This document shows, in pieces, positions 1 to 54,314 of a stretch of DNA of 54,314 nucleotides. Numbering within the stretch: the first letter of the stretch is position 1; every line of letters starts with the position of its first letter. The translations under genes were made by a program, and so were the position numbers. The notes under the pieces are model-generated. The model made no database searches. It was not told the DNA's origin and saw nothing but the letters and a program-made list of their open reading frames with translations. This DNA comes from a virus. Taxonomy: Duplodnaviria > Caudoviricetes. Location: IMG/VR virus record IMGVR_UViG_3300042868_004434, positions 1 through 54,314 of that record. One strand, given 5' to 3'.

Positions 1-1
1 C

Positions 2-604
2 CTGCCAGCGCAGTGTTTTCGTATCCGGTCTGGGTGTGTTCGGTACTTGTTGTTGCGTTTGTACCACCTCTTCCTGCTCTTGTAAAGAGGTTGGGCGGAA
101 TTTTTTAGCCTCGGCCGCACGAATCTTTGCATCGAACAGGGCTTCTTGTGCCTCCACAATAGCCTCGTTATCGAACGCATCCTGCGCTTCCCGCAACGCT
201 CGTTTGGCTTTCTCTACTGCGGAATCCGCAATAGTCAGGGCCTGCTCCACGTACTGCTTGCTGCCGCTGTCCACCACCGCGCGCAACTGGCGATTCTCGT
301 CTAGTAGCTGCTTGGCCGCGCGCTCCAGCTCCGCCTTTTCGCGCTCGATAAGTTCTTTGGCCCGTCGCTCGTCGTGGCGTGCGTGGGTCAGTTCTTTGAT
401 GCGGCCCTGCACTTTGTCGGAGTACGACTCCAGCTCGGCTTCGTCCGGGTCAGTTACTTCCTTGTCCAGTGGGCGACGGCCTTTGTCCTGCGCGGGCGTG
501 TCGTCGAGCACTTCAATTTCAAAGTCCTCGTCCTTGCCGGTGTCCGCGCCTACGGCTTTTGCCTCTTTCTCGTCTGGAAATTCAAATTCGTCTTTCACTG
601 CCAT
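2..604 (-). CDS. Putative capsid scaffolding protein (partial; runs off the left edge)
   Basis: Read by hand, not in the ORF track: ATG at 604 after GTAGGAGG; MAVKDEFEFPDEKE...VQGRIKELTHARHDERRAKE... Acidic N-terminus then coiled coil; lies downstream of portal and GroES where scaffolds sit. Confidence 0.6.
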   Translation of the reverse strand, partial: MAVKDEFEFPDEKEAKAVGADTGKDEDFEIEVLDDTPAQDKGRRPLDKEVTDPDEAELESYSDKVQGRIKELTHARHDERRAKELIEREKAELERAAKQLLDENRQLRAVVDSGSKQYVEQALTIADSAVEKAKRALREAQDAFDNEAIVEAQEALFDAKIRAAEAKKFRPTSLQEQEEVVQTQQQVPNTPRPDTKTLRWQ

Positions 605-605
605 A

Positions 606-1046
606 TCAGCCTCCTACTCTGCTAATGCCGCGTGGGTCAGCCACGACTGCTTCGACTTGATCGTCGTTCAAGATACGCATTTCTTTGTCAAAAATCTTGA
701 AGCGGGTGCCTGCATACGTGCGCACCAAAATGAAATCGCCTGCCTTGCACCAAGGGCCGGATGGGAACTTCTTCCCATCCTTATAGGCATCGGGGCCCAC
801 GGCCAGAACGAACAACACCGCAGTGGCGTGCTCTTCCTGTTTGATGTAGTTGTCCGCGCGCACGATGCCTGTTTCGCCAAAGGTCTTAGCTACTTCAGGT
901 AACGCACACAGAATCTTGTACCCCTGCGGCTGCGGCAGGTACGTAGCTTTTTCACCGTCGGTCACACCCTCGTCGGGTGCTTCTTTTGGGGCAATCCCGG
1001 GTGGCAGGGCCAGCCCGGGCGGTAGGATAATTTCACTCTTCGTCAT
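606..1046 (-). CDS. groES: Phage co-chaperonin GroES (Cpn10-like)
   Basis: PQGYKIL...GIV...VLAVGPDAY...KAGDFIL..YAGT.F....MRILNDDQVEAVV matches the Cpn10 pattern. Confidence 0.85.
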   Translation of the reverse strand: MTKSEIILPPGLALPPGIAPKEAPDEGVTDGEKATYLPQPQGYKILCALPEVAKTFGETGIVRADNYIKQEEHATAVLFVLAVGPDAYKDGKKFPSGPWCKAGDFILVRTYAGTRFKIFDKEMRILNDDQVEAVVADPRGISRVGG

Positions 1047-1236
1047 CTTGAGATACTTTCTGTAGCAGGGCCATTAAATGTTCCTCTGCCCGCGCTAGGC
1101 CCCGTATCACGCCGCAGAGTTCTCGATAAGCTTCAAAGGACTTACATTGGCCGTTGGCCAAGTCGTCCGCGTAGTTGTTCATGTCCTTACGGATGCTTTT
1201 ACGCAGTGCATCGGCAAACTGTTGTGTTTCGGTCAT
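1033..1236 (-). CDS. Small hypothetical protein of the head module
   Basis: 67 aa, overlaps both neighbours; LANG...SFEAYRELCGVIRGL motif. Confidence 0.7.
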   Translation of the reverse strand: MTETQQFADALRKSIRKDMNNYADDLANGQCKSFEAYRELCGVIRGLARAEEHLMALLQKVSQDDEE

Positions 1237-3665
1237 TCTTTACTCCCGGGTTGGTTTTGTTGTGCCGCCGCCCGTTGCTGTGCAAGTAGCTGCGCTTGGT
1301 GTTTGGCCACGTCTACGCCCGTTTGCACGCCCGCGCGTTCTTGCTCGGACTTTATCCTTGCGTGATCTGTCATTACTTTGGCAGACAGTGCGTCTTTGCG
1401 CAGCTCCAAGTCGTCCTTTTTGGCGGCTAGGTCTCCGATGACCTTCATGCTCTTCAACTGTATCTCTTTGTCCTTTTGGTCGAGCTCCTGCTTCTGCATC
1501 TGCAGTACGGGGTCTTGTGCATCTTGCTCGGCCTTCTTGCGCGCTTGCTCTTGCTGCGACTGCTGCAATACCTGCTGTCCGGCCTGCGCCATCATCTGTG
1601 CCAACTGGTGCTCCATCTCTGGGCTCAGCGGCTTGCCGTCTTGCGGCAGCGCCATGCCCAACTGCTGCTCAATGCGCTGGCGGTACGCAAAGCCTGCGTG
1701 CTCCGCAATATGCGCCATCATGGCCGCTTGGATCATCGGGGCCCGGGGGTTCTGGCCCACCAGCTGCATGATGATCGGGTCTTGCATAGCCGACATGTGC
1801 ACCTGTATGTGCGCGTCGTGGTTCTGATTCTGGAACGCCTTGACCGGCTCACCTTTGAGCGCGGCCATGTTCTCGGACACCGGGTCTTTGGGTTTGGCAT
1901 CGTCGGGCAGCGGTAGTATTTTGTCTGCATTCTTGATGCCCAGCACGCCCAGCATCTGTCGATGTAGCTGTGGGAGGTCATAAATGTCCGGTGCCATCTG
2001 GGCCAGCTGCACCACAGCCTGATACTGCACAACCCGCTGACTCATGGTCGCCGCGTTGGGGTCGCTCACCGGGATAATGTCTACGTGCTCGTAGTCGGTC
2101 TTCTTGGCATGGCGGTTGACCTCACCAGTGGGGTCATACTCATAGTCGTCCTCGGTGTAATCGCGGATAATGCCTGCCAACAGTCGCAGCTCCTGCTTCA
2201 TGCTGTAGTGCATGCGCGCTTGCACGGCCGACATCACCTTCAACTGGCGCTCAAGCAAAGCCAGTGTTGTGCCCACCGGGGCCTGCGCCGACATGTCCGA
2301 CACCTTCATATCCGCCGTGGCAGCAAACCTGCGCCCCTCTTCCACAATGGTTCCAAGCAACTGGAACAGCACCATCGAAGGCTCTTTGTAAGGTAGCGGT
2401 AATATATTGTCGCGCAGTGCACCGGAACCGATGTCCACGTCACGGAACTCGCCCGGACTGATCGGGGTGTCGTCCCCTTTAATACGCAGGCCACGGGATT
2501 TCAGTCCGCCGGGCAGGTTGCTCAACGTCCCCGCATCCACCAACTGACGCATGATGCTTGTTGCGCTAGTGGCAAACCCGCCGATCAGGTGGAACAGCCC
2601 GAAACCGTAGGCTCCGAACCCGGGGATGTACTGGTAGTGCACAAAATGTTGTCGTTTCAAGCGCAGTGGGTCGCGCTCGTCCCAGTTACGGCGGATAGAC
2701 AGCACCTCGCTGGTGCCTTTGATCAACGTAACAACGTACGGCAGCGCAATCCCGGTTTCTTCGCCGTCGGCATCTGTGTCTTCGTACCCTTTGAGGTCTA
2801 GGTCTACGTGTACCTCATACAAAATGTGGCGCTCGTCATTCAAATCACTGAAGCCGGTCTCTTTGTCCTTGGCTTTTTTAATGTCGTCAAGGTCTGTCAA
2901 CGGGGTGTCGCTGATCTCAACGTCCTTGTAGAACCCCGCATGCTGCAATTTCTTGATGTCGTTGGTGGTTTTACGCATAACGTGCGTCAACCGGTAGCAT
3001 GTATCCAAATCCGTGGTGCCGTACGGCAGAATAATGTCCTCTGCGGGCACAAAAACCGACGTTTGACGGCCCATGCTGGGGTCGTAGTACACCTTTTTGA
3101 ACGCACTACCGGTGGCTGGCAGGCTCCAAAGCATGCGCTCGTGCTCTGGGCGGTACTCCCGCATCACGTCCGTCATCTCGTAGTTCAAGTCGTGCTCAAC
3201 ACGCTTGGCCGCAGCCTCTTTCTCGGGCGTTTCTTTGCCAACGATCTTGGTACGCACAGGGCCTTGCGCGGGGAAAGCCTCAGTGATGGCCTCCGACTGA
3301 AACCGCACAATCGCTTCGGTAATCATGGGGTGAAAAACCCCGCACGCGCCGTCCCACGGCTCAGTGCGCTCCTCATATTTAAGCCCCAGCAGTTTCAACC
3401 CGTTGGTGTAGGCCTGCTCCCAGTCCTTGCGGCTGGCAATATCCTCACCAATAGAGGCGTCTAGGTCGGAGGCCAGCGCGGTTAATGCCCGCTCATCCAT
3501 GTCTTCGGCCAAATTGGCCCCGAACTCAGGTGCCGCTACCTCAACTTCGATCTCCAGCTCGGCCCCGTCAGGGATGATCTCTACTTCAATGCCCTCCATG
3601 TCCTGCGCGGCTGCGGCGAGTCCTTGTGGTGCCTGTGTAAAGGCGCGGTCTATGTTAGTGGCCAT
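1233..3665 (-). CDS. Portal protein (podovirus/P22-like, long Gln-rich C-terminal barrel)
   Basis: 810 aa just downstream of TerL; SRKDWE..Y..GL.LLG, GSAFKKVYYD, GFGAYGFGL, APVGTTLALLE motifs; Q-rich helical tail. Confidence 0.85.
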   Translation of the reverse strand: MATNIDRAFTQAPQGLAAAAQDMEGIEVEIIPDGAELEIEVEVAAPEFGANLAEDMDERALTALASDLDASIGEDIASRKDWEQAYTNGLKLLGLKYEERTEPWDGACGVFHPMITEAIVRFQSEAITEAFPAQGPVRTKIVGKETPEKEAAAKRVEHDLNYEMTDVMREYRPEHERMLWSLPATGSAFKKVYYDPSMGRQTSVFVPAEDIILPYGTTDLDTCYRLTHVMRKTTNDIKKLQHAGFYKDVEISDTPLTDLDDIKKAKDKETGFSDLNDERHILYEVHVDLDLKGYEDTDADGEETGIALPYVVTLIKGTSEVLSIRRNWDERDPLRLKRQHFVHYQYIPGFGAYGFGLFHLIGGFATSATSIMRQLVDAGTLSNLPGGLKSRGLRIKGDDTPISPGEFRDVDIGSGALRDNILPLPYKEPSMVLFQLLGTIVEEGRRFAATADMKVSDMSAQAPVGTTLALLERQLKVMSAVQARMHYSMKQELRLLAGIIRDYTEDDYEYDPTGEVNRHAKKTDYEHVDIIPVSDPNAATMSQRVVQYQAVVQLAQMAPDIYDLPQLHRQMLGVLGIKNADKILPLPDDAKPKDPVSENMAALKGEPVKAFQNQNHDAHIQVHMSAMQDPIIMQLVGQNPRAPMIQAAMMAHIAEHAGFAYRQRIEQQLGMALPQDGKPLSPEMEHQLAQMMAQAGQQVLQQSQQEQARKKAEQDAQDPVLQMQKQELDQKDKEIQLKSMKVIGDLAAKKDDLELRKDALSAKVMTDHARIKSEQERAGVQTGVDVAKHQAQLLAQQRAAAQQNQPGSKE

Positions 3666-3666
3666 A

Positions 3667-4095
3667 TTAAACTTTCTTTGCCTTGCCGTAGCCTCTATAC
3701 CCGGTCACACGCCCGCCTTTGGAAAACATGCCTTGGCGTGCAATGGGGTTTGTTTCTTCCAGTCGGCCCATACCGCCGCCCCCTCCTCCGCCCGCCCGCC
3801 CGCTTGCGGAACGCCCTATGGCTTCCTTAATGCGTCCTGTAGCGTCAAATACGGATGGCGTTTTGCTTTTTGCGCCAGCATCTTGAATCCTTTCGGCGGC
3901 GGCGGCGTTGGCCGCTTTTTTTGCGGCGGCATACTCTAGCTTTGCCGCCGTTTTTTCCGCTTGTGTTGCGGCGGTGGCTTGCCGCTCTTGCGCTGTACGA
4001 TACTTGCGGTTCAAGTCATCTTTCTCACCGGTGTTTAGTAGGTTGCGGTCATACTGGGCTAGTGCCGCAGCTTCGAGGGTGTTTTTGGGTGCCAT
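3667..4095 (-). CDS. Basic Ala/Lys/Gly-rich hypothetical protein, possibly virion-associated
   Basis: 142 aa between terL and portal; AGGA RBS; ends FSKGGRVTGYRGYGKAKKV. Confidence 0.6.
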   Translation of the reverse strand: MAPKNTLEAAALAQYDRNLLNTGEKDDLNRKYRTAQERQATAATQAEKTAAKLEYAAAKKAANAAAAERIQDAGAKSKTPSVFDATGRIKEAIGRSASGRAGGGGGGGMGRLEETNPIARQGMFSKGGRVTGYRGYGKAKKV

Positions 4096-4103
4096 TTTTA
4101 GTC

Positions 4104-6524
4104 CTAGTAGTACGCGGCGCGTGCGCGCCTAAACAGTTGGGGTTCGTCCGGTTCGTCGGACGCAAGGCGTATTAAACCACCTTGGCGGATGCGCAGCAAT
4201 GCTTGACTCACCGTATCCACGATGTCATCGAACTCGCCATTCGGAAATTCGGCCACTTGGTCGATCACCTCTTGCGCCCACCGGGTCTCTGGGGCCCACA
4301 CCATGCCGGAGCTGAACATGTCCGCTACGGCGTTGACCCGCACTCGCTTGTCGTTGCCTCGGCTGGGCGTAAACTCGTGAATTGGTAAGCCCGTGGCCCG
4401 CATCTCCTGTATCAAGGGGGCTCCGGCGGCTTTCTTCTCAATCACCACCATGTCCGGCTCCCACTCTCGGTAGTACTCGAACGCAAACTTCTTGAGCTCG
4501 GGGAACTCCTTACGACCATACCAGCAGTCGAGTAGCATTATCTGATCTTGATTCTCTTCCTCGTTGAACCACACGCCCCATGTTGTTACTGCACTGGGGT
4601 CGGAGCTGTCATTTTTGCCGTGGGCGGTATCCCATGACTGCAGGATGATGTCGCATTTCGGAGGCTTGGCCCCGGCCCAGCGCCGCCACCATTCGCGTTT
4701 TATCAGTGCGCCCTCCTCGGAGGTGGGCTCTTGCATGTATTGGGCAGCCCAGAACTGCGGCGCCATGCCCGCTTTCTTCGCCATAAGTTGTTCTACTGGC
4801 CATTGTTCTGGCCAAAGGCTCTTGCCGGACGGCATTATCGCGGGGAAGCGTACCTCGTTCCAAGGCAAGCTGTCGGGGTTGTTCTCGGCCCACATCAACG
4901 CCCGTCCGATAGGGTCTTTCTTCCCCCAGCGCGTGTTATGGCTCACCACGCCGTTGGCTATGAAGTTCTCGGTACGCTCGACCTCCATGTCAAAAACAGG
5001 CTCGTACCCATCTTCGACAATCTCAACAATCGCATCTGGAATGGTATCGCACGTATCTTGCAGCGGCTTCAAGCACTTCTGGTGTTTTACCTCGCCCGAT
5101 AGCAAGGTTGCAGTCGTTACACAGGAGCCCTCTAACTTTGTTCGTGTCGTGACAGTGATCGACGTAGAGTTTTGGCGTTTGCCCTGCTCTTGAATTCTCT
5201 CTTGTTGGTAGTTGCCTACAGATTGCACAACAGCCCTCTTGGCTTTCGCACATAGCGTCGTAAGTTTCCGTAGAAATACCATACCGATATTTAAGGTGGC
5301 TTTCACGCTTTTGCGCATCTGTGAGACGGTACTTTCCTTCTCTCCACACTTTCTTGCCGTGGCAACTTTTGCACAGCCCTTTTGCAGAGACGGGTTCGCT
5401 ACAACCTTCCGTTGTGCATTCGACACCGCGCCACTTACCCCAATGCCCTGCGCCGCGCTGCCCGAGTCGCCCATCTGCTCGCAGTTTTCGTCCGTAGCAC
5501 AGCTTGCACAACCCCTTGGCTTTGACGGGTCGCAGGCAGCCTGCGGTTGCACAACCACTACTAGGCAATCCCCCACCTTTAGGTCTCGTACTCTCACCCA
5601 TGATCTGACTCCGTTTCGATCAACAAGAAAAGGATGTCTCTTGTTTGCACGGACGATTTTACCAGAAGTCGTTGTTATTTTGTAAACAAAATCGGAAGGA
5701 TGCTTAATCCAATTTGTTATGCGGGAGGTATTTATTATTCCGTTGTCATATGTAGCAACGGTGTCCCCTACTTGTATGTGCTGAATTTCTTTCTCAGTTT
5801 CGTCTGCCATCAACACGCGCGTTTCGGCTGTCATGCACCCAATCATGATGATCCGCCCGCCCGGCATCAAGCGCTGCAACGGGCCCACCTGCACATACTC
5901 CCACGCGGTAGCGAAGGCTTTGTCGGGGTCTCCCGCCAGTACGGCCTGCTCGGACACCAAGTCATCGGCAATCAGCAAGTGCGCGCCGCGCCCGGCCACC
6001 GAACCACCGATACCAACCGCAAGGTACATGCCGCCCTTGGTTGTCGTCCAGTCGCCCGACGCGCTCTTGTCGCGGCTCACCACGGTGTCAGGGAATATCT
6101 GGCGGTACACCTCGCTGTCGATCATGTTCCGTATCTTGCGCCCGAAGGTGGCGGACAAGTCTGCGGTGTGGGTGACCATCATGATCTGGTGGTTCGGGTG
6201 CTGCCCCAAATACCACGCTACGAACAGGTACGAGATCGTCTCAGATTTACCAAAGCGCGGGGCCATGCTGACGGTCAAGCGTAGCTCCTCCCCGGTGGCC
6301 ACCTTGTGCAGCAGTGGGCGCATGTGTTTGTGGTGGGGCCCGACCTTGAACTCCGGGTAAACACGTTTACAGAAAGCCAGAAAGTCCGTCTTGGCGTTGA
6401 GTATGGCCCGTTTGTCCTCCAGCGCCTCTAGGTCGGCTAGCAGCTGCGCCTTCTCTGCAGCGGGCATGGCGGGTAGGTTCGCCAGTAGCGCGGCTACGGC
6501 TTCGGGGGACAGGTCGTCAAGCAT
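4104..6524 (-). CDS. terL: Terminase large subunit interrupted by a 301-aa intein (mature about 505 aa)
   Basis: Walker A MAPRFGKS, Walker B LLIADD, coupling motif IG/TRW split by the intein, nuclease motifs QSWDTA and FDDIVD. Confidence 0.95.
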   Translation of the reverse strand: MLDDLSPEAVAALLANLPAMPAAEKAQLLADLEALEDKRAILNAKTDFLAFCKRVYPEFKVGPHHKHMRPLLHKVATGEELRLTVSMAPRFGKSETISYLFVAWYLGQHPNHQIMMVTHTADLSATFGRKIRNMIDSEVYRQIFPDTVVSRDKSASGDWTTTKGGMYLAVGIGGSVAGRGAHLLIADDLVSEQAVLAGDPDKAFATAWEYVQVGPLQRLMPGGRIIMIGCMTAETRVLMADETEKEIQHIQVGDTVATYDNGIINTSRITNWIKHPSDFVYKITTTSGKIVRANKRHPFLVDRNGVRSWVRVRDLKVGDCLVVVVQPQAACDPSKPRGCASCATDENCEQMGDSGSAAQGIGVSGAVSNAQRKVVANPSLQKGCAKVATARKCGEKESTVSQMRKSVKATLNIGMVFLRKLTTLCAKAKRAVVQSVGNYQQERIQEQGKRQNSTSITVTTRTKLEGSCVTTATLLSGEVKHQKCLKPLQDTCDTIPDAIVEIVEDGYEPVFDMEVERTENFIANGVVSHNTRWGKKDPIGRALMWAENNPDSLPWNEVRFPAIMPSGKSLWPEQWPVEQLMAKKAGMAPQFWAAQYMQEPTSEEGALIKREWWRRWAGAKPPKCDIILQSWDTAHGKNDSSDPSAVTTWGVWFNEEENQDQIMLLDCWYGRKEFPELKKFAFEYYREWEPDMVVIEKKAAGAPLIQEMRATGLPIHEFTPSRGNDKRVRVNAVADMFSSGMVWAPETRWAQEVIDQVAEFPNGEFDDIVDTVSQALLRIRQGGLIRLASDEPDEPQLFRRARAAYY
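4935..5837 (-). mobile_element. Intein in TerL (Cys230-Asn530, +1 residue Thr)
   Basis: Block A CMTAETRVLMAD...IQVGD.V, block B RANKRHPFL, blocks F/G EPVFDMEVERTENFIANGVVSHN followed by T; removal restores IMIG-TRWG. Confidence 0.93.
5023..5601 (-). CDS. Endonuclease VII-family homing endonuclease nested out of frame inside the intein
   Basis: 192 aa; CAIC...LYVDHCHDTNKVRGLLCNDCNLAIG Endo VII signature, LKYRYGIS motif, two N-terminal C...GC..P..AKGLC..C zinc fingers; GGAG 7 nt before the ATG. Confidence 0.9.
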   Translation of the reverse strand: MGESTRPKGGGLPSSGCATAGCLRPVKAKGLCKLCYGRKLRADGRLGQRGAGHWGKWRGVECTTEGCSEPVSAKGLCKSCHGKKVWREGKYRLTDAQKRESHLKYRYGISTETYDAMCESQEGCCAICRQLPTRENSRAGQTPKLYVDHCHDTNKVRGLLCNDCNLAIGRGKTPEVLEAAARYVRYHSRCDC

Positions 6525-7089
6525 CGCCGTCCTTGGCCTTGACTTCCAGTGTCTCTATCTCCTGCACGGGCGGGAGCATGCTGGCCAGCTTAGCGCGGAT
6601 GCGCGCTTCGATCTCGTCTGCCGATGATTCTTTGTGGGTCACTTCGACCCGGGTGGTGAAGCTGTCGATGCCGGTCAGCTTGCCGGTAAGCTCGAGCGCT
6701 TTGAGGCGTATCTTGGCGTCGGCGTGTTTGGTTTCTTCGAGGAGTTTGGCCACCACGTAGCCGCGCAGCTCCTTGGCCTGCTCGATGTATTCCCAGTCGT
6801 ATTCGGACAGCATGCCTGCTAGGTGGCGTACCGCTGGTGGGACTTTGAGCGCGAGTATCGCTTTTTGTTTTTCCGCCTCGGTCTGGGCGGGGTTGGTCAC
6901 GGCGGCGAAAGCCGAACGTGCTAGGTGAAGCTGGTCAGCTTCGATCACATCGTCACAAGACCCCAGCGATGCCATGAACTCGGCCGTGCTGGCTTGGGCG
7001 GACAGGAGCGTGGCTGTGGATGCGTCCTCCAGATCAACGAAGTCCTCGGCATCCAACTGTGCGATGTGATTAAAAATTCCGGTGCCCAT
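6517..7089 (-). CDS. Probable terminase small subunit
   Basis: Overlaps the terL start; AAAAGGA RBS before ATG 7089; C-terminal RLKALELTGK.TG..F..RVEV is typical of TerS. An in-frame ATG at 7161 is an alternative start. Confidence 0.6.
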   Translation of the reverse strand: MGTGIFNHIAQLDAEDFVDLEDASTATLLSAQASTAEFMASLGSCDDVIEADQLHLARSAFAAVTNPAQTEAEKQKAILALKVPPAVRHLAGMLSEYDWEYIEQAKELRGYVVAKLLEETKHADAKIRLKALELTGKLTGIDSFTTRVEVTHKESSADEIEARIRAKLASMLPPVQEIETLEVKAKDGDA

Positions 7090-7124
7090 ATTCCTTTTGC
7101 GCTTGTAGGGTTTAGCGTGAGCAT

Positions 7125-7153
7125 AGTGTACACTAGCTTTGCCTGTGTCGCAA
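7125..7153 (-). promoter_or_regulatory. Sigma70-like promoter for the terS-terL-portal operon
   Basis: Minus strand TTGCGA (7153-7148), 17-nt spacer, TACACT (7130-7125); the -10 lies in the palindrome TAGTGTACACTA (7124-7135). Confidence 0.55.
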
Positions 7154-7237
7154 ACGGGCATGTGTCTTTCTCCCTGATTGCCGAGGTCGCTCCCCGGTCT
7201 TTGATCCCCGACGTTGCAAGACCTCGGGGATTTTTTT
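7140..7237 (+). ncRNA. Predicted small RNA with an anti-RBS seed (UGUCUUUCUCC)
   Basis: TACACT -10 at 7129-7134 on +; 5' hairpin TGCCTGT/ACGGGCA with a G-U pair; pyrimidine linker 7163-7173; ends in a + strand intrinsic terminator; no + strand CDS here. Confidence 0.5.
7204..7237 (+). terminator. Rho-independent terminator (plus strand)
   Basis: ATCCCCGA-C-GTT-GCAA-GAC-C-TCGGGGAT stem with a GNRA loop, running into T7 (7231-7237). Confidence 0.65.
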
Positions 7238-7240
7238 GGG

Positions 7241-7870
7241 CTACTTTTTCCAATACGGGATGTATCGTTGCCAGTCTTCGGTGTCCCACCGCCTACACAG
7301 CATCTCGACACGGGCGTATTGTTTCCTTCCCAACGTTCGACGCATCTTTTCTTCGGGGCTCACGGTATTTCTTCTATTGTTGGACTGCTCCTTTCTTGTA
7401 GCCCATTTGCAATTATTGGGTTCGTAATTACCGTCATTGTCCACACGCTCTACCGTGGCCCCCTCAAACGGGGGCTCGCCCATGTCCGTCAGGAACTTTT
7501 CAAAGTCGTGCCAGCGCTCGCACACCTTTATGCCTCGGCCTCCGTAGCTACCAAAATGTGTATGCGTGTCTGCGTAGCATCTCGCTATCATCCCAGACCA
7601 GCGACTGTATATCTTTGCCTGCGGGTGTCCTTTAACGCTATATCCCTCCGAGTATTTCTGGGCTTTCTTTCCCAACCGGGTAGAGCGCGCGCAGCCACAG
7701 CTGGTGGTGTTTCCGCTCTTGAGGTGCGCTGCCCACGTAAAAAACTTTGTTCCGCATTCGCACAGGCACAGGCATCTTCGCCGGGGTACTTTCCCAACAG
7801 GTCGAACCATCCTTGTTCTAAGTACTTCTAATTTTTCAAAATTTTTTTGCAGTGTTACTGGCCTGACCAT
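7241..7870 (-). CDS. Free-standing HNH-type homing endonuclease
   Basis: [56 protein letters not shown]; TAAGGAG RBS. Confidence 0.85.
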
Positions 7871-8132
7871 ACGGACTCCTTAAAAAGTAATAGTGTTATT
7901 GTATGCTGTATTTTTTAGAAGTCAAATTGTGTTTAATTGGTCTGCGTTCCCGTCCAATAGTGTATATACGCCGCACCCACATCACTGCCCAATACTGGGC
8001 CCTCCCCCCACCGTACCCTTCGCGTATACCACAAATAGCCCCCATTTACCCCCTATTGGTAAGATTTATCTATGCATTTCATATTGATTGCATAGGTTGT
8101 CCCACCTCTTTGGGCATTGGAGATTACATATC

Positions 8133-8570
8133 ATGACTAATACATCTATCACTACTATCAAAACCATAGCAGACTTCGGCTTTGCCGCAGGGCGCAGCGA
8201 CGCAGGTATTGCACAATATGCAGCCAAGTACCATGCGCTATACATTGGCGCTGATGAAGACACGCAAGACGCTATGCGCCGGGACTACTGCCACAACTAC
8301 CTCGTGGGCAAGTACAGCTATACCCATGCGCAAGTAGCCATTATTGCTGAGACAAAACGCACAGAGCGCAGCGAGGAAGACCAGCGCGCTTGGAACAATG
8401 CGCAAAGCAACTTTAACTACCGGGTAGTAAACGACTGTGGCAACGTGGTCAAAGCGGCACACAAGCCCGTCAAGCAGGTGCGGGTAGCCAAGGACTTGCA
8501 AACGACCATCGCGGGCCTTGTAGCGCAGTTTGGCAAGGATGCTGTGCGCGAAGCTATGAAGCGTGTGTGA
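8133..8570 (+). CDS. Hypothetical protein, first gene of the early arm
   Basis: GGAG RBS, ATG 8133, 145 aa. Confidence 0.7.
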   Translation: MTNTSITTIKTIADFGFAAGRSDAGIAQYAAKYHALYIGADEDTQDAMRRDYCHNYLVGKYSYTHAQVAIIAETKRTERSEEDQRAWNNAQSNFNYRVVNDCGNVVKAAHKPVKQVRVAKDLQTTIAGLVAQFGKDAVREAMKRV

Positions 8571-8576
8571 GCTGCG

Positions 8577-8593
8577 GGTTAGAACTTCTAACC
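8577..8593. repeat. Palindrome GGTTAGAA-C-TTCTAACC, copy 1
   Basis: Perfect 8-bp inverted repeat just after a stop codon. Confidence 0.9.
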
Positions 8594-8787
8594 ATACTTA
8601 TGCACTATGTTTGTACCGCGTATTGTGCGCGGTACTTATGCACTATGGCCGAACTTCCGTACATTGCGTGAGCGTTCGAGGGGGCGCGGCCTATTCCAAC
8701 CACAGCACATCATCGTGCCCGGCGCATATAGCCGCCGCGCCGCATTAACCCATAGCCACAACTACGTGTAACAACCAAGGAACTAAC

Positions 8788-9003
8788 ATGCACCCCACAC
8801 CCCAACCCACGTATGAACTTTACCGCGCTTGGGTAAACCAACCAAGTACCCTGCAACCCCGCCATGACTTGCACGGACGCCACTGCGTATGCCTAGATAC
8901 TGGAGCTGATACGGTACGCTTGTACTTCACCGAAGGGGCACTGCACTCAACACTGGCACCCAGAGAGTGTATTGCGCGCGTCAAACTGAGCAGCGCAGGT
9001 TAG
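8788..9003 (+). CDS. Hypothetical protein
   Basis: AAGGA RBS, 71 aa; its stop codon lies inside palindrome copy 2. Confidence 0.6.
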   Translation: MHPTPQPTYELYRAWVNQPSTLQPRHDLHGRHCVCLDTGADTVRLYFTEGALHSTLAPRECIARVKLSSAG

Positions 9004-9015
9004 AACCTTCTAACC
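8998..9015. repeat. Palindrome copy 2 (2-nt spacer: GGTTAGAA-CC-TTCTAACC)
   Basis: Read directly. Confidence 0.85.
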
Positions 9016-9104
9016 CGTGAGCCTAGCCCATCGCCTTGCTTGTCAGGGCTTTGGGGTGTGCTTACTCGCCCATACTGGGCGGGCACAACCATTGGAGATT
9101 CAAT

Positions 9105-9356
9105 ATGACTACTCGTTTCATTCGCACCGGCATGATGGCATACATGGGCCTGACCGAGGCACTAGCCCGCGAGACCCCCGCGCCCGCACAACAAGCCGTT
9201 CTCTTTGGTGTACCCAAGCTACGCGCTTACGCTAACGTACCCAGCACTCATGGCTTGCGCCGCAACGTCTATGACCACAACCCCGTGCAAGTAACCTATG
9301 TACGCAGAACGGTAAGAAGCACCCGTGTAACCTATGCATACAATACGTTTGCATAG
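9105..9356 (+). CDS. Hypothetical protein
   Basis: GGAG RBS, ATG 9105, 83 aa. Confidence 0.55.
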   Translation: MTTRFIRTGMMAYMGLTEALARETPAPAQQAVLFGVPKLRAYANVPSTHGLRRNVYDHNPVQVTYVRRTVRSTRVTYAYNTFA

Positions 9357-9462
9357 CTATTTCTAACCTATGCGGGGTGTATGTACGGCTAAAAGTGCGT
9401 AGCTGAAACCACTTTTTTTATTACGCATCTTTTCCAGCGTACTGCCACCCCGTTTTTAAGCG

Positions 9463-9475
9463 TAAGTCGTTGATT
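9463..9475 (-). promoter_or_regulatory. IHF-consensus binding site
   Basis: Reverse complement AATCAACGACTTA matches WATCAANNNNTTR, inside a 450-bp non-coding gap. Confidence 0.5.
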
Positions 9476-9484
9476 CATAAGCGC

Positions 9485-9501
9485 GGTTAGATTTTCTAAC
9501 C
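9485..9501. repeat. Palindrome copy 3 (variant GGTTAGATTTTCTAACC)
   Basis: Read directly; two differences from the consensus. Confidence 0.8.
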
Positions 9502-9809
9502 CTTACTTACCTTACAATAACATTATTATATATATACACATGAGAGAACGTATATGTACGTGTAGGTGTATAAAGCTATGCACTCTAGGTGCAATTACCA
9601 TGTGCGTTCATAGCTTCCTCCGTACAAACGCATGCATAATTATTTCGCGGCGCCACCCCAAAACTGTACAAAATTCAGACCAGAAGTGAGCATCCATGCG
9701 GGTTTTTGCCCGGCAAAAGGCCTGTTTTTGACTACGCATTTTGAGGCCGTTCTTGCACTCGCCTGCGTTTTAATATTCTGTACACACAACCTATGAAACC
9801 TGATGTACA

Positions 9810-10778
9810 ATGCAATTCTCTATAACTTCCACGAAAGTGACACCTCCCATGCGACCAACCACCATACAACGCGTAACAAACGTAATGCGTAGCTTCCCCG
9901 AAATCCAACCGCACGTCATACACGCCGTGACCGCCGCGCTCTCTACAACAAACAAAGAGGTGCGTACTGATAGTAAATGGAAAGCTATGCTCTCCGCGCT
10001 AGCAACTGACCGACGCTCTATATCTCAAAACATGGGTAAGCGTAGCGAAGATATGCGCCCGCTATACGAAGAATACCTATGCATAATGGACGCGGTAAAA
10101 GAAAAAATGTGCATAGCTTCTCTTACTCAGTCGCCCAGCGAAGCCCACGCCGCAGCACTCAAAGCCAACGAAGTGCGCGTACTAGAAGGCAAAGCGCCCA
10201 ACGGCACGAACTCCTCACACTGGCCGACATGGGTACCGCCGCGCATCCGCGACGCGTTCATAACCAAACTGAGCGCCACCTATGCGCGCACGCACCAACG
10301 CCAGGGTACACGCTTCACCCCCTTCATGACCGCCACGCACCGCAAGTACACCAAACAAGTGATGGACAACACACTGGCCACGATCAAGCGCATAAGGAGC
10401 ACTCATGCTTCGGTAGAAGGGGGAACCTCGGGCTACACACCGTACCGGGCTCTGTATCTCTGCGCTGCACGGATGGCGGAGAAGGCCCTATATACAAGGC
10501 TCAAGGGGTACGAGCTAGGCACACACAACACCATCGACCACCCGCTGCCTGTGAACTGGCTTGCCTTACTTGACGCACCGATGCGCGCGAGATTGCGCGA
10601 GGCACAGGTGAACCCCAACGCCGTGAGCCTTGAAGGCCTTGACCACTTCTACGAGCCGCCACGCGGCATCGACCCGGGCGAGGCACTGCCGGAGCTAGCC
10701 GACGAAGACAAAGCCCACGCGCAAGAGCACGGGTTAGAACTTCTAACCGACGACAACCAAGAAGGAGAAGAGATATGA
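9810..10778 (+). CDS. Hypothetical protein (322 aa)
   Basis: Long ORF; no family recognised; start uncertain. Confidence 0.7.
   Translation: MQFSITSTKVTPPMRPTTIQRVTNVMRSFPEIQPHVIHAVTAALSTTNKEVRTDSKWKAMLSALATDRRSISQNMGKRSEDMRPLYEEYLCIMDAVKEKMCIASLTQSPSEAHAAALKANEVRVLEGKAPNGTNSSHWPTWVPPRIRDAFITKLSATYARTHQRQGTRFTPFMTATHRKYTKQVMDNTLATIKRIRSTHASVEGGTSGYTPYRALYLCAARMAEKALYTRLKGYELGTHNTIDHPLPVNWLALLDAPMRARLREAQVNPNAVSLEGLDHFYEPPRGIDPGEALPELADEDKAHAQEHGLELLTDDNQEGEEI
10732..10748. repeat. Palindrome copy 4 (inside the 3' end of CDS 9810-10778)
   Basis: Exact GGTTAGAACTTCTAACC. Confidence 0.9.
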
Positions 10779-10922
10779 AACCCCACATATATATATATAG
10801 TTAACGGACGCTGGACGTGGGACTACTATGGCAAAGCACAAGCGTCGCTGGGAACACTGCGGGAATTAGTACGCATGAACGTAGCCGCAGCCATATTCTG
10901 CAACCGAGCCAACCAAGAGTAA
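10775..10922 (+). pseudogene. Small gene frameshifted at an (AT)n tract
   Basis: AAGGAG RBS and ATGA overlap; MKPHIYIYS* stops early, but the frame from 10800 continues VNGRWTWDYYG...FCNRANQE*; a 13-nt AT tract at 10787-10799 links the two. Confidence 0.5.
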
Positions 10923-10981
10923 ACACCGCTGCCAGTCGGCCACTGGCGATACAACGGGGGACACACCCCAAGGAGATTGAC

Positions 10982-11230
10982 ATGACAAACCCGCACCTAC
11001 TACCACAACCCGTGATGACACACGAGGTACACATACGCAGGGGCAGACTGATAAACACAGACCCGCAACGCCGATGCTACAACGGAGCCTACTTCAGCAG
11101 TCATATAGAGTGGAGTGAATGGGAGCATTGGGACGACGCACCGTCCGAGGAAGCTGCACAGCTAACCGCGCGCCTGTTTGCACGGGACACCCAGCAGTTG
11201 AAGGTCGTAGCTAAGGGAGCTTCAAAATGA
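10982..11230 (+). CDS. Hypothetical protein
   Basis: AAGGAG RBS, 82 aa, NTDPQRRCYNG motif. Confidence 0.65.
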   Translation: MTNPHLLPQPVMTHEVHIRRGRLINTDPQRRCYNGAYFSSHIEWSEWEHWDDAPSEEAAQLTARLFARDTQQLKVVAKGASK

Positions 11231-11613
11231 AAATCAAAACGAGTGAACTAACAGGCGCTGCCCTTGACTGGGCGGTACACATTGCCCTGCATGGCGCGTG
11301 TAAAGGCTATGCCGAACACCAGTATTCAACCGACTGGTCACAAGGTGGGCCGATCATTGAGCGGGAGGGTATCACTACCGCATTTTGCAGTGGTGATTTG
11401 GGTGAGCCGCGAACCTACTGGATTGCAACTAATGAGCAGCAATCGTGGGATTACGGTTACGGCCCATACCATGAACAAGATGAAGATAGGTCTTTGTGCA
11501 TCTCAAAGCCTAATGTAACCAAAGGCCCCACACCACTAACCGCAGCCATGCGCTGCTATGTGGCAAGCAAACTAGGTGATGCAGTGGAGGCGCCCGATGA
11601 CCTTACAAGTTAA
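11227..11613 (+). CDS. NinX/DUF2591-family phage protein
   Basis: ELTGAALDWAV, YSTDWSQGGPIIEREGI, GPTPLTAAMRCYVASKLG. Confidence 0.75.
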   Translation: MKIKTSELTGAALDWAVHIALHGACKGYAEHQYSTDWSQGGPIIEREGITTAFCSGDLGEPRTYWIATNEQQSWDYGYGPYHEQDEDRSLCISKPNVTKGPTPLTAAMRCYVASKLGDAVEAPDDLTS

Positions 11614-11812
11614 CCGCCAAATATCGGGCAGCTCCTGCGTGATATACAAACACCGCGAGCACTACATAGATGTTCGAACTAGCGTGCGCAGCACGCGCTA
11701 CCACAGTGCAGAATGCGTGCGTAACGGGCAGGTGTATCGTAGAGTAGACATCGACTTGGCGGGGGATGCGCCAGAGCAGATAGTGCAACTTGTAAGAGAG
11801 GAACTACTATGA
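11597..11812 (+). CDS. Hypothetical protein
   Basis: GGAGG RBS, 71 aa, overlaps both neighbours. Confidence 0.55.
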   Translation: MTLQVNRQISGSSCVIYKHREHYIDVRTSVRSTRYHSAECVRNGQVYRRVDIDLAGDAPEQIVQLVREELL

Positions 11813-12012
11813 CCGCAGACCGACGACCGCGTAACCGCCCGAAGGCACAGCGCTTACCCGACGGGAGATACCTTCGCTGGAGCTGGCGCTATTCAGCATG
11901 GCAGGTGCAGTCCGGCCCGCTGCGCGAGTGGAGGAACATCCGCCCTGAGCTGGCACGCTGCTACGCCGCCGCTGGGTTCCCCATAGGTACGCACGGAACG
12001 GTAAGAGAGTAA
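11809..12012 (+). CDS. Hypothetical protein
   Basis: GAGG RBS, ATGA overlap, 67 aa. Confidence 0.55.
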   Translation: MTADRRPRNRPKAQRLPDGRYLRWSWRYSAWQVQSGPLREWRNIRPELARCYAAAGFPIGTHGTVRE

Positions 12013-12044
12013 ACAGCACTCATTAATCAAACCGGAGGTATACG

Positions 12045-12203
12045 ATGAAACCATCCACACAAGACGAAGTATTTGCAGCCAAAGCAAGGCAGTTGGCACA
12101 CACCGCCGAGATGGCGCGGGAAGAGGCCGAGCAGTATGCAAGGGACATAACCGACAAAAAGCTGCGCAAGCAGGTAATGGACGAGCTGGATATATACGAC
12201 TGA
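12045..12203 (+). CDS. Small hypothetical protein (52 aa)
   Basis: Read by hand: GGAGG RBS, MKPSTQDEVF...MDELDIYD*. Confidence 0.6.
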   Translation: MKPSTQDEVFAAKARQLAHTAEMAREEAEQYARDITDKKLRKQVMDELDIYD

Positions 12204-12207
12204 ACCC

Positions 12208-12224
12208 GGTTAGAACTTCTAACC
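12208..12224. repeat. Palindrome copy 5
   Basis: Exact; preceded by AACCC as in copy 6. Confidence 0.9.
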
Positions 12225-12242
12225 ATAACCAAGGAGATTGAC

Positions 12243-12467
12243 ATGGATGTAAAAGAAAAGTTTGTTGCTTTTTGCGTGAAGCAGATACCTGTGTGCGAAG
12301 ACGACGAAGACCTTGAAGACGACGAAGACCTTGAAGACGACGAAGACCTTGAAGACGACGAAGACGACGGCGTTTCACTTACACAAGCGGTGATATTTGC
12401 CTTTTTACAACTGGCCGCCGTTGGTGCAGCGATAGCAGCGCTTACGTGCCTCGCGCTATATCTGTAA
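12243..12467 (+). CDS. Small acidic protein with a C-terminal transmembrane anchor
   Basis: 74 aa; (EDDEDL)x3 tract then a hydrophobic tail; AAGGAG RBS. Confidence 0.65.
   Translation: MDVKEKFVAFCVKQIPVCEDDEDLEDDEDLEDDEDLEDDEDDGVSLTQAVIFAFLQLAAVGAAIAALTCLALYL
12297..12365 (+). repeat. 18-bp tandem repeat GAAGACGACGAAGACCTT, about 3.8 copies
   Basis: Read directly; in frame. Confidence 0.9.
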
Positions 12468-12470
12468 CCC

Positions 12471-12487
12471 GGTTAGAACTTCTAACC
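12471..12487. repeat. Palindrome copy 6
   Basis: Exact GGTTAGAACTTCTAACC. Confidence 0.9.
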
Positions 12488-12543
12488 ACACCGCGACTGG
12501 TCGGACACCAGTAACAAACGCCCACAGAGGCATGGAGATTGAC

Positions 12544-13989
12544 ATGAACTACGACATACATTTTCAACATATATGGAACCTAGCGGCAAGCGCTATACGC
12601 CACACAACACGCCTAGCCCGCCTCGGCGTGACGGGTACTGAACCCCGGCAGTGGTGGATAGACCTCGCGGACAAGTACAGGCTACACCCCGTGATAATGC
12701 GCATCATCAAAGAAGGCGTACGTCCAATGGACTGGCAACAGCTACTATTAGAGTGGCCACACGTCAGCACCGAGGACGAGACACAGATCGCTTACACACG
12801 CGACGAGGCCAAGGGCAAGGCAGACGTGCAGACACGCACGAGCATAGGTAAGTACTTAAGCCGTCACTGGCCCCATGTACCAGACCACGAGCGCAGGGAT
12901 TGGGCAGGCACGTTCACACCCGCGAAGTATGAGATGCGCGACACGATGGAGGGGATCATCTGTGGCATAGAGTTCGGGCCGCAGTCGTGTATGAAGTCTT
13001 CGCATGGTGGTATCCCGTTCAATGATGTGAACCACGAGCAGTTGGTGTGCTGGCAGACAGACAAGAGCGTGAACGTGCCTTGGCACCGGCACCCGTACTC
13101 GGTGTATGACCCCAAGCTGGGCTGGAGGATGGCTGTGCGTATTGACCCGGGCCGTCCCGATATAGTCATGGGCCGCGCGCTGGTGTTTGTTGATGACGAC
13201 AACGATAGCAAGGTATTCGTGCGCAGCTATCAGCGCAACTCCGCAGGCGACCACTGCAACTCAGGCAGTGACGAGAAGCTGGAGACGTGGCTACGTGACC
13301 AAGGCGTGTGCAAGCAAAGCGAGTGGGATGATGGGACACCTGTTAAACACATGCAGCACCCGAACGGCGACAACATCATGATGCCATACCTTGACGGTGG
13401 TACACAGAACGCGACGCTGCGCAACGGCTATGTCGAGATAGAAAGCGACGGCGACCTTGACTGCACCAACACCGACGGTACTGCGGGGGAGGAAGAGGGA
13501 AGCATAGGCGACTGCGAAGACTGCGGCACGACAGTGCGCGAGGGCGACGACTACATGCACGCAGAGTATCACGAAGACCGTCTTGTATGTGACTGCTGCC
13601 GCAGCGACTACACGTATGTCGAGGGTGGCCGTGGTGCAAGGGAGTACTACGTGCGGGACGAACAAGCTATCGAAGTGAGCGGTAACTGGTACGACAGCGA
13701 GAACCTGCCGGACTCTATCGTAGGACTGCACGATGGTGAGTATGCACACCAAGACGACGTGGTGTATATCGAGTCATGCGAAGCGTACTATTTAGCCGAA
13801 GACGAGGACGTGTGTATCACAGCGGACGGCGAGTGGCAGCTACGTGAGGACTGCGTTAAGTGCGATGACGGCGAGTGGCGCTTGACTGACGACTGCGTTG
13901 AAGTGGACGGCGAGTGGTACGAGGAAGGTACCGAGCCGGACGAAGAAGACGAGACACAAATGGAATTACCCCTAGGAGAAACGAAATGA
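12544..13989 (+). CDS. Hypothetical protein with an acidic Cys-rich C-terminal repeat region
   Basis: 481 aa; GPQSCM, GRALV, PYLDG motifs; CEDC and CDCC followed by repeated D/E-G-E-W/Y units. Confidence 0.75.
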   Translation: MNYDIHFQHIWNLAASAIRHTTRLARLGVTGTEPRQWWIDLADKYRLHPVIMRIIKEGVRPMDWQQLLLEWPHVSTEDETQIAYTRDEAKGKADVQTRTSIGKYLSRHWPHVPDHERRDWAGTFTPAKYEMRDTMEGIICGIEFGPQSCMKSSHGGIPFNDVNHEQLVCWQTDKSVNVPWHRHPYSVYDPKLGWRMAVRIDPGRPDIVMGRALVFVDDDNDSKVFVRSYQRNSAGDHCNSGSDEKLETWLRDQGVCKQSEWDDGTPVKHMQHPNGDNIMMPYLDGGTQNATLRNGYVEIESDGDLDCTNTDGTAGEEEGSIGDCEDCGTTVREGDDYMHAEYHEDRLVCDCCRSDYTYVEGGRGAREYYVRDEQAIEVSGNWYDSENLPDSIVGLHDGEYAHQDDVVYIESCEAYYLAEDEDVCITADGEWQLREDCVKCDDGEWRLTDDCVEVDGEWYEEGTEPDEEDETQMELPLGETK

Positions 13990-15146
13990 GCAAGACCAAT
14001 ACCATGACGGCGTATGCCAAACCCACCTACGCGCATACTGCGCTGCCCTTACTAACAGCCGAGGACGTGCCGAACAACACAGTCATGCAAACACTGTACC
14101 GTGCATGTAGTGTGCGCCGCGCATCCGGTAGCTTGACCGAGGGACAGTTCGTGGCGTGGCTATGCGCGCGCTTACCTGTGACGCTGATAGATGAGGCGGG
14201 GAACATCCACGTCGATACACGCACAGGGCCGCACAACCGCACGATGTTCACAAGCCACACTGATACGGTGCACCGCGACGGAGGGGCCAACGCTGTCCGG
14301 TTAGACACGTCTAACCCACTGGCTATCAAGTGGCGCGCGGATGACGGGAGCTGTCTAGGCGCGGACGATGGCGCGGGGATAGCACTCATGGTGCACATGA
14401 TAGAGGCAGGTGTGAAAGGTCTGTTCGTGTTCTTCCGTGGCGAAGAGGTAGGCGGTGTGGGCTCCTCGTGGCTTGCAGACACGCTGCCGCAGTCACTGGC
14501 AGGTATAGACAGGTGTATCAGTCTTGACCGTGCAGGGTATAGCGATGTGATTACCCACCAAGGCGGTGAGCGTTGTAGCTCGGACGCGTTCGCAGAGGCG
14601 CTAGCCAAAGAGTTGACACCAGAGGACTTCTCGATGGCGTTCCTAGCAGATAGCACGGGCGTGTTTACTGACAGCGCCAACCTCACGCGCATAGTGGCTG
14701 AATGCACGAATTGTTCAACCGGGTATTTTTCACAGCACGGTGATGGCGAGTGGCAGGACGTGACGTTCCTGCAGCAGTTGGCCGAGCAGTTGGTGACTGT
14801 GGCATGGGACGACCTGCCTGTAGTGCGCAAGCCCTTCGAAGTGGAGAGGAACGGTAAGAGCAAGGGGGCTTTCCTGCCGCGCTGGGACGACACCTTCAAA
14901 ATCGACGCCTTCGACGAGTTCCTGATCGACGCACTGTACGACGCGGTGGACGACAGCTCTGCGGAGCTACGCGGGATCATTGCCGAGCACCTGATGCCTG
15001 AAGACCCAAGCCAAGCCCTGCCCCACATCCGTGTGGCCAACGTGCACAGCGCGCTACTGGAGGCGTACGCAGACGGCCTGACAGCCGGGGACTACGACAC
15101 TTATCAGATACTTGACATCCTTGCACAAGACTGTCTGGTTAACTAG
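13986..15146 (+). CDS. Zn-dependent M20/M28/M42-clan peptidase-like hydrolase
   Basis: SHTDTVH, LGADDGAG, GEEVGGVGS, ISLDR, FTD and a C-terminal H metal ligand. Confidence 0.8.
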   Translation: MSKTNTMTAYAKPTYAHTALPLLTAEDVPNNTVMQTLYRACSVRRASGSLTEGQFVAWLCARLPVTLIDEAGNIHVDTRTGPHNRTMFTSHTDTVHRDGGANAVRLDTSNPLAIKWRADDGSCLGADDGAGIALMVHMIEAGVKGLFVFFRGEEVGGVGSSWLADTLPQSLAGIDRCISLDRAGYSDVITHQGGERCSSDAFAEALAKELTPEDFSMAFLADSTGVFTDSANLTRIVAECTNCSTGYFSQHGDGEWQDVTFLQQLAEQLVTVAWDDLPVVRKPFEVERNGKSKGAFLPRWDDTFKIDAFDEFLIDALYDAVDDSSAELRGIIAEHLMPEDPSQALPHIRVANVHSALLEAYADGLTAGDYDTYQILDILAQDCLVN

Positions 15147-15158
15147 GGTTTACCCCTA
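15144..15158. promoter_or_regulatory. Dyad motif TAGGG-TTTAC-CCCTA
   Basis: Intergenic; related copies at 20701 and 32002. Confidence 0.45.
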
Positions 15159-15242
15159 CCACTGCGACGCCGTGTCGCAGGCAAAATACACGGTATAACA
15201 AACGTCAGCGAGACTGACACAACCACGAAAGAGAGAAAGACC

Positions 15243-16367
15243 ATGACTAAACAACTCAGCGCAACCCAAGTAAAGAACCTCATCAAAGCTATCGGCGGCA
15301 AGCGCACGGTGCTGGTAGAGGGTGAAGCCGGATCGGGCAAGACTTCCATTCACTACGCGCTAAAGGCAGACCCAGCGTTCGCGGAGTACTACGCCCCTAA
15401 GCCCATCGACTGTACACAGTTGAGCGACGGCAGCGTGTGGATGCCCGACATCGACCGTGCGCGCGGCGTGTCATGCGAGTTGCCAAACGAGCGCTTCGGT
15501 GTCAGTGAAGAGAACCACAAGGGCCTAGAAGGTGCCAAGCCAGCACTCATTTGTCTGGACGAGATCGCCAAGACGCGGCAGTTCATTAAGGACGTGCTGG
15601 CCCCGATCATCTACGAGCGCCGCATTGGTAACTACGAGATGCCCGAGGGTAGCGTAGTGTTTGGCTGCACCAACTTGAGCGAAGAGGGTTTGGGTGACAC
15701 GATGCAGGCGCACTTGCGTAACCGACTGGTGATAGTACAGATGCGCAAGCCAACCAAGGACGAATGGGTGCGTGACTTCGCTATACCGCGCGGGCTTAAT
15801 GCCGAGGTAATTGCCGCTGCGGAGATGTACCCAATGGCGTTCGAGTCGTTCACGGACTACCGCACGGGCGGCGCCAAAGCCGGGCGCAGCCTAGCCAAAG
15901 ACAACCCATACATCATCGACCCCAGCGCGCAGTCGCAGGGCCAAGTGGTGACGCCCCGCTCACTGCACACAGCCAGCGACATCGTTGACGCCAAGGACAG
16001 CATGGACGAGCAGACCCTACAGTGTGCGCTTAGCGGCGCGCTGGGCGATGCGTTCGCGGCCAACATCATGACCATGATCCGCTTTGGCCAACAGTTGCCG
16101 ACGTTCGAGCGTGTGATGGCCGACCCCGGCGGCACGAAGGTACCAGAGAACGCGATGGCGGGCATGGTGCAGATATTTCAGTTCATCAAGCAAGTGCGCG
16201 ACCGTGAGCAGGCCGAGGCTGCAAGCGTGTACGTGGGGCGCATGAAGGAAGAGCTTAAGTCTTTGTTCGTGAACAACATCTGCAACAGCAGTGTGCTGGA
16301 CAAGTTCGGCCTGAGCAAGACCTTCGCTCAGTTGCTGGCCGCTAATCGTCAATACCTAGGAGCATGA
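15243..16367 (+). CDS. MoxR-like AAA+ ATPase
   Basis: Walker A GEAGSGKT, Walker B ICLDE, sensor-1 TN, Arg finger LRNR, sensor-2 TPRS. Confidence 0.85.
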   Translation: MTKQLSATQVKNLIKAIGGKRTVLVEGEAGSGKTSIHYALKADPAFAEYYAPKPIDCTQLSDGSVWMPDIDRARGVSCELPNERFGVSEENHKGLEGAKPALICLDEIAKTRQFIKDVLAPIIYERRIGNYEMPEGSVVFGCTNLSEEGLGDTMQAHLRNRLVIVQMRKPTKDEWVRDFAIPRGLNAEVIAAAEMYPMAFESFTDYRTGGAKAGRSLAKDNPYIIDPSAQSQGQVVTPRSLHTASDIVDAKDSMDEQTLQCALSGALGDAFAANIMTMIRFGQQLPTFERVMADPGGTKVPENAMAGMVQIFQFIKQVRDREQAEAASVYVGRMKEELKSLFVNNICNSSVLDKFGLSKTFAQLLAANRQYLGA

Positions 16368-16368
16368 C

Positions 16369-16692
16369 ATGAACCAAACAGAAAAAGACATGTGCTTTGC
16401 GATGCGTCAGCGACATACCTACTACACATATAACACGGCGGTGAAAGTACACGAAGCACATATGTCGGTACACCTTCACGGTAACCTGATTGCCGAGGTG
16501 TATGACAACGGGGTCGTGCGCGCTACGCTCGCAGGCTGGAACACACCTACTTCACGCAGCCGTATCAATGCTGTCATGCAGTGCTTTGGCGGCAGCGGCA
16601 TAAGCGTTGTCAAGGGCGTGCCTAAGTACGAAGGCAAGCCGCTAGGGCTGCACGAATGGGCTGTTTATTACGGTAAAGAAAAGGAGGTATGA
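16369..16692 (+). CDS. Hypothetical phage protein
   Basis: VHLHGNLIA and GWNTPTSRSRINA motifs; AGGAG RBS. Confidence 0.7.
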   Translation: MNQTEKDMCFAMRQRHTYYTYNTAVKVHEAHMSVHLHGNLIAEVYDNGVVRATLAGWNTPTSRSRINAVMQCFGGSGISVVKGVPKYEGKPLGLHEWAVYYGKEKEV

Positions 16693-16693
16693 C

Positions 16694-17188
16694 ATGGCTA
16701 CAGAGAGCAAGTTCAGCGCGGCCTTCACGTCTCTGATGATACGGCCTTCTGTTGTGCAGGTTAACGGCCCGGCACCCAATGACCTACGCCAGATACAACA
16801 ACTGTACGCAATACTGCAGAACGACGTGACGAAGTTATACGGCTACACAGACGTGTTTCAGGACATGTACGTGCTTAAGCCCGTGCTTGTAGACGGGCGC
16901 ATGCAGATGTATGGGGAACGTGCCATGAGCTCAAAAAGACCAAATCGAAAGTACGGCATCACGCTAAACGTCTACGCACAAGTCAGTGGTTGGAAAAAAC
17001 CCAAGTACGAGTGCGTGCGTTCTGAGACGGTGCCCTTCGGGACATCCCGCAAAGAGCAAGAGAGGGTACTGCAAGCTATGTGCGACATCTACGCAACAAA
17101 AGAGCAGGCAGACTATCGCCTCGTGTGTCCTTGGAAGGGGCTGCACGAGATCAAGCAACATCTACGGCCCGAGAAGGGCCGGTGGTAA
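16694..17188 (+). CDS. Hypothetical protein
   Basis: AAGGAGG RBS, 164 aa. Confidence 0.65.
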   Translation: MATESKFSAAFTSLMIRPSVVQVNGPAPNDLRQIQQLYAILQNDVTKLYGYTDVFQDMYVLKPVLVDGRMQMYGERAMSSKRPNRKYGITLNVYAQVSGWKKPKYECVRSETVPFGTSRKEQERVLQAMCDIYATKEQADYRLVCPWKGLHEIKQHLRPEKGRW

Positions 17189-17200
17189 AGGAGAAACACA

Positions 17201-18388
17201 ATGGCATTCAAAGACTTAAACCCGCACCAGAAGATAGTGTCCGTACATGTGGACATGCTCAAGCATCCAGAGTTCTGCATATTGGGTAGCGTCACGCAGG
17301 TGGGCAAGGTACTGCTTGACGATCTGCTACCTACGGCGGGCACCGATGGAGTTGACGTGCACTACAACCCGGAGTTCATATCGACGATGACGCGTAAGCA
17401 GCTACGCTATCTTGTGGCGCACGAAGCCGCACACCGGGCGCTCAAGCACTGCACCGACTACATGCCGATCAAGAAGAAGCACCCCAACGAGTTCGCGCAA
17501 GCGGTGGACTACGTGGTCAACGGCATCATCGAGTCTATGGACATTAAGGGAGACTTCCTTGAGCGCCCGACGACAGTGGCACCACTCATAGACGCGAAGT
17601 ATGCCGACAAGAGTGTGCCGGAAGTGGTGCGCATGCTACTGCAGAACCCGCCACCGCAGCAGCAGAAGCCTATGGACGAGCACATGGAGCCCGCAGCGGG
17701 TGAAGATGGCGAGGCTGGCCCCAAGGCCATGCAGGCAGCGCAGGAGGCCGTGGCCGAGGCTATGCGTCAAGGGGAGATAGTGCAGGTAGCACTGCGACAG
17801 CAGGCGGGTATAGGTACGGGCAACAACGCATTGTCGGGTTTTCGTGAGCAGAAGACAGACTGGCGCGGCCCGCTGCGTAGGTTCATTACGGACTTGTGCG
17901 AGGGCGACGAGCAGTCAAGGTTTAACCCACCCAACAGACGCTTCATGCCGCTGGGCATCATTCTGCCTTCTCACTTCAGTGAGGCTACGGGCGAGGTGGT
18001 GATCGCTTGCGATACCTCGGGCTCCATGTCCAGCATCCTACCTATGGTGTTCGGTGAGGTGGCTAACATCTGCAAGACCGTGACCCCGGCTAGTGTGCGT
18101 GTGTTGTGGTGGGATACCGAGGTGAAACTTGAGCAGAGGTTTACGCCCAAGGACTACGACAACATCGCCAAGCTGGTAGCGCCGCGCGGCGGCGGAGGGA
18201 CATCCGTATCGTGCGTGGCCAAGTACATGCGTGAGAAAAGCATCAAGCCTAAAGTCACAGTGGTCATTTCTGATGGCTACGTGGAGAGTAGCTACGAGAG
18301 CCCGGCAGGTAATCTGCTATGGGGCATCTGCGGAAATCGAGGGTTTCGCCCGCCACGCGGCAAGGTGCTGCACATAGAGGAGACATGA
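17201..18388 (+). CDS. DUF2201-type metallopeptidase-like plus VWA domain protein
   Basis: TAGTDG, HEAAH (HExxH), MIDAS DTSGS, GGGGT, ISDG. Confidence 0.85.
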   Translation: MAFKDLNPHQKIVSVHVDMLKHPEFCILGSVTQVGKVLLDDLLPTAGTDGVDVHYNPEFISTMTRKQLRYLVAHEAAHRALKHCTDYMPIKKKHPNEFAQAVDYVVNGIIESMDIKGDFLERPTTVAPLIDAKYADKSVPEVVRMLLQNPPPQQQKPMDEHMEPAAGEDGEAGPKAMQAAQEAVAEAMRQGEIVQVALRQQAGIGTGNNALSGFREQKTDWRGPLRRFITDLCEGDEQSRFNPPNRRFMPLGIILPSHFSEATGEVVIACDTSGSMSSILPMVFGEVANICKTVTPASVRVLWWDTEVKLEQRFTPKDYDNIAKLVAPRGGGGTSVSCVAKYMREKSIKPKVTVVISDGYVESSYESPAGNLLWGICGNRGFRPPRGKVLHIEET

Positions 18389-18735
18389 TGGCAAAGCCTA
18401 AAGGGTACAGGACGATAAGCGAAATAGCCGAGGAAGAGTTAGCCAAGACAGACGGCTCGCTTATACGTGCACCTTCGGGCACGGTGTTTATGAACGGCAG
18501 TGGCCGGATGTGGGATATGCAGAGGGCGTGGCAAGGACGGGAGCTGGAGCACTACACAGCGCGGCACTCTACTTGGGGGAACACGACACGCATAGCCCTG
18601 CACATTGCACTAACCTCCGAAACAGGACACGTACCGCTGTTCTACGTGAGCATAGACGGCAAGCTAACCGAAGAAGAGACCGAGCAAATGGCCGAGGTCT
18701 ATATGATGGCGCTTAACCTGCGCAGACAAGAGTAA
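18385..18735 (+). CDS. Hypothetical protein
   Basis: GAGGAG RBS, 116 aa; C-terminus resembles that of the next gene. Confidence 0.6.
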   Translation: MMAKPKGYRTISEIAEEELAKTDGSLIRAPSGTVFMNGSGRMWDMQRAWQGRELEHYTARHSTWGNTTRIALHIALTSETGHVPLFYVSIDGKLTEEETEQMAEVYMMALNLRRQE

Positions 18736-18752
18736 CTTTTTAGGAGAAAGAC

Positions 18753-19202
18753 ATGAGTAAATTAGTAGCAAGCGGGGACAGTTGCCACAACGCCCTTAGC
18801 GAGCGTGAGCAATATGAGATAGCTAAAATGAATGCAGCAATGCACAACCGCCATGTGTTCCAAGCGTGCGCGCAGCAAGATTATGCTAAGCAAACGGGCA
18901 TGGGCCTTCTTAGTGTCAGCGCTATGGGGGCTATTCAAGGTAACAGCTATCTAGAGGTCAAGCCCCAGTTTGGTGTACTGTACAGCGGAAAAGAGCCGCT
19001 GCCTGACGACTGGGCCGGGGCGAAGATAACTAGCTATAAGCGAGAGCCGCGCGAAACAGGGTGGCTGATTACGTTCGTGAGCAAGTGGGACTCGGGGCTG
19101 CGTATCCAACTATGGCTTGACCTTGAAGCGGTTAATGGTACTGAGGCCCACACCATCGCGGCCACGTACATGGAAGCGCTAAACCAACGGAGGGTGGGGT
19201 AG
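18753..19202 (+). CDS. Hypothetical protein
   Basis: TAGGAG RBS, 149 aa. Confidence 0.65.
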   Translation: MSKLVASGDSCHNALSEREQYEIAKMNAAMHNRHVFQACAQQDYAKQTGMGLLSVSAMGAIQGNSYLEVKPQFGVLYSGKEPLPDDWAGAKITSYKREPRETGWLITFVSKWDSGLRIQLWLDLEAVNGTEAHTIAATYMEALNQRRVG

Positions 19203-19316
19203 CTGCCTCGCCCGAATAGTCAAAACATTTTTAGGAGAAATATATGGCAGTCAAGCAGCACCGGATTGCGGACAATAAGAATCTCCAGTACATTAGCAGG
19301 ACTGGAGGGAACGCAA

Positions 19317-19811
19317 ATGAAGCAGATCACACAAAAACGGCTAAAAGAAGTATTGCACTACGACAAGGCAACAGGACTTTTTCTTTGGAAACAAAAGCGC
19401 GGGCGACAGGGCGCGGGTTCTATTGCGGGCAGCGCCACAGGAAGTGGCGGGTATGTGAGACTTATGGTAGATGGGCAGTTGTACTTGGCTCACCGGTTGG
19501 TATTCTTGTATGTGGAAGGGTCTATGCCAAAAAAGGATGTGGATCACAGAAACGGCCTGCGTACCGACAACAGGTATGCGAATCTGCGGCAAGTTACGCG
19601 GAGCACCAACAACCAAAACCAAAGAAAACCGCACCCGCGCAGTGCGACTGGTTTTCTTGGCGTGCGGTTAGATAAACGGTATGGGAGATACTATGCGTCT
19701 ATCTATTATGACGGACGAAAACACGGGCTCGGCGGCTACACCACGCCTGAAGAAGCGCATGCCGCATATGTGGCAGCAAAAAGAAAACATCATTTAGGTT
19801 GCACGATTTAG
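19317..19811 (+). CDS. HNH endonuclease with a C-terminal AP2-like DNA-binding domain
   Basis: LHYDKATGLF.W, AHRL, VDHRNGLRTDNRYANLR..T...N..N, TGFLGV...YYASI...LG.Y.T.EEAH.AY; GGAGG RBS. Confidence 0.9.
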   Translation: MKQITQKRLKEVLHYDKATGLFLWKQKRGRQGAGSIAGSATGSGGYVRLMVDGQLYLAHRLVFLYVEGSMPKKDVDHRNGLRTDNRYANLRQVTRSTNNQNQRKPHPRSATGFLGVRLDKRYGRYYASIYYDGRKHGLGGYTTPEEAHAAYVAAKRKHHLGCTI

Positions 19812-19820
19812 GAGAAAGAC

Positions 19821-20702
19821 ATGTCAGCCAATTTTAATTTGGATAGCATCGCACTACTTGTAGAGTTCAACAGTTCCATTTGGACTGCGAGGCGGCTTGA
19901 TAGAAACAAATCAACGGAGGTAGTACAGAAAGCCAGCGCGCAGCAAAAAGGCGCAGCGCGGGTGACGAAGAACCTGCTCGCAGGCAGGCCCGAGCTGGAG
20001 GAGATCACGTCCTTAGTGGGCGCAGCGCGCACCTATGTGTACGACAACACCTTGCCTTGGTCTAACAACGGGCAGCGCCTACTGGTTACAACACGCCTAC
20101 CAAAGTTCGATGCGCGCATGCAGTTGTTCAAGGAGGAGTTCGAAGCCAAGGTAGACGGCTTCGTCAGCGTGTACCCAACGCTCATTACGGCGCAAGCTAT
20201 GGCGCTGGGTGACATGTTCAACCGCGCGGAGTTCCCGCAGGCGTCCGAGATACGTACCAAGTTCGCGTTCTCTTTTGACTACCTGCCCGTGCCTGCAGCG
20301 GGGGACATTCGCGTGGACATTGGTACCCAAGCCCAAGAGGAGCTACGCGAGCGCCTAGAGCACATGTCTGTTGTGCGGGTGGAGAAAGCTATGGCCGAGA
20401 TCAATGAGAAGCTCAGCACTCATTTGCGCAGGATGGCGGACAGGCTTACTACGGACACAAACCCCGACACCGGAGAAGGAACGGTAAGAAGGTTCACAGA
20501 CACGCTAGTGTCTGGTGCACTAGAGTTATGTGATCTGGTGGCTGACTACAACGTAACAGGGGACGCGACCCTTGCGCAAGCTAGACGGCAGCTTGAGACC
20601 GCGCTTAGCGGCGTGACTGCCCAGACCCTAAGAGATGACCCGGCCAAGCGTGAAGACGTGCGCACTGCGGTCAACGACATCCTAAACAAGTTCACTTTCT
20701 GA
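19821..20702 (+). CDS. DUF3150-like protein
   Basis: 293 aa; IWTARRLD, V.KNLL, TLPW...G.RLL, F.FDY; this family usually accompanies AAA and VWA genes. Confidence 0.55.
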   Translation: MSANFNLDSIALLVEFNSSIWTARRLDRNKSTEVVQKASAQQKGAARVTKNLLAGRPELEEITSLVGAARTYVYDNTLPWSNNGQRLLVTTRLPKFDARMQLFKEEFEAKVDGFVSVYPTLITAQAMALGDMFNRAEFPQASEIRTKFAFSFDYLPVPAAGDIRVDIGTQAQEELRERLEHMSVVRVEKAMAEINEKLSTHLRRMADRLTTDTNPDTGEGTVRRFTDTLVSGALELCDLVADYNVTGDATLAQARRQLETALSGVTAQTLRDDPAKREDVRTAVNDILNKFTF

Positions 20703-20720
20703 TAGGGGTTTACCCCTATC
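20701..20720. promoter_or_regulatory. Perfect dyad GATAGGGG-TTTA-CCCCTATC followed by TACAAT repeats
   Basis: 8-bp inverted repeat; TACAATACAATACAAT (-10-like) starts 10 nt downstream. Confidence 0.5.
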
Positions 20721-20762
20721 CCGAGTGGCGTACAATACAATACAATGTACAGAACTAAACAA

Positions 20763-20891
20763 ATGAAAACCCTCTATGTCATATTCGCATTGTTTGCCGC
20801 ATACGCACTGGCAAAAAATCCCGAAGAAAAGAAACCCGCAGGCGACCCACTACCAGCACACTACCCAACCAAAGGAAAGGGCAAACCATGA
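20763..20891 (+). CDS. Putative 42-aa secreted peptide
   Basis: Read by hand: MKTLYVIFALFAAYALA-KNPEEKKPAGDPLPAHYPTKGKGKP*; ATGA overlap with the next gene; weak RBS. Confidence 0.4.
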   Translation: MKTLYVIFALFAAYALAKNPEEKKPAGDPLPAHYPTKGKGKP

Positions 20892-21088
20892 CCACAACAC
20901 TCATCGGCGCACTGTGCATTGTCGCACTCGCTATTCTTGTCGGTTGCGTTCTCAGCAGCCGCTGGTTCGACGCTTATATGCGCGACATGGACGCGAGAGA
21001 CAAGCAAGTTGAGCGCGACACTGACCGTTTGTTGGACAAAGCCAACGCCGAGTACGTTGCACGCCAAAGATTGAAGGGGCCAAAGTGA
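20888..21088 (+). CDS. Small membrane-anchored protein
   Basis: 66 aa with an N-terminal hydrophobic helix. Confidence 0.6.
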   Translation: MTTTLIGALCIVALAILVGCVLSSRWFDAYMRDMDARDKQVERDTDRLLDKANAEYVARQRLKGPK

Positions 21089-21369
21089 ACACCTACACAC
21101 TGACTCAGGCGCAATACGACGAATTGCATGAAACTTTTGCTAATCGAGATATTTTGCGCATTCTTAAGTCGCTCCAACCGAACCCAGCACCAATGAGCAA
21201 AGAAGACATGGTGAAGGTGTTGGAGGCTTTGAAGGAAACAAATAAAGAATGGAAATCATTTGCAGATAGTGGTGACGCTGGGTTTTGGAGTGCAGAAGAA
21301 CAACCATATTACCAAGCCACGGAAAAAGCCATCACCATCATGCAATCAGCTATTGAAGGAATGAAATGA
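21085..21369 (+). CDS. Hypothetical protein
   Basis: GTGA overlap, 94 aa. Confidence 0.6.
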   Translation: MNTYTLTQAQYDELHETFANRDILRILKSLQPNPAPMSKEDMVKVLEALKETNKEWKSFADSGDAGFWSAEEQPYYQATEKAITIMQSAIEGMK

Positions 21370-21578
21370 GCAAACTAAAGCTAACCGGATGGTACCCAGG
21401 TGACCAAAAGCCTGTGCGCAAGGGCTTCTATCAAGTTGATACTCCCGGATGTAATGGGAATAAATACTCATATTGGAATGGCCTTTTTTTGAATTTTGTA
21501 CCAGAGCGCCTGAATTTGCATGCGTCAGACAAATGTCTCTGGATATGCAATCAACCAATGCCAAATGGCGAGGACTAG
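21366..21578 (+). CDS. Hypothetical phage protein
   Basis: LTGWYP..QKPVRKG.Y...YWNG motif; ATGA overlap. Confidence 0.6.
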   Translation: MSKLKLTGWYPGDQKPVRKGFYQVDTPGCNGNKYSYWNGLFLNFVPERLNLHASDKCLWICNQPMPNGED

Positions 21579-21582
21579 CTAA

Positions 21583-21882
21583 ATGACTACAACCACTAAC
21601 CTGATAGAGCTTGCAGACGCGTATGCCCTACGCATGGACTTATCCGAAGAATCTGTCGCTACACAAGAGGACGCTGGGTATGTCGTGCCAACTATTGAGC
21701 AAACACGTAATGCGTTGATTGAAGCACTAGAAGCCCAAGCCAAGCAGATAGAGGCGCTGCAAGCTGATGCTGAGAGGTATCGCTATTGGCGCAATCGCTA
21801 TCCAGAAACATTCGCACCGACTGATTTAAAGCCGGAAGACATTGACCGGATTACCGACGCAGCCCGCAAAGGAAACGTATGA
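21583..21882 (+). CDS. Hypothetical protein (Ead/Ea22-like C-terminal motif)
   Basis: DAERYRYWR...ID...DAA. Confidence 0.6.
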   Translation: MTTTTNLIELADAYALRMDLSEESVATQEDAGYVVPTIEQTRNALIEALEAQAKQIEALQADAERYRYWRNRYPETFAPTDLKPEDIDRITDAARKGNV

Positions 21883-23213
21883 GCAATATTAAAACTTGGA
21901 AGCAACTCCTAAATGAGCGCATTGGCGATATGCAGATAACTACAAACGATGATGTACGCCTAGCCATGCAAGACCACATTGATGCGTTGACCGAAGCCCT
22001 CAAGGTGGCGCAGTCTGTAAATGTTTTGCTTAGAAAAACAAGAGAAACAGCTAGGGCAGAACGTGACGCACTACAAACCCAGCGCGATATGTGGGAGTCT
22101 ATGTTCAAAGAGGTTCGTGCAGAACGTGACGCACTGCAAGCCAAGCTATCCGCGACTGAAGCGCAGAAGTTTACGGTACATGAGCGCTCTTTTATTTATG
22201 ACACGCATGGAAGATGCCTGCCCACATTGACATTGGCGTTTAACCCTGATGACTGGGGTTCAAGGGATAATTTTGCAGCCCCCGTAGCACCCGCCCAGCC
22301 AGTGAATGAACTGGTGGAGGCGTTGGAGCACGCTGTTGAAATAGCCGAAGGAAAGCGCGATGGCACTTGGGACGATTTGCTCCAATACCGGGCCACCATA
22401 GCCCACGCCAAGCTAGACAAGCTAGCGGCACTGAGTGAGCAGGCAGACCTTTATTCAGAGTTTACCAAAGCAGCCCAGCCGACACTTGAAAAGCTGCGAG
22501 AGTACGTTTTGAAGCATGCGCCTGATTATCCCGGCATCGAAAAAGCTGAGCCTTGGGAGCAGTTGTACGCACTGGTAACAACGCTTGAGGGGATAAAGGC
22601 CGCAAACGAAGACTTGCATAAATTGCTCGCCCAGCCACTCACCAAAGAGCAGGTACAGCCAGCTAAATATGGCTCACCGAACAACAAAATCCGGCGCGAC
22701 TATGACCGCGTGCTGACAAAAAGCTCTGCGTTTTATCTTGACCCCATATCTAAAAAATGGATTTTCCAAGAGGATGGTTTGTATAGCGTAGGTGGAAAAA
22801 TCATCAACGCGAAGAATGGCGATGTACTTGCTGCGTCTGGTGAGCAGGTACAGCAACTCACCAAAGAGCAGGTGCAGCCAGCGCAAGGGCTAAACCCCCT
22901 ATGGAAAGAAACGCACCCGGACAAGCTGATTGAGCCAGCGCAAGGGGAGCGCGAACAGATTATTCGCAAGCTAAAGCGTGATGTGCAATGGGTTCCCGGA
23001 AAGCACTACGTTACCCAGCTTGAAGATATCATGGATGAAGCCGCCGCCCTCCTGCAATCCAACGCAGAGCGGGTGCCGCTGACACCAGCGCAGCGAGTGG
23101 ACATTGCCGATGCATGCGCAAATCTTGACTATGACGGCAATTTTCTAGGCGACCTTGGAAAGATTATTGATCTGGTCGAAGCCGCCCATGGAATAACGAA
23201 AGGCCAACAATGA
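21879..23213 (+). CDS. Mosaic hypothetical protein (444 aa)
   Basis: Coiled-coil segments and internal repeats AERDALQ x2 and LTKEQVQPA x2. Confidence 0.7.
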   Translation: MSNIKTWKQLLNERIGDMQITTNDDVRLAMQDHIDALTEALKVAQSVNVLLRKTRETARAERDALQTQRDMWESMFKEVRAERDALQAKLSATEAQKFTVHERSFIYDTHGRCLPTLTLAFNPDDWGSRDNFAAPVAPAQPVNELVEALEHAVEIAEGKRDGTWDDLLQYRATIAHAKLDKLAALSEQADLYSEFTKAAQPTLEKLREYVLKHAPDYPGIEKAEPWEQLYALVTTLEGIKAANEDLHKLLAQPLTKEQVQPAKYGSPNNKIRRDYDRVLTKSSAFYLDPISKKWIFQEDGLYSVGGKIINAKNGDVLAASGEQVQQLTKEQVQPAQGLNPLWKETHPDKLIEPAQGEREQIIRKLKRDVQWVPGKHYVTQLEDIMDEAAALLQSNAERVPLTPAQRVDIADACANLDYDGNFLGDLGKIIDLVEAAHGITKGQQ

Positions 23214-23386
23214 CACCACCTAAAGCAGACACATTGCACGGAGCTTGGTATTACACCTATGGCAAAGGCTCGCACATGAATCTTGCTGGGAAACTACTTA
23301 TAGGCGTTCCGCTTTTCCCATTCATGGCGCTTTTTGTTTTGACGTGGTTGGCCCTAGATAGCTTGTTTACGAAAGGCCAACAATGA
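23210..23386 (+). CDS. Small membrane protein (58 aa)
   Basis: Read by hand: MTPPKAD...LLIGVPLFPFMALFVLTWLAL...TKGQQ*; ATGA overlaps at both ends. Confidence 0.6.
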   Translation: MTPPKADTLHGAWYYTYGKGSHMNLAGKLLIGVPLFPFMALFVLTWLALDSLFTKGQQ

Positions 23387-23910
23387 AAGAATACATTACA
23401 CAAGAGCAGGTGGATGCATTGGTTTCCGGATTTGGCGGGGTTGTGCCGTTCTACAGGGCGATGAATAAGCAAGATGCACACGCCCTTTGCAACGCCGCTA
23501 TACAGCACTACAGAGACAGCCTAGTGGCTGGGGAGTTGCCTGAGCTTGTTGCAAATGCCGTACATAAAGGTGAATTGGTTTACACAGCCGACCAACTACG
23601 CCAAGCAATAGCCGATGCGCTGGCGAAGCAAGATGTACGCGCCCCAATGTTCAAATTCAGAGAGTGTGAGGATTCGCAGGCAATGCAAGAGCCCGATTAC
23701 GAGCAATCGGAAACGTATTTGCGCGCAGAGGAAGCGAAGCAAGTGCCGCAGGGTTACAAGTTGGTTCCAGAGACACCGACAAACGACATGACTGTGGCAA
23801 TGGCAAACGCTTTAGAAGACCCTGAAAACGAGCGATCTAGCTGGGATTTAGCGGAGAACATGTACGCAGCAATGTTAGCAGCCGCACCAGACCCAAAGGA
23901 GGGGGCATGA
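23383..23910 (+). CDS. Mosaic hypothetical protein (Eaa-like C-terminal module)
   Basis: VPQGYKLVP..PT.DM...Y.AMLAAAP. Confidence 0.65.
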   Translation: MKEYITQEQVDALVSGFGGVVPFYRAMNKQDAHALCNAAIQHYRDSLVAGELPELVANAVHKGELVYTADQLRQAIADALAKQDVRAPMFKFRECEDSQAMQEPDYEQSETYLRAEEAKQVPQGYKLVPETPTNDMTVAMANALEDPENERSSWDLAENMYAAMLAAAPDPKEGA

Positions 23911-24053
23911 CTAAAGAACAAATACTAGACACGATCAAATTACTCAGCGCACTAGAGGCGTGGAGCTTTGCGGAAAAGCACCGCTTGCCTGATTACTTGC
24001 TTGAAAATTTAGACAAGATTGTGGAAGTGCTTAGTGCTGAGGTGTTGAAGTGA
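23907..24053 (+). CDS. Small hypothetical protein (48 aa)
   Basis: Read by hand: AAGGAGG RBS, MTKEQILDTIKLLSALEAWSF...; coupled at both ends. Confidence 0.6.
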   Translation: MTKEQILDTIKLLSALEAWSFAEKHRLPDYLLENLDKIVEVLSAEVLK

Positions 24054-24256
24054 CCCACACCATCAACACAACAGAGGCCACTGCGGTGGCGAACGAGGTG
24101 TACCTGCAACCTATGGACACCTGCCCTGTGGGGGTGAAGGTGCAGCTAGAGAATCCCGGTGGCGTCCTTGTCTACGGTATGTGGGACGGCAAACCCCACC
24201 ACTGGAAATCATGGGCACCACTACCACGAAGAAGGAAACCCGATGCCGAGACCTAA
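24050..24256 (+). CDS. DUF551-like small protein
   Basis: QPMDTCP.G.KV.L....W..WAPLP. Confidence 0.6.
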   Translation: MTHTINTTEATAVANEVYLQPMDTCPVGVKVQLENPGGVLVYGMWDGKPHHWKSWAPLPRRRKPDAET

Positions 24257-24497
24257 GCCGCCAGAGCCCTTGAAGCCGCGCGCAGTACGTATGTCCGACA
24301 CGGAGTGGGAGACTTTCAAAAACATAGGTGGTAGCGACTGGCTACGCAGTAGGTTGAAGAAGTTAAACTTAACGGGTATCGCCAAAAGACAACGTAACCA
24401 GCGTATTCGCAAAGCTGCGTTGATGGGTAAATCCGACGCGCAAATCGGCAAAGAGTTCAATATTGACAGAAGCACAGTTTGGAGAATCTTAAAATGA
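24243..24497 (+). CDS. Putative DNA-binding regulator (RHH-like N-terminus plus HTH)
   Basis: MPRPK...VRMSD.EW..F..IGG.DWLR, then GKSDAQIGKEFNIDRSTVWRILK. Confidence 0.7.
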   Translation: MPRPKPPEPLKPRAVRMSDTEWETFKNIGGSDWLRSRLKKLNLTGIAKRQRNQRIRKAALMGKSDAQIGKEFNIDRSTVWRILK

Positions 24498-24508
24498 AAG
24501 GAAGCGTA

Positions 24509-24697
24509 ATGCAATACACAGCGTACAACAACAAAGAGTTAGTTCGTATGGTGGACAACAACCCGCAGGCAAGCGTGCTAGAGCGCGAGCTGGCGAACCG
24601 GATAGACGAGCTAACGGTGGAGGTAGACATGGTTCAACACCTGCTAGACAAGGCGCTGAACCGTTCTGCATTTCTGGGGGCTATCCATGCACAATGA
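24509..24697 (+). CDS. Hypothetical protein
   Basis: AAGGA RBS, 62 aa. Confidence 0.55.
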   Translation: MQYTAYNNKELVRMVDNNPQASVLERELANRIDELTVEVDMVQHLLDKALNRSAFLGAIHAQ

Positions 24698-24896
24698 ACA
24701 AGCCGCATTCCATTGGCAGGGACAACCCTCTATCTTCGCAAAAGACCCCGTGTTTAACGGCGTACGCACGGCAGTCGCGGAGCGGGCCGCAGAGAATGTA
24801 ACGCAGACGGTGTATCTGCGGGGCTCCAATGTGTTCCTAGCGAATACAGGACGCCAAGTCATTGCGCATAGTAAAGCTAAACCAAGGGGCGGATGA
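24687..24896 (+). CDS. Hypothetical protein
   Basis: 69 aa in the operon chain. Confidence 0.55.
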   Translation: MHNEQAAFHWQGQPSIFAKDPVFNGVRTAVAERAAENVTQTVYLRGSNVFLANTGRQVIAHSKAKPRGG

Positions 24897-25087
24897 TGGC
24901 CGACACACCGGACTTCAGTACTTGGAGTAAAGCAACACTCATACTGTTCTGTGAGCGCGCTTACGAACGTATGCAGCACGACCAAGAAGAAATAGCCTCC
25001 CTGAAGGCCACGGTAAAAGACGCCATTCAGGCGTACCGAGAACTAATCATCAACCATGAAAAGGAAAAGCAAAATGTCAGTAACTAA
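24893..25087 (+). CDS. Hypothetical protein
   Basis: 64 aa, PDFSTWS motif and coiled coil. Confidence 0.6.
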   Translation: MMADTPDFSTWSKATLILFCERAYERMQHDQEEIASLKATVKDAIQAYRELIINHEKEKQNVSN

Positions 25088-25355
25088 TATCGACACCACA
25101 CTAAACGAACGCGGCGCACGCTACGGCACTTTCCAAGGCCATGCCGAAGTCACACAACACCTTAAAGCGTACTACCGCGAACAGTTGGCCAAACGAGGCA
25201 AGACGCTGGAAGCCGACCAGTACGAAGCATTGGACATGGTGATGCACAAGATAGGGCGCATCGTAAACGGCGACCCGGACTACGCTGACTCGTGGGTTGA
25301 TGTGGCCGGGTATGCCAAGCTGGTTGCAGATCGTTTGGAAGGCGTAGTGCGATGA
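25074..25355 (+). CDS. DUF6378-family protein
   Basis: L.ERG..YG.F, KIGRI.NGDP.Y.DSWVD.AGYA. Confidence 0.75.
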   Translation: MSVTNIDTTLNERGARYGTFQGHAEVTQHLKAYYREQLAKRGKTLEADQYEALDMVMHKIGRIVNGDPDYADSWVDVAGYAKLVADRLEGVVR

Positions 25356-25681
25356 CCCCCGAGGCCAAGGTCAAGAACGCAATCAAGAAAGTGCTGGAAA
25401 CTTCCGGCATCTACTTCATCATGCCTATGGGCACCGGGTATGGCAAGTCCGGTGTGGCTGACTTCGTTGCCTGCCACAAGGGTAAGTTCCTCGCTATCGA
25501 AGCCAAGGCCGGTAAAGGGCGCACCACAGCGCTGCAAGACCGGGAGCTACAGCGCGTACGCAACGCGGGCGGCGTGGCCATCGTAGTCAGTGACAAGCCC
25601 GAGGACTTTGTGATGCTGGGCAACACCATTGAGACCATGAAGGGCAAGAACGTAATTGAAGAAATGAAGGAAGAAATATGA
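25352..25681 (+). CDS. VRR-NUC domain nuclease
   Basis: PEAKVK, SGVADF...G.F.AIEAKAGKG..T.LQ...GG.A.V. Confidence 0.85.
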   Translation: MTPEAKVKNAIKKVLETSGIYFIMPMGTGYGKSGVADFVACHKGKFLAIEAKAGKGRTTALQDRELQRVRNAGGVAIVVSDKPEDFVMLGNTIETMKGKNVIEEMKEEI

Positions 25682-25932
25682 CTACCTACTCAAAAGAAAA
25701 ATACGACGCACTCGACGAGGAAGACAAGAACGTGATCGACGACATGTTGGAGGTAGCCATCGAAGCGCTCTCTACTGGACAAGGTGCCGCGATCATGCTT
25801 GTCGATGTTAACGGTGTGGGCGTGGCGCAGCTACTAGCCGCAGGTAATCAGCTGCTTATAGAGCCGCTGCTGCGCAGCGCGGAGAGCGTGTGCGAGAAGG
25901 TCTTCAGCAACCACACCGGGGTGGTACAGTGA
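25678..25932 (+). CDS. Hypothetical protein
   Basis: 84 aa, ATGA overlap. Confidence 0.6.
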   Translation: MTTYSKEKYDALDEEDKNVIDDMLEVAIEALSTGQGAAIMLVDVNGVGVAQLLAAGNQLLIEPLLRSAESVCEKVFSNHTGVVQ

Positions 25933-26258
25933 AAATAACATGGTATTGGCCCGACGCAGCGCTGTTTGGGAAGATGCACGACAAAGGGCTATGTGTGGCG
26001 TATAGCACAAACTACGCCGTAATAAAACACCCTCTGACGGGGTTCAACGTATGTTGCCTAGAAGACTGGGGTATGCACACGCAGGTAGAAGTCGCTCAGC
26101 TAATGAGCACTCTTCTTGAAGTAGCCGAGCAGCGTTTCGAAGAACTTGGCGAATTCTACATAGAGTACGCCCTTGCTATCGGTGCGCTGGAGAACGCAAA
26201 AGAACAAGTCAAAAGAGCAACCGCCCATTGGGGCGAACAAATAGCGAAACTAAAATGA
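25929..26258 (+). CDS. Hypothetical protein
   Basis: GTGA overlap start, 109 aa. Confidence 0.55.
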   Translation: MKITWYWPDAALFGKMHDKGLCVAYSTNYAVIKHPLTGFNVCCLEDWGMHTQVEVAQLMSTLLEVAEQRFEELGEFYIEYALAIGALENAKEQVKRATAHWGEQIAKLK

Positions 26259-28294
26259 CACAACCATTCAAAACAATCCTATGCGCGGACTTCGAGACAC
26301 GATGGTCTAGCAAACCAACTGAGTGGAGCGAAGACCCATTCACGCTGTCGAAGCTAACTACCGAAGAATATATACGGTCTCCTTTGTTCCACGCATTCGG
26401 GCTCTGTCTGCATGAGGTCGGCTCCGAGTCACCGATACAGTGGTACTCCCACGAGGAGCTGCCGCGCATACTAAAGATGTACGACTGGTCTACGACCGCC
26501 ATCCTCTGCCACAACAGCCAGTTCGACGCGGCGATCCTGTCCTACATCTATGGCATCAAGCCGTGCTTCATCTTCGACACGCTATCTATGGGGCGCGCGC
26601 TACGTGGTGTGGAGGTAGGCAACTCGCTCATGAAGTTGGCCGAAGACTACGGCTTGCCCCCCAAGGGGCGTGCTGTGTACAGCACCGACGGTCTGTTTAC
26701 GCTACCCGCGCACATCGAGCGGGAGTTGGCCGAGTACTGTAAGCACGACGTGTTCTTGTGTGAGCAGATATTCATGAAGCTGCTGTATCGCATCGACCCG
26801 CTAACCGGCGACTCTGCTGGTGAGTTCCCCAAGAAGGAGCTGCGCTTGATCGACATGACGGTGCGTATGTACACCGACCCGGTGCTGGTGCTAGACAAGC
26901 CCATGCTGGAGAAGGCGCTGGTAGAAGAGAAGGCCAAGCTAGCCTCCGCGCTGGAGCGCACGGGCGTTGAGGAGACATCCCTAGCAAGCAACGACCAGTT
27001 TGCAGAAGTGCTACGTACTATGGGAGTCACGCCACCAACTAAGATAAGCAAGACCACGGGGAAGGAGGCGTTTGCGTTCGCCAAGAACGACGCGCTGTTT
27101 CAAGCCCTGCTTAACGGTGACAACGAGGATGTATCGCTGCTGTGCGAAGCACGGCTCAAGGTCAAGTCTACGCTGGAGCGTACCCGCGCGCAGCGCTTCA
27201 TTGACATCTCAGAGCGTGGCACACTACCTATCCCTCTCGCGTACTACGGTGCGGCGACAGGCCGGTGGGCAGCGGCCAAAGGCGCTAACTTGAACCTCCA
27301 AAATCTGAACCGAGGCTCGTTCCTTCGCAAAGCGATCATGGCCCCGGACGGGTATCTTCTTGCAGTAGCAGACTTGTCCCAGATCGAGCCCCGGGTGTTG
27401 GCGTGGTTGTCTGGGTACGAGGACATGCTAGACATCTTCCGTGCGGGCGGCGACCCCTACGCTACGTTTGGTTCGCAGATGTTCGGTATCCCGGGGTTGA
27501 CCAAGGACACGCACCCCCTGCTTAGACAATCGGCCAAGTCCGCTTTGCTAGGCGCAGGATATCAGCTCGGGTGGGCTAGCTTTGCAGGGCAGTTGCTTGT
27601 GGGCTTCCTAGGCGCTCCACCGCAGCGATACACGAAGGCCGATGCTAGACAGTTGGGCGTGACTGCACAGGACGTGCAGAAGTTCTTGTCGTGGGACGAC
27701 AACCTAAAGGGTATGCAGGAGATACCGCACACCTGTACCGAAGAGGAGCTGTTACTGCACTGCCTAGCGGCCAAGGCCATCATCGAGAAGTACCGCAGTG
27801 CAGCGAGCCCCGTGACAGACTTTTGGAGCCTACTAGGTAACCTGCTGGAGCGCAGCTTGGTGGGCGGTGAGGAGTACAACCACAAGGACGTGTTGCTGTT
27901 TAGAAAAGGCGAGATCATCATGACCAACGGCATGGCGCTGCGCTACCCCGACCTGAAGGCGCACATCGACCCCGAGGACAAGAAGAAGCGTGTTGTGTAC
28001 ACCTACGCTGACGGCAAGAAGCGTGTGAAGTTGTACCCCGGTAAAATATGCAACAACGTGACGCAGGGAACTTCACGCATCGTGCTGTCTGACGGTACCC
28101 TGCGCATTGATAAAGAGCATCGCGTGTTGGGACTTGTCCACGACGAAGCGATTTCAGCAGTACCCGAGCCCGAGGCGCAGCCCGCGTATAAGTGGATGCT
28201 GCAGCAGATGGTACAGGTGCCCAAGTGGATGCCCGGTATCCCGCTCAATGCAGACGGCGGAGTGCACAAGCGCTACGGTCTAGCTAAGTCATAA
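26255..28294 (+). CDS. polA: DNA polymerase, family A, with 3'-5' exonuclease
   Basis: Exo motifs DFET, HNSQFD, YCKHD; motif A DLSQIEPR, motif B RQSAKSALLGAGY, motif C VHDE. Confidence 0.93.
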   Translation: MTQPFKTILCADFETRWSSKPTEWSEDPFTLSKLTTEEYIRSPLFHAFGLCLHEVGSESPIQWYSHEELPRILKMYDWSTTAILCHNSQFDAAILSYIYGIKPCFIFDTLSMGRALRGVEVGNSLMKLAEDYGLPPKGRAVYSTDGLFTLPAHIERELAEYCKHDVFLCEQIFMKLLYRIDPLTGDSAGEFPKKELRLIDMTVRMYTDPVLVLDKPMLEKALVEEKAKLASALERTGVEETSLASNDQFAEVLRTMGVTPPTKISKTTGKEAFAFAKNDALFQALLNGDNEDVSLLCEARLKVKSTLERTRAQRFIDISERGTLPIPLAYYGAATGRWAAAKGANLNLQNLNRGSFLRKAIMAPDGYLLAVADLSQIEPRVLAWLSGYEDMLDIFRAGGDPYATFGSQMFGIPGLTKDTHPLLRQSAKSALLGAGYQLGWASFAGQLLVGFLGAPPQRYTKADARQLGVTAQDVQKFLSWDDNLKGMQEIPHTCTEEELLLHCLAAKAIIEKYRSAASPVTDFWSLLGNLLERSLVGGEEYNHKDVLLFRKGEIIMTNGMALRYPDLKAHIDPEDKKKRVVYTYADGKKRVKLYPGKICNNVTQGTSRIVLSDGTLRIDKEHRVLGLVHDEAISAVPEPEAQPAYKWMLQQMVQVPKWMPGIPLNADGGVHKRYGLAKS

Positions 28295-28309
28295 CCAAGG
28301 AGAAAGAAA

Positions 28310-28585
28310 ATGGAAATACCAAAGACGTTTGAACTAGGCCATCTCACATGGCGCGTACATACGGACAAGCAGGGGGTTGCTACAGGCGTGTACGGGATGT
28401 GTTACCCAAGCTATCAGACGGTACGTGTGCGCATGCGCGCCCCAAAGAAGATGACAGAGAGTTTTTGGCACGAGGTTACGCACGCTATTCTGTTCGACAT
28501 GAAAGACCCGCGCTGGGACGACGAGCAGTTCGTCACGGCATTCAGCAAACGGCTTACCCAAGTCATTCACACAGCGGAGTTTTAA
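28310..28585 (+). CDS. Small HExxH metallopeptidase-like protein
   Basis: YG.C...I/V...ESFWHEVTHAIL...E.FV. Confidence 0.65.
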   Translation: MEIPKTFELGHLTWRVHTDKQGVATGVYGMCYPSYQTVRVRMRAPKKMTESFWHEVTHAILFDMKDPRWDDEQFVTAFSKRLTQVIHTAEF

Positions 28586-28586
28586 T

Positions 28587-29081
28587 ATGAGCACCGTCTT
28601 CTACGTAGACCCGGGTAGGCGTCAAATGCATATCATCGACGATGACTATGACGATGTTTCTTTTGTTGGCGGTTCTTTTGCCGGTTGTGCTGTATCCGCA
28701 GAACCCACGGTCTCGCCGGATCGCTCCGCGATACATAATGAGAAACAAAGGGTAGCGCGGATACAGAAAAAGCAACAGAAGGAAAAAGAAGAACGCTTGG
28801 CTGCGGAGCAAAGAGTAGCTGCTGAAAAAGTACGTGCAGAACTGAAGGCGGAGCAGTTAGAGAAGGTGCTTGCGTGGGCTGCAACAACTGGGGGAACCGT
28901 AGAGGGCGAGGTCACGGTGGACGCTTTGCTGGAGTGGACAGGGTGGTCTAGATACAGACTCATCGGTGACCTAGCTCTGGCGAACGTCCCTTTCGAGTGG
29001 CGACAACACAACGGCGTGCTCACACTTATGTACAAACGCATAGACATCATTACATGGCAATTCATAAACAAATACTACTAA
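28587..29081 (+). CDS. Hypothetical protein
   Basis: GGAG RBS, 164 aa, central coiled coil. Confidence 0.6.
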   Translation: MSTVFYVDPGRRQMHIIDDDYDDVSFVGGSFAGCAVSAEPTVSPDRSAIHNEKQRVARIQKKQQKEKEERLAAEQRVAAEKVRAELKAEQLEKVLAWAATTGGTVEGEVTVDALLEWTGWSRYRLIGDLALANVPFEWRQHNGVLTLMYKRIDIITWQFINKYY

Positions 29082-29082
29082 T

Positions 29083-29745
29083 ATGGCTAAGCACTCATAC
29101 TCAGGAATCAAGACGTACGAAAACTGCGGACGTAAGTACCACGAGACCAAAATACTCAAACTATGGCCCCGGGAAGACACCACCGCTACGTTGTACGGCA
29201 CTCAACTGCACGAGCAGGCCGAGTTCTATATCCGTGATGGCAGGGCGCTGGACAAGGGCTTCGAGTTCCTCAAGCCGGTGCTAGACAACCTAGTGGCCAT
29301 GCCCGGGCGTAAGTTCTGCGAGTTGGAGATGGGGGTTAAGGAAACGCTGGAGCCTTGTGACTTTAACGACCCGGACTACTGGTGCCACGGTATTGCGGAC
29401 TTGGTGATTGTAGACGACGACAACTTCACCGCACGGGTGTTCGACTACAAGAGCGGCAGTGACAAGTACCCCGACACCGATCAGCTCATGCTCATGTCGC
29501 TCATGATCTTCAAACACTTCCCCCACGTACGCACCATTACCGGGGGCCTGCTGTTCGTGCTCAAAGGCACGGTGTCGAAATACAAAGTGGAGCGCGATCA
29601 AGAAGCGGCGTTGTGGTGGCGCTGGCGTGAAAGAATTGCTAAACTAGACGCCTCGATATACCACAACGTGTGGAACCCCAAGCAATCGGGTCTTTGCCGA
29701 AAGCACTGCGAGGTACTGACGTGCACCTTTAATGGAAGAAGTTAA
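29083..29745 (+). CDS. PD-(D/E)XK (Cas4/RecB-like) exonuclease
   Basis: SYS...C, G..LH, GIADL, DYKSG, QL, C-terminal C...C....C. Confidence 0.85.
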   Translation: MAKHSYSGIKTYENCGRKYHETKILKLWPREDTTATLYGTQLHEQAEFYIRDGRALDKGFEFLKPVLDNLVAMPGRKFCELEMGVKETLEPCDFNDPDYWCHGIADLVIVDDDNFTARVFDYKSGSDKYPDTDQLMLMSLMIFKHFPHVRTITGGLLFVLKGTVSKYKVERDQEAALWWRWRERIAKLDASIYHNVWNPKQSGLCRKHCEVLTCTFNGRS

Positions 29746-29747
29746 GT

Positions 29748-30017
29748 ATGCCTAAATCATCCCCGGCCAAGCTGGCCTATCAGAAAAAATACAATGCCCG
29801 CCCGGACATCGTGAACCGCCGCGAAGACAACAACCTAGCTAGGGCGCAGATGATGCGCGCAGGCAAAGTGAAGAAGGGCGACGGCAAGGACGTGGCCCAC
29901 AAAGTAGCGCTTGACAACGGGGGTTCTACCGACCCCAAGAATCTCAAGGTCGAGAGCGCCAAGAAGAATCGCGGCTGGCGTAAGACTTCCGGCTACAAAG
30001 TACCCACCACTAAGTAA
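29748..30017 (+). CDS. Small HNH-like endonuclease
   Basis: GDGKDVAHKVAL.NGGS....NL.V.....NR. Confidence 0.65.
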   Translation: MPKSSPAKLAYQKKYNARPDIVNRREDNNLARAQMMRAGKVKKGDGKDVAHKVALDNGGSTDPKNLKVESAKKNRGWRKTSGYKVPTTK

Positions 30018-30116
30018 GGTTTGCCACCCGCCACAAACGGGTGTATAGTAAGTTCTCTGTTCGACGAACGGCCCTTAAACAAGGCCCTCGTCGCGTACTG
30101 CTTTTGGAGAAAGAAA

Positions 30117-30440
30117 ATGGCAATTGGTCTACGTGGCCCGATACGCTACGGGCGTCCGCTACCTGAAACAAACGTCGAGGCGTTGCTAGACATGTGGTGT
30201 ACGAAGTTTGAAGACAAAACAATAGTGGTTGAGGACGTCTTCCGCGAAGGGGCCGAGCACCCCGACTGGATTGTTGAGCAGGTATTGAGAGCCTTGGCGC
30301 ACATGCCCTGTCAAGCGAACGTGGTGTCAGACACGATGATGTGGACGCACCGCGACTTTTATATTTCTGCGCACGAATCTTTTGGCGAACAAGACCTGCG
30401 CATCTGCATCCGACCGATACCAAAAGGAGAAAGAAATTGA
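30117..30440 (+). CDS. Hypothetical protein
   Basis: GGAG RBS before ATG 30117, 107 aa. Confidence 0.55.
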   Translation: MAIGLRGPIRYGRPLPETNVEALLDMWCTKFEDKTIVVEDVFREGAEHPDWIVEQVLRALAHMPCQANVVSDTMMWTHRDFYISAHESFGEQDLRICIRPIPKGERN

Positions 30441-31999
30441 AGATCATTGAAAACAAAGCGCTGCAAATCCGCACGCGCAACCCGGACAAGTTCGCCATCA
30501 TCCCCAAGCGGCATGTGCAGGAGATTCCCGGTGGGTACGAGGTGACGTTGTTCTGGGGCTTGGACGAGGTGCGCGTGCTGCGCAATCTAGGCGTGAAGAA
30601 TGCACCATCCCCGGTAGAGCGTGATTACAAGTGGCCCGGGCGCTACCGCCCTATGTCACATCAAGTGGCCACCTCGGGGTTCTTGACGTTGCACCGCAGA
30701 GCCTTCGTGTTCAACGACCCGGGCACCGGAAAGTCACTGGCCGCACTGTGGGCCGCAGACTACCTTATGGCCCGCAAAGAGATTCGGCGCTGTCTCATCA
30801 TCTGCCCCTTGTCCATCATGCATAGCGCTTGGCTTGGCGACCTCAACAACAGCATCATCCATCGTAGCGCGGCCATCGCCCACCACGCCAAAGCATCACG
30901 CCGGGTAGAGATCATTCAGGGTGACTACGAGTTCGTTATCATCAACTACGACGGGCTCAACCTCGTGGCCAACGAGATTATTGCCGACGGCAGGTTCGAC
31001 TTGGTTATCGTTGACGAGGCCAACGGCTACAGCAACACCCAGACGCAGCGCTGGAAGTCACTGGCCAAGATACTCAAGCCCGACACGTTCCTGTGGATGA
31101 TGACTGGCACACCCGCTGCACAGTCCCCGGTGAATGCGTTTGGTTTGGCTAAGCTGGTGAACCCCAGCGGTGTGCCCGCGTACATGACGGCATGGCGCGA
31201 CAAGGTAATGAACAAGATCACGCAGTTCAAGTGGGCACCCAAGCACGATGCCAAAGACAAAGTGTTCGCCGCACTGCAGCCCGCAATCCGCTTCACCAAG
31301 GAACAGTGCCTTGACTTGCCGCCGGTTATCAAGATGACCCGTGAGGTGGCCATGACTGCGCAGCAGGCCAAGTACTATGAGCGTATCAAGAACGACATGC
31401 TGGTGGTGGCTGCAGGGCAGACGATCAGCGCCGTGAATAAGGCCGCTGTGGTCAACAAACTATTGCAGGTGAGCGCGGGTAGCGTCTACAGCGAAGACGG
31501 GGAAGTGGTCGAGTTCGATGCCACACCGCGCTTCAATCTGCTGCTGGAGATTTTGGAGGAGACCGACCGCAAGGTAATCATCTTCGCCATGTACCGCTCT
31601 AGCATCGACGCCATCGAGGCGTTCCTTACCAAAAAGGGCTACAAGGTAGGCGTAATTGACGGGCGGGTAACCGCCACAAACCGAGGCGCGTTGATTAACC
31701 AGTTCCAAAACACCCCCGACCCGCAGTTGCTGGTCATGCAGCCGCAAGCTACAGCCCACGGAATTACGCTTACCTCGGCAGATACTGTAGTGTTCTTTGG
31801 CCCTTTAATGAGCGTGGAGCTCTACAAACAAGCCATCGCCCGAGCCGACCGCAAGGGGCAGACCTCAGACAAAGTTACTGTGGTGCACATTCAGAGCAGC
31901 CCTATCGAGAAGAAAATGTTTGCTGCTATGGACGCCCGGGTTAGTGACCACGCACTTCTAACTGAGCTATTCGATGAAGAACTGGGGGTGAACAAATGA
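30437..31999 (+). CDS. SNF2-family (SF2) helicase
   Basis: PGTGKS, VIVDEA, MTGTP, HGITLT.A, QA..R..R.GQ; TTG start after AAGGAG. Confidence 0.9.
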   Translation: MKIIENKALQIRTRNPDKFAIIPKRHVQEIPGGYEVTLFWGLDEVRVLRNLGVKNAPSPVERDYKWPGRYRPMSHQVATSGFLTLHRRAFVFNDPGTGKSLAALWAADYLMARKEIRRCLIICPLSIMHSAWLGDLNNSIIHRSAAIAHHAKASRRVEIIQGDYEFVIINYDGLNLVANEIIADGRFDLVIVDEANGYSNTQTQRWKSLAKILKPDTFLWMMTGTPAAQSPVNAFGLAKLVNPSGVPAYMTAWRDKVMNKITQFKWAPKHDAKDKVFAALQPAIRFTKEQCLDLPPVIKMTREVAMTAQQAKYYERIKNDMLVVAAGQTISAVNKAAVVNKLLQVSAGSVYSEDGEVVEFDATPRFNLLLEILEETDRKVIIFAMYRSSIDAIEAFLTKKGYKVGVIDGRVTATNRGALINQFQNTPDPQLLVMQPQATAHGITLTSADTVVFFGPLMSVELYKQAIARADRKGQTSDKVTVVHIQSSPIEKKMFAAMDARVSDHALLTELFDEELGVNK

Positions 32000-32038
32000 C
32001 CTAGGGAAAACCCTGACACATTTATTTTTGTCCAGTTC

Positions 32039-32066
32039 TTGACAAAGGCCGAATCACCTGTATGAT
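32039..32066 (+). promoter_or_regulatory. Sigma70-like promoter
   Basis: TTGACA (32039-44), 16-nt spacer, TATGAT (32061-66); T-rich tract and TAGGGAAAACCCT upstream. Confidence 0.7.
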
Positions 32067-32090
32067 TCAACAAAACAAACGGAGAAAGAA

Positions 32091-32525
32091 ATGACCACTG
32101 AAACTGAAGACGGCGTAGACATCGCCGAAACCAACGTCACGATGGATAGACTCGCAAGAGTGTACATCAAAATGCGGGACAAGCTGGCCCAGCTAACCCG
32201 TGAGTACGAAGAAGCCGAGGCAGCGATCAAAGCCCAACAGGCCGATATTGCCGCCGCAATGAAAGACATCATCCAGACGGCTGGAGCCAAGTCGATCAGT
32301 ACCTCCCACGGAACCGTTACATTGAAGACCAGCACCCGCTACTACGCACAGGACTGGGAAGCGATGTACAAGTTCATCGTGGAGCGCGATGCAGCGTTTC
32401 TACTGGAGAAGCGCATTGCCCAAAAGAACATGTCTGACTACCTTGAACAGAACCCCGGCGATGTACCTCCCGGCCTGAACACGATGTCGGAACTGTCCAT
32501 CTCTGTAACCAAACCACGCAAGTAA
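32091..32525 (+). CDS. Replication-module hypothetical protein
   Basis: 144 aa; coiled coil, T..GT, DW..M..FI, LLEKRI, PPGL. Confidence 0.7.
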   Translation: MTTETEDGVDIAETNVTMDRLARVYIKMRDKLAQLTREYEEAEAAIKAQQADIAAAMKDIIQTAGAKSISTSHGTVTLKTSTRYYAQDWEAMYKFIVERDAAFLLEKRIAQKNMSDYLEQNPGDVPPGLNTMSELSISVTKPRK

Positions 32526-32547
32526 TTTTTTCAACCAAGGAACCATC

Positions 32548-33534
32548 ATGAGTAACGTAATTGTTTTCAACCCCGGCCAACTCCCTGCCTTTGCTAAAAA
32601 GGGCGAACTCTCCGCAACAGCCAAAGCCCTAGCAGGCGGCGCTGGCGCATCTGGCAAACGCATCTCTATCAAGGGCGGCGTGTTCCGCCTCATCGCAGAC
32701 GGCAAGGAAGTCGCCGCTGTGGAAGAGCGCTATCTGGATGTGGTCATCGTCAACGCCGCTCCGAAGGTGGGCCGCACGTTCTACGCCGGTACGTACGACG
32801 AAAATAAAGCTGCTGCACCCGACTGCTGGAGCGTCGATGGCGACAAGCCCGATGCGTCTGTTAAAGCCCCTCAGTGCGCCAACTGCGCCAACTGTCCACA
32901 GAACGTCAAGGGCTCCGGTCAAGGCGACTCTCGCGCATGCCGCTACAGTCAGAAGCTGGCTGTGATGCTAGCCAACGACATCGAGGGCGACGTGATGCAG
33001 CTCTCTTTGGCCGCGACAAGCATCTTCGGTAAAGCCGAAGGCGAGAACCGCCCACTGCAAGAGCACTCTCGCTGGTTGATCGCCCAAGGCATTGACCCCA
33101 CGATGCTGATTACACGTCTGAAGTTCGACACCAAGGCCCCCGTACCCAAGCTATTCTTCAAGCCTATGCGCTGGTTGACCGACGACGAGTACGCTGTAAC
33201 CAAAGGCAAAGGCGAGTCCGAAGACGCTATCAAGGCTATCACCATGTCGGTGTTTGCACAAGACGGCGGCAGTACCGTAGCAGCGCCAGCGGCGTTCGAG
33301 GGCAAGCCCCCAGTATCCAAGGCCAAGGTAGTACCCGCACCGCAGGCAGACGAAGAGGACGACGAGCCGCCAGCACCGGCTCCAGTGGTTAAAGCGAAGG
33401 CCAAGCCCGCCGCGCTGCCTCCCGAGCCAGAGGACGACGAGCCGGTAGTCAAACCCGCTAAGGTTGCTGCGAAGACTGCAGCGCCTGCAGCCACCGGACT
33501 AGCCGCCACACTGGCTGCGTGGGACGACGAGTAA
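32548..33534 (+). CDS. Putative single-stranded DNA-binding protein (Cys cluster, acidic tail)
   Basis: RISIKGG.F, PDCWS.DG..PD, C..CP.N..GS....AC, Pro/Ala linker, ends WDDE. Confidence 0.55.
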   Translation: MSNVIVFNPGQLPAFAKKGELSATAKALAGGAGASGKRISIKGGVFRLIADGKEVAAVEERYLDVVIVNAAPKVGRTFYAGTYDENKAAAPDCWSVDGDKPDASVKAPQCANCANCPQNVKGSGQGDSRACRYSQKLAVMLANDIEGDVMQLSLAATSIFGKAEGENRPLQEHSRWLIAQGIDPTMLITRLKFDTKAPVPKLFFKPMRWLTDDEYAVTKGKGESEDAIKAITMSVFAQDGGSTVAAPAAFEGKPPVSKAKVVPAPQADEEDDEPPAPAPVVKAKAKPAALPPEPEDDEPVVKPAKVAAKTAAPAATGLAATLAAWDDE

Positions 33535-33563
33535 TTAAAGGTTTAGGGGTGCGTCACACTTAA

Positions 33564-33595
33564 CCCCGGTTGACGACCGGGGCCCCTTTCTATTT
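33564..33595 (+). terminator. Possible intrinsic terminator or attenuator hairpin
   Basis: CCCCGGT-TGACG-ACCGGGG followed by CCCCTTTCTATTT. Confidence 0.4.
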
Positions 33596-33820
33596 ATGAC
33601 ATACCACACCAAAACCCGGATAGCCCTGAAGCGCGCCCCCAGTTCTCTGGGGGTTCGTCTTGGTAGGCTCGCTGTTCGCAAGAACAAATCCGTACAAGAC
33701 ATTGCTACAGCGACAGGCGCATCGAGGGCGACCGTGTATAGCTGGTTCTCCGGCGGTGCAGTGTCCAATGCGTACTGCACCATTGTCACAAACCTAATAG
33801 CATCTCTGCAGACCGAATAG
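33596..33820 (+). CDS. Cro/XRE-like HTH protein
   Basis: SVQDIATATGASRATVYSWFSG. Confidence 0.75.
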   Translation: MTYHTKTRIALKRAPSSLGVRLGRLAVRKNKSVQDIATATGASRATVYSWFSGGAVSNAYCTIVTNLIASLQTE

Positions 33821-33829
33821 GGGCAAGTA

Positions 33830-36733
33830 ATGGATTCACATGACTTCCTCTCGGCAGTGTTGCCGAGACAAGGAAAGTATTGCACCTTCACGATGAAGGG
33901 GCCGCTAAGAAAGAACATCTTTGTTGACGATCTGGAGAATCTGTATGAAACCAACGTATCGCTGAGTGAACTAGGCAACAACACCTTCTATGCACTTAGT
34001 ACTTTCAATGACGAAGGTACCCGGGAGGCCGCACACGCAGAATACACACGCGCGCTATTCGCTGACCTAGACTGCGGCGTTGACGCCAAGACCGGCAAAC
34101 AGAAATCTTTTGCTAGCAAGAAAGCCGCAGTAACGGCGCTAGCCGAGTTTATGGAAGCCACTAGCCTGTCCGCGCTAGGCATGCCGTGGCTGGTTGACTC
34201 CGGCGGTGGTGTGCATGTGTACTGGCCCCTAGACGCCGACACGACGATAGACGAATGGAAGCCCGTGGCCGAGGCATTCAAGCGCGCGGCGCAGCAGCAT
34301 GGCCTACCCATTGATATGACGGTTACCGCCGACGCAGCGCGAGTACTGCGCATGCCGGGTACGTTGAATTGGAAGTATGAACCCCCTAGGCCCGTGGTGC
34401 TGAAGCAGCGCGGCACGTTCTTCTCCCTTGCCGACATTGCACAGACGCTAGCCCCCTACGCCGCCGCACCAAAGAAAGTCAACACAGCACTCACGCTTGC
34501 AGGAGTACGCCCACAGGCTGCAGCCATCTCCCCGGTAGCACAAGCCCTCATGGGCAATAGCGTCACGTATTTCAAGAACATAATGGTGCGCACCGCAGCG
34601 GGCACTGGATGTGGACAGATTGCAGACTATATCGCTCGTGCAACGGAAGACGGTATGGAGCCCTTGTGGCGCGGTGTATTGTCTATAGCAAAGCCGTGTG
34701 CAGACGGCGACAAAGCCGCGCGCAAGCTATCCTCTATGCACCCGTATGACGAAGACCGCATGTACGCTAAGCTGGCCGAGATAAAAGGCCCGTACCCATG
34801 CTCCAAATTTGACACCGAGAACCCCGGGATATGCACCCAATGCCCGCACTGGGGCAAAATAACAAACCCCCTCGCACTAGGCCGCGAGATAATGACGCTC
34901 ACAAGCGCACCACAAGAAGAGACTGCCGACGAGGCGGTACAGGATCAAACGCGTTCCTTACCCACGCCCCCATACGGATTCGAGTACGGGCGCACCAGCG
35001 GCGTGTACTACCGCAAGCCTGCGGAGAAGGACGAGGGCGACAAATTGATGTTGCTAGTACCGTTCGACTTCTACATGACGCGCATGATTCGGGACATGGA
35101 CAGCACCCAAGCCGAGTTCCGCGTGACCAAAGGCGACAAGCAGTTCACGTTCGCCGTACCCACTTCCGAAGTTATCGAGGTGCGTGCATGTCTTAAAGTG
35201 CTGGCCAAGAACAACGTCATGGCTGCAAACCCCGGCGTAGATGCATACTTGTATCAGTACGTGCGCCAGAGTATTCAAAATGCCAGCGCCAACGGTGAAG
35301 AGATCGTGGTACCCCAGCGCTTCGGATGGCAACCGGACGGTAGCTTCGCCGTGCACGACACCGTGTTCAGCCCTATCTCCGACGACAAGGACTTCAAGTT
35401 TGCATCCGACAGGCTGCACAATGTTATTAACGCGACAAAACCCAACGGCTCTTTGGAGAACTGGCGCAAAGTGTTCGAGATGATGCGCCGCAAGGCCGCG
35501 ACAGACACCGTAGTGTGGGGTCACCTAGCCGCCGCAGGCATCGGCTTCGGCACGATCCTTATGCAGTTCACACCCCACGGCTCTCGCGCAGGGGTATTCC
35601 ACGCTTGCAGCCCGGGCTCTGGTGCCGGTAAAACCTTTGCGCAGTCTATGGCAACGTCCGTGTGGGGGGAGAATGGTCGGTACATGGTGGCCCCCTCTAC
35701 GTCAGAAAAAACGATGATGCAGCGCGCAGGCATGCTGGGTAGCTTGATGTTGGGCGTGGACGAGATCACCAGCAAGAATCGTTCGCTGGCAATGGAGTGG
35801 TTGCCTAGCTTCATTTTCGACTACGCCGCAGGCATGCACAAGATCAAGGGCAGTGCGTCGAGCAATTCGGAGGTGGCACAGGAGCTGCTGTGGAACGCCA
35901 TCGCGTTCATATCGTCCAACACCCCCGGGCTTGAAGCCATGATGGGCGCGCGCAAGCATACGTCCGAGGGCGAGGCGCGCAGGCACTTGGAGTGGCAGAC
36001 CCCTGCCGGGTACGAGCTGAAGTGGACGCCCGAGGAGAACGAGATACGCTCGTTGCTGGAGCACAACACGGGTATTGCAGGCCCGCTATTCGCCAAGTGG
36101 TGCGCGCGCAACGTCAACACGGTGCAGTTTGTTATGCAGCAGGTGCTGGAGCACTGGAAGAAAATATCGGGCGCGCGAGACGACGAGCGTTTCTGGACGG
36201 CTATGGTGGTGTCCATTGTGGCCGGGTATGTGCTGGCAGGGCGCAAGTATGCAAACATCGTGGACATCCCCGCAACACCGATATTCGAGTTCTTTTTGAA
36301 GCTGGTGGTGCGCCAACGCAGGATCATCGCAAGCAACCAACGCTCCGCTACAGACACGCTCAACGCCTACATCGCGGAGTACATGGGCAATTTCATCAAG
36401 ACCGAGGGAAGCCAAGTCATGCAACACCTCGTGGGCGGCGCGGCTATTCAGCCAAGCAGTGCGAAGTCGCAGGTTCGCGGGCGTGTGGAGTACAACGTGA
36501 CTCCCGGCCATGTGGACTTCTATATCGAGATGCGCCTGCTCAAGTTGCACTGCGCGGACAGCGGCCTAGGCTACGAGGCGTTTGTGAACCAATTACAGGA
36601 CAACGTGACCGTAGACACGGTGCGCAAGAACCTGCTGGCCGGAACCAAAGGGCCCGAGATGCGCGTACCTTGCCTGAAGATAACGCGAACCGTCGCGGAT
36701 GTGGAGGCTACCGAGGAGGCGTATGGCCTCTGA
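33830..36733 (+). CDS. Primase (AEP/RepB-like) fused to a DUF927/P-loop helicase-like domain
   Basis: ADLD, SGGGVHVYW, DAARVLRMPGT.N, Cys cluster, FGWQ.DG.F, SGAGKT, VDE.T. Confidence 0.8.
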   Translation: MDSHDFLSAVLPRQGKYCTFTMKGPLRKNIFVDDLENLYETNVSLSELGNNTFYALSTFNDEGTREAAHAEYTRALFADLDCGVDAKTGKQKSFASKKAAVTALAEFMEATSLSALGMPWLVDSGGGVHVYWPLDADTTIDEWKPVAEAFKRAAQQHGLPIDMTVTADAARVLRMPGTLNWKYEPPRPVVLKQRGTFFSLADIAQTLAPYAAAPKKVNTALTLAGVRPQAAAISPVAQALMGNSVTYFKNIMVRTAAGTGCGQIADYIARATEDGMEPLWRGVLSIAKPCADGDKAARKLSSMHPYDEDRMYAKLAEIKGPYPCSKFDTENPGICTQCPHWGKITNPLALGREIMTLTSAPQEETADEAVQDQTRSLPTPPYGFEYGRTSGVYYRKPAEKDEGDKLMLLVPFDFYMTRMIRDMDSTQAEFRVTKGDKQFTFAVPTSEVIEVRACLKVLAKNNVMAANPGVDAYLYQYVRQSIQNASANGEEIVVPQRFGWQPDGSFAVHDTVFSPISDDKDFKFASDRLHNVINATKPNGSLENWRKVFEMMRRKAATDTVVWGHLAAAGIGFGTILMQFTPHGSRAGVFHACSPGSGAGKTFAQSMATSVWGENGRYMVAPSTSEKTMMQRAGMLGSLMLGVDEITSKNRSLAMEWLPSFIFDYAAGMHKIKGSASSNSEVAQELLWNAIAFISSNTPGLEAMMGARKHTSEGEARRHLEWQTPAGYELKWTPEENEIRSLLEHNTGIAGPLFAKWCARNVNTVQFVMQQVLEHWKKISGARDDERFWTAMVVSIVAGYVLAGRKYANIVDIPATPIFEFFLKLVVRQRRIIASNQRSATDTLNAYIAEYMGNFIKTEGSQVMQHLVGGAAIQPSSAKSQVRGRVEYNVTPGHVDFYIEMRLLKLHCADSGLGYEAFVNQLQDNVTVDTVRKNLLAGTKGPEMRVPCLKITRTVADVEATEEAYGL

Positions 36734-36923
36734 AGAGTTCCACTGGCTCAGGTACAAGGCGGGCGAGTCCTTCTTTGTACCTAGCCTAGACCCGTACCGC
36801 ACCGCGCTGGCGGGGGTACGTGCGGCGGCGAAGCAGCGTGGGCTGCGTCCGGGCGGCACCGCCCGATACAAGGTGGGCGTCTACAAGGGCTTACTCGGGG
36901 TACTTTTCACGGTACCACGCTAA
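36723..36923 (+). CDS. Small basic hypothetical protein, possibly DNA-binding
   Basis: GAGGAGG RBS; W....GESFFVP motif; 66 aa. Confidence 0.55.
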   Translation: MASEEFHWLRYKAGESFFVPSLDPYRTALAGVRAAAKQRGLRPGGTARYKVGVYKGLLGVLFTVPR

Positions 36924-36924
36924 C

Positions 36925-39900
36925 TCACTCGCCTTTGATCTTTCCGTAGGCTTCGCGGAACGCAGCCGCAGTCTGGATTTTGTACTGGCGTATGTTGTCG
37001 AGCATGCGGCGCTTCTCCTCTGGACTCCTGTTAGACGCCCGGATCGCGGTCTCCGCCTTGGACAACTGCCCCATCTTCTGCGTGAAGGCCCCGGCCACGG
37101 TAGCGCCCGCGTACTCCTTGGAACGCTCCTGCAAGAGCTGCATAGCCTGTGCCTTTTCGCCCTTCTCTAGCAGTCCGTCCACGGTCTTCTTGAAGGCAGT
37201 GAACTCGCCCATCTTCTCGTAGGTATCGTTGATGATGCCGCCTGCGTCGTTAGGCTGGAATACGCCGCCGATCATTGGCCTTGAGGACAGCCGACGTGCT
37301 GCCTTCTCTGGGCTGTCGCTGGCTGGCATGAGGGAGTCCACTGCGGCCAGTACGAACATCCCCACGCCGCCGGTATAGCCGTTCAGCAACTGCTCCATCA
37401 TGATGGGCGACTGTCCAGTGAGTTGGCCTACTTCTCGTGCGATCTGTGTGGTGTTCTCACGAAATTGGAATGGCTTTTCCATGCCCTGCTCGGAGCGGGA
37501 CAGGATGTCGCGGCCCGTAAACAACGACTTGCCGGTGCCCACCTCGATCAAAGGCTTGATGGCTTGCGGAAGGAGGAAGCTGCTACCGCCGGGGATGGTG
37601 TTGCGCAAAATGGTGCTGAAGGCGTTGACGGCCTCGTCGCTGCCGTGCTTGTCCGTCATGCTACGGTACAGGGCCTCGGGCACGGACTTGAAAATATAGC
37701 CCAGCTCGAACGGCACCGGTACACGTATGGCTTCCTCTACGCCCGGCACACGCACAAACCAGTTACCGTACTTCTGCTCGGGCAATGCATTCTTGTAGGC
37801 TTCGTCGTCCTCCATCGCGGCGGCGTAAGCCAAGCTGGCTGCAGCCAGCAACGTGCCTCGGGCGATCAGTTTGCCCTTGATATTCAGGCGCTCGTCGTTG
37901 GGCATGTTCCCGGTAAACGCCTTGTACAGCACATTCAAAGACTGAATCTGTGCGTTCAGGAAGGGGATCATGGCGTTGGCCATGTGGATGCTAGGTGACG
38001 CGCCGCGCTTGCTAAAGTTCATGGACTCCAGCGTCTGCAGGGTGGCCTCCATCTCCGACATGCCTTGCTTTATGTAGCTCCCGTACTGCGCGCGTCGGGT
38101 GAGGGCATCGGCCCCCATCGACATCGCCTCTAGCTTGCCCAAAGCGTTGAGCCAACCGGACTTGCCTGCGGTAACGTCGCGCAGCACCATCGACATGTCT
38201 TCGGAGGTGCCCGTAAATACCTGCCCACCAGTGATACCCCGGTTGTTCAGAATTTCCTTATTCTTGGCGTTAATCTCTTTCACCGCACTCCACACGGGCG
38301 TGATGTTAGCCCCGCTACCCAGCGCAGCGCCCAGTGAGTCACGGAAAACCTGCCTAGCGGCGTATACCGGGCTGATAGTGACGGCCTTGCGCAACAACTG
38401 TGCGGGCATGGCCAAGAGGCGCACCACGCCAGAAAGCTGGGTAGGGATACCCGCCATGCCTTTGACCAACAAGTCCGCAGGGATGCTATCGGGCGTGTCC
38501 ACGCGGGCGAACTTCTCCGCGCCATTGTCATAGAACTTGACGATGGTATTGCCCTTGACATCGTGCCCGTTGCCGATGGTGGCCATGCCCATATCCTGCA
38601 GCTCGAACGCAGCGTTCTTGGTGGCTATGTTGTTCAAGGCCATGTCCAGAATCATGCTGGTGTTCTGCACCGCGCTGGTGGTGAAATCCAAAATAGGCCT
38701 ATCGCCGCCCACCAGCTCCTGCAGATGTGGCTGCTCCTTCATGTTGCCTATACGGATGGGCGACTCGCTACCAATCAGCAGCTCGGCCACGCCGTTGCGA
38801 TCCCGGTAGTACGGGATGTAGTCATCTTCTTTAACCAACTTCGCGCCCACGTCCTTGCTTATTGCGCCGCTTTGCTCTAGTAGCTTGATTAGGTTGCGGT
38901 TGTACTCGTTGTACTGGCTGCGCGCGTCTTCGAAGACATCCTTCAGGCCCGGGGTGTTCTGCACCTCCTGCGCAATAGCATCCAAGTCGGCCTGCGTGAT
39001 GTCGCCGCCGAAGTTAAGCGTCTCGATGCCTTTACTCTTGGCGCGGATAGCCGCCATGTAGCCGGTGAATAGCCGGGTGACGTAGTTTTTGTCTTCTATG
39101 GACGCCTTGGCCAGCGTGTCTGCGATACCCTTGAGGTTCGCGCCCTTGACGCTCTCGATCATGTACTCTTTTTTGCCGTCCGCCCGGGTCTTTTCTACAC
39201 GCTGGGGCACGCCGTTCGCGGCGGCTACGGACAGGAAGTGCTGGCGCTGGTCGTACATACGCAGGTAGTACATCATTTGGGAGCCCTTCAGCGGCTCCAT
39301 TACCCGAGACAGACGCTCAAAACCGGCAAAGCGATCCACCAACTGCGTCTCAAATGCGAGGCCGGACAAGTTGTCTTTTATCTTGCCCCACCAAGGCTTG
39401 TCCTTGGCCACGATGCGGTCTACCACATCTTTGGCGGAGCCTGTTGTGCGCTGCACACTGGGAGTACCTGCGCCCTGTATGCGGCGCGAGGGCATCATGA
39501 TCTTGTCCACGAGGTCGGCCACCTGCTTCGCCGTGGGTGTCGGGGGTTTTTGTGGCATACCGAACATGCGGCGCACGAAGTTCTTTAACCTATCCCACAA
39601 ACCGTACTTGTCCAGCTTGGCCTGAAACTCGGGGTTAGTGCGCGCCTCGGCTACAAACTCACGCACATTGGGAATCTCTTCGTTAGCAAAGGCTTTACTG
39701 GCAGCGACTTGGCGCTGCATGCCCTCTAATCCTTTTCGCGCTGCGGCTTGCTCGGGGGTAAGCGTAGCCGGGTCTGCCAGCAACACGCTGTCGGTAGCCG
39801 CGTGGTATAGCTCGTGCATCACGTCTTCCATGTATGCGTCGGGGCGCATGACAATTTCGTTCGTCTCTGGGAAGTACATGCCCGCCACTTCGTTACCGGC

Positions 39901-42900
39901 GTTGTCACGTATGTCCGGGTTCACCGATATTTTGGTGCGCAGCACCAGTGGGCGCACGCTAGCGGCGAGGGGGTACCCGGCCTTGATAAGCATGTCCGCG
40001 GCGTCCAGAATACGGCCGTCCGCGACCGCAGCGGCCAGTTCGGGGGTCATATCCGTTGAGGTGCGGAAAGCCCGGTTTGCCTGAGATGGTGCAGCTTTCG
40101 GCCCCTCCCCGCCGTTGACTGCGCGCGCTGTGCGCGAAGACTTCTCCAACGCCTGTTCTGCAACGGGGCGGGCTTTCTCCAGACGGGCTACGAAGCCGGT
40201 ATACTTTTCGATGGCTTCCGCGTCGTTGTTTTCCTGCGCTTCTTCCAGTTTGAACTGGGCCTTTTCCAGCAAGGTTTCGATCTTGGATAGCTCAGCCAGC
40301 GCCTGCTCATTTGCGCGCATCTTCGGTGCACGCCCCCCCTGCGTTATCTTCCCGCCACGAACTGGTTTCACTAACGGGCCTGCTTTGCGTAGCGGTAGTG
40401 CGCCGGAGGACTTACCCGTTGATGCGTCGATACCCCGCTCCAGCGTTAGGCGATTTGCGTCGTCTTGCGCCTCCTCCGCGCGTTGTGCTGGGGTCAGTAT
40501 CTCGGTCTTTTTCGAGCGCTGCTGTGCCTGCTCTTGCAGGCGCACGAGCTCCCGCTTTTTAGAGCGTAGGTCTGTAAGGTCTTTACGGCGCTGAAGAATG
40601 GTCTTCTTGGCCTTGCCCGGCTCAAGTATGGCTGCTTTCTTTTCACCTATCTTGATGTCCAGCTCCGCTAGGTGCTCCGCCAACGCCTGCTTCGCTGCGG
40701 TAGACATCTCTGTCTCGTTAGACAACGTACCGAAAGCTATGGCTATTTCCTTGCGTATGTTAGCTGCTTCGTACTTGTCCTTGTTGCGCATTGACTTGGA
40801 AGCAGTCTCGTCCTTGGAGCGTTCTTCTAGTTCTTTCGCACGGTCTTGCAGTTCAGCTATGTATTCGGTGGTCTTGCGCGCTTGCTCGAAACTGACGGCC
40901 GTGCCGGGAATAGCCTGCAGCCGTTCCAGTCGTTCCTGCTCCGCTTTGCGCTGGGCTGCGTCCGCAGCGGTTCGTTGTATAGGGGTGTCTCTTGGCAAAG
41001 CCTCCTCTACCTGCACAGCCACGCGAGCATCGCGCGCCTGCTCTAGCGGCCGCAATAGCGCTTCAATTTCTGCAGCTAGCTGACGGCTCTCCGCAGCGCG
41101 GGCCTGCAATTCTGCGGTAACTCTTTCTGTGTTGCGTGCTGCGGTGGCCTTGGCGCGGGTCAAGACCCCTTGGGCCGTAGATGATTCGCGTTTGGCCTGC
41201 TTGCGCGCGGCTTGCGCTTCGGCGCTATCGTTCTCAGCCACTGCCGTGTTTAGCGCGTCTTGGGCGGCGACTAGGCTAGATTGGGCAGTCTCCATAGCCC
41301 CGGTGGCGTCGCGCAAGCGCAACTGCAGCTCCATGTCGCGGCCTAGGTAGGCCAGCACACTGCGGTCTAGTGGGTTGTTCTGGCGCTCCAGCAAGGCGGC
41401 GTGCTGCTTTGTGGCTTTGTCTGCGGCGGCTGCAAGGGTATCTAGCTGCGTCTGGGTGTGCCCGCCGTGGGCTAGGGCGTCTTTGTACCGGCGGTGTGCT
41501 GTGGCGGCTGCGTCTGCTGCGGCCTGTACTTTTTCATCCCCGCCAAACTTGGCGGTGTTCTTGGCAATAGTGTCTACTACACGAGCGCGCTGGTCTTGCG
41601 CAGCCTTCAGTGCTTTCTGTGCGGCAGCAACGGCTTTACGCGCGGGCTCTAGTTTTGCCTGCACCGCGTCCATAAGGCTCTGTTGCTTGGCCACCGCCGC
41701 CACGTACTTGTCCGTGGCCATCTGAATAGCCTGCGCACCTACACGCTTCGTCGCGGTCAGCATGGTCTGCAATGTGCCGATAGACTCGCGTAGCTCGGCG
41801 GCTTTGGCTTCTAGGGAGGCAATCGTCCTGTGTGCCCGGGCGGATGTCTGCAGCGCCAGCCCTACGGCTTTGCGAGACTCGTTGAGTGCGTCGCTGGCTA
41901 GGAACTGCTGAAACGCTTCAGGCGTGTCAAAGATAACGCCCTGCAGCTCGGTGTCTGGAAACATGTCGCCCTGCGGCACCTCGTCCGAACGCTTGCTCTG
42001 CGCTACACTGGCTAGATGCTTTTGCACACGCGCGTGTACGTCCGTTATGTCTTGTCCTATGCGTGTGCGGTGCAACAGTTCAGCTACGTCGGGCAGCTCA
42101 TCTGCGGCTGTCAGTTCGGGCAGGCGGCTGCGCACGGTTTGTAAGAAAGGGGAAACCTTACCGGACTGCTGTAACTGGGCAAACTGTTGTTGCACAGACT
42201 CTGGCGAGATGTCTGCGGCACGTTCAATGGCTATGTCTTGGGTAGGGCTGCGGGTGCCTGCAAGGTCTGCGGCCACCGGGGCCGTCAGTTTGCCTTTTGG
42301 TGCGGGTTTGTCCACATCCAGTCCGGGCTTGCTCTTGATGGCGCGCATCTGCTCCAGCAAGGCGTCTACCTGCTTGCGGGCTTGGGTGTTGTTGGGGTCT
42401 GCCTTGTACTCGCGCCGCGCGGCTTGTAACTGTAGCGCCAGTGCCTGCAACTGCGCTTGCTTTGTTTGCTCGCTCTCTACCTTAGTTGCCGTGTACTGCC
42501 CGGGGAACAGGCGTCTCTGCTCGGTCGTGCCGTAGGGCAGCGCCGCGCGCTCCATACCCTCTATTTCCAACTGCGTTTGGCGCTCTTTGCGTGCTTCGCC
42601 AGCGTAGCCGGGTTCTTTGTCAGCTAGGCCCCGCACTCCGGCCACTTCCTGCTCTACACGCTGGCGTTGCTGTACGGCGGTCTCCCGCCCGGTGGCCATT
42701 TCGTCGGCTGTCTGCTGATCTGCCGCCGCCGTGGCCTGCACACTGTCTTTGGTGAACAAGCCCGGGTTTTGTTGGCGCAGCGCGTCTATTTTCTTTGACA
42801 GCTTCTCTATGGCGTCCACGTCACCGATCTCGCCCGCTTTGCGCAGTGCAGTCTGTGCGGTAGCGTACTGTTTATTCAGCGCGTCGTCGGTAGGCCCCGC

Positions 42901-44562
42901 CTTCGGCGCGGGTGGTAGCTCTGCCGCTTCCTTGCGCGCCTGCGCCAACGCCGCTTCAATCTTGCGGAATTTCTGTGCTTCTTGGACGGCTATCTCGGTC
43001 TCGCCGGTCTGCGCCGCTACGGCCACGTTGTGCCGCTGCTGCTCCAAAGCACTCTCAAGCCCGGCAATCTGGCGTTGGTACTGGGAATGCTGCGCGGTTA
43101 TGTCCTCGGGTGTGGGTATACGGGCCGGGGCCTGCGCTGCGCTGTCTTGCAAAGGCTCGCCAAATAGGTCGGTGTTGCCTTGCGGTGCGGCAGACGCTGC
43201 CGCCGGAGCCTGTGCTTGCTGTGCGTCCAGCAGCGGTTTCACCTGCAGGTACGCCTCGGCCTTGGGCTTAAGCACGTCGTTTTCAAACGCCTTTACCTGC
43301 TCCTGCGCGGCTTTGGCCTGCAGCTTGTCCGCCATGCTGGCGTCTTTGCCGACCTTGGTAGCGGCTTTGAGTTGCGCGAACTGTGCTTCTGCGTCCTGAT
43401 ACTCCTGCGCCACCTGTGCGGCGTACGCGGGGTCTTGTAGCTTGGCTTGCTGTGCTGCGGCCTCTTGTTCTTGTTGCGCGCGCTGTGCTGCGACGGTTTG
43501 TTCTTGTTGGGCCTTGATCTGCTGCGCCTGCTCCTGCTTAGCACGGATTTCTTGCTCAGCAACTTCGCTGCGCGCAGCACTCTTGTCTGCAAAACGCCCC
43601 GCAGCGCCTAGAGGCCCGGACAATGCGGCTTGGTAGGCCGTGTCTTTGTATTCTTTGATAGCATCCGCGTCGGTCAGCGACAGCCCCGCTTGGGCACGCT
43701 CCAGCATCTGCTGCACCACCTCGGTGGGCGTCTCGGCAAGAATACCGACGCCTGTGCCCTTGGCCATGCTCATCGCCAAGCCTTCTTTGGCTAGCCTCTC
43801 AGCGGCTGCGGGGTTCTTCGCTAGGGCAACGCCTAGCTTGGGGCCGAGAACGCGCTTCGCTACGCCCAAGAAAGGGATCATGTTACCGGCGGCATCCAGT
43901 GCCCCGGAAGCTGCGGCAGCCCCGGTCGCCGCACCCATATTAACTGGAGCGTCGGGGTTCTCTTGTACTTGTCGCTGGACGTTAGCACCTTGTGACGCCA
44001 AGAAGCCGGGAAGGAACGCGCCAGCCAATCCGCCCCCAATAGTGCCTATGGCAGTGCCCGGCCCCGGCGCTATAAAAGAGCCCCCCAAACCGCCTAGTTT
44101 AGCTCCGGCATACATAGAAGTCGCAGTAGCTCCTAGGTTGGGTAGCTGCTGCGCAATGGCGAGAGGGGCTTGCCTAATGACTTCCTTAGCGCCCCCAAAC
44201 AAACCGTCCTTGTCGTACGCCGCACCAACTTTGTCCATGCCGATCTCATCGGCATAACGGTTCTGAATGCCCTCGTTGCGCTTGAGTCCTTCTTGTCCGG
44301 CCTGCCGCGCGTCGCCGGTAAAAGACTTCACCCCGGTGCGGATACCGGACTCTAACTGCTCTGTCCCTCGCTTGAGGTTGGCCAAGAGCCCGGACTCGGG
44401 CTTAGTGGTGCTGGGCACGCCCCCGGATGCTTGGGGGTTCTCTTTACTTAGGCGTGCCCAATTCTGCTGTGCGTAGGCAATGGCCTGCGCCTCAGTGGCT
44501 CCCTCCGGAGCGGTGACTTCAATGGTTCTACCGTCCGGGGAGGTTACTGCAAAACGCGGCAT
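36925..44562 (-). CDS. Giant internal virion/ejection protein (large polyvalent protein with LPD38-like C-terminus)
   Basis: 2545 aa, Ala/Gln-rich coils; GMY...I...HELYH metallopeptidase-like motif; C-terminal IPFLNA.IQ, RVPVPFELG..F...PE, KPLIEV..GKS.FTG..I. Confidence 0.75.
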   Translation of the reverse strand: MPRFAVTSPDGRTIEVTAPEGATEAQAIAYAQQNWARLSKENPQASGGVPSTTKPESGLLANLKRGTEQLESGIRTGVKSFTGDARQAGQEGLKRNEGIQNRYADEIGMDKVGAAYDKDGLFGGAKEVIRQAPLAIAQQLPNLGATATSMYAGAKLGGLGGSFIAPGPGTAIGTIGGGLAGAFLPGFLASQGANVQRQVQENPDAPVNMGAATGAAAASGALDAAGNMIPFLGVAKRVLGPKLGVALAKNPAAAERLAKEGLAMSMAKGTGVGILAETPTEVVQQMLERAQAGLSLTDADAIKEYKDTAYQAALSGPLGAAGRFADKSAARSEVAEQEIRAKQEQAQQIKAQQEQTVAAQRAQQEQEAAAQQAKLQDPAYAAQVAQEYQDAEAQFAQLKAATKVGKDASMADKLQAKAAQEQVKAFENDVLKPKAEAYLQVKPLLDAQQAQAPAAASAAPQGNTDLFGEPLQDSAAQAPARIPTPEDITAQHSQYQRQIAGLESALEQQRHNVAVAAQTGETEIAVQEAQKFRKIEAALAQARKEAAELPPAPKAGPTDDALNKQYATAQTALRKAGEIGDVDAIEKLSKKIDALRQQNPGLFTKDSVQATAAADQQTADEMATGRETAVQQRQRVEQEVAGVRGLADKEPGYAGEARKERQTQLEIEGMERAALPYGTTEQRRLFPGQYTATKVESEQTKQAQLQALALQLQAARREYKADPNNTQARKQVDALLEQMRAIKSKPGLDVDKPAPKGKLTAPVAADLAGTRSPTQDIAIERAADISPESVQQQFAQLQQSGKVSPFLQTVRSRLPELTAADELPDVAELLHRTRIGQDITDVHARVQKHLASVAQSKRSDEVPQGDMFPDTELQGVIFDTPEAFQQFLASDALNESRKAVGLALQTSARAHRTIASLEAKAAELRESIGTLQTMLTATKRVGAQAIQMATDKYVAAVAKQQSLMDAVQAKLEPARKAVAAAQKALKAAQDQRARVVDTIAKNTAKFGGDEKVQAAADAAATAHRRYKDALAHGGHTQTQLDTLAAAADKATKQHAALLERQNNPLDRSVLAYLGRDMELQLRLRDATGAMETAQSSLVAAQDALNTAVAENDSAEAQAARKQAKRESSTAQGVLTRAKATAARNTERVTAELQARAAESRQLAAEIEALLRPLEQARDARVAVQVEEALPRDTPIQRTAADAAQRKAEQERLERLQAIPGTAVSFEQARKTTEYIAELQDRAKELEERSKDETASKSMRNKDKYEAANIRKEIAIAFGTLSNETEMSTAAKQALAEHLAELDIKIGEKKAAILEPGKAKKTILQRRKDLTDLRSKKRELVRLQEQAQQRSKKTEILTPAQRAEEAQDDANRLTLERGIDASTGKSSGALPLRKAGPLVKPVRGGKITQGGRAPKMRANEQALAELSKIETLLEKAQFKLEEAQENNDAEAIEKYTGFVARLEKARPVAEQALEKSSRTARAVNGGEGPKAAPSQANRAFRTSTDMTPELAAAVADGRILDAADMLIKAGYPLAASVRPLVLRTKISVNPDIRDNAGNEVAGMYFPETNEIVMRPDAYMEDVMHELYHAATDSVLLADPATLTPEQAAARKGLEGMQRQVAASKAFANEEIPNVREFVAEARTNPEFQAKLDKYGLWDRLKNFVRRMFGMPQKPPTPTAKQVADLVDKIMMPSRRIQGAGTPSVQRTTGSAKDVVDRIVAKDKPWWGKIKDNLSGLAFETQLVDRFAGFERLSRVMEPLKGSQMMYYLRMYDQRQHFLSVAAANGVPQRVEKTRADGKKEYMIESVKGANLKGIADTLAKASIEDKNYVTRLFTGYMAAIRAKSKGIETLNFGGDITQADLDAIAQEVQNTPGLKDVFEDARSQYNEYNRNLIKLLEQSGAISKDVGAKLVKEDDYIPYYRDRNGVAELLIGSESPIRIGNMKEQPHLQELVGGDRPILDFTTSAVQNTSMILDMALNNIATKNAAFELQDMGMATIGNGHDVKGNTIVKFYDNGAEKFARVDTPDSIPADLLVKGMAGIPTQLSGVVRLLAMPAQLLRKAVTISPVYAARQVFRDSLGAALGSGANITPVWSAVKEINAKNKEILNNRGITGGQVFTGTSEDMSMVLRDVTAGKSGWLNALGKLEAMSMGADALTRRAQYGSYIKQGMSEMEATLQTLESMNFSKRGASPSIHMANAMIPFLNAQIQSLNVLYKAFTGNMPNDERLNIKGKLIARGTLLAAASLAYAAAMEDDEAYKNALPEQKYGNWFVRVPGVEEAIRVPVPFELGYIFKSVPEALYRSMTDKHGSDEAVNAFSTILRNTIPGGSSFLLPQAIKPLIEVGTGKSLFTGRDILSRSEQGMEKPFQFRENTTQIAREVGQLTGQSPIMMEQLLNGYTGGVGMFVLAAVDSLMPASDSPEKAARRLSSRPMIGGVFQPNDAGGIINDTYEKMGEFTAFKKTVDGLLEKGEKAQAMQLLQERSKEYAGATVAGAFTQKMGQLSKAETAIRASNRSPEEKRRMLDNIRQYKIQTAAAFREAYGKIKGE

Positions 44563-44575
44563 AATGTTCCTTGAG

Positions 44576-46888
44576 CTACTTCACTATTTTGGCAGACCAG
44601 CCTACACCTGCAGGGGCCATAGCACCGGAGGGTTGGTTAGCGGTGCCGGACATCATTCTATAGTAAGACTCGAAGTCTGTCACACCGGGCGGTAGATTGC
44701 CGTGCTGCGCCATCTCCCAAGACCTCATCGCCTCTGCCCTAGACATAGGCTCCTTCCTGCCCTGCATTGCCAGCTCGTACCCCTTCTTCGCGTCGCCGTC
44801 ACCCAACGTCCGGTATAGCTCCAGTTGAGGGTTACGTCCGGCGTTGGCCGAGGAAATCCGGTGCCCTTCGCGCTGCGCGTCGATTTGCTTTAGGGCTAGC
44901 TCGTAGTCCTGTTTCAGCTTGGCGGCTTGCAGCTCAAGCTGTGCTGCAGTGGCCTTCTCACCCCGGGCCTGCGCATACAGTGTTGTGGCATCGCGCATAT
45001 TGCCGCTGCGCTCCGCGCGCTCGGCCTGCATAAGTAGCATCTGGGCGTTCTGGTTCGCCTTGAGCGCGGCGGCGTCTAGTTTCTTGGCGTCTTGGTAGGC
45101 CCCGAAACCTTGCGTTGCGCCTTCGCCTAATGCCGTAAGCGTGCTCTTACCCTGTCCACCAGCAGCCATCATGCCTAGTCCGGCACGAATAAGGGCGTCG
45201 TTGATGTTCTGTTTGTCCCGGCCTTTGAGCTCTGCGCGCTCCGCCTTGAGCTGGTCTTGGTACTCTTGGTACGCCGCTTTGGTATCGGAGTTGCGTTCTC
45301 TTGATAGTTCGTTGACATTACGCCCCATAGTTGCGTAGTCCTCCACGGCAAAGCCAGTGCCAGCGCCCGCCGTGGGCGGTGCGATAGGCGACGTAACGCC
45401 TTCCTTGGTCTTCAGTATGCTGGCGATACCCGCGCTCTTTGCTCCGGTAGCTTTTGCCTTGGGCTTCGCCTCTGTCGCGCCGATGCTAGGGGCTGCTATT
45501 TGCGTATCCGCTGCGGGCATGCCTACGGGGGTGCGATCTTTATCGCTGGCTTGGAACCCCTTGGAGTCCATGCCGCGCGGGATACTGGGGTCGAGTTCGT
45601 CCCGACGCGCCTTCATTTGGGCGAGTTGTTTGGGTGTGTACGCCGTGAATGGGTTTGGTGTCGCCTCGGACATTTCTTTGTTGCGGGCCCTGTCTTGTTT
45701 TAGCCGGGAAATACCCTCTTCACGCGCTCGCTCCCTCGCGGCTTTTTCCTGCGCTACTGCAGCTTGTGTGCTGCGAAACCACTTGCCTAAAGCGCTCTCT
45801 GCCGGGCCGTCGGGTTCGGGCACCGAACCCTCGTCTGCAAACCCAATAATCCCCCCGTCAGCGTACTCTTCCTGTGCACTGGGCAGCGAGGCCAACCCGC
45901 CTGCGCGTATCTGCGCGCGGCGCTGTAGCTCCTGCTGGATTACTTGGGGGTCATACTTGCCGGACTTGGCGAGCTGCTGCAACTGCGCATCTGACATTTT
46001 TGTCAGCATTGACTGTAGTTCAATGTCGTTGGGCGCACCCGCGATACCCCCCTCAGCGTAGCCCTCAATAGTTCCGCCGTCCTTCTTGCCCAATGCGCCT
46101 AGCCCTGCCGTGATAAGCCCCGCTGTCTGGGCGCTGTTGTTGGGTGACACACCGTACTGTGTTTGGGCCGAGGACGAACCGCTGCCGGACAAAATGTCCT
46201 TCATGAAACCTAGGTCTTTGTACGGCTGTTGCTTCTGGTTCAGGAAGTCTTGATACTGCTGATTCAAGTTCTGCTGGGCACTGGCCTGCTGCTGCGTACC
46301 CATAGAGTTCTGCAGACGTGCGACATCCTGCGTCTGTTGCTGGCCCGTGTTGTATTGGGATGTGGCGCGGTCAAAAGCGCTCTGCGCGCCTTTGGCTTGG
46401 ATGTCGTCCATCTGCTGGCCAAGATTACGTTCGCGCTCAGAGCGTTCAATGGCCTCCCGGTACCCGCCAAAAGCGCCTGCTTGCGTAGCCTTGGCCTGCT
46501 GGCCTTGCCCTTGAATGTCGGACTGGCGCGCCGCCTCCCGTTTTTGGATGTCTGTTACCTGTTGTTGGTACGGAGACATGTACTGGCTAACGCCCGCACC
46601 AAATGCTGCAGGGCCAGTCTGCATACCGCCAACAGTGTCGTATGACTGTTTCTGCAGCGCCGTAGCGTCCGCCGTACGCTGGCCGGGGTATGTCTGGTAT
46701 GGGGTGCTCGTAAGCGCTTCCGCCTTCCCCATGAGCCGTTCCATGTACGGACGTGCGTACTCCGGTACGTTAGAAGTGTTTGTTGTGGTTGTTGTTGGGG
46801 CGTTACCGCCTCCGCCACCTCCGCCCGTGTCTAGATGCAGCCCGAAAACACCCGCAAAACGCATTACATCAAATAAAAACTTAAACAT
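44576..46888 (-). CDS. Internal virion/DNA-transfer protein
   Basis: 770 aa; GGGG-T-rich start, P.YARPY, YMSPYQQ.V, GAFGG.R motifs. Confidence 0.65.
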   Translation of the reverse strand: MFKFLFDVMRFAGVFGLHLDTGGGGGGGNAPTTTTTNTSNVPEYARPYMERLMGKAEALTSTPYQTYPGQRTADATALQKQSYDTVGGMQTGPAAFGAGVSQYMSPYQQQVTDIQKREAARQSDIQGQGQQAKATQAGAFGGYREAIERSERERNLGQQMDDIQAKGAQSAFDRATSQYNTGQQQTQDVARLQNSMGTQQQASAQQNLNQQYQDFLNQKQQPYKDLGFMKDILSGSGSSSAQTQYGVSPNNSAQTAGLITAGLGALGKKDGGTIEGYAEGGIAGAPNDIELQSMLTKMSDAQLQQLAKSGKYDPQVIQQELQRRAQIRAGGLASLPSAQEEYADGGIIGFADEGSVPEPDGPAESALGKWFRSTQAAVAQEKAARERAREEGISRLKQDRARNKEMSEATPNPFTAYTPKQLAQMKARRDELDPSIPRGMDSKGFQASDKDRTPVGMPAADTQIAAPSIGATEAKPKAKATGAKSAGIASILKTKEGVTSPIAPPTAGAGTGFAVEDYATMGRNVNELSRERNSDTKAAYQEYQDQLKAERAELKGRDKQNINDALIRAGLGMMAAGGQGKSTLTALGEGATQGFGAYQDAKKLDAAALKANQNAQMLLMQAERAERSGNMRDATTLYAQARGEKATAAQLELQAAKLKQDYELALKQIDAQREGHRISSANAGRNPQLELYRTLGDGDAKKGYELAMQGRKEPMSRAEAMRSWEMAQHGNLPPGVTDFESYYRMMSGTANQPSGAMAPAGVGWSAKIVK

Positions 46889-47330
46889 CTAGGCGCTCCT
46901 TAAGGTAGTCGTCGAAGCGCTCCGCGACGACATGCTTCCATACTTCCGGCATAATCTCCGCCGCCCGCTCCGGCCCAACGCAGGTGTGTACCATAAAGGC
47001 CACAATATTCCCCGCTGCATAACGCAGTGTGTGCGCTATCTCTAACCCGTGTGCTTCTTTGTCTTTTTCAAACTTGTTGGCGGCTGCGTAGGCCGAGACT
47101 ACCGTAACCCACATAGGCATCACCGCCTGCTGAATGCGCTGGTAGAACGGATTGATTGGCAAGTACACCAAACAGATCAAGAAGGCGTTGTTGATGTCCG
47201 CTTCCGTGGCGGGTTTGTCTTTATCGACCAGATCGTCCCACAAATGTGCGAGATCGACCATCATACGGTACATGTTCAGCGCGTCTTCGTCACCGCCGAA
47301 CCATTCTAGTTTTCCAGCGGTGGTGTTCAT
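46881..47330 (-). CDS. Helical hypothetical protein with a WDDLVDKD (DDxxD) motif
   Basis: 149 aa, coupled to both neighbours. Confidence 0.65.
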   Translation of the reverse strand: MNTTAGKLEWFGGDEDALNMYRMMVDLAHLWDDLVDKDKPATEADINNAFLICLVYLPINPFYQRIQQAVMPMWVTVVSAYAAANKFEKDKEAHGLEIAHTLRYAAGNIVAFMVHTCVGPERAAEIMPEVWKHVVAERFDDYLKERLDV

Positions 47331-48502
47331 GCGGGGAGGTGCTGCGTAGCTTTGGAGTCCACGGCCACTTTGCCCTTACCTACGGTCTTGCCGCGCTGCT
47401 TTTGGATGCGTTCTAGCATGGCATACAACTGTCTGGTGCCTGCTTCGGTAGACCCGTTTCCCAGCTCCGAGACAATGCGTGCGGGAATGACGAACTCACC
47501 GTCCGCAAGTTTTGCGGGTTGCTTGCCGTTGATTGTGGCGGGGATGCTGTCTGAAACACCGTCGCCCGGGCCACGCAATGCCTGCCCGCCATCCGAATAG
47601 CTGCCCAAAGTACCTCCGCTTGCAAGCGCGGCAATGCCCCCGTGGGCCAGTTCCTGCATCTGCTGCCCTGCCGAAGACATGTATGGGTTGTTGGTAGAGG
47701 GTGTGTATGCGGGCACTCCACCACCATCGGCTAAGGCCGTTACTGTTCCGGGTGTCCATGTGTCGTTGAAATACCTGCGCTCACCTCGGCCAGAATACTC
47801 GGACATGTTAGGGCTGCGATCAAGGGTGTATGGGCGCAAGTACCCTTTGTCTTCCGGGGCCTGCTGCTGTTGCTGTCCGCCTCCGGCACCGTCCATGAGT
47901 ACGGGAGACAAGGCCATAAGCCCCGACTTGGCTAGTCCTTTGTACCCGTCCATGTTTGCGACATACGCATCGCGCCCTGCTTCGGTGCCCAGACTCTCAA
48001 TACCGGTTTTTGCCTTGTCCCAGTTTGCCGCTGCAGTGTCCATAAACCCGACCGGCGCTGCCTGTGTTGCGGCTACACCGCCCATCTCTTTCAGCGCTGC
48101 TGCTTCGGTAGGTAGCATATTTGGGGGCAGCGCCTCTGTGGCACCAATACCTAGCCCGCCCGCAAGATTAGCGCCCCCATATGCGCCCAGCCCGGCCATT
48201 AGGCCTTTGCTCAAGTCGCCAGAGGTGAGCGCGGTGCCGCCACCCAGCACCCCAGCAGTAACCATAGGGGGGATTCCAAAAAAGGAGCCTGCAATCCCTG
48301 CAGCCATAGGCAAAAAGCTCTTCAGTGAGAAGGCTTCCGGCAGGCCTGTTTCGGGGTTAATGGTGAGCGTGGTGCCGTTCTGTTTGGCAAGGCGCTGCAA
48401 CGCAGCTACTTCCTCGTGCGTCATGTGCACCAACGTGCTGTCGCCGTTACGACCTTTAGCCGCTAGTGCGGCGATGCCGCCAGAAGTGTTTTTGTGCTGC
48501 AT
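47327..48502 (-). CDS. Internal virion protein
   Basis: GRNGDS.LVHM, TINPETGLPEAF, GPGDGVSDSIPA, LADGEFVIPA. Confidence 0.65.
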   Translation of the reverse strand: MQHKNTSGGIAALAAKGRNGDSTLVHMTHEEVAALQRLAKQNGTTLTINPETGLPEAFSLKSFLPMAAGIAGSFFGIPPMVTAGVLGGGTALTSGDLSKGLMAGLGAYGGANLAGGLGIGATEALPPNMLPTEAAALKEMGGVAATQAAPVGFMDTAAANWDKAKTGIESLGTEAGRDAYVANMDGYKGLAKSGLMALSPVLMDGAGGGQQQQQAPEDKGYLRPYTLDRSPNMSEYSGRGERRYFNDTWTPGTVTALADGGGVPAYTPSTNNPYMSSAGQQMQELAHGGIAALASGGTLGSYSDGGQALRGPGDGVSDSIPATINGKQPAKLADGEFVIPARIVSELGNGSTEAGTRQLYAMLERIQKQRGKTVGKGKVAVDSKATQHLPA

Positions 48503-48544
48503 GGGGGTGCCTCCAATAAAGACCGGTGCCTCAATGGTACCGTA

Positions 48545-49150
48545 TTATGCGTTGTCAGGGAAGAGATAATACACACTTAAGCGTACAGAAGGTACTGCTG
48601 GTACCGGGGCGACGGCTGCTTCCGCTGCCAAAAACAAGTTGGTGTTCGATGCAGCCCACACTAGCTCCACGTAATCCCCGGGCTGCAGCGTCAGCATTAG
48701 TTTTCTACTAGCTATAGACTCGTCTGTACCGGAACCTACAACGACTTTGTTTGCGGAATTTGCAACGTCCACGCCGTTGATGCGGAACCATGTGTGTGCA
48801 TGTGCCGCTCCGCCAGTGCTGTCCATTTGTATGGAGGCTAGGAAAACGTATACGCCCGCCACCGCCACTGTTATGCGAGACGCGGGAGAGCCCGCAAGTG
48901 TTATCCCCGAACTCTCAACCGTGGTGTTGTACGCTATTGGGTACGCGGTATTGGGCGCTGCGGCCGTTATGCTCGCCGTGTTGAGCAATATTATGTACCG
49001 GTTGAAGCCCGTAAGCAGCTGTTGCAAGCTGTTGCTGACCTGATTGAAGTACAGCCGTAACGTGTTGTCGTGCCGGTCGTGGTACCCGCGTTCGTACTCC
49101 TGCGGGGCCAGTGGTAGGTTGGGGGCTACTGGGGGGCGTATCTGTCCCAT
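48545..49150 (-). CDS. Tail-associated protein with a beta-rich C-terminal domain
   Basis: PNLPLAP.EY...LRLYFNQ then GVY.F.ASIQ, WFRING.DV.NS, L.PGDYVEL. Confidence 0.6.
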   Translation of the reverse strand: MGQIRPPVAPNLPLAPQEYERGYHDRHDNTLRLYFNQVSNSLQQLLTGFNRYIILLNTASITAAAPNTAYPIAYNTTVESSGITLAGSPASRITVAVAGVYVFLASIQMDSTGGAAHAHTWFRINGVDVANSANKVVVGSGTDESIASRKLMLTLQPGDYVELVWAASNTNLFLAAEAAVAPVPAVPSVRLSVYYLFPDNA

Positions 49151-51489
49151 TATCCGGCTCTCCCGTCCACACGCACATCAATCCGCGTAGCGCCGAGCTG
49201 CCACACGGTACCTAGAGTATTACAGCGCACCTCCATAGACATCTGCCGCCCCCGCACGCGCACGTTAAGCTGCCCCGTGAACTGCTCTACCGGGTATGTC
49301 GCGGAGCGTGTGGACGTGCCCGCTGCACTACCCCCGACAGAAGCCGGGGTGTTGTATCCAGAACCTGCGTTTTGTAGAGTGTTGAGCGTTATGGTCAGTG
49401 CAGGACTGGCTGCAGTGGAGCCCCGGAAGGTCAAGTCCGGCAGTATCCGCCATACAAACCCGAAGTTCTGTCCGTCCCCGATGTCGAAGTCGGTAGACAA
49501 GATGAAGGACTCGATGGCTACCGGAGTGCCTGTGGTGTTGTCGTCCACCCCGTATTCATGAAACACAAGCGTGTTGCTGTATGTCGCGGCTAGCGGGTAC
49601 ATATTCAGCCCCGAATCAATCCACGCGGTGCGTGCCATCTGACCAAGGCACCAAACGTCCTCGACATAGTTGTACGTTACGTACCTATCCACCGTGGTAC
49701 TGTTGGTGGTGCAGTAGAAAAACCACACCTCGTTGAACCCCTCTACGGTGCCTGCAAAAAACTGGTCTTGCTGCGCTCGGTTCAGGTCTTCAAAAACGTA
49801 CCGCTGCAAGTCGCACTTAAGGGTCTGCACGCGTCCGTCGTACTTGTAAAACTTGTCGGTACCCATCCAATAGACTACGCCGGACGCGACGGTTACCGCA
49901 TTGGGGCCCATAATAGATGTGTTGTCACCCAGCAGTTGTGTGCCCCACACATACGGCGGGCCTAGATACTGCAGCGAATACAGGGCGGCGTCCGTCCAAA
50001 CAACGATCTCTTGACGGGTCTGCAAAGAGGACACAATAGTGGAGCCCCGGGATAGGCGTATACCGCCCGCTTGGTTGGTTGCTGCCGGAGTCCAGTTCAC
50101 CGCCGACTCTTGGTCAGACCACCGAATAAACATAGGGTCTATCACGGTGTCTCCTATGGGGTTAGTGCCAAGCGCAAGCACAAACCGGCTAGTGTCGGAT
50201 ACCACGATGGCGTTTTGCAGCAGCGGTACATCCGACGCGCCGCCCAAAGAAGTCAGAGCTATACCACGTTGGCTTAAAGAGTGTACACCCGACTGTGTGC
50301 CTGTTGTATTTATGGCCGCGCCGCCCGCCGTAGCCGACAGGTTGCTTGTGACCCCAGTAGGGTTCTTGACGTAGTAAACCGTACCTGCGGTGATCCCTGT
50401 AGGTAGCGCGCCGGTAGTCTGTATTACCACGGCTGTGTTGGCTGGTAGCGCCGTTGGCCACGTAACAACTGCCGGTGTACCGATGGTTACTGTCACTGTC
50501 TGTGCGGACAGGTTCTGCAGGGCATTCCAGTAGTACAGCGACGCCCCCCGGCACCCGTAAATCAAGTCTTGCCCGAAGTTGGCAAAATTCCATATACGCA
50601 TACGGTTGGTGGACGTGCCGCCGGTACCCCAAGTACCAGACCCCCACGTACCCGCACCCCACCCAGAGGAAGACACCGCTAGTGCATTACCTATGCCTAT
50701 CTCGTAGCATGCGTTCACCGTAGCCCCGCCCGTGGCAGTGTCGTACACACTGGCAACTACACCAAAGTCAACCGTGTATGCGTTGATCGTTGTCACTGTC
50801 AACTGGTAGTTGGCGTTCAGTACCGCCGCTGTAAGCCCGGAAGAAACAACCAACGTGTGCACGCCTGATTGCGAGCCCGTAGTCGCTATCTGTGTCCCTG
50901 CAGGCACGTTAGCCAAGCGACATGTGAGCCCCGATACGCCGACAGCGTAGTACGTCTGCCCGACACTCAGCCCCGTAGGTAGCGCCCCGGTTGTCTGCAG
51001 CGTTACGGGTGTGTTCTCGGCCAGCGCAACAGTCAGGGTGACTACAGCCGGGGTAGCGATAGTGACAGTAAAAGTCTGGGTGCTCAGCGCCAACGCGCCG
51101 GAGAAAGTAACAAAATCCCCCGTGGCCGCGCCGTGCGCTGGCGCAGTCACTGTAACCACACTAGACCCCGGCGTAGCCGCAAAGGGGCCGCTGTACGCCG
51201 CGTAGCTGCGTGCGGGAGTGATGTCGTTATACCCGCCACCTGCGGCAATGTACGTCTTGAGGTGCGTGCCTACGGCGTTGAGTACCGTACTGTTGAAGTT
51301 CGCCCATGTCCACAAAGACCGGCAAACGCCCAGAAAAGACTGCGCCGATATGCGCGCCCAGCCCCCGATACGCTCTGGTGTACCTTGCCTAAAGCGTACT
51401 TTGTCAGCGTCCCACCAACCGCCTTCATTGAAAAGACGTGTGTTCTCGCGGTTGACTCCGGGGGAAGGTGTAAATTTCTGCAATGGCAC
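49150..51489 (-). CDS. Tail tubular/nozzle (stabilisation) protein with inserted repeat domains
   Basis: GTG start at 51489; PGVNRE.T....GGW.D.DKVRFR.G.PE.IGGW, IRWSDQE, FNEVWFFY, VRVRGRQ. Confidence 0.7.
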   Translation of the reverse strand: MPLQKFTPSPGVNRENTRLFNEGGWWDADKVRFRQGTPERIGGWARISAQSFLGVCRSLWTWANFNSTVLNAVGTHLKTYIAAGGGYNDITPARSYAAYSGPFAATPGSSVVTVTAPAHGAATGDFVTFSGALALSTQTFTVTIATPAVVTLTVALAENTPVTLQTTGALPTGLSVGQTYYAVGVSGLTCRLANVPAGTQIATTGSQSGVHTLVVSSGLTAAVLNANYQLTVTTINAYTVDFGVVASVYDTATGGATVNACYEIGIGNALAVSSSGWGAGTWGSGTWGTGGTSTNRMRIWNFANFGQDLIYGCRGASLYYWNALQNLSAQTVTVTIGTPAVVTWPTALPANTAVVIQTTGALPTGITAGTVYYVKNPTGVTSNLSATAGGAAINTTGTQSGVHSLSQRGIALTSLGGASDVPLLQNAIVVSDTSRFVLALGTNPIGDTVIDPMFIRWSDQESAVNWTPAATNQAGGIRLSRGSTIVSSLQTRQEIVVWTDAALYSLQYLGPPYVWGTQLLGDNTSIMGPNAVTVASGVVYWMGTDKFYKYDGRVQTLKCDLQRYVFEDLNRAQQDQFFAGTVEGFNEVWFFYCTTNSTTVDRYVTYNYVEDVWCLGQMARTAWIDSGLNMYPLAATYSNTLVFHEYGVDDNTTGTPVAIESFILSTDFDIGDGQNFGFVWRILPDLTFRGSTAASPALTITLNTLQNAGSGYNTPASVGGSAAGTSTRSATYPVEQFTGQLNVRVRGRQMSMEVRCNTLGTVWQLGATRIDVRVDGRAG

Positions 51490-51490
51490 G

Positions 51491-51997
51491 TTACTTACTC
51501 GGTGTTGAGTTAGCCAGCATGGTGTTCTTCGACTGACTGCCGTGGGTGGTGCCGAACCAAAAAGCCACAGAACTTGTCCAAGCTGTAGCGAGTGAGCCAA
51601 GCATAATCATCAACGGTGCTGACTCCTTGACCTCTGGCTTAAAGAACATCAACCCCAGCACCGAGAAGAACCCGATGGTCAGGAAGAACGTCAACCATGC
51701 CGGAACACTAGACCGAACATTGATCTGCATGGAGCGCGCCGAGTCGCGGTCACCGGCTGCAATCTCTTCCAGCTTTATATCGTTTTCCTTGAGAAATTTT
51801 TGAAAGTCGATCTCAGCCAGTTTGATGCTGGCAAGTTGCTCTGGTGACATTTTCCCGCTGTTGAGAACGTCAGACACGGCTTCGATGGTCTTGGACTCAA
51901 TGCCCAGCTTATCAGCAATGAATGATGCAGCAGCGCCGCCAAGTGGCCCGCCTAGGGCTGTGCCCAGCAGGGGTGCGAGTGTTTTAAGCCATTCCAT
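51491..51997 (-). CDS. Holin-like membrane protein (GTA 3TM-like)
   Basis: AP.LGTALGGPLGG, DRDSAR, two TM helices, FWFG; next to the endolysin candidate. Confidence 0.7.
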   Translation of the reverse strand: MEWLKTLAPLLGTALGGPLGGAAASFIADKLGIESKTIEAVSDVLNSGKMSPEQLASIKLAEIDFQKFLKENDIKLEEIAAGDRDSARSMQINVRSSVPAWLTFFLTIGFFSVLGLMFFKPEVKESAPLMIMLGSLATAWTSSVAFWFGTTHGSQSKNTMLANSTPSK

Positions 51998-52013
51998 GTC
52001 AGTCTCCTAAATT

Positions 52014-52457
52014 TCACACAAACGCTGCTGCGTTGTTAATGTCAATGGTCACCTTTTCGCCCGCGCGGATGGCGCGCTGCACCTCACCTTTGACCAATGC
52101 CACGGCTGGGCGGCTAGTGCCGCCGATCAGTGTGGTTTCTGTGGCCTGCATGCCCAAGAGCGGGCAGCCTTCGGTATCTGCAGCGGTGTTGCCTGCGTGC
52201 ATGCGGATGTACTGGAAACCCGGCACATCGTTGATGGTCAGGGTGTCAGGGCCGAAACGGTTGGAATGCTCAAGCGTCACCCGGTACTCACCCGATGGAA
52301 TAGCCGTCGCGCCTTTGATCTTCCACTCTGCCACCGGCACGCCTTCAATCTCGCGCACTTCGTCTTCCAAAGTTGCGCAGGCATACACGCCGTTTATGTA
52401 GAGCTTGCCGATGGTGGCACCGCCTACTGAGGGGCGGCGTTGGAGTGTGAGTTTCAT
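52014..52457 (-). CDS. DUF5675-family putative endolysin
   Basis: TIGKL, TLED, TAIP.G.Y, VPGF..IRMHAGNT..DTEGC.L.G. Confidence 0.75.
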   Translation of the reverse strand: MKLTLQRRPSVGGATIGKLYINGVYACATLEDEVREIEGVPVAEWKIKGATAIPSGEYRVTLEHSNRFGPDTLTINDVPGFQYIRMHAGNTAADTEGCPLLGMQATETTLIGGTSRPAVALVKGEVQRAIRAGEKVTIDINNAAAFV

Positions 52458-52681
52458 TTAATCCAGCCTTTCCCAAGAGCCCAAAAATAGGCGGCACTTG
52501 CGACCACACCAACCACCATAAAAAGCTTGTTCACAACACCCTTGCCAATCGACATGTAGGCTTGGTTTGTGAGCTTTTCCATAGCCTTAGCTGCGGCGCG
52601 CTCTGCGATTTGCTCAATGTGCGCGTCTGACAAATGAAGCTCTTTGCGGCGCTCCACTTGGGGGAATGTGGCTCTGCTCAT
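52454..52681 (-). CDS. Small membrane protein (holin/antiholin-like)
   Basis: 75 aa; IE.IAERAA.KA, single C-terminal TM; in the lysis cassette. Confidence 0.6.
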   Translation of the reverse strand: MSRATFPQVERRKELHLSDAHIEQIAERAAAKAMEKLTNQAYMSIGKGVVNKLFMVVGVVASAAYFWALGKGWIK

Positions 52682-53004
52682 TTGATTGCTGCCTTAATGT
52701 GTCCAGGTGAAACAAAGTTGATAGACAGAGCAAGCCACGTTGCCCTTGGGTTATGTGTTTGGTACAGCCGCTCCAGCGTGTGGCTGATAGTCCACTCTCC
52801 GCGCTTTGGCCAGCCCATGTAGTAGGCCCATACCGTGTGAGCCAGAATTACATCGGCCACCCAAACGATGAATGTGTACGCCACAAGAAAATGCCACGCG
52901 ACAAGAGCCTTCCAGTTTTTAGCCTGCCACGGCCAGTAGAAGTTGTCTGCAAAGACAATCGCCGGGGCCACGTAGGGCAGTAGCTTGATGAGAAAGTCGA
53001 TCAT
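52678..53004 (-). CDS. Membrane protein
   Basis: 108 aa, hydrophobic; TIS..L and PGH motifs. Confidence 0.6.
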   Translation of the reverse strand: MIDFLIKLLPYVAPAIVFADNFYWPWQAKNWKALVAWHFLVAYTFIVWVADVILAHTVWAYYMGWPKRGEWTISHTLERLYQTHNPRATWLALSINFVSPGHIKAAIK

Positions 53005-53366
53005 GGTATCTGCGCCCGCAGTGGCTCAATGGCCTGCTCTAGCTCGTACATGAGCTTGAAGCCGGGGTCTTTTTCAACCAGCGTAGCTATCACCTGCGCC
53101 TTGACTACTTCGGCTGGATAGTCTTGCAGCATGGCGATGACTTCAGGAAGCTCAAACGCTTTATCTATGACACCACGTAGCAACGCCTGCCGGGTGACCT
53201 TTGCAGAGTCATCAGCCTTGGCAGCCTCGATTGCGCGGATTTGCTCTAGGGGCGTTGGTGGCTGCATGTACAACGTAGCGCCCTCCAAATACTCCTGACC
53301 CTCGTACTGAGGATTTGCATAGAGGCCGACAATCTGGTTTTGCTCGTTTCGGTCTATGTAGCTCAT
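53001..53366 (-). CDS. Putative tail fibre assembly protein
   Basis: Follows the fibre-like gene; QI.AIE...RQALL...I..LRAQ. Confidence 0.45.
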   Translation of the reverse strand: MSYIDRNEQNQIVGLYANPQYEGQEYLEGATLYMQPPTPLEQIRAIEAAKADDSAKVTRQALLRGVIDKAFELPEVIAMLQDYPAEVVKAQVIATLVEKDPGFKLMYELEQAIEPLRAQIP

Positions 53367-54181
53367 TACAAGTCCTTTCCGCGAGTGTCAATCCACCCAA
53401 GGGCTGCGATGTATAAGAAAGTGCCAGCGTCGGAAAACGAAAGGCGGCTTCTGATTTGTGCGCTGGTGTTTGTAAATATCTCAAGTTTTTGCATCGCATC
53501 GCCATCGCTTCCACTGGCTGAGGTGCTTACGGTTGCTAATGGCGCGGCTGATATGCTTGGGGCGAGATCAGTTAGCGTGAGTTCGGATAGGTAGCAAATG
53601 CTTCTACTTGCCCCTTCGTTTAGATTTACGTTCAATATCGCTTTGCAAACTACACCTGTGGGTGTAGTCAACGTGCGCGTCACTGCCGCAGTGCCGGGAT
53701 TACCTGCCGAAATATCAAGTACAGGGGACAGCCACAAGAACGTATCGTTGTACTGCACAAAGCTAGTCCACTGCCCCGAGCCGTTAGTCCTGCCAGAGCC
53801 TATGCGCCTAAATTGCGTGTAGTTTGTGGGCAGTGTCGGGCTGGTAGCAGAGAGCGAAAACACCACATCCACCACGCTCGTATCAGGGCGGCGAATGACG
53901 TAGAAGTGATACCAGGTGCTATTTGCAATCGTTCCTGTGTCTAGTCCACCTGTAGCAGTTCCTACCGCCCATGCTGCGGTGGTTTTGGCGATGGCTGCAT
54001 TCAAATCCATGAGGCAGGCATTGGCGCTATCTGCTGCTTGCCCGGCCGCAATAGACATTGTGGTGCTGGAGCCCGCCGTGGACAGGATTAGCCCAGCTAG
54101 AAAGGAGCGCGGTATGCGGCTCATGACAGAGCCATTGGAAAACTGAACACCGTCGTTTGAACAAAGAATATCTACTGGCAT
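53366..54181 (-). CDS. Tail fibre-related protein
   Basis: Thr/Ser/Gly-rich; GGLDTG...STWYH.YVI, PTLPT.YT..RRIG, LGWID.RG. Confidence 0.6.
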   Translation of the reverse strand: MPVDILCSNDGVQFSNGSVMSRIPRSFLAGLILSTAGSSTTMSIAAGQAADSANACLMDLNAAIAKTTAAWAVGTATGGLDTGTIANSTWYHFYVIRRPDTSVVDVVFSLSATSPTLPTNYTQFRRIGSGRTNGSGQWTSFVQYNDTFLWLSPVLDISAGNPGTAAVTRTLTTPTGVVCKAILNVNLNEGASRSICYLSELTLTDLAPSISAAPLATVSTSASGSDGDAMQKLEIFTNTSAQIRSRLSFSDAGTFLYIAALGWIDTRGKDL

Positions 54182-54312
54182 TATGGGAGGTACTCCTTGA
54201 TAGTGATGTACGAGTTCATTACGCCGCCTAATTGCCTGCCACCACCGAAACCGTTAAAGGTAGTAGTTCCCGCAGTTGTTGAGCCTGCCCTAAACCTAAA
54301 CGTAGTGGCAGA
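54181..54312 (-). CDS. C-terminal end of a tail fibre-like protein (partial)
   Basis: Read by hand: ...TTFRFRAG...NSYITIKEYLP*; TAATG overlap with the next gene. Confidence 0.5.
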   Translation of the reverse strand, partial: SATTFRFRAGSTTAGTTTFNGFGGGRQLGGVMNSYITIKEYLP

Positions 54313-54314
54313 AG

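Follow-up and report, generated by a model that had tools for sequence, protein, structure and literature searches.

The terL gene of an uncultured Caudoviricetes virus (IMG/VR record IMGVR_UViG_3300042868_004434; the whole 54,314-nt stretch analysed is hereafter called the window) is interrupted by an intein, the central part of which carries a gene for an Endonuclease VII-type nuclease in another frame of the same strand. Comparison with relatives confirmed that this frame-shifted, nested layout in a TerL intein is real and widespread. The reading that we consider quite probable is that of a mobile class 1 TerL intein with a separately encoded, internally initiated Endonuclease VII homing nuclease in the +2 frame.

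The terL gene (4104..6524; this and all following features lie on the minus strand) encodes an 806-aa precursor in which Pfam detects Terminase_6N and Terminase_6C, together with an Intein_splicing match split across residues 239-530 (1.6e-18). Three intein-less relatives of 503-505 aa (P0068, P0069 and P0070) lack precisely TerL residues 230-530. Their alignment delimits an N-extein of residues 1-229, ending in RIIMIG (5838..6524), an intein of 301 aa running from Cys1 to His300-Asn301 (4935..5837) and a C-extein of residues 531-806, starting with TRWGKK and followed by the stop codon (4104..4934). The spliced TerL would therefore have 505 aa, the mature length that an earlier note on this DNA had proposed and that agrees with the exact gap. 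Within the intein, model confidence, wobble pattern and G+C content (0.37-0.39 versus about 0.6 in the flanks) mark out an N-terminal splicing domain (intein residues 1-98; 5544..5837). It is followed by a stop-free central linker in the TerL frame (residues 99-259; 5061..5543), recognized by its pLDDT, its Pfam results and a contrast in identity between frames, and by a C-terminal splicing domain (residues 260-301; 4935..5060) ending in VFDMEVERTENFIANGVVSHN. The nested gene, encoding a putative homing endonuclease of 192 aa (5023..5601), starts 923 nt downstream of the TerL ATG, i.e. +2 modulo 3, and its TGA stop (5025-5023) falls inside the C-terminal splicing region. No Pfam match was obtained for four neighbouring ORFs, including an 810-aa ORF downstream of terL, and positions 1-25000 of the window gave no megablast match to cultured phages.

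The TerL insert is, by its sequence, a class 1 intein. It matches the PF14890 Intein_splicing family (1.1e-19; 71.2 bits, cut-off 35.8), and the residues expected at the splice junctions are in place (Cys1, His300-Asn301 and Thr531 at the +1 position). Among 16 homologues, C1, R67-H68-P69-F70, W80, D283 and N301 never vary, and conservation of H300 reaches 90% or more. Block B of inteins is characterized by a TxxH motif; in the same homologues His68 is invariant and the position of the Thr is occupied by an invariant Asn65 (N-K-R-H). AlphaFold2 predicts both splicing domains confidently (pLDDT 77-98 with beta strands for the N-terminal domain, 82-98 for the C-terminal one), whereas the central 161 residues of the TerL frame are predicted to be disordered (pLDDT 22-35). 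No Pfam family other than Hint-type ones was found in the 301 aa read in this frame. The earlier proposal of intact splicing blocks around a centre devoid of any domain in the intein frame thus stands, and the search of both frames that it had suggested returned Intein_splicing in the TerL frame and Endonuclease_7 in the shifted ORF. In passages of Kelley 2016 (mBio, PMC5050341), ready splicing was observed for an MBP-intein-GFP reporter built with the homologous TerL6-f intein from gp6 of mycobacteriophage Chandler. [quoted passage not shown] The departure from the canonical motif in block B is a point against this reading, to be set beside the splicing of the Chandler homologue.

The shifted ORF matches Endonuclease_7 (PF02945) over residues 101-185 (5.9e-19, 68.2 bits, cut-off 23.6), the match spanning positions 2-81 of the 82-position profile, and a profile built from 16 homologues matches T4 endonuclease VII (1e7d) at 2.4e-8. 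Residues D148, H149, H151 and N165, which we take to be catalytic, and C125, C128, C161 and C164, presumably zinc ligands, align with the T4 enzyme and are invariant in 16/16 homologues. The predicted catalytic core (D148-H149-x-H151...R157-G-L-L-C161-N162-x-C164-N165; 5107..5160) does not vary among the 16 homologues and aligns with the T4 endonuclease VII stretch DHDH ... GKVRGLLCNLCN; of the 51 non-redundant nested loci, 49 have the catalytic motif. Two Cys-rich modules precede this core. The first, zinc-ribbon-like one (C17, C22, C32 and C35; 5494..5553) is present in 7 of the 16 aligned homologues and missing from short forms of the nuclease; in the second (C62, C67, C77 and C80; 5359..5418), C62, C67 and C77 are invariant in all 16. 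The nuclease model (pLDDT 82) has strands at 146-149 and 156-160 followed by a helix at 162-166, with a pLDDT of 81-92 per 10-residue block. A Foldseek search of this model against the PDB gave nothing at E <= 0.001; the top rows above this threshold were Hpy99I, Cap5, PacI and T4 Endo VII (13th, probability 0.72). On the strength of the family match and the conserved residues, the nested ORF is assigned to the Endonuclease VII/His-Me-finger-type nucleases with one or two N-terminal Cys-rich modules, presumably for DNA binding. The PF02945 match and the modules C17-C35 and C62-C80 are in line with the complete 192-aa Endo VII with two zinc fingers that had been proposed for this frame.

The 51 non-redundant loci in which the same layout in the same frame was identified belong to cultured actinophages, to contigs of viral or metagenome origin, and to prophages carried by Bradyrhizobium, Oribacterium, Dysosmobacter and Mycolicibacterium. 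Intact nuclease ORFs of 151-209 aa are present in 49 of them. Nesting of the nuclease in a TerL intein was seen in 30 of a first 42 loci; among metagenome loci, 26 of 57 had it, and among 80 genome loci, the best 18. In this classification, 12 genome loci with a long open alternative frame and no intein motifs were counted as free-standing (L138, L142, L147, L150, L153, L155, L158, L160, L162, L169, L173 and L182), and two loci with 19-residue matches (L102 and L103) were left out of the metagenome part. The TerL frame of nested cases lies one base downstream of the nuclease frame; no nested case in any other register was found among the loci surveyed, and in the loci examined the nuclease was never found in a TerL without an intein. 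The metagenome scan yielded no relative closer than those already known (best, 53%). The C-extein is 44-52% identical to the TerL of phage DSL-LC04, Pelagibacter phages HTVC023P/027P and Planktothrix phages, and near-identical DNA is present in runs labelled freshwater. A lone RNA-library contig (X18; 268 nt, 5103-5370) may correspond to DNA carry-over, and the study that produced it is possibly the source of the window itself.

The window belongs to a metagenome-derived virus record, and such assemblies can contain indels. The two frames could accordingly be an assembly or sequencing artefact, compensating indels having shifted a nuclease domain originally in frame, an outcome that the earlier note had named as fatal to its proposal. 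However, a single register is maintained across the 51 non-redundant loci, which include the finished genomes of the cultured phages Phlyer, Chandler, Angelicage and Vincenzo. Furthermore, contigs from three other studies (X5, X9 and X10) differ by 0-2 substitutions and contain no indel, the uncovered parts in X9 and X10 being gaps between short contigs. We thus give an artefact practically no credence.

The codon-position patterns of differences among homologues indicate which frame is selected along terL. In the exteins (7/8 pairs) and in both splicing domains (8/8 pairs), TerL position 3 differs most often; for instance, the C-terminal splicing domain is 97% identical to that of locus L006, and TerL wobble positions account for 12 of the 13 differences. 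In the overlap, differences peak at TerL position 2, which is nuclease position 3, in 8/8 pairs, and the third codon position of the nuclease is 2-3 times more variable in 11/11 pairs and in 8/8 pairs of a second set (one locus of the pairwise analysis, L184, lies outside the motif-filtered set of 51). The overlap DNA is 64-75% identical to that of relatives when compared in the nuclease frame versus 33-49% in the TerL frame. Changes in excess at TerL second positions cannot result from selection on the TerL frame; they are what a coding nuclease frame would leave. These substitution patterns show purifying selection on the nuclease frame in the overlap, selection thus passing from one frame to the other within the intein.

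These data bear on the possibility that the nested ORF no longer produces any protein and survives as a relic, kept open through selection on the TerL frame or by chance. Loss is tolerated, since clear decay is visible in two of the 51 relatives: the catalytic core of L094 has been removed by an in-frame deletion and the nuclease of L121 has a premature stop and a lost His, the TerL frame being intact in both. Nevertheless, a relic would not accumulate its changes at TerL second positions, nor keep catalytic and zinc-binding residues invariant among homologues that are overall 41-72% identical, with 49/51 ORFs intact. We consider such a relic very improbable, and retain a presumably functional nuclease gene as the preferred reading.

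The TerL frame itself contains no stop in nested copies, whereas at least one stop occurs in the TerL-equivalent frame of free-standing relatives in 11/12 loci and in 31/31 loci. This contrast between sequences shows that the TerL frame is held open by selection in nested copies. The chance of two open frames, previously put at about 1e-4, holds under a uniform-codon model but not under a stricter test in which synonymous codons were shuffled within the nuclease ORF (2000 permutations) and stops counted in the TerL frame. For the window, 2.6 stops were expected and none occurred in 2.65% of permutations (P = 0.027). The probability of zero stops was 0-0.007 for L010, L019 and L006 and 0.55-0.71 for the G+C-rich L002, L007, L011 and L026, in which an open TerL frame is unremarkable. 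As the permutation test is weak for G+C-rich relatives, we put weight on the contrast with free-standing ones. The double open frame in the window alone is only moderately improbable; the comparative data carry the argument.

The nuclease start is embedded in the intein codons GGA GTC AGA TCA TGG. The SD-like GGAG (5612-5609), formed by the Gly76 codon GGA and the G that opens the following codon GTC, is followed by a 7-nt spacer and the ATG (5601-5599), which overlaps the Trp80 codon TGG (5600-5598). These coordinates agree with the concealed GGAG-N7-ATG described earlier. The start codon overlaps the Trp80 codon in 51/51 non-redundant homologues (ATG in 43, GTG in 7 and TTG in 1); as xTG is a start codon for three of the four bases, the information lies solely in the excess of ATG. 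In 34/51 homologues an SD-like 4-mer precedes the start by 3-12 nt, versus 11.4% of 14200 random positions, and a clear one is absent in 17/51. The start sits 19-20 codons inside the conserved N-terminal splicing domain. We infer from these signals that the nuclease would be translated separately by internal initiation, and that it could then be regulated apart from TerL.

Programmed ribosomal frameshifting could alternatively yield a fusion of the N-extein, the N-terminal splicing domain and the nuclease, the two frames being on one strand with their junction just past the N-terminal splicing domain. In locus L122, a natural indel has indeed made the nuclease continuous with the N-terminal part, in a gene that is otherwise broken. 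A start codon fixed in every homologue and a frequent SD-like motif are, by contrast, what internal initiation would predict, and in L007 a stop codon in the nuclease frame right before the ATG leaves hardly any room for an upstream shift site. Frameshifting is for these reasons regarded as improbable, and internal initiation is retained in what follows.

The intein is sporadic among close host alleles. The C-extein of the window is 96% and 95% identical to those of the intein-less P0068 and P0069, and TerL alleles 94-96% identical to that of the window have neither intein nor nuclease; 92 of the 98 proteins found only in the search that gave the closest exteins are shorter than 560 aa. Intein and extein similarities rank the relatives differently: identity in the N-terminal splicing domain and in the C-extein is 91% and 73% for P0008, but 72% and 85% for P0056. 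About 240 nt, covering the 3' end of the nuclease gene and the C-terminal splicing domain, are 81% identical to mycobacteriophage inteins, whereas the exteins gave no nucleotide match. These comparisons show, at the sequence level, that intein and extein histories disagree, and the nested nuclease probably spreads the intein.

T4 gp49 resolves branched DNA before packaging. A member of the same resolvase family (PF02945), located inside a packaging gene and intact across deep divergence and many host phyla, could likewise have been domesticated by the phage, e.g., for resolving branched DNA before packaging or for aiding terminase cleavage. Domestication is, however, difficult to reconcile with the closely related TerL alleles devoid of intein and nuclease, with the sporadic presence of the element among close exteins and with the persistence of nuclease-dead variants, an overall picture typical of a dispensable selfish element. 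We consider it unlikely, if somewhat less so than frameshifting, and favour a homing role.

In the mechanism that we propose, ribosomes reading terL would make the precursor and translate the nuclease DNA into a stop-free, disordered linker of about 160 residues between the Hint halves, and the whole 301-aa intein would be spliced out to give the 505-aa TerL. Other ribosomes would start at the internal GGAG-N7-ATG, set in the conserved Gly76 codon and the invariant Trp80 codon, and release a free nuclease. In co-infections, this nuclease would presumably cut an intein-less terL at or near the IMIG/TRW junction, and repair would copy the intein in. Internal initiation, nuclease activity, target site and homing are inferred.

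In a phylogenetic tree, one branch, with a weak SH-aLRT support of 75.9, separates all 52 nucleases associated with inteins from the other 33. The arrangement may be a stable dual-coding design of single origin, as opposed to a passing accident of invasion, its +2 register fixed via Gly76 and Trp80, both among the best conserved codons of the Hint fold, and spread by homing, a reading to which we give slightly less than even weight. In this reading, the unit would have spread through the terminases of freshwater phages and of phages with hosts in at least Actinomycetota, Pseudomonadota and Bacillota, and nuclease synthesis would follow late expression, when co-infecting targets are present, as initiation would take place inside the terL mRNA. 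The earlier note had suggested that a free-standing Endo VII gene invaded a mini-intein, which is a plausible origin, although a simple cassette insertion would not predict a start codon inside a conserved splicing domain. The nuclease start and stop, both lying within splicing regions, would be better accommodated by an ancestral in-frame Endo VII intein, later modified by frame-changing indels or recombination; given the single tree branch, one event of either kind is enough. On the other hand, PF02945 is in frame in 0/62 TerL-intein relatives, and a search of longer proteins for in-frame TerL-intein-Endo VII fusions gave five matches and no terminase, which is weak evidence (the five matches correspond to NeuB- or HTH-linked Endo VII domains). 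Moreover, free-standing relatives with the same Cys module and catalytic core exist, and the initial frameshift would by itself have inactivated a gene that is essential. An in-frame ancestor thus appears rather doubtful, and invasion of a mini-intein remains a plausible scenario.

Inteins and homing endonucleases are thought to have been joined after protein splicing evolved, and this step is best documented by elements that have kept the splicing part and the nuclease as distinct genes. The out-of-frame Endo VII arrangement now appears as a conserved and selected architecture in phages of several bacterial phyla, beyond a few actinophages. Gene callers annotate only TerL, so the nested nuclease gene is systematically missed. 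Its defined start can be knocked out with TerL left unchanged, alleles that naturally lack a working nuclease or the intein are at hand for comparison, and splicing data exist for a culturable homologue; nuclease production and homing are thus directly testable.

The caution about novelty in the earlier note was justified, as out-of-frame Endo VII inteins in actinophage TerL have already been reported in a 2025 preprint (Gosselin, Arsenault, Gogarten). As far as its main text describes them, these inteins share with that of the window the TerL host, the Endo VII family, the same strand and the +2 register ('frame 3'), as well as the insertion site and start position. The window nuclease is 46-48% identical to theirs (48.4% with Angelicage, E = 9e-39 by tblastn, the frame of which was checked directly). 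Unlike those actinophages, the virus studied here is uncultured and its TerL extein is nearest to Pelagibacter, Planktothrix and gammaproteobacterial phages. By term search, the main text of the preprint contains no mention of start codon, ribosome or metagenome and uses 'purifying' only generally; the anchoring of the start site and the breadth across phyla were not found there.

The Chandler gp6 TerL6-f intein is homologous to that of the window, occupies the same TerL site and harbours an Endo VII ORF nested in the same register (47% identity), with a GTG start on the Trp codon; it differs in its 254-aa intein and its 152-aa short-form nuclease with a single Cys module. In the passages and term matches of Kelley 2016 (PMC5050341), no nuclease is described for TerL6-f, 'HNH' appears in another context only, and the tests of endonuclease activity were confined to the BAKA and Bethlehem inteins, which are of the LAGLIDADG type. 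T4 endonuclease VII (gp49; 1e7d/1en7) shares the Pfam family and the aligned D-H-x-H, N and four Cys over only about 62 residues, but is a free-standing 157-aa junction resolvase without N-terminal Cys-rich modules or an intein.

Hidden out-of-frame nucleases, in this case HNH, are likewise described for the ShiLan-domain DNA methylases of actinophages in passages of Arsenault et al. (2025; PMC11855218), with the host frame open and a GTG start shortly inside the insert. There, however, splicing domains were not found by the authors and the insert stays as a loop of the host protein; moreover, leaderless initiation was proposed with no detectable RBS, whereas an SD-like motif is common in the TerL-nested loci. 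The cellular dnaX intein likewise has a homing endonuclease in an overlapping frame, is sporadic and has been explained by invasion of a mini-intein, but its host is cellular and its host gene is dnaX. Finally, split inteins in 'fractured genes' (Dassa et al. 2009), as presented in the discussion of the 2025 preprint, also have an endonuclease gene of the free-standing type between the two splicing halves; the host gene is there divided into two ORFs, whereas in the window it is one continuous ORF, with both frames open.

The terL gene is an 806-aa ORF on the minus strand (4104-6524) with Pfam matches to Terminase_6N and Terminase_6C and a split match to Intein_splicing. Its intein (4935-5837, minus strand) runs from Cys1 to His300-Asn301 and is followed by Thr at +1. 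In end-to-end alignments, exactly residues 230-530 are missing from three intein-less relatives (P0068, P0069 and P0070; 503-505 aa), the first of which is 94% identical to the window TerL across shared residues and reads IIIG/TRW at the empty junction. These alleles set the intein at 301 aa and predict a spliced TerL of 505 aa, the mature length that the earlier note had put forward. The nuclease ORF (5023-5601, minus strand; 192 aa; Pfam Endonuclease_7 at 5.9e-19) begins 923 nt past the terL ATG on the same strand and is thus in the +2 frame. Its GGAG-tcagatc-ATG start is contained in the intein codons GGA GTC AGA TCA TGG, and its TGA stop lies 30 codons ahead of the intein end. All the elements that had been described from the sequence, an intact intein and an Endo VII gene in a shifted frame with a hidden GGAG-N7-ATG, are therefore correct at the level of ORFs, Pfam matches and sequence. 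The G+C content is 0.37-0.39 in the N-splicing domain versus about 0.6 in the flanks.

In an alignment of 16 nuclease sequences, the motifs D148-H149-x-H151 and R157-x-L-L-C161-N162-x-C164-N165 are invariant, as are C125 and C128 and a Cys module formed by C62, C67 and C77; a second, N-terminal Cys module is present in the window and in six of the 15 other sequences. The profile built from this alignment matches T4 endonuclease VII (2.4e-8) and brings the catalytic and zinc motifs of the two proteins into register. The structural model of the nuclease (pLDDT 82, residues 1-11 disordered) retrieved only weak His-Me-finger matches with Foldseek.

Such an overlap could result from compensating indel errors or from a frame that is open by chance. 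Three other studies provide contigs across this stretch (runs X5, X9 and X10), which differ from the window by 0-2 substitutions and by no indels. For chance, synonymous codons were permuted within the nuclease ORF and stops were counted in the TerL frame, a conservative test: 2.6 stops are expected, and 2.65% of 2000 trials had none. The open TerL frame of the window by itself is therefore only moderately unlikely, and the same test is uninformative for several G+C-rich relatives (P up to 0.71). We regard the comparison of related loci as decisive on both artefact and chance.

When cultured phages were searched by tblastn, every one of the best matches to the nuclease fell within a terminase gene of a Gordonia or Mycobacterium phage. 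The identical +2 offset to the annotated TerL CDS is seen in Phlyer, Angelicage, Vincenzo and Chandler. Of 42 phage and viral-contig loci, 30 have the nuclease nested within an ORF of 520-1116 aa, one base downstream in frame and free of stops across it; so do 26 of 57 metagenome loci and, among 80 genome loci, the best 18. Once identical DNA is removed, these correspond to 51 distinct nested loci. The weaker matches are free-standing genes; at least one stop interrupts the TerL-equivalent frame in 11 of the 12 from the phage and viral-contig set and in all 31 from metagenomes.

Codon-position counts for eight largely independent pairs, aligned in the TerL frame, indicate which frame is selected. 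Differences are most frequent at TerL position 3 in both splicing domains (8/8 pairs) and in the exteins (7/8 pairs, the exception being a saturated pair at 31% identity), and at TerL position 2, the third position of the nuclease, in the overlap (8/8 pairs). For example, the window and locus L006 differ at TerL positions 1, 2 and 3 by 81, 57 and 137 nucleotides in the N-extein and by 36, 77 and 48 in the overlap. The third nuclease position is also the most variable in 11 of 11 pairs aligned in the nuclease frame and in all eight comparisons within the window's nearest lineage (L006, L184, L185 and L187), where the overlap is 64-75% identical as nuclease versus 33-49% as TerL-frame peptide. 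Likewise, 61 TerL-intein proteins share 45-91% identity with the window in the N-splicing domain and only 23-49% in the TerL-frame central part. By these patterns, the nuclease is a protein-coding gene under purifying selection, and the TerL-frame peptide across it is constrained only to remain open. The AlphaFold2 model agrees with such a linker: intein residues 1-98 and 260-301 (block means 77-98) are predicted to fold confidently, and residues 99-259 score 22-35. In three proteins (P0008, P0007 and P0011) the N- and C-splicing domains (the former at 5544-5837) are the closest to those of the window (86-93% identity), and the central region (5061-5543) is no nearer than in relatives with 78% splicing-domain identity; splicing domains and nuclease region may recombine independently, or may just evolve at very different rates.

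The start of the nuclease is fixed on the intein codons. The triplet overlapping the codon of the invariant Trp80 (x|TGG) is a start codon of the nuclease frame in every one of the 51 non-redundant loci (ATG in 43, GTG in seven and TTG in one). Of these loci, 34 have an SD-like 4-mer at a distance of 3-12 nt upstream, compared with 11.4% of 14200 random positions. This 4-mer is usually GGAG at 7 nt, formed from the conserved Gly76 codon. With the start on the Trp80 codon, the first 19-20 nuclease codons, poorly conserved as nuclease, necessarily overlap conserved codons of the Hint domain. In locus L007, a stop codon immediately precedes the overlapping ATG, so that no start farther upstream is possible there. 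The nuclease would thus be made by internal initiation on the terL message. A 268-nt metatranscriptome contig (run X18) matches the nuclease ORF (5103-5370) with one substitution; it may derive from DNA carry-over, and its study may be the window's own source.

Several observations speak for mobility of the intein, the lower G+C content of its N-splicing domain among them. The intein is missing from the two nearest (96% and 95%) of the best 120 C-extein relatives, and 92 of the 98 proteins found only by the C-extein search are shorter than 560 aa. Intein and extein similarity to the window rank relatives differently, identities in N-splicing domain and C-extein being 91% and 73% for P0008, 72% and 85% for P0056, and 82% and 86% for P0028. 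In the pair L020-L030, the exteins are 77-81% identical and the splicing domains only 53-68%. A stretch of about 240 nt across the 3' end of the nuclease ORF and the C-splicing domain has 81% identity to inteins of B3 mycobacteriophages, and the exteins gave no nucleotide match.

Two natural decay forms retain an intact TerL frame. In L094 (1300-2558), an in-frame deletion from just past the first Cys module to just ahead of the GEVRGLLCNDCN stretch takes out the catalytic core and leaves a 63-aa ORF, with both splicing domains intact; this locus is a natural mini-intein derivative of the L013-type element. In L121 (1500-3900), the nuclease has a stop after 49 codons, an insertion and a change of DHxH to DHYF that removes the catalytic His, and the TerL frame is open across 1001 aa despite this decay. 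Farther upstream, the L121 TerL also appears to contain the C-terminus of another intein (...VVHN|S). A third locus, L122 (1500-3500), is a broken prophage copy on a 911-kb alphaproteobacterial MAG contig, with a stop within the N-splicing domain and an indel that aligns N-extein and N-splicing domain with the nuclease frame, the C-splicing domain and C-extein being in the next frame. Besides the TerL intein, five terminases of 1143-1158 aa (P0026, P0029, P0042, P0052 and P0057) carry a precomputed LAGLIDADG_3 match (PF14528), which suggests a second, canonical intein; PF14528 is absent from the records of P0022 and P0046, of similar length (1130-1140 aa).

The uncultured virus record that makes up the window is 83% complete, and its TerL extein is nearest (44-52% identity) to TerL of phage DSL-LC04 (recorded host: Gammaproteobacteria), of Pelagibacter phages HTVC023P/027P and of Planktothrix phages. 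Several studies have runs, labelled lake water or freshwater sediment, that contain near-identical DNA. Nested copies are present in isolate genomes of Bradyrhizobium tropiciagri (948-kb contig), Oribacterium sp., Dysosmobacter sp. and Mycolicibacterium vanbaalenii, and in metagenome-assembled genomes labelled as many phyla, whose binning may be wrong. In a tree of 85 nucleases, one branch separates all 52 intein-associated sequences from the 33 free-standing ones; since its SH-aLRT value is weak (75.9), the tree is only compatible with a single origin of the former. Elsewhere in the window, a 209-aa Cys-rich ORF (7241-7870, minus strand) two genes upstream of terL has no Pfam match at E <= 0.01 and, judged by eye, may resemble small nucleases or DNA-binding proteins of phages; a very long ORF (36925-44562, minus strand) encodes 2545 aa.

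The nested nuclease is thus a real and biologically attractive feature, and it appears functional by every sequence-based test available. The locus belongs to a kind of architecture already described in 2025 in a preprint (Gosselin, Arsenault, Gogarten) that names Angelicage, Affeca, Keitabear and Sedona as carriers, terms the out-of-frame Endo VII layout in TerL inteins previously unreported and proposes that a free-standing nuclease gene invaded an intein. Our literature search found no report of the Endo VII arrangement predating it. The terms 'start codon', 'ribosom' and 'metagenom' do not occur in its main text; its supplements may list more phages. To this we add that the register is fixed and that SD and start codon are anchored to invariant codons, for Gly and Trp respectively, along with codon-position evidence for a change of selected frame inside the intein, natural alleles that lack the intein or have a dead nuclease, and the occurrence of nested nucleases far outside actinophages. 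The 'TerL6-f' intein of Chandler gp6 was shown to splice readily (Kelley et al., 2016; PMC5050341), and Chandler has the nested nuclease ORF, here encoding 152 aa from a GTG on the intein Trp codon. Two systems described by the preprint authors' laboratory are comparable: an actinophage methylase insert likewise carries an out-of-frame nuclease, of HNH type, but without splicing domains (PMC11855218), and a cyanobacterial dnaX intein is, like the TerL intein, reported to contain an out-of-frame nuclease (bioRxiv 10.64898/2026.09.14.751524).

Follow-up and report, generated by a model that had tools for sequence, protein, structure and literature searches.

The sar RNA of phage P22 and the OOP RNA of phage lambda are small RNAs that pair around the RBS of a phage mRNA and block its translation. 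The c4 antisense RNA of phages P1 and P7 is described in the same terms, as a phage small RNA that pairs around a phage-mRNA RBS and blocks translation (PMC12197685). RegA of phage T4 is described as a phage product that competes with ribosomes for the initiation regions of some 30 mRNAs of the early and middle classes (PMC3014915). CU-rich sRNAs have been reported from Burkholderia, where they include anti-hemB (RF02837, ncS04) and the double-hairpin 'toxic small RNAs' of RF02278 (ncS03, ncS05, ncS27, and ncS62), and overexpression of ncS27 is stated to slow growth (PMC5688073). For LUZ7, an N4-like Pseudomonas phage, the putative sRNA1-3 were presented as abundant, intergenic RNAs of <250 nt that appear at late times of infection, have terminators as well as a defined start site, and map between orf69 and orf70 (PMC9163698).

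We analyzed a stretch of phage DNA of 54,314 nucleotides (the whole of which is called the window here), in which a first-pass annotation had interpreted a segment upstream of terS as an anti-RBS sRNA; this interpretation was partly supported. We put the probability at roughly 0.5 that the + strand of 7140-7237 is a conserved small non-coding RNA gene whose product pairs in trans with early and middle TIRs. A literature search at the level of the articles themselves found no description of the element. The candidate small RNA (7140..7237, + strand, ~97 nt) is composed of a 5' hairpin, a single-stranded CU-rich linker, a second hairpin, and an intrinsic terminator, and the hairpin, pyrimidine linker, weak hairpin, and GCAA-looped terminator with T7 that had been read from the + strand were all present at the positions given for them. 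The 5' hairpin (7140..7160, + strand), supported by sequence and fold, has a 7-bp stem of 7140-7146 with 7154-7160 and a GUCGCAA loop, which in most relatives is a closed GCAA tetraloop. The linker (7161..7179, + strand) is unpaired in the centroid fold and contains the proposed seed TGTCTTTCTCC (7163-7173, + strand). A near-invariant UCUCC core lies at 7169-7173 (+ strand), and alignment A4 shows conservation of this core as well as of the sequence on either side; the linker stretch of the window reads UGUCUUUCUCCCUG, the family core being UCUCC. The fold places a second, weaker hairpin at 7180..7198 (+ strand). At the 3' end, the candidate RNA has a Rho-independent terminator (GC hairpin and U-tract) on its own strand (7205..7237, + strand), with a stem at 7205-7230, a GCAA loop at 7216-7219, and a U7 tail at 7231-7237 (T7 in the DNA). 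A simple terminator scan listed the 7140-7160 hairpin and omitted the 7205-7237 hairpin, probably because the stem of the latter is interrupted. The folds of the window element (-35.6 kcal/mol and z -1.45 on the + strand vs -32.9 kcal/mol and z -1.86 on the - strand) are unremarkable by z-score when the single sequence is considered. The element is flanked by a TerS-like gene (7089..6517) and an HNH endonuclease gene (7870..7241), both on the - strand, in agreement with the earlier description of the element as opposite to its flanking genes.

The TerS-like gene (6517..7089, - strand) lies upstream of TerL and has a family-conserved start (MGTGIF...) and no Pfam or PHROG match of its own. The HNH gene (PHROG phrog_374, E 1.2e-53) belongs to an inserted segment (7244..7955, - strand) that also holds a promoter-like site detected by promoter scan (7925..7898, - strand). 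This segment is missing from close relatives, as blastn alignments with L002, L003, and L006 break at 7243 and resume near 7956. When 6400-8000 was compared with cultured phages by blastn, only short HNH pieces matched, and tblastn of TerS gave no match among 50,697 cultured-phage records; the family of element-bearing phages is entirely uncultivated. A scan of genome contigs returned three MAG contigs from discordant phyla, and therefore no host was inferred. N4-like phages (Schitoviridae) are marked by a giant RNA polymerase packaged in the virion; in the window, a 2545-aa ORF (44562..36925) showed a weak match to phrog_2206 'virion RNA polymerase' (E 3.3e-06, 224 residues), its best match being a family of unknown function. 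The phages of this TerS family may be distant kin of the N4-like group, which the window phage resembles in the order of its genes and their layout on two strands. The examined parts of the phage gave no sign of lysogeny genes. Metatranscriptome data (three runs of one study, compared with positions 5000-9500) yielded one contig each from X1 and X2, both inside terL (5103-5370 and 6041-6279), and none from X3; these unstranded, low-depth data are uninformative for 7140-7237.

TerS relatives were encoded by 562 of 599 pattern-matched IMG/VR stretches. Among 66 non-redundant relatives with TerS identities of 37 to 97%, an antisense-oriented terminator (an A-run and GC hairpin on the terS-sense strand) was present upstream of terS in 61, and 56 of those 61 also carried a GGAG-type motif. 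Covariance model R1, built from five window-clade sequences alone, was searched against 52 loci and detected the element in 43, every time antisense to terS. Model R2 gave exactly one match per genome in 11 whole phage records (~629 kb), each upstream of terS, and no further match at E values up to 0.1. The window element scored 115.9 bits with R1 and 84.8 bits with R2 and was the sole match in the window. In the covariance-model alignment A4, 93.3% of cells were paired vs 62.5% in shuffles, and compensatory changes occurred at 23/23 modelled pairs, counts that lean towards structure because A4 was fitted to the model. The covariation score was 0.503 vs 0.125 in shuffles (0/500 as high) and 0.04-0.07 in slid controls. 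Compensatory changes were seen at all 7 pairs of helix 1, whose arms paired better with each other than when swapped between phages (-5.10 vs -3.41 kcal/mol; 1/5000 permutations as good). In helices 2 and 3, pairing among the relatives was 87-90% and 6/6 pairs had compensatory changes, and helix 4, the terminator, was 97.1% paired, again with compensatory changes. An ordinary MAFFT alignment (A2, 25 elements) had also been folded with RNAalifold; this returned only four pairs, which were spurious because the stems were misaligned, and A2 was replaced by the covariance-model alignment.

Of 38 distinct sequences, 35 had the better fold on the antisense strand (relative to terS), as did 19 of the 22 representatives chosen for low redundancy (Wilcoxon p about 1e-4). 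G-U pairs numbered 68 on this strand vs 24 on the other, and GNRA loops and the U-tail were confined to it. The earlier argument that G-U pairs, the GNRA loop, and the U tail favour the + strand draws its support from the relatives; in the window alone, the G-U evidence is mixed. Taken as a whole, these observations support a conserved, covarying structure on the + strand with an intrinsic terminator.

Promoter-like signals were found on both strands; these calls are consensus matches and not mapped start sites. The palindrome AGTGTACACT (7125..7134, both strands) can be read as a TACACT -10 hexamer on either strand. Among 38 located loci, a sense -10 of the TAnAnT type was present in 38 and an antisense -10 in 33. 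On the - strand, the promoter of terS and the late operon has a -35-like TTGCGA (7148..7153) separated by 17 nt from its -10, and in all 38 located loci a TTG is present at one of two distances from the -10, 17 or 18 nt. The same TTGCGA is the complement of the + strand 5' hairpin loop, and the conservation of TTGC may reflect the -35 and tetraloop-complement constraints both being in force. For a + strand promoter, the sole TTG-type -35 candidate in the window is TTGTAG (7103..7108, + strand), 20 nt from TACACT at 7129-7134. This poor spacing is confined to three window-clade loci, and TTGTAG is not conserved in L006 or L007. In the relatives, TTG was located exactly 17 nt from TAnAnT in 22/38 loci, forming a sharp peak, which supports the view that in most of them the RNA has its own sigma-70-like candidate promoter.

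The linker complement GGAGAAAGA occurred seven times in the window vs a mean expectation of 0.26 from 100 dinucleotide shuffles, among which the maximum was 2 and none reached 7. Six matches were on the + strand (18743, 19811, 28299, 30106, 30426, and 32081) and the seventh on the - strand (7173..7165), and every match was 1-3 nt before an ATG or TTG. The predicted target TIRs, all on the + strand, include that of gene 18753 (18743..18755), where GGAGAAAGAC is followed by ATG and 11 nt are complementary to the linker, and that of gene 19821 (19811..19823), also with 11 nt; their duplexes, at -19.4 and -22.1 kcal/mol, were the second best and best in trans, respectively. Nine complementary nucleotides were found at gene 28310 (28299..28312), ORF 30117 (30106..30119), the helicase gene 30437 with its TTG start (30426..30439; PHROG phrog_62 helicase), and gene 32091 (32081..32093). 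A further predicted target is the ATPase gene 15243 (15233..15245; PHROG phrog_1297 ATPase), which carries GAGAAAGAC and gave a duplex of -15.4 kcal/mol. The first-pass annotation had listed the 11-nt matches at 18753 and 19821, the 9-nt matches before 28310, 30117, 30437, and 32091, GAGAAAGAC before 15243, and GGAGAAA before 13986, 17201, and 19244, and all of these were correct. At least 8 nt of the linker complement were present in 6 of 43 called + strand TIRs vs 1 of 22 on the - strand. Ranking the window RBSs by duplex energy, a check put forward with the annotation, had a negative outcome: the energies of + strand vs - strand TIRs did not differ (p 0.57), and the mean of the seven best was equalled by 78 of 300 flank-shuffled seeds.

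Contiguous-match counts separated own from shuffled seeds, whereas the energy ranking in the window did not. In 11 genomes, the TIRs sharing at least 9 nt with the phage's own seed were counted and compared with flank-shuffled seeds. The counts were 6 vs 0.57 in G000, 4 vs 0.20 in G002, and 9 vs 0.47 in G008, with 3 TIRs each in G001 and G009; summed over the 11 genomes, they came to 26 vs 3.7, and 0/500 shuffles reached this sum. Five of the 11 genomes (G003, G004, G005, G007, and G010) had no TIR with at least 9 matching nucleotides, and G006 had one. Another count in G001 gave 6 TIRs that matched the seed of G002 at 9 nt or more vs 2 that matched its own. Orthologous genes bore each phage's own variant of the motif, as seen for the 28310 and helicase 30437 orthologues in G001 and G008 and for the 32091 orthologues in G008 and G009. 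Matches clustered on the strand opposite terS (31/351 vs 4/398 on the late strand), and the statement that late-gene RBSs lack the motif was largely borne out. The seed and RBS motif had been expected to covary among related phages; they did so in five of the 11 genomes, orthologous genes included, and the other 6 showed no excess. At the level of sequence, these comparisons support a linker that follows, in those five genomes, the extended RBS consensus of the phage carrying it. The same co-variation would also be expected if the sense strand merely copied the phage's consensus RBS.

The + strand unit could instead be a transcriptional device and not a base-pairing regulator, its CU-rich stretch matching the RBS consensus without acting on it. 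In one version, the palindromic -10 would set the late and divergent promoters competing for RNA polymerase, with the short RNA as a by-product; in another, the only task of the terminator would be to shield the early genes from + strand (antisense) transcription, such as might arise in concatemers. The use of one -10 palindrome by two opposed promoter-like sites is in line with this explanation, as are the status of the terminator (helix 4) as the best-conserved part, the ordinary duplex energies in the window, and the six of 11 genomes without an excess of extended seed-RBS matches. Middle transcripts of the N4-like phage LUZ7 were, moreover, reported to run antisense through late genes (PMC9163698). 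However, this explanation accounts neither for an unpaired UCUCC stretch that is almost invariant, nor for two further hairpins that covary, nor for a seed extension that follows each phage's RBS variant, orthologous genes included. We consider a purely transcriptional role unlikely, although it is the most probable of the alternatives.

Searching the whole window against Rfam matched no family at the gathering level. Anti-hemB (RF02837) reached 27 bits at 7165-7237 on the + strand (E 8.8e-05 for 161 nt) vs a gathering threshold of 49.5, and the + strand aligned to the whole anti-hemB model, including UUUCUCCCUG. On the antisense strand of 12 searched loci, the same model scored 29.9 bits in L008, 27 in L004, and 26.5 in L005. 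The Betaproteobacteria toxic small RNA family (RF02278) reached 16 bits (E 0.4) vs a gathering threshold of 50. This same-strand, sub-threshold similarity to anti-hemB (27-29.9 bits) and RF02278 speaks for an sRNA, and it raises the question of whether a real sRNA is aimed mainly at host mRNAs, inhibiting translation by binding Shine-Dalgarno sequences in general, as betaproteobacterial CU-rich 'toxic' sRNAs do. The UCUCC core could pair with any strong Shine-Dalgarno sequence, and genomes without extended phage matches are compatible with a generic target. The Rfam scores are, however, far under the gathering thresholds, and the extension past the core follows the phage's own genes in five genomes, which makes a mainly host-directed RNA improbable. 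Because the element is absent from Rfam and the family is large and uncultivated, it represents a structured-RNA family that is new and well supported and for which a covariance model is now ready, and it is probably a new family of phage sRNAs.

The - strand of the same bases has also to be considered. The first-pass annotation had offered a competing reading in which TerS starts at an in-frame ATG at 7161. That ATG exists (7159..7161, - strand); it is not conserved, is preceded by GGAGAAAGACAC, and would add 24 residues to TerS. The start at 7161 was contradicted by alignment A1, in which the Met of ATG 7089 is the first residue of 11 of 16 TerS homologues and is matched by a Met in the five longer ones. 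More broadly, GGAGAAAGACAC might be a genuine - strand RBS for a short upstream ORF or for the extended TerS, the hairpins being part of a sense-strand leader. It is followed by ATG at ideal Shine-Dalgarno spacing in frame with terS, and the motif is identical to the phage's own RBS consensus. The HNH gene inserted in the window lies upstream on the same strand and, because the hairpin has no U-tract in the - direction, read-through transcripts could include this RBS. GGAG together with ATG occurred in 22 of 63 loci, and in 11 of these 22, among them the window, an open frame leads from the ATG in phase into terS vs a rough chance estimate of 2-3. Nevertheless, an ATG at Shine-Dalgarno spacing was missing in 41 of the 63 loci, and the ORFs from the GGAG and ATG loci ranged from 4 to about 40 codons and shared no peptide beyond the sequence imposed by the promoter palindrome. 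Among close relatives, the 7161 position is CTG in L002, has no start and an in-frame TAA in L003, and is TTG with a stop after 12 codons in L006. The conserved terS promoter was found downstream of the motif, as the annotation had said in placing the ATG upstream of that promoter; relatives have no co-directional gene upstream; and the folding and G-U asymmetry point to the other strand. A functional - strand RBS thus appears about as improbable as a mainly host-directed RNA. Least probable of all is a role as leader or attenuator for early genes on the + strand, in which promoter-proximal hairpins would act together with a terminator that is read through conditionally, as in processive antitermination: in relatives without the HNH insertion the unit is co-oriented and about 100-300 nt upstream of the first early genes, and its layout is that of a promoter, two stem-loops, and a terminator, but the window has an opposite-strand HNH gene between the terminator and the early genes with the unit undecayed, relatives have more conserved promoter-like repeats in that interval, and the seed-RBS co-variation is not accounted for.

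We return to the reading of the element as an sRNA that pairs in trans, whose proposed anti-RBS function is plausible. The sRNA gene and the promoter that drives the late operon (terS, terL, portal) would point away from each other, and in most relatives both divergent promoters would use one palindromic -10. Initiation from the + strand promoter would occur right at the 5' hairpin, and the GC-rich hairpin and U-tail would stop the transcript about 75-125 nt later. The unpaired CU-rich stretch, as the reverse complement of a full TIR (Shine-Dalgarno sequence, spacer, and often the AUG), would pair in trans with the near-identical TIRs of a subset of + strand early and middle genes, the predicted targets in the window including the helicase, an ATPase, and genes 18753, 19821, 28310, and 32091. 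This pairing would block ribosome binding at the target TIRs. Since the -10 is common to the RNA and the late promoter, the RNA may appear alongside late transcription, and its arrival at that point would help shut off replication-phase proteins. The structure, its strand, its conservation, the signals flanking it, and the co-variation of seed and RBS are observed; the expression of the RNA, its pairing in vivo, the repression, and its timing are what we infer here. Co-evolution of seed and addresses would explain why RBSs are near-identical within a genome and different between genomes. With somewhat less than even confidence, we suggest that this virulent phage family has an RNA counterpart of T4 RegA, divergent from the terS promoter with a shared palindromic -10, whose unpaired seed silences early and middle genes bearing a phage-specific, extended Shine-Dalgarno-plus-spacer 'address' and co-evolves with it lineage by lineage.

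Should the RNA be produced and function in the proposed way, no earlier conserved sRNA would be known by which a virulent phage controls the translation of many of its own genes, and the uniform RBSs of early and middle phage genes could be regulatory addresses beyond strong initiation signals. The compact design, in which one -10 serves promoters in both directions, a -35 doubles as the tetraloop complement, and a terminator closes the unit, might be of interest to synthetic biology. Even if trans-pairing fails, a conserved, covarying antisense unit heading the late operon still demands explanation.

Among the described systems, the regulatory logic of T4 RegA is the same as that proposed for the window RNA. 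RegA is described as a 122-residue protein acting at A+U-rich sites (PMC3014915), whereas the effector in the window is a candidate RNA that would base-pair with the Shine-Dalgarno sequence and spacer. The c4, sar, and OOP RNAs belong to temperate phages; most are encoded in cis, and they serve immunity circuits through one or two target sites. In contrast, the window RNA has a predicted multi-gene target set with no locus overlap. The Burkholderia CU-rich sRNAs are described as chromosomal and acting on host metabolism genes, with the CU stretch in a hairpin loop (PMC5688073), whereas the candidate RNA of the window is phage-borne and divergent from the terS promoter and has its CU stretch in a linker. 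Its best matches are the phage's own genes, unlike those of the Burkholderia sRNAs. By their description as short intergenic RNAs of an N4-like phage (PMC9163698), sRNA1-3 of LUZ7 can be likened to the candidate RNA of the window.

The candidate small RNA gene (7140-7237, +) lies within the 151-nt gap between the stop codon of an HNH endonuclease gene (7870..7241, -) and the conserved terS start. The first-pass annotation had described a hairpin, a linker, a second hairpin and a terminator on the + strand, and all of these parts were present in the sequence and its fold: a 5' hairpin (7140-7160, +), an unpaired linker UGUGUCUUUCUCCCUGAUU (7161-7179, +), a second hairpin (7180-7198, +), a third hairpin with a GCAA loop (7205-7230, +), and a U7 tail (7231-7237, +), the last read from the sequence. 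The single-sequence fold of the window element was not special on either strand (z -1.45 for + and -1.86 for -). The linker complement, GGAGAAAGA, occurred seven times in the window versus 0.26 expected, a count reached in 0 of 100 shuffles, and each of the seven copies was followed by a start codon 1-3 nt further on. Six copies preceded + strand genes and one lay on the - strand before an ATG at 7161. The remaining motif statements of the annotation were also correct on checking in the window sequence, and the observation is real.

The window is a linear virus record of 54,314 bases with an estimated completeness of 83%. The - strand encodes the late and structural genes, among them the TerS-like gene (ending at 6517), the intein-containing terL (6524..4104), the portal gene (3665..1233), and a 2545-aa ORF (44562..36925), with further genes running from 54,181 down to that ORF. 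Replication-type genes, including an ATPase, DNA polymerase, helicase, and primase, are encoded on the + strand between about 8133 and 36733. The best PHROG match of the 2545-aa protein was phrog_18222 (function unknown; E 8.7e-26), and it matched the N4-type virion RNA polymerase phrog_2206 weakly and locally (E 3.3e-06); a highly diverged virion RNA polymerase is one possible identity. Because this match was weak, we call the phage only possibly distantly N4-like. TerL is 806 aa long, with an intein (Pfam Intein_splicing, residues 239-530, E 1.6e-18) that separates its terminase N-terminal domain from the nuclease domain. The window's terS and the start of terL overlap (6524-6537); the closest relative's locus, L002, has about 400 nt between the two genes (3626-4025) without counterpart in the window, probably an additional small gene or another mobile insertion.

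Of 599 pattern-matched stretches in IMG/VR, 562 were confirmed as relatives by a scan with the TerS alignment; from these, the best 80 loci were retained, and 63 of the 80 had non-redundant upstream regions. Read on the terS (sense) strand, nearly all 63 showed the same order: an A-run (5-9), a GC-rich hairpin, a second hairpin, a GGAGA-type motif, a third hairpin around TTGC, a TAnAnT hexamer 17-18 nt on, and terS. The A-run with its hairpin, equivalent to a terminator on the antisense (window +) strand, was found in 61 of 66 regions (the 63 plus three MAG loci); 56 of the 61 had the GGAG motif too, and TTGC was also present in 47. A covariance model (R1) built from only five window-clade sequences (alignment A3) detected the element in 43 of the 52 sources, with one match each, always antisense to terS. 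A second model (R2), built from these 43 sequences, matched 11 whole phage records exactly once each, every time at the locus upstream of terS, and gave no other match at E up to 0.1 in their roughly 629 kb; several more distant loci were also matched.

In the model-based alignment (A4), paired cells amounted to 93.3% versus 62.5% in shuffles, compensatory changes were present at 23 of 23 pairs, and the covariation score was 0.503 versus 0.125 when shuffled (0 of 500 shuffles as high) and 0.04-0.07 with the partners slid. Since A4 is fitted to the structure, an alignment-free arm-pairing test was added: the GCAA-flanking arms paired with their own partners at -5.10 kcal/mol versus -3.41 kcal/mol with other phages' arms, and 1 of 5000 arm-swap permutations reached the own-arm energy. 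Compensatory stem changes persisted within the window clade, for example in the 5' hairpin of L007 and the second hairpin of L005. The antisense fold was the stronger in 35 of 38 distinct sequences and in 19 of 22 low-redundancy representatives (Wilcoxon p about 1e-4), and GNRA loops (GCAA, GUAA, GAAA, GCGA) occurred on that strand only. Antisense folds held 68 G-U pairs versus 24 in sense folds, bearing out in the relatives the + strand preference proposed for the window from G-U pairs and the GNRA loop. These asymmetries indicate that the structured molecule is an RNA of the window + strand, and the element is very likely a conserved structured RNA unit of that strand.

On the sense strand, 38 loci carried TTGCnn, then 17-18 nt, then TA(C/T)A(C/G)T, a pair that, judged by its sequence, plausibly drives terS. 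The -10 is usually palindromic (AGTGTACACT or AGTATATACT) and can therefore be read as a -10 in the antisense direction too. There, 22 of 38 loci had a TTG at exactly 17 nt upstream, and each other spacing occurred in 3 loci at most. A start about 7 nt past this -10 would coincide with the 5' hairpin's first base (window 7140-7141), so that most of the family would have a complete small transcription unit, about 75-125 nt long. The window clade departs from this pattern: its TTGTAG lies 20 nt from the -10, and L006 and L007 lack that TTGTAG. The TTGC of the sense -35 complements the GCAA loop in the antisense 5' hairpin as well, and appears to be under dual constraint.

The relatives' terS 5' leaders share a conserved CGCCCAnCGAGG..ACAAGCC block (window equivalent 7090-7124, -), 3 nt further from the -10 in the window clade. 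Its ACAAG complements the antisense -35 (CTTGT), and one stretch thus seems to serve leader and divergent promoter alike. Loci L004-L025 carry family-conserved motifs in the stretch that separates the RNA terminator from the first early gene, some 100-330 nt upstream of terS (window equivalent about 7956-8132): one AACACTGTTCC-like, and inverted repeats of the GCTATAAA..TTTATAGC type with short loops or 2-3 direct repeats (three copies in L009). These might be early promoters, possibly virion RNA polymerase hairpin promoters. The HNH gene and its own sigma-70-like promoter (TTGACT, 16 nt, TACAAT; 7925..7898) form a 712-nt segment (7244-7955), at whose position L002 has 114 nt; the segment resembles a homing-endonuclease insertion that parts the RNA unit from the early-gene control region.

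The whole records of ten relatives (G001-G010) were added for comparison of the linker, or seed, with ribosome-binding sites (RBSs). In several genomes, the linker's sense complement was identical to the extended RBS consensus that the phage itself uses on the strand opposite terS. This complement was AGAGAGGAGAAAGCATG in G008, where 13 genes had AGGAGAAAGC(A) before ATG and 12 the full AGGAGAAAGCA; CAGGGAGAATGACAG in G002, with five sites of GGAGAATGA(CA) before a start; AGAGGAGAAGCAATG in G009, with about 5-6 genes having AGGAGAAGCAA; and of the GGAGAAAGA type, like the gene RBSs, in G000 and G001. The 10-nt initiation region of the 13 G008 genes (25519-40254, +; loci L110-L111) is identical, a strikingly uniform RBS. 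Control seeds had their flanks shuffled around a fixed GGAG core (500 shuffles), and translation-initiation regions (TIRs) with at least 9 contiguous nt were counted on heuristic gene calls. The counts were 6 in G000 (shuffled mean 0.57; 6/500 shuffles reached it), 4 in G002 (0.20; 8/500), 9 in G008 (0.47; 12/500), 3 in G001 (0.60; 33/500), and 3 in G009 (0.63; 45/500), with 1 in G006. Over the 11 genomes the sum was 26 versus 3.7, which 0 of 500 shuffles reached. Matches of at least 8 nt fell in 31 of 351 TIRs opposite terS versus 4 of 398 on the terS strand. Orthologues carried their own phage's variant: the helicase (window 30437, G001 9231, G008 38251), the 28310-like gene (G001 7513, G008 37023), and the 32091-like gene (G008 39869, G009 3665). 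The expected covariation of seed and RBS held in about half of the genomes. G003, G004, G005, G007, and G010 had no TIR sharing 9 nt or more; in G001, six TIRs matched the seed of G002 at 9 nt or more versus two its own. A sense strand that merely repeats the consensus RBS would produce this co-variation just as well.

A TerS start at ATG 7161, which the first-pass annotation had weighed as a competing reading, is contradicted by homologue N-termini and by relatives' DNA, and is largely excluded, from these sequences, as the reason for the element's conservation. Among 604 relatives of the TerS-like protein (E up to 0.001), 11 of 16 aligned start within three residues of the window Met at ATG 7089; the other five, whose N-termini are called longer, carry a Met at precisely this position, and the closest (74-89% identity) begin MGTG. 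At the 7161 equivalent, L002 has CTG, L003 lacks a start codon and carries an in-frame TAA within the would-be extension, and L006 has TTG with a stop after 12 codons; all three keep the GGGAGAAAGACA motif. The 24-residue extension was therefore rejected as a conserved coding feature. GGAG and ATG at proper spacing occurred in 22 of 63 loci, and in 11 of these, the window included, the ATG was in frame and open into terS; the 11 fall in roughly six clades, above a rough chance expectation of 2-3. Peptides from the GGAG and ATG loci had nothing in common beyond what the promoter palindrome imposes. The frequent ATG can alternatively be read as the seed reaching over its targets' AUG, and many elements have CAU at the seed 5' side.

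Repression in trans of the motif-bearing + strand genes, through pairing with their RBSs, is the best-supported mechanism, although unproven, and we put the whole statement at a probability of about one half. Of the RBS ranking foreseen for the window, genes 19821 (-22.1 kcal/mol) and 18753 (-19.4) did come out on top, but + and - strand TIRs showed no overall difference (p 0.57), and an equally good top-7 mean energy was reached by 78 of 300 flank-shuffled seeds. In the window, HNH transcripts could read through into the motif site, giving it perfect complementarity to the RNA (-35.3 kcal/mol). RNA runs matching 5000-9500 gave only two low-depth contigs, both inside terL. Action timed at the late switch is a hypothesis drawn from the shared promoter architecture.

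No Rfam family reached its threshold anywhere in the window, the element was not found described in the literature searched, and TerS of the element-bearing family had no match among 50,697 cultured-phage records. The + strand aligned end to end with anti-hemB (27 bits versus a gathering score of 49.5), as did the antisense strand of L008, L004, and L005 below threshold, and weakly with the betaproteobacterial 'toxic small RNA' (16 bits). The two families consist of CU-rich, RBS-complementary Burkholderia sRNAs (PMC5688073); the element would work like them, yet scores below the Rfam thresholds place it in neither family. By function, the nearest phage analogue is T4 RegA, which blocks about 30 initiation regions but is a protein (PMC3014915), and the nearest phage RNA precedents are the P1 c4-type immunity RNAs, which are single-target (PMC12197685). 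Among N4-like phages, the closest related observation concerns the uncharacterised late sRNAs of LUZ7 between orf69 and orf70 (PMC9163698).
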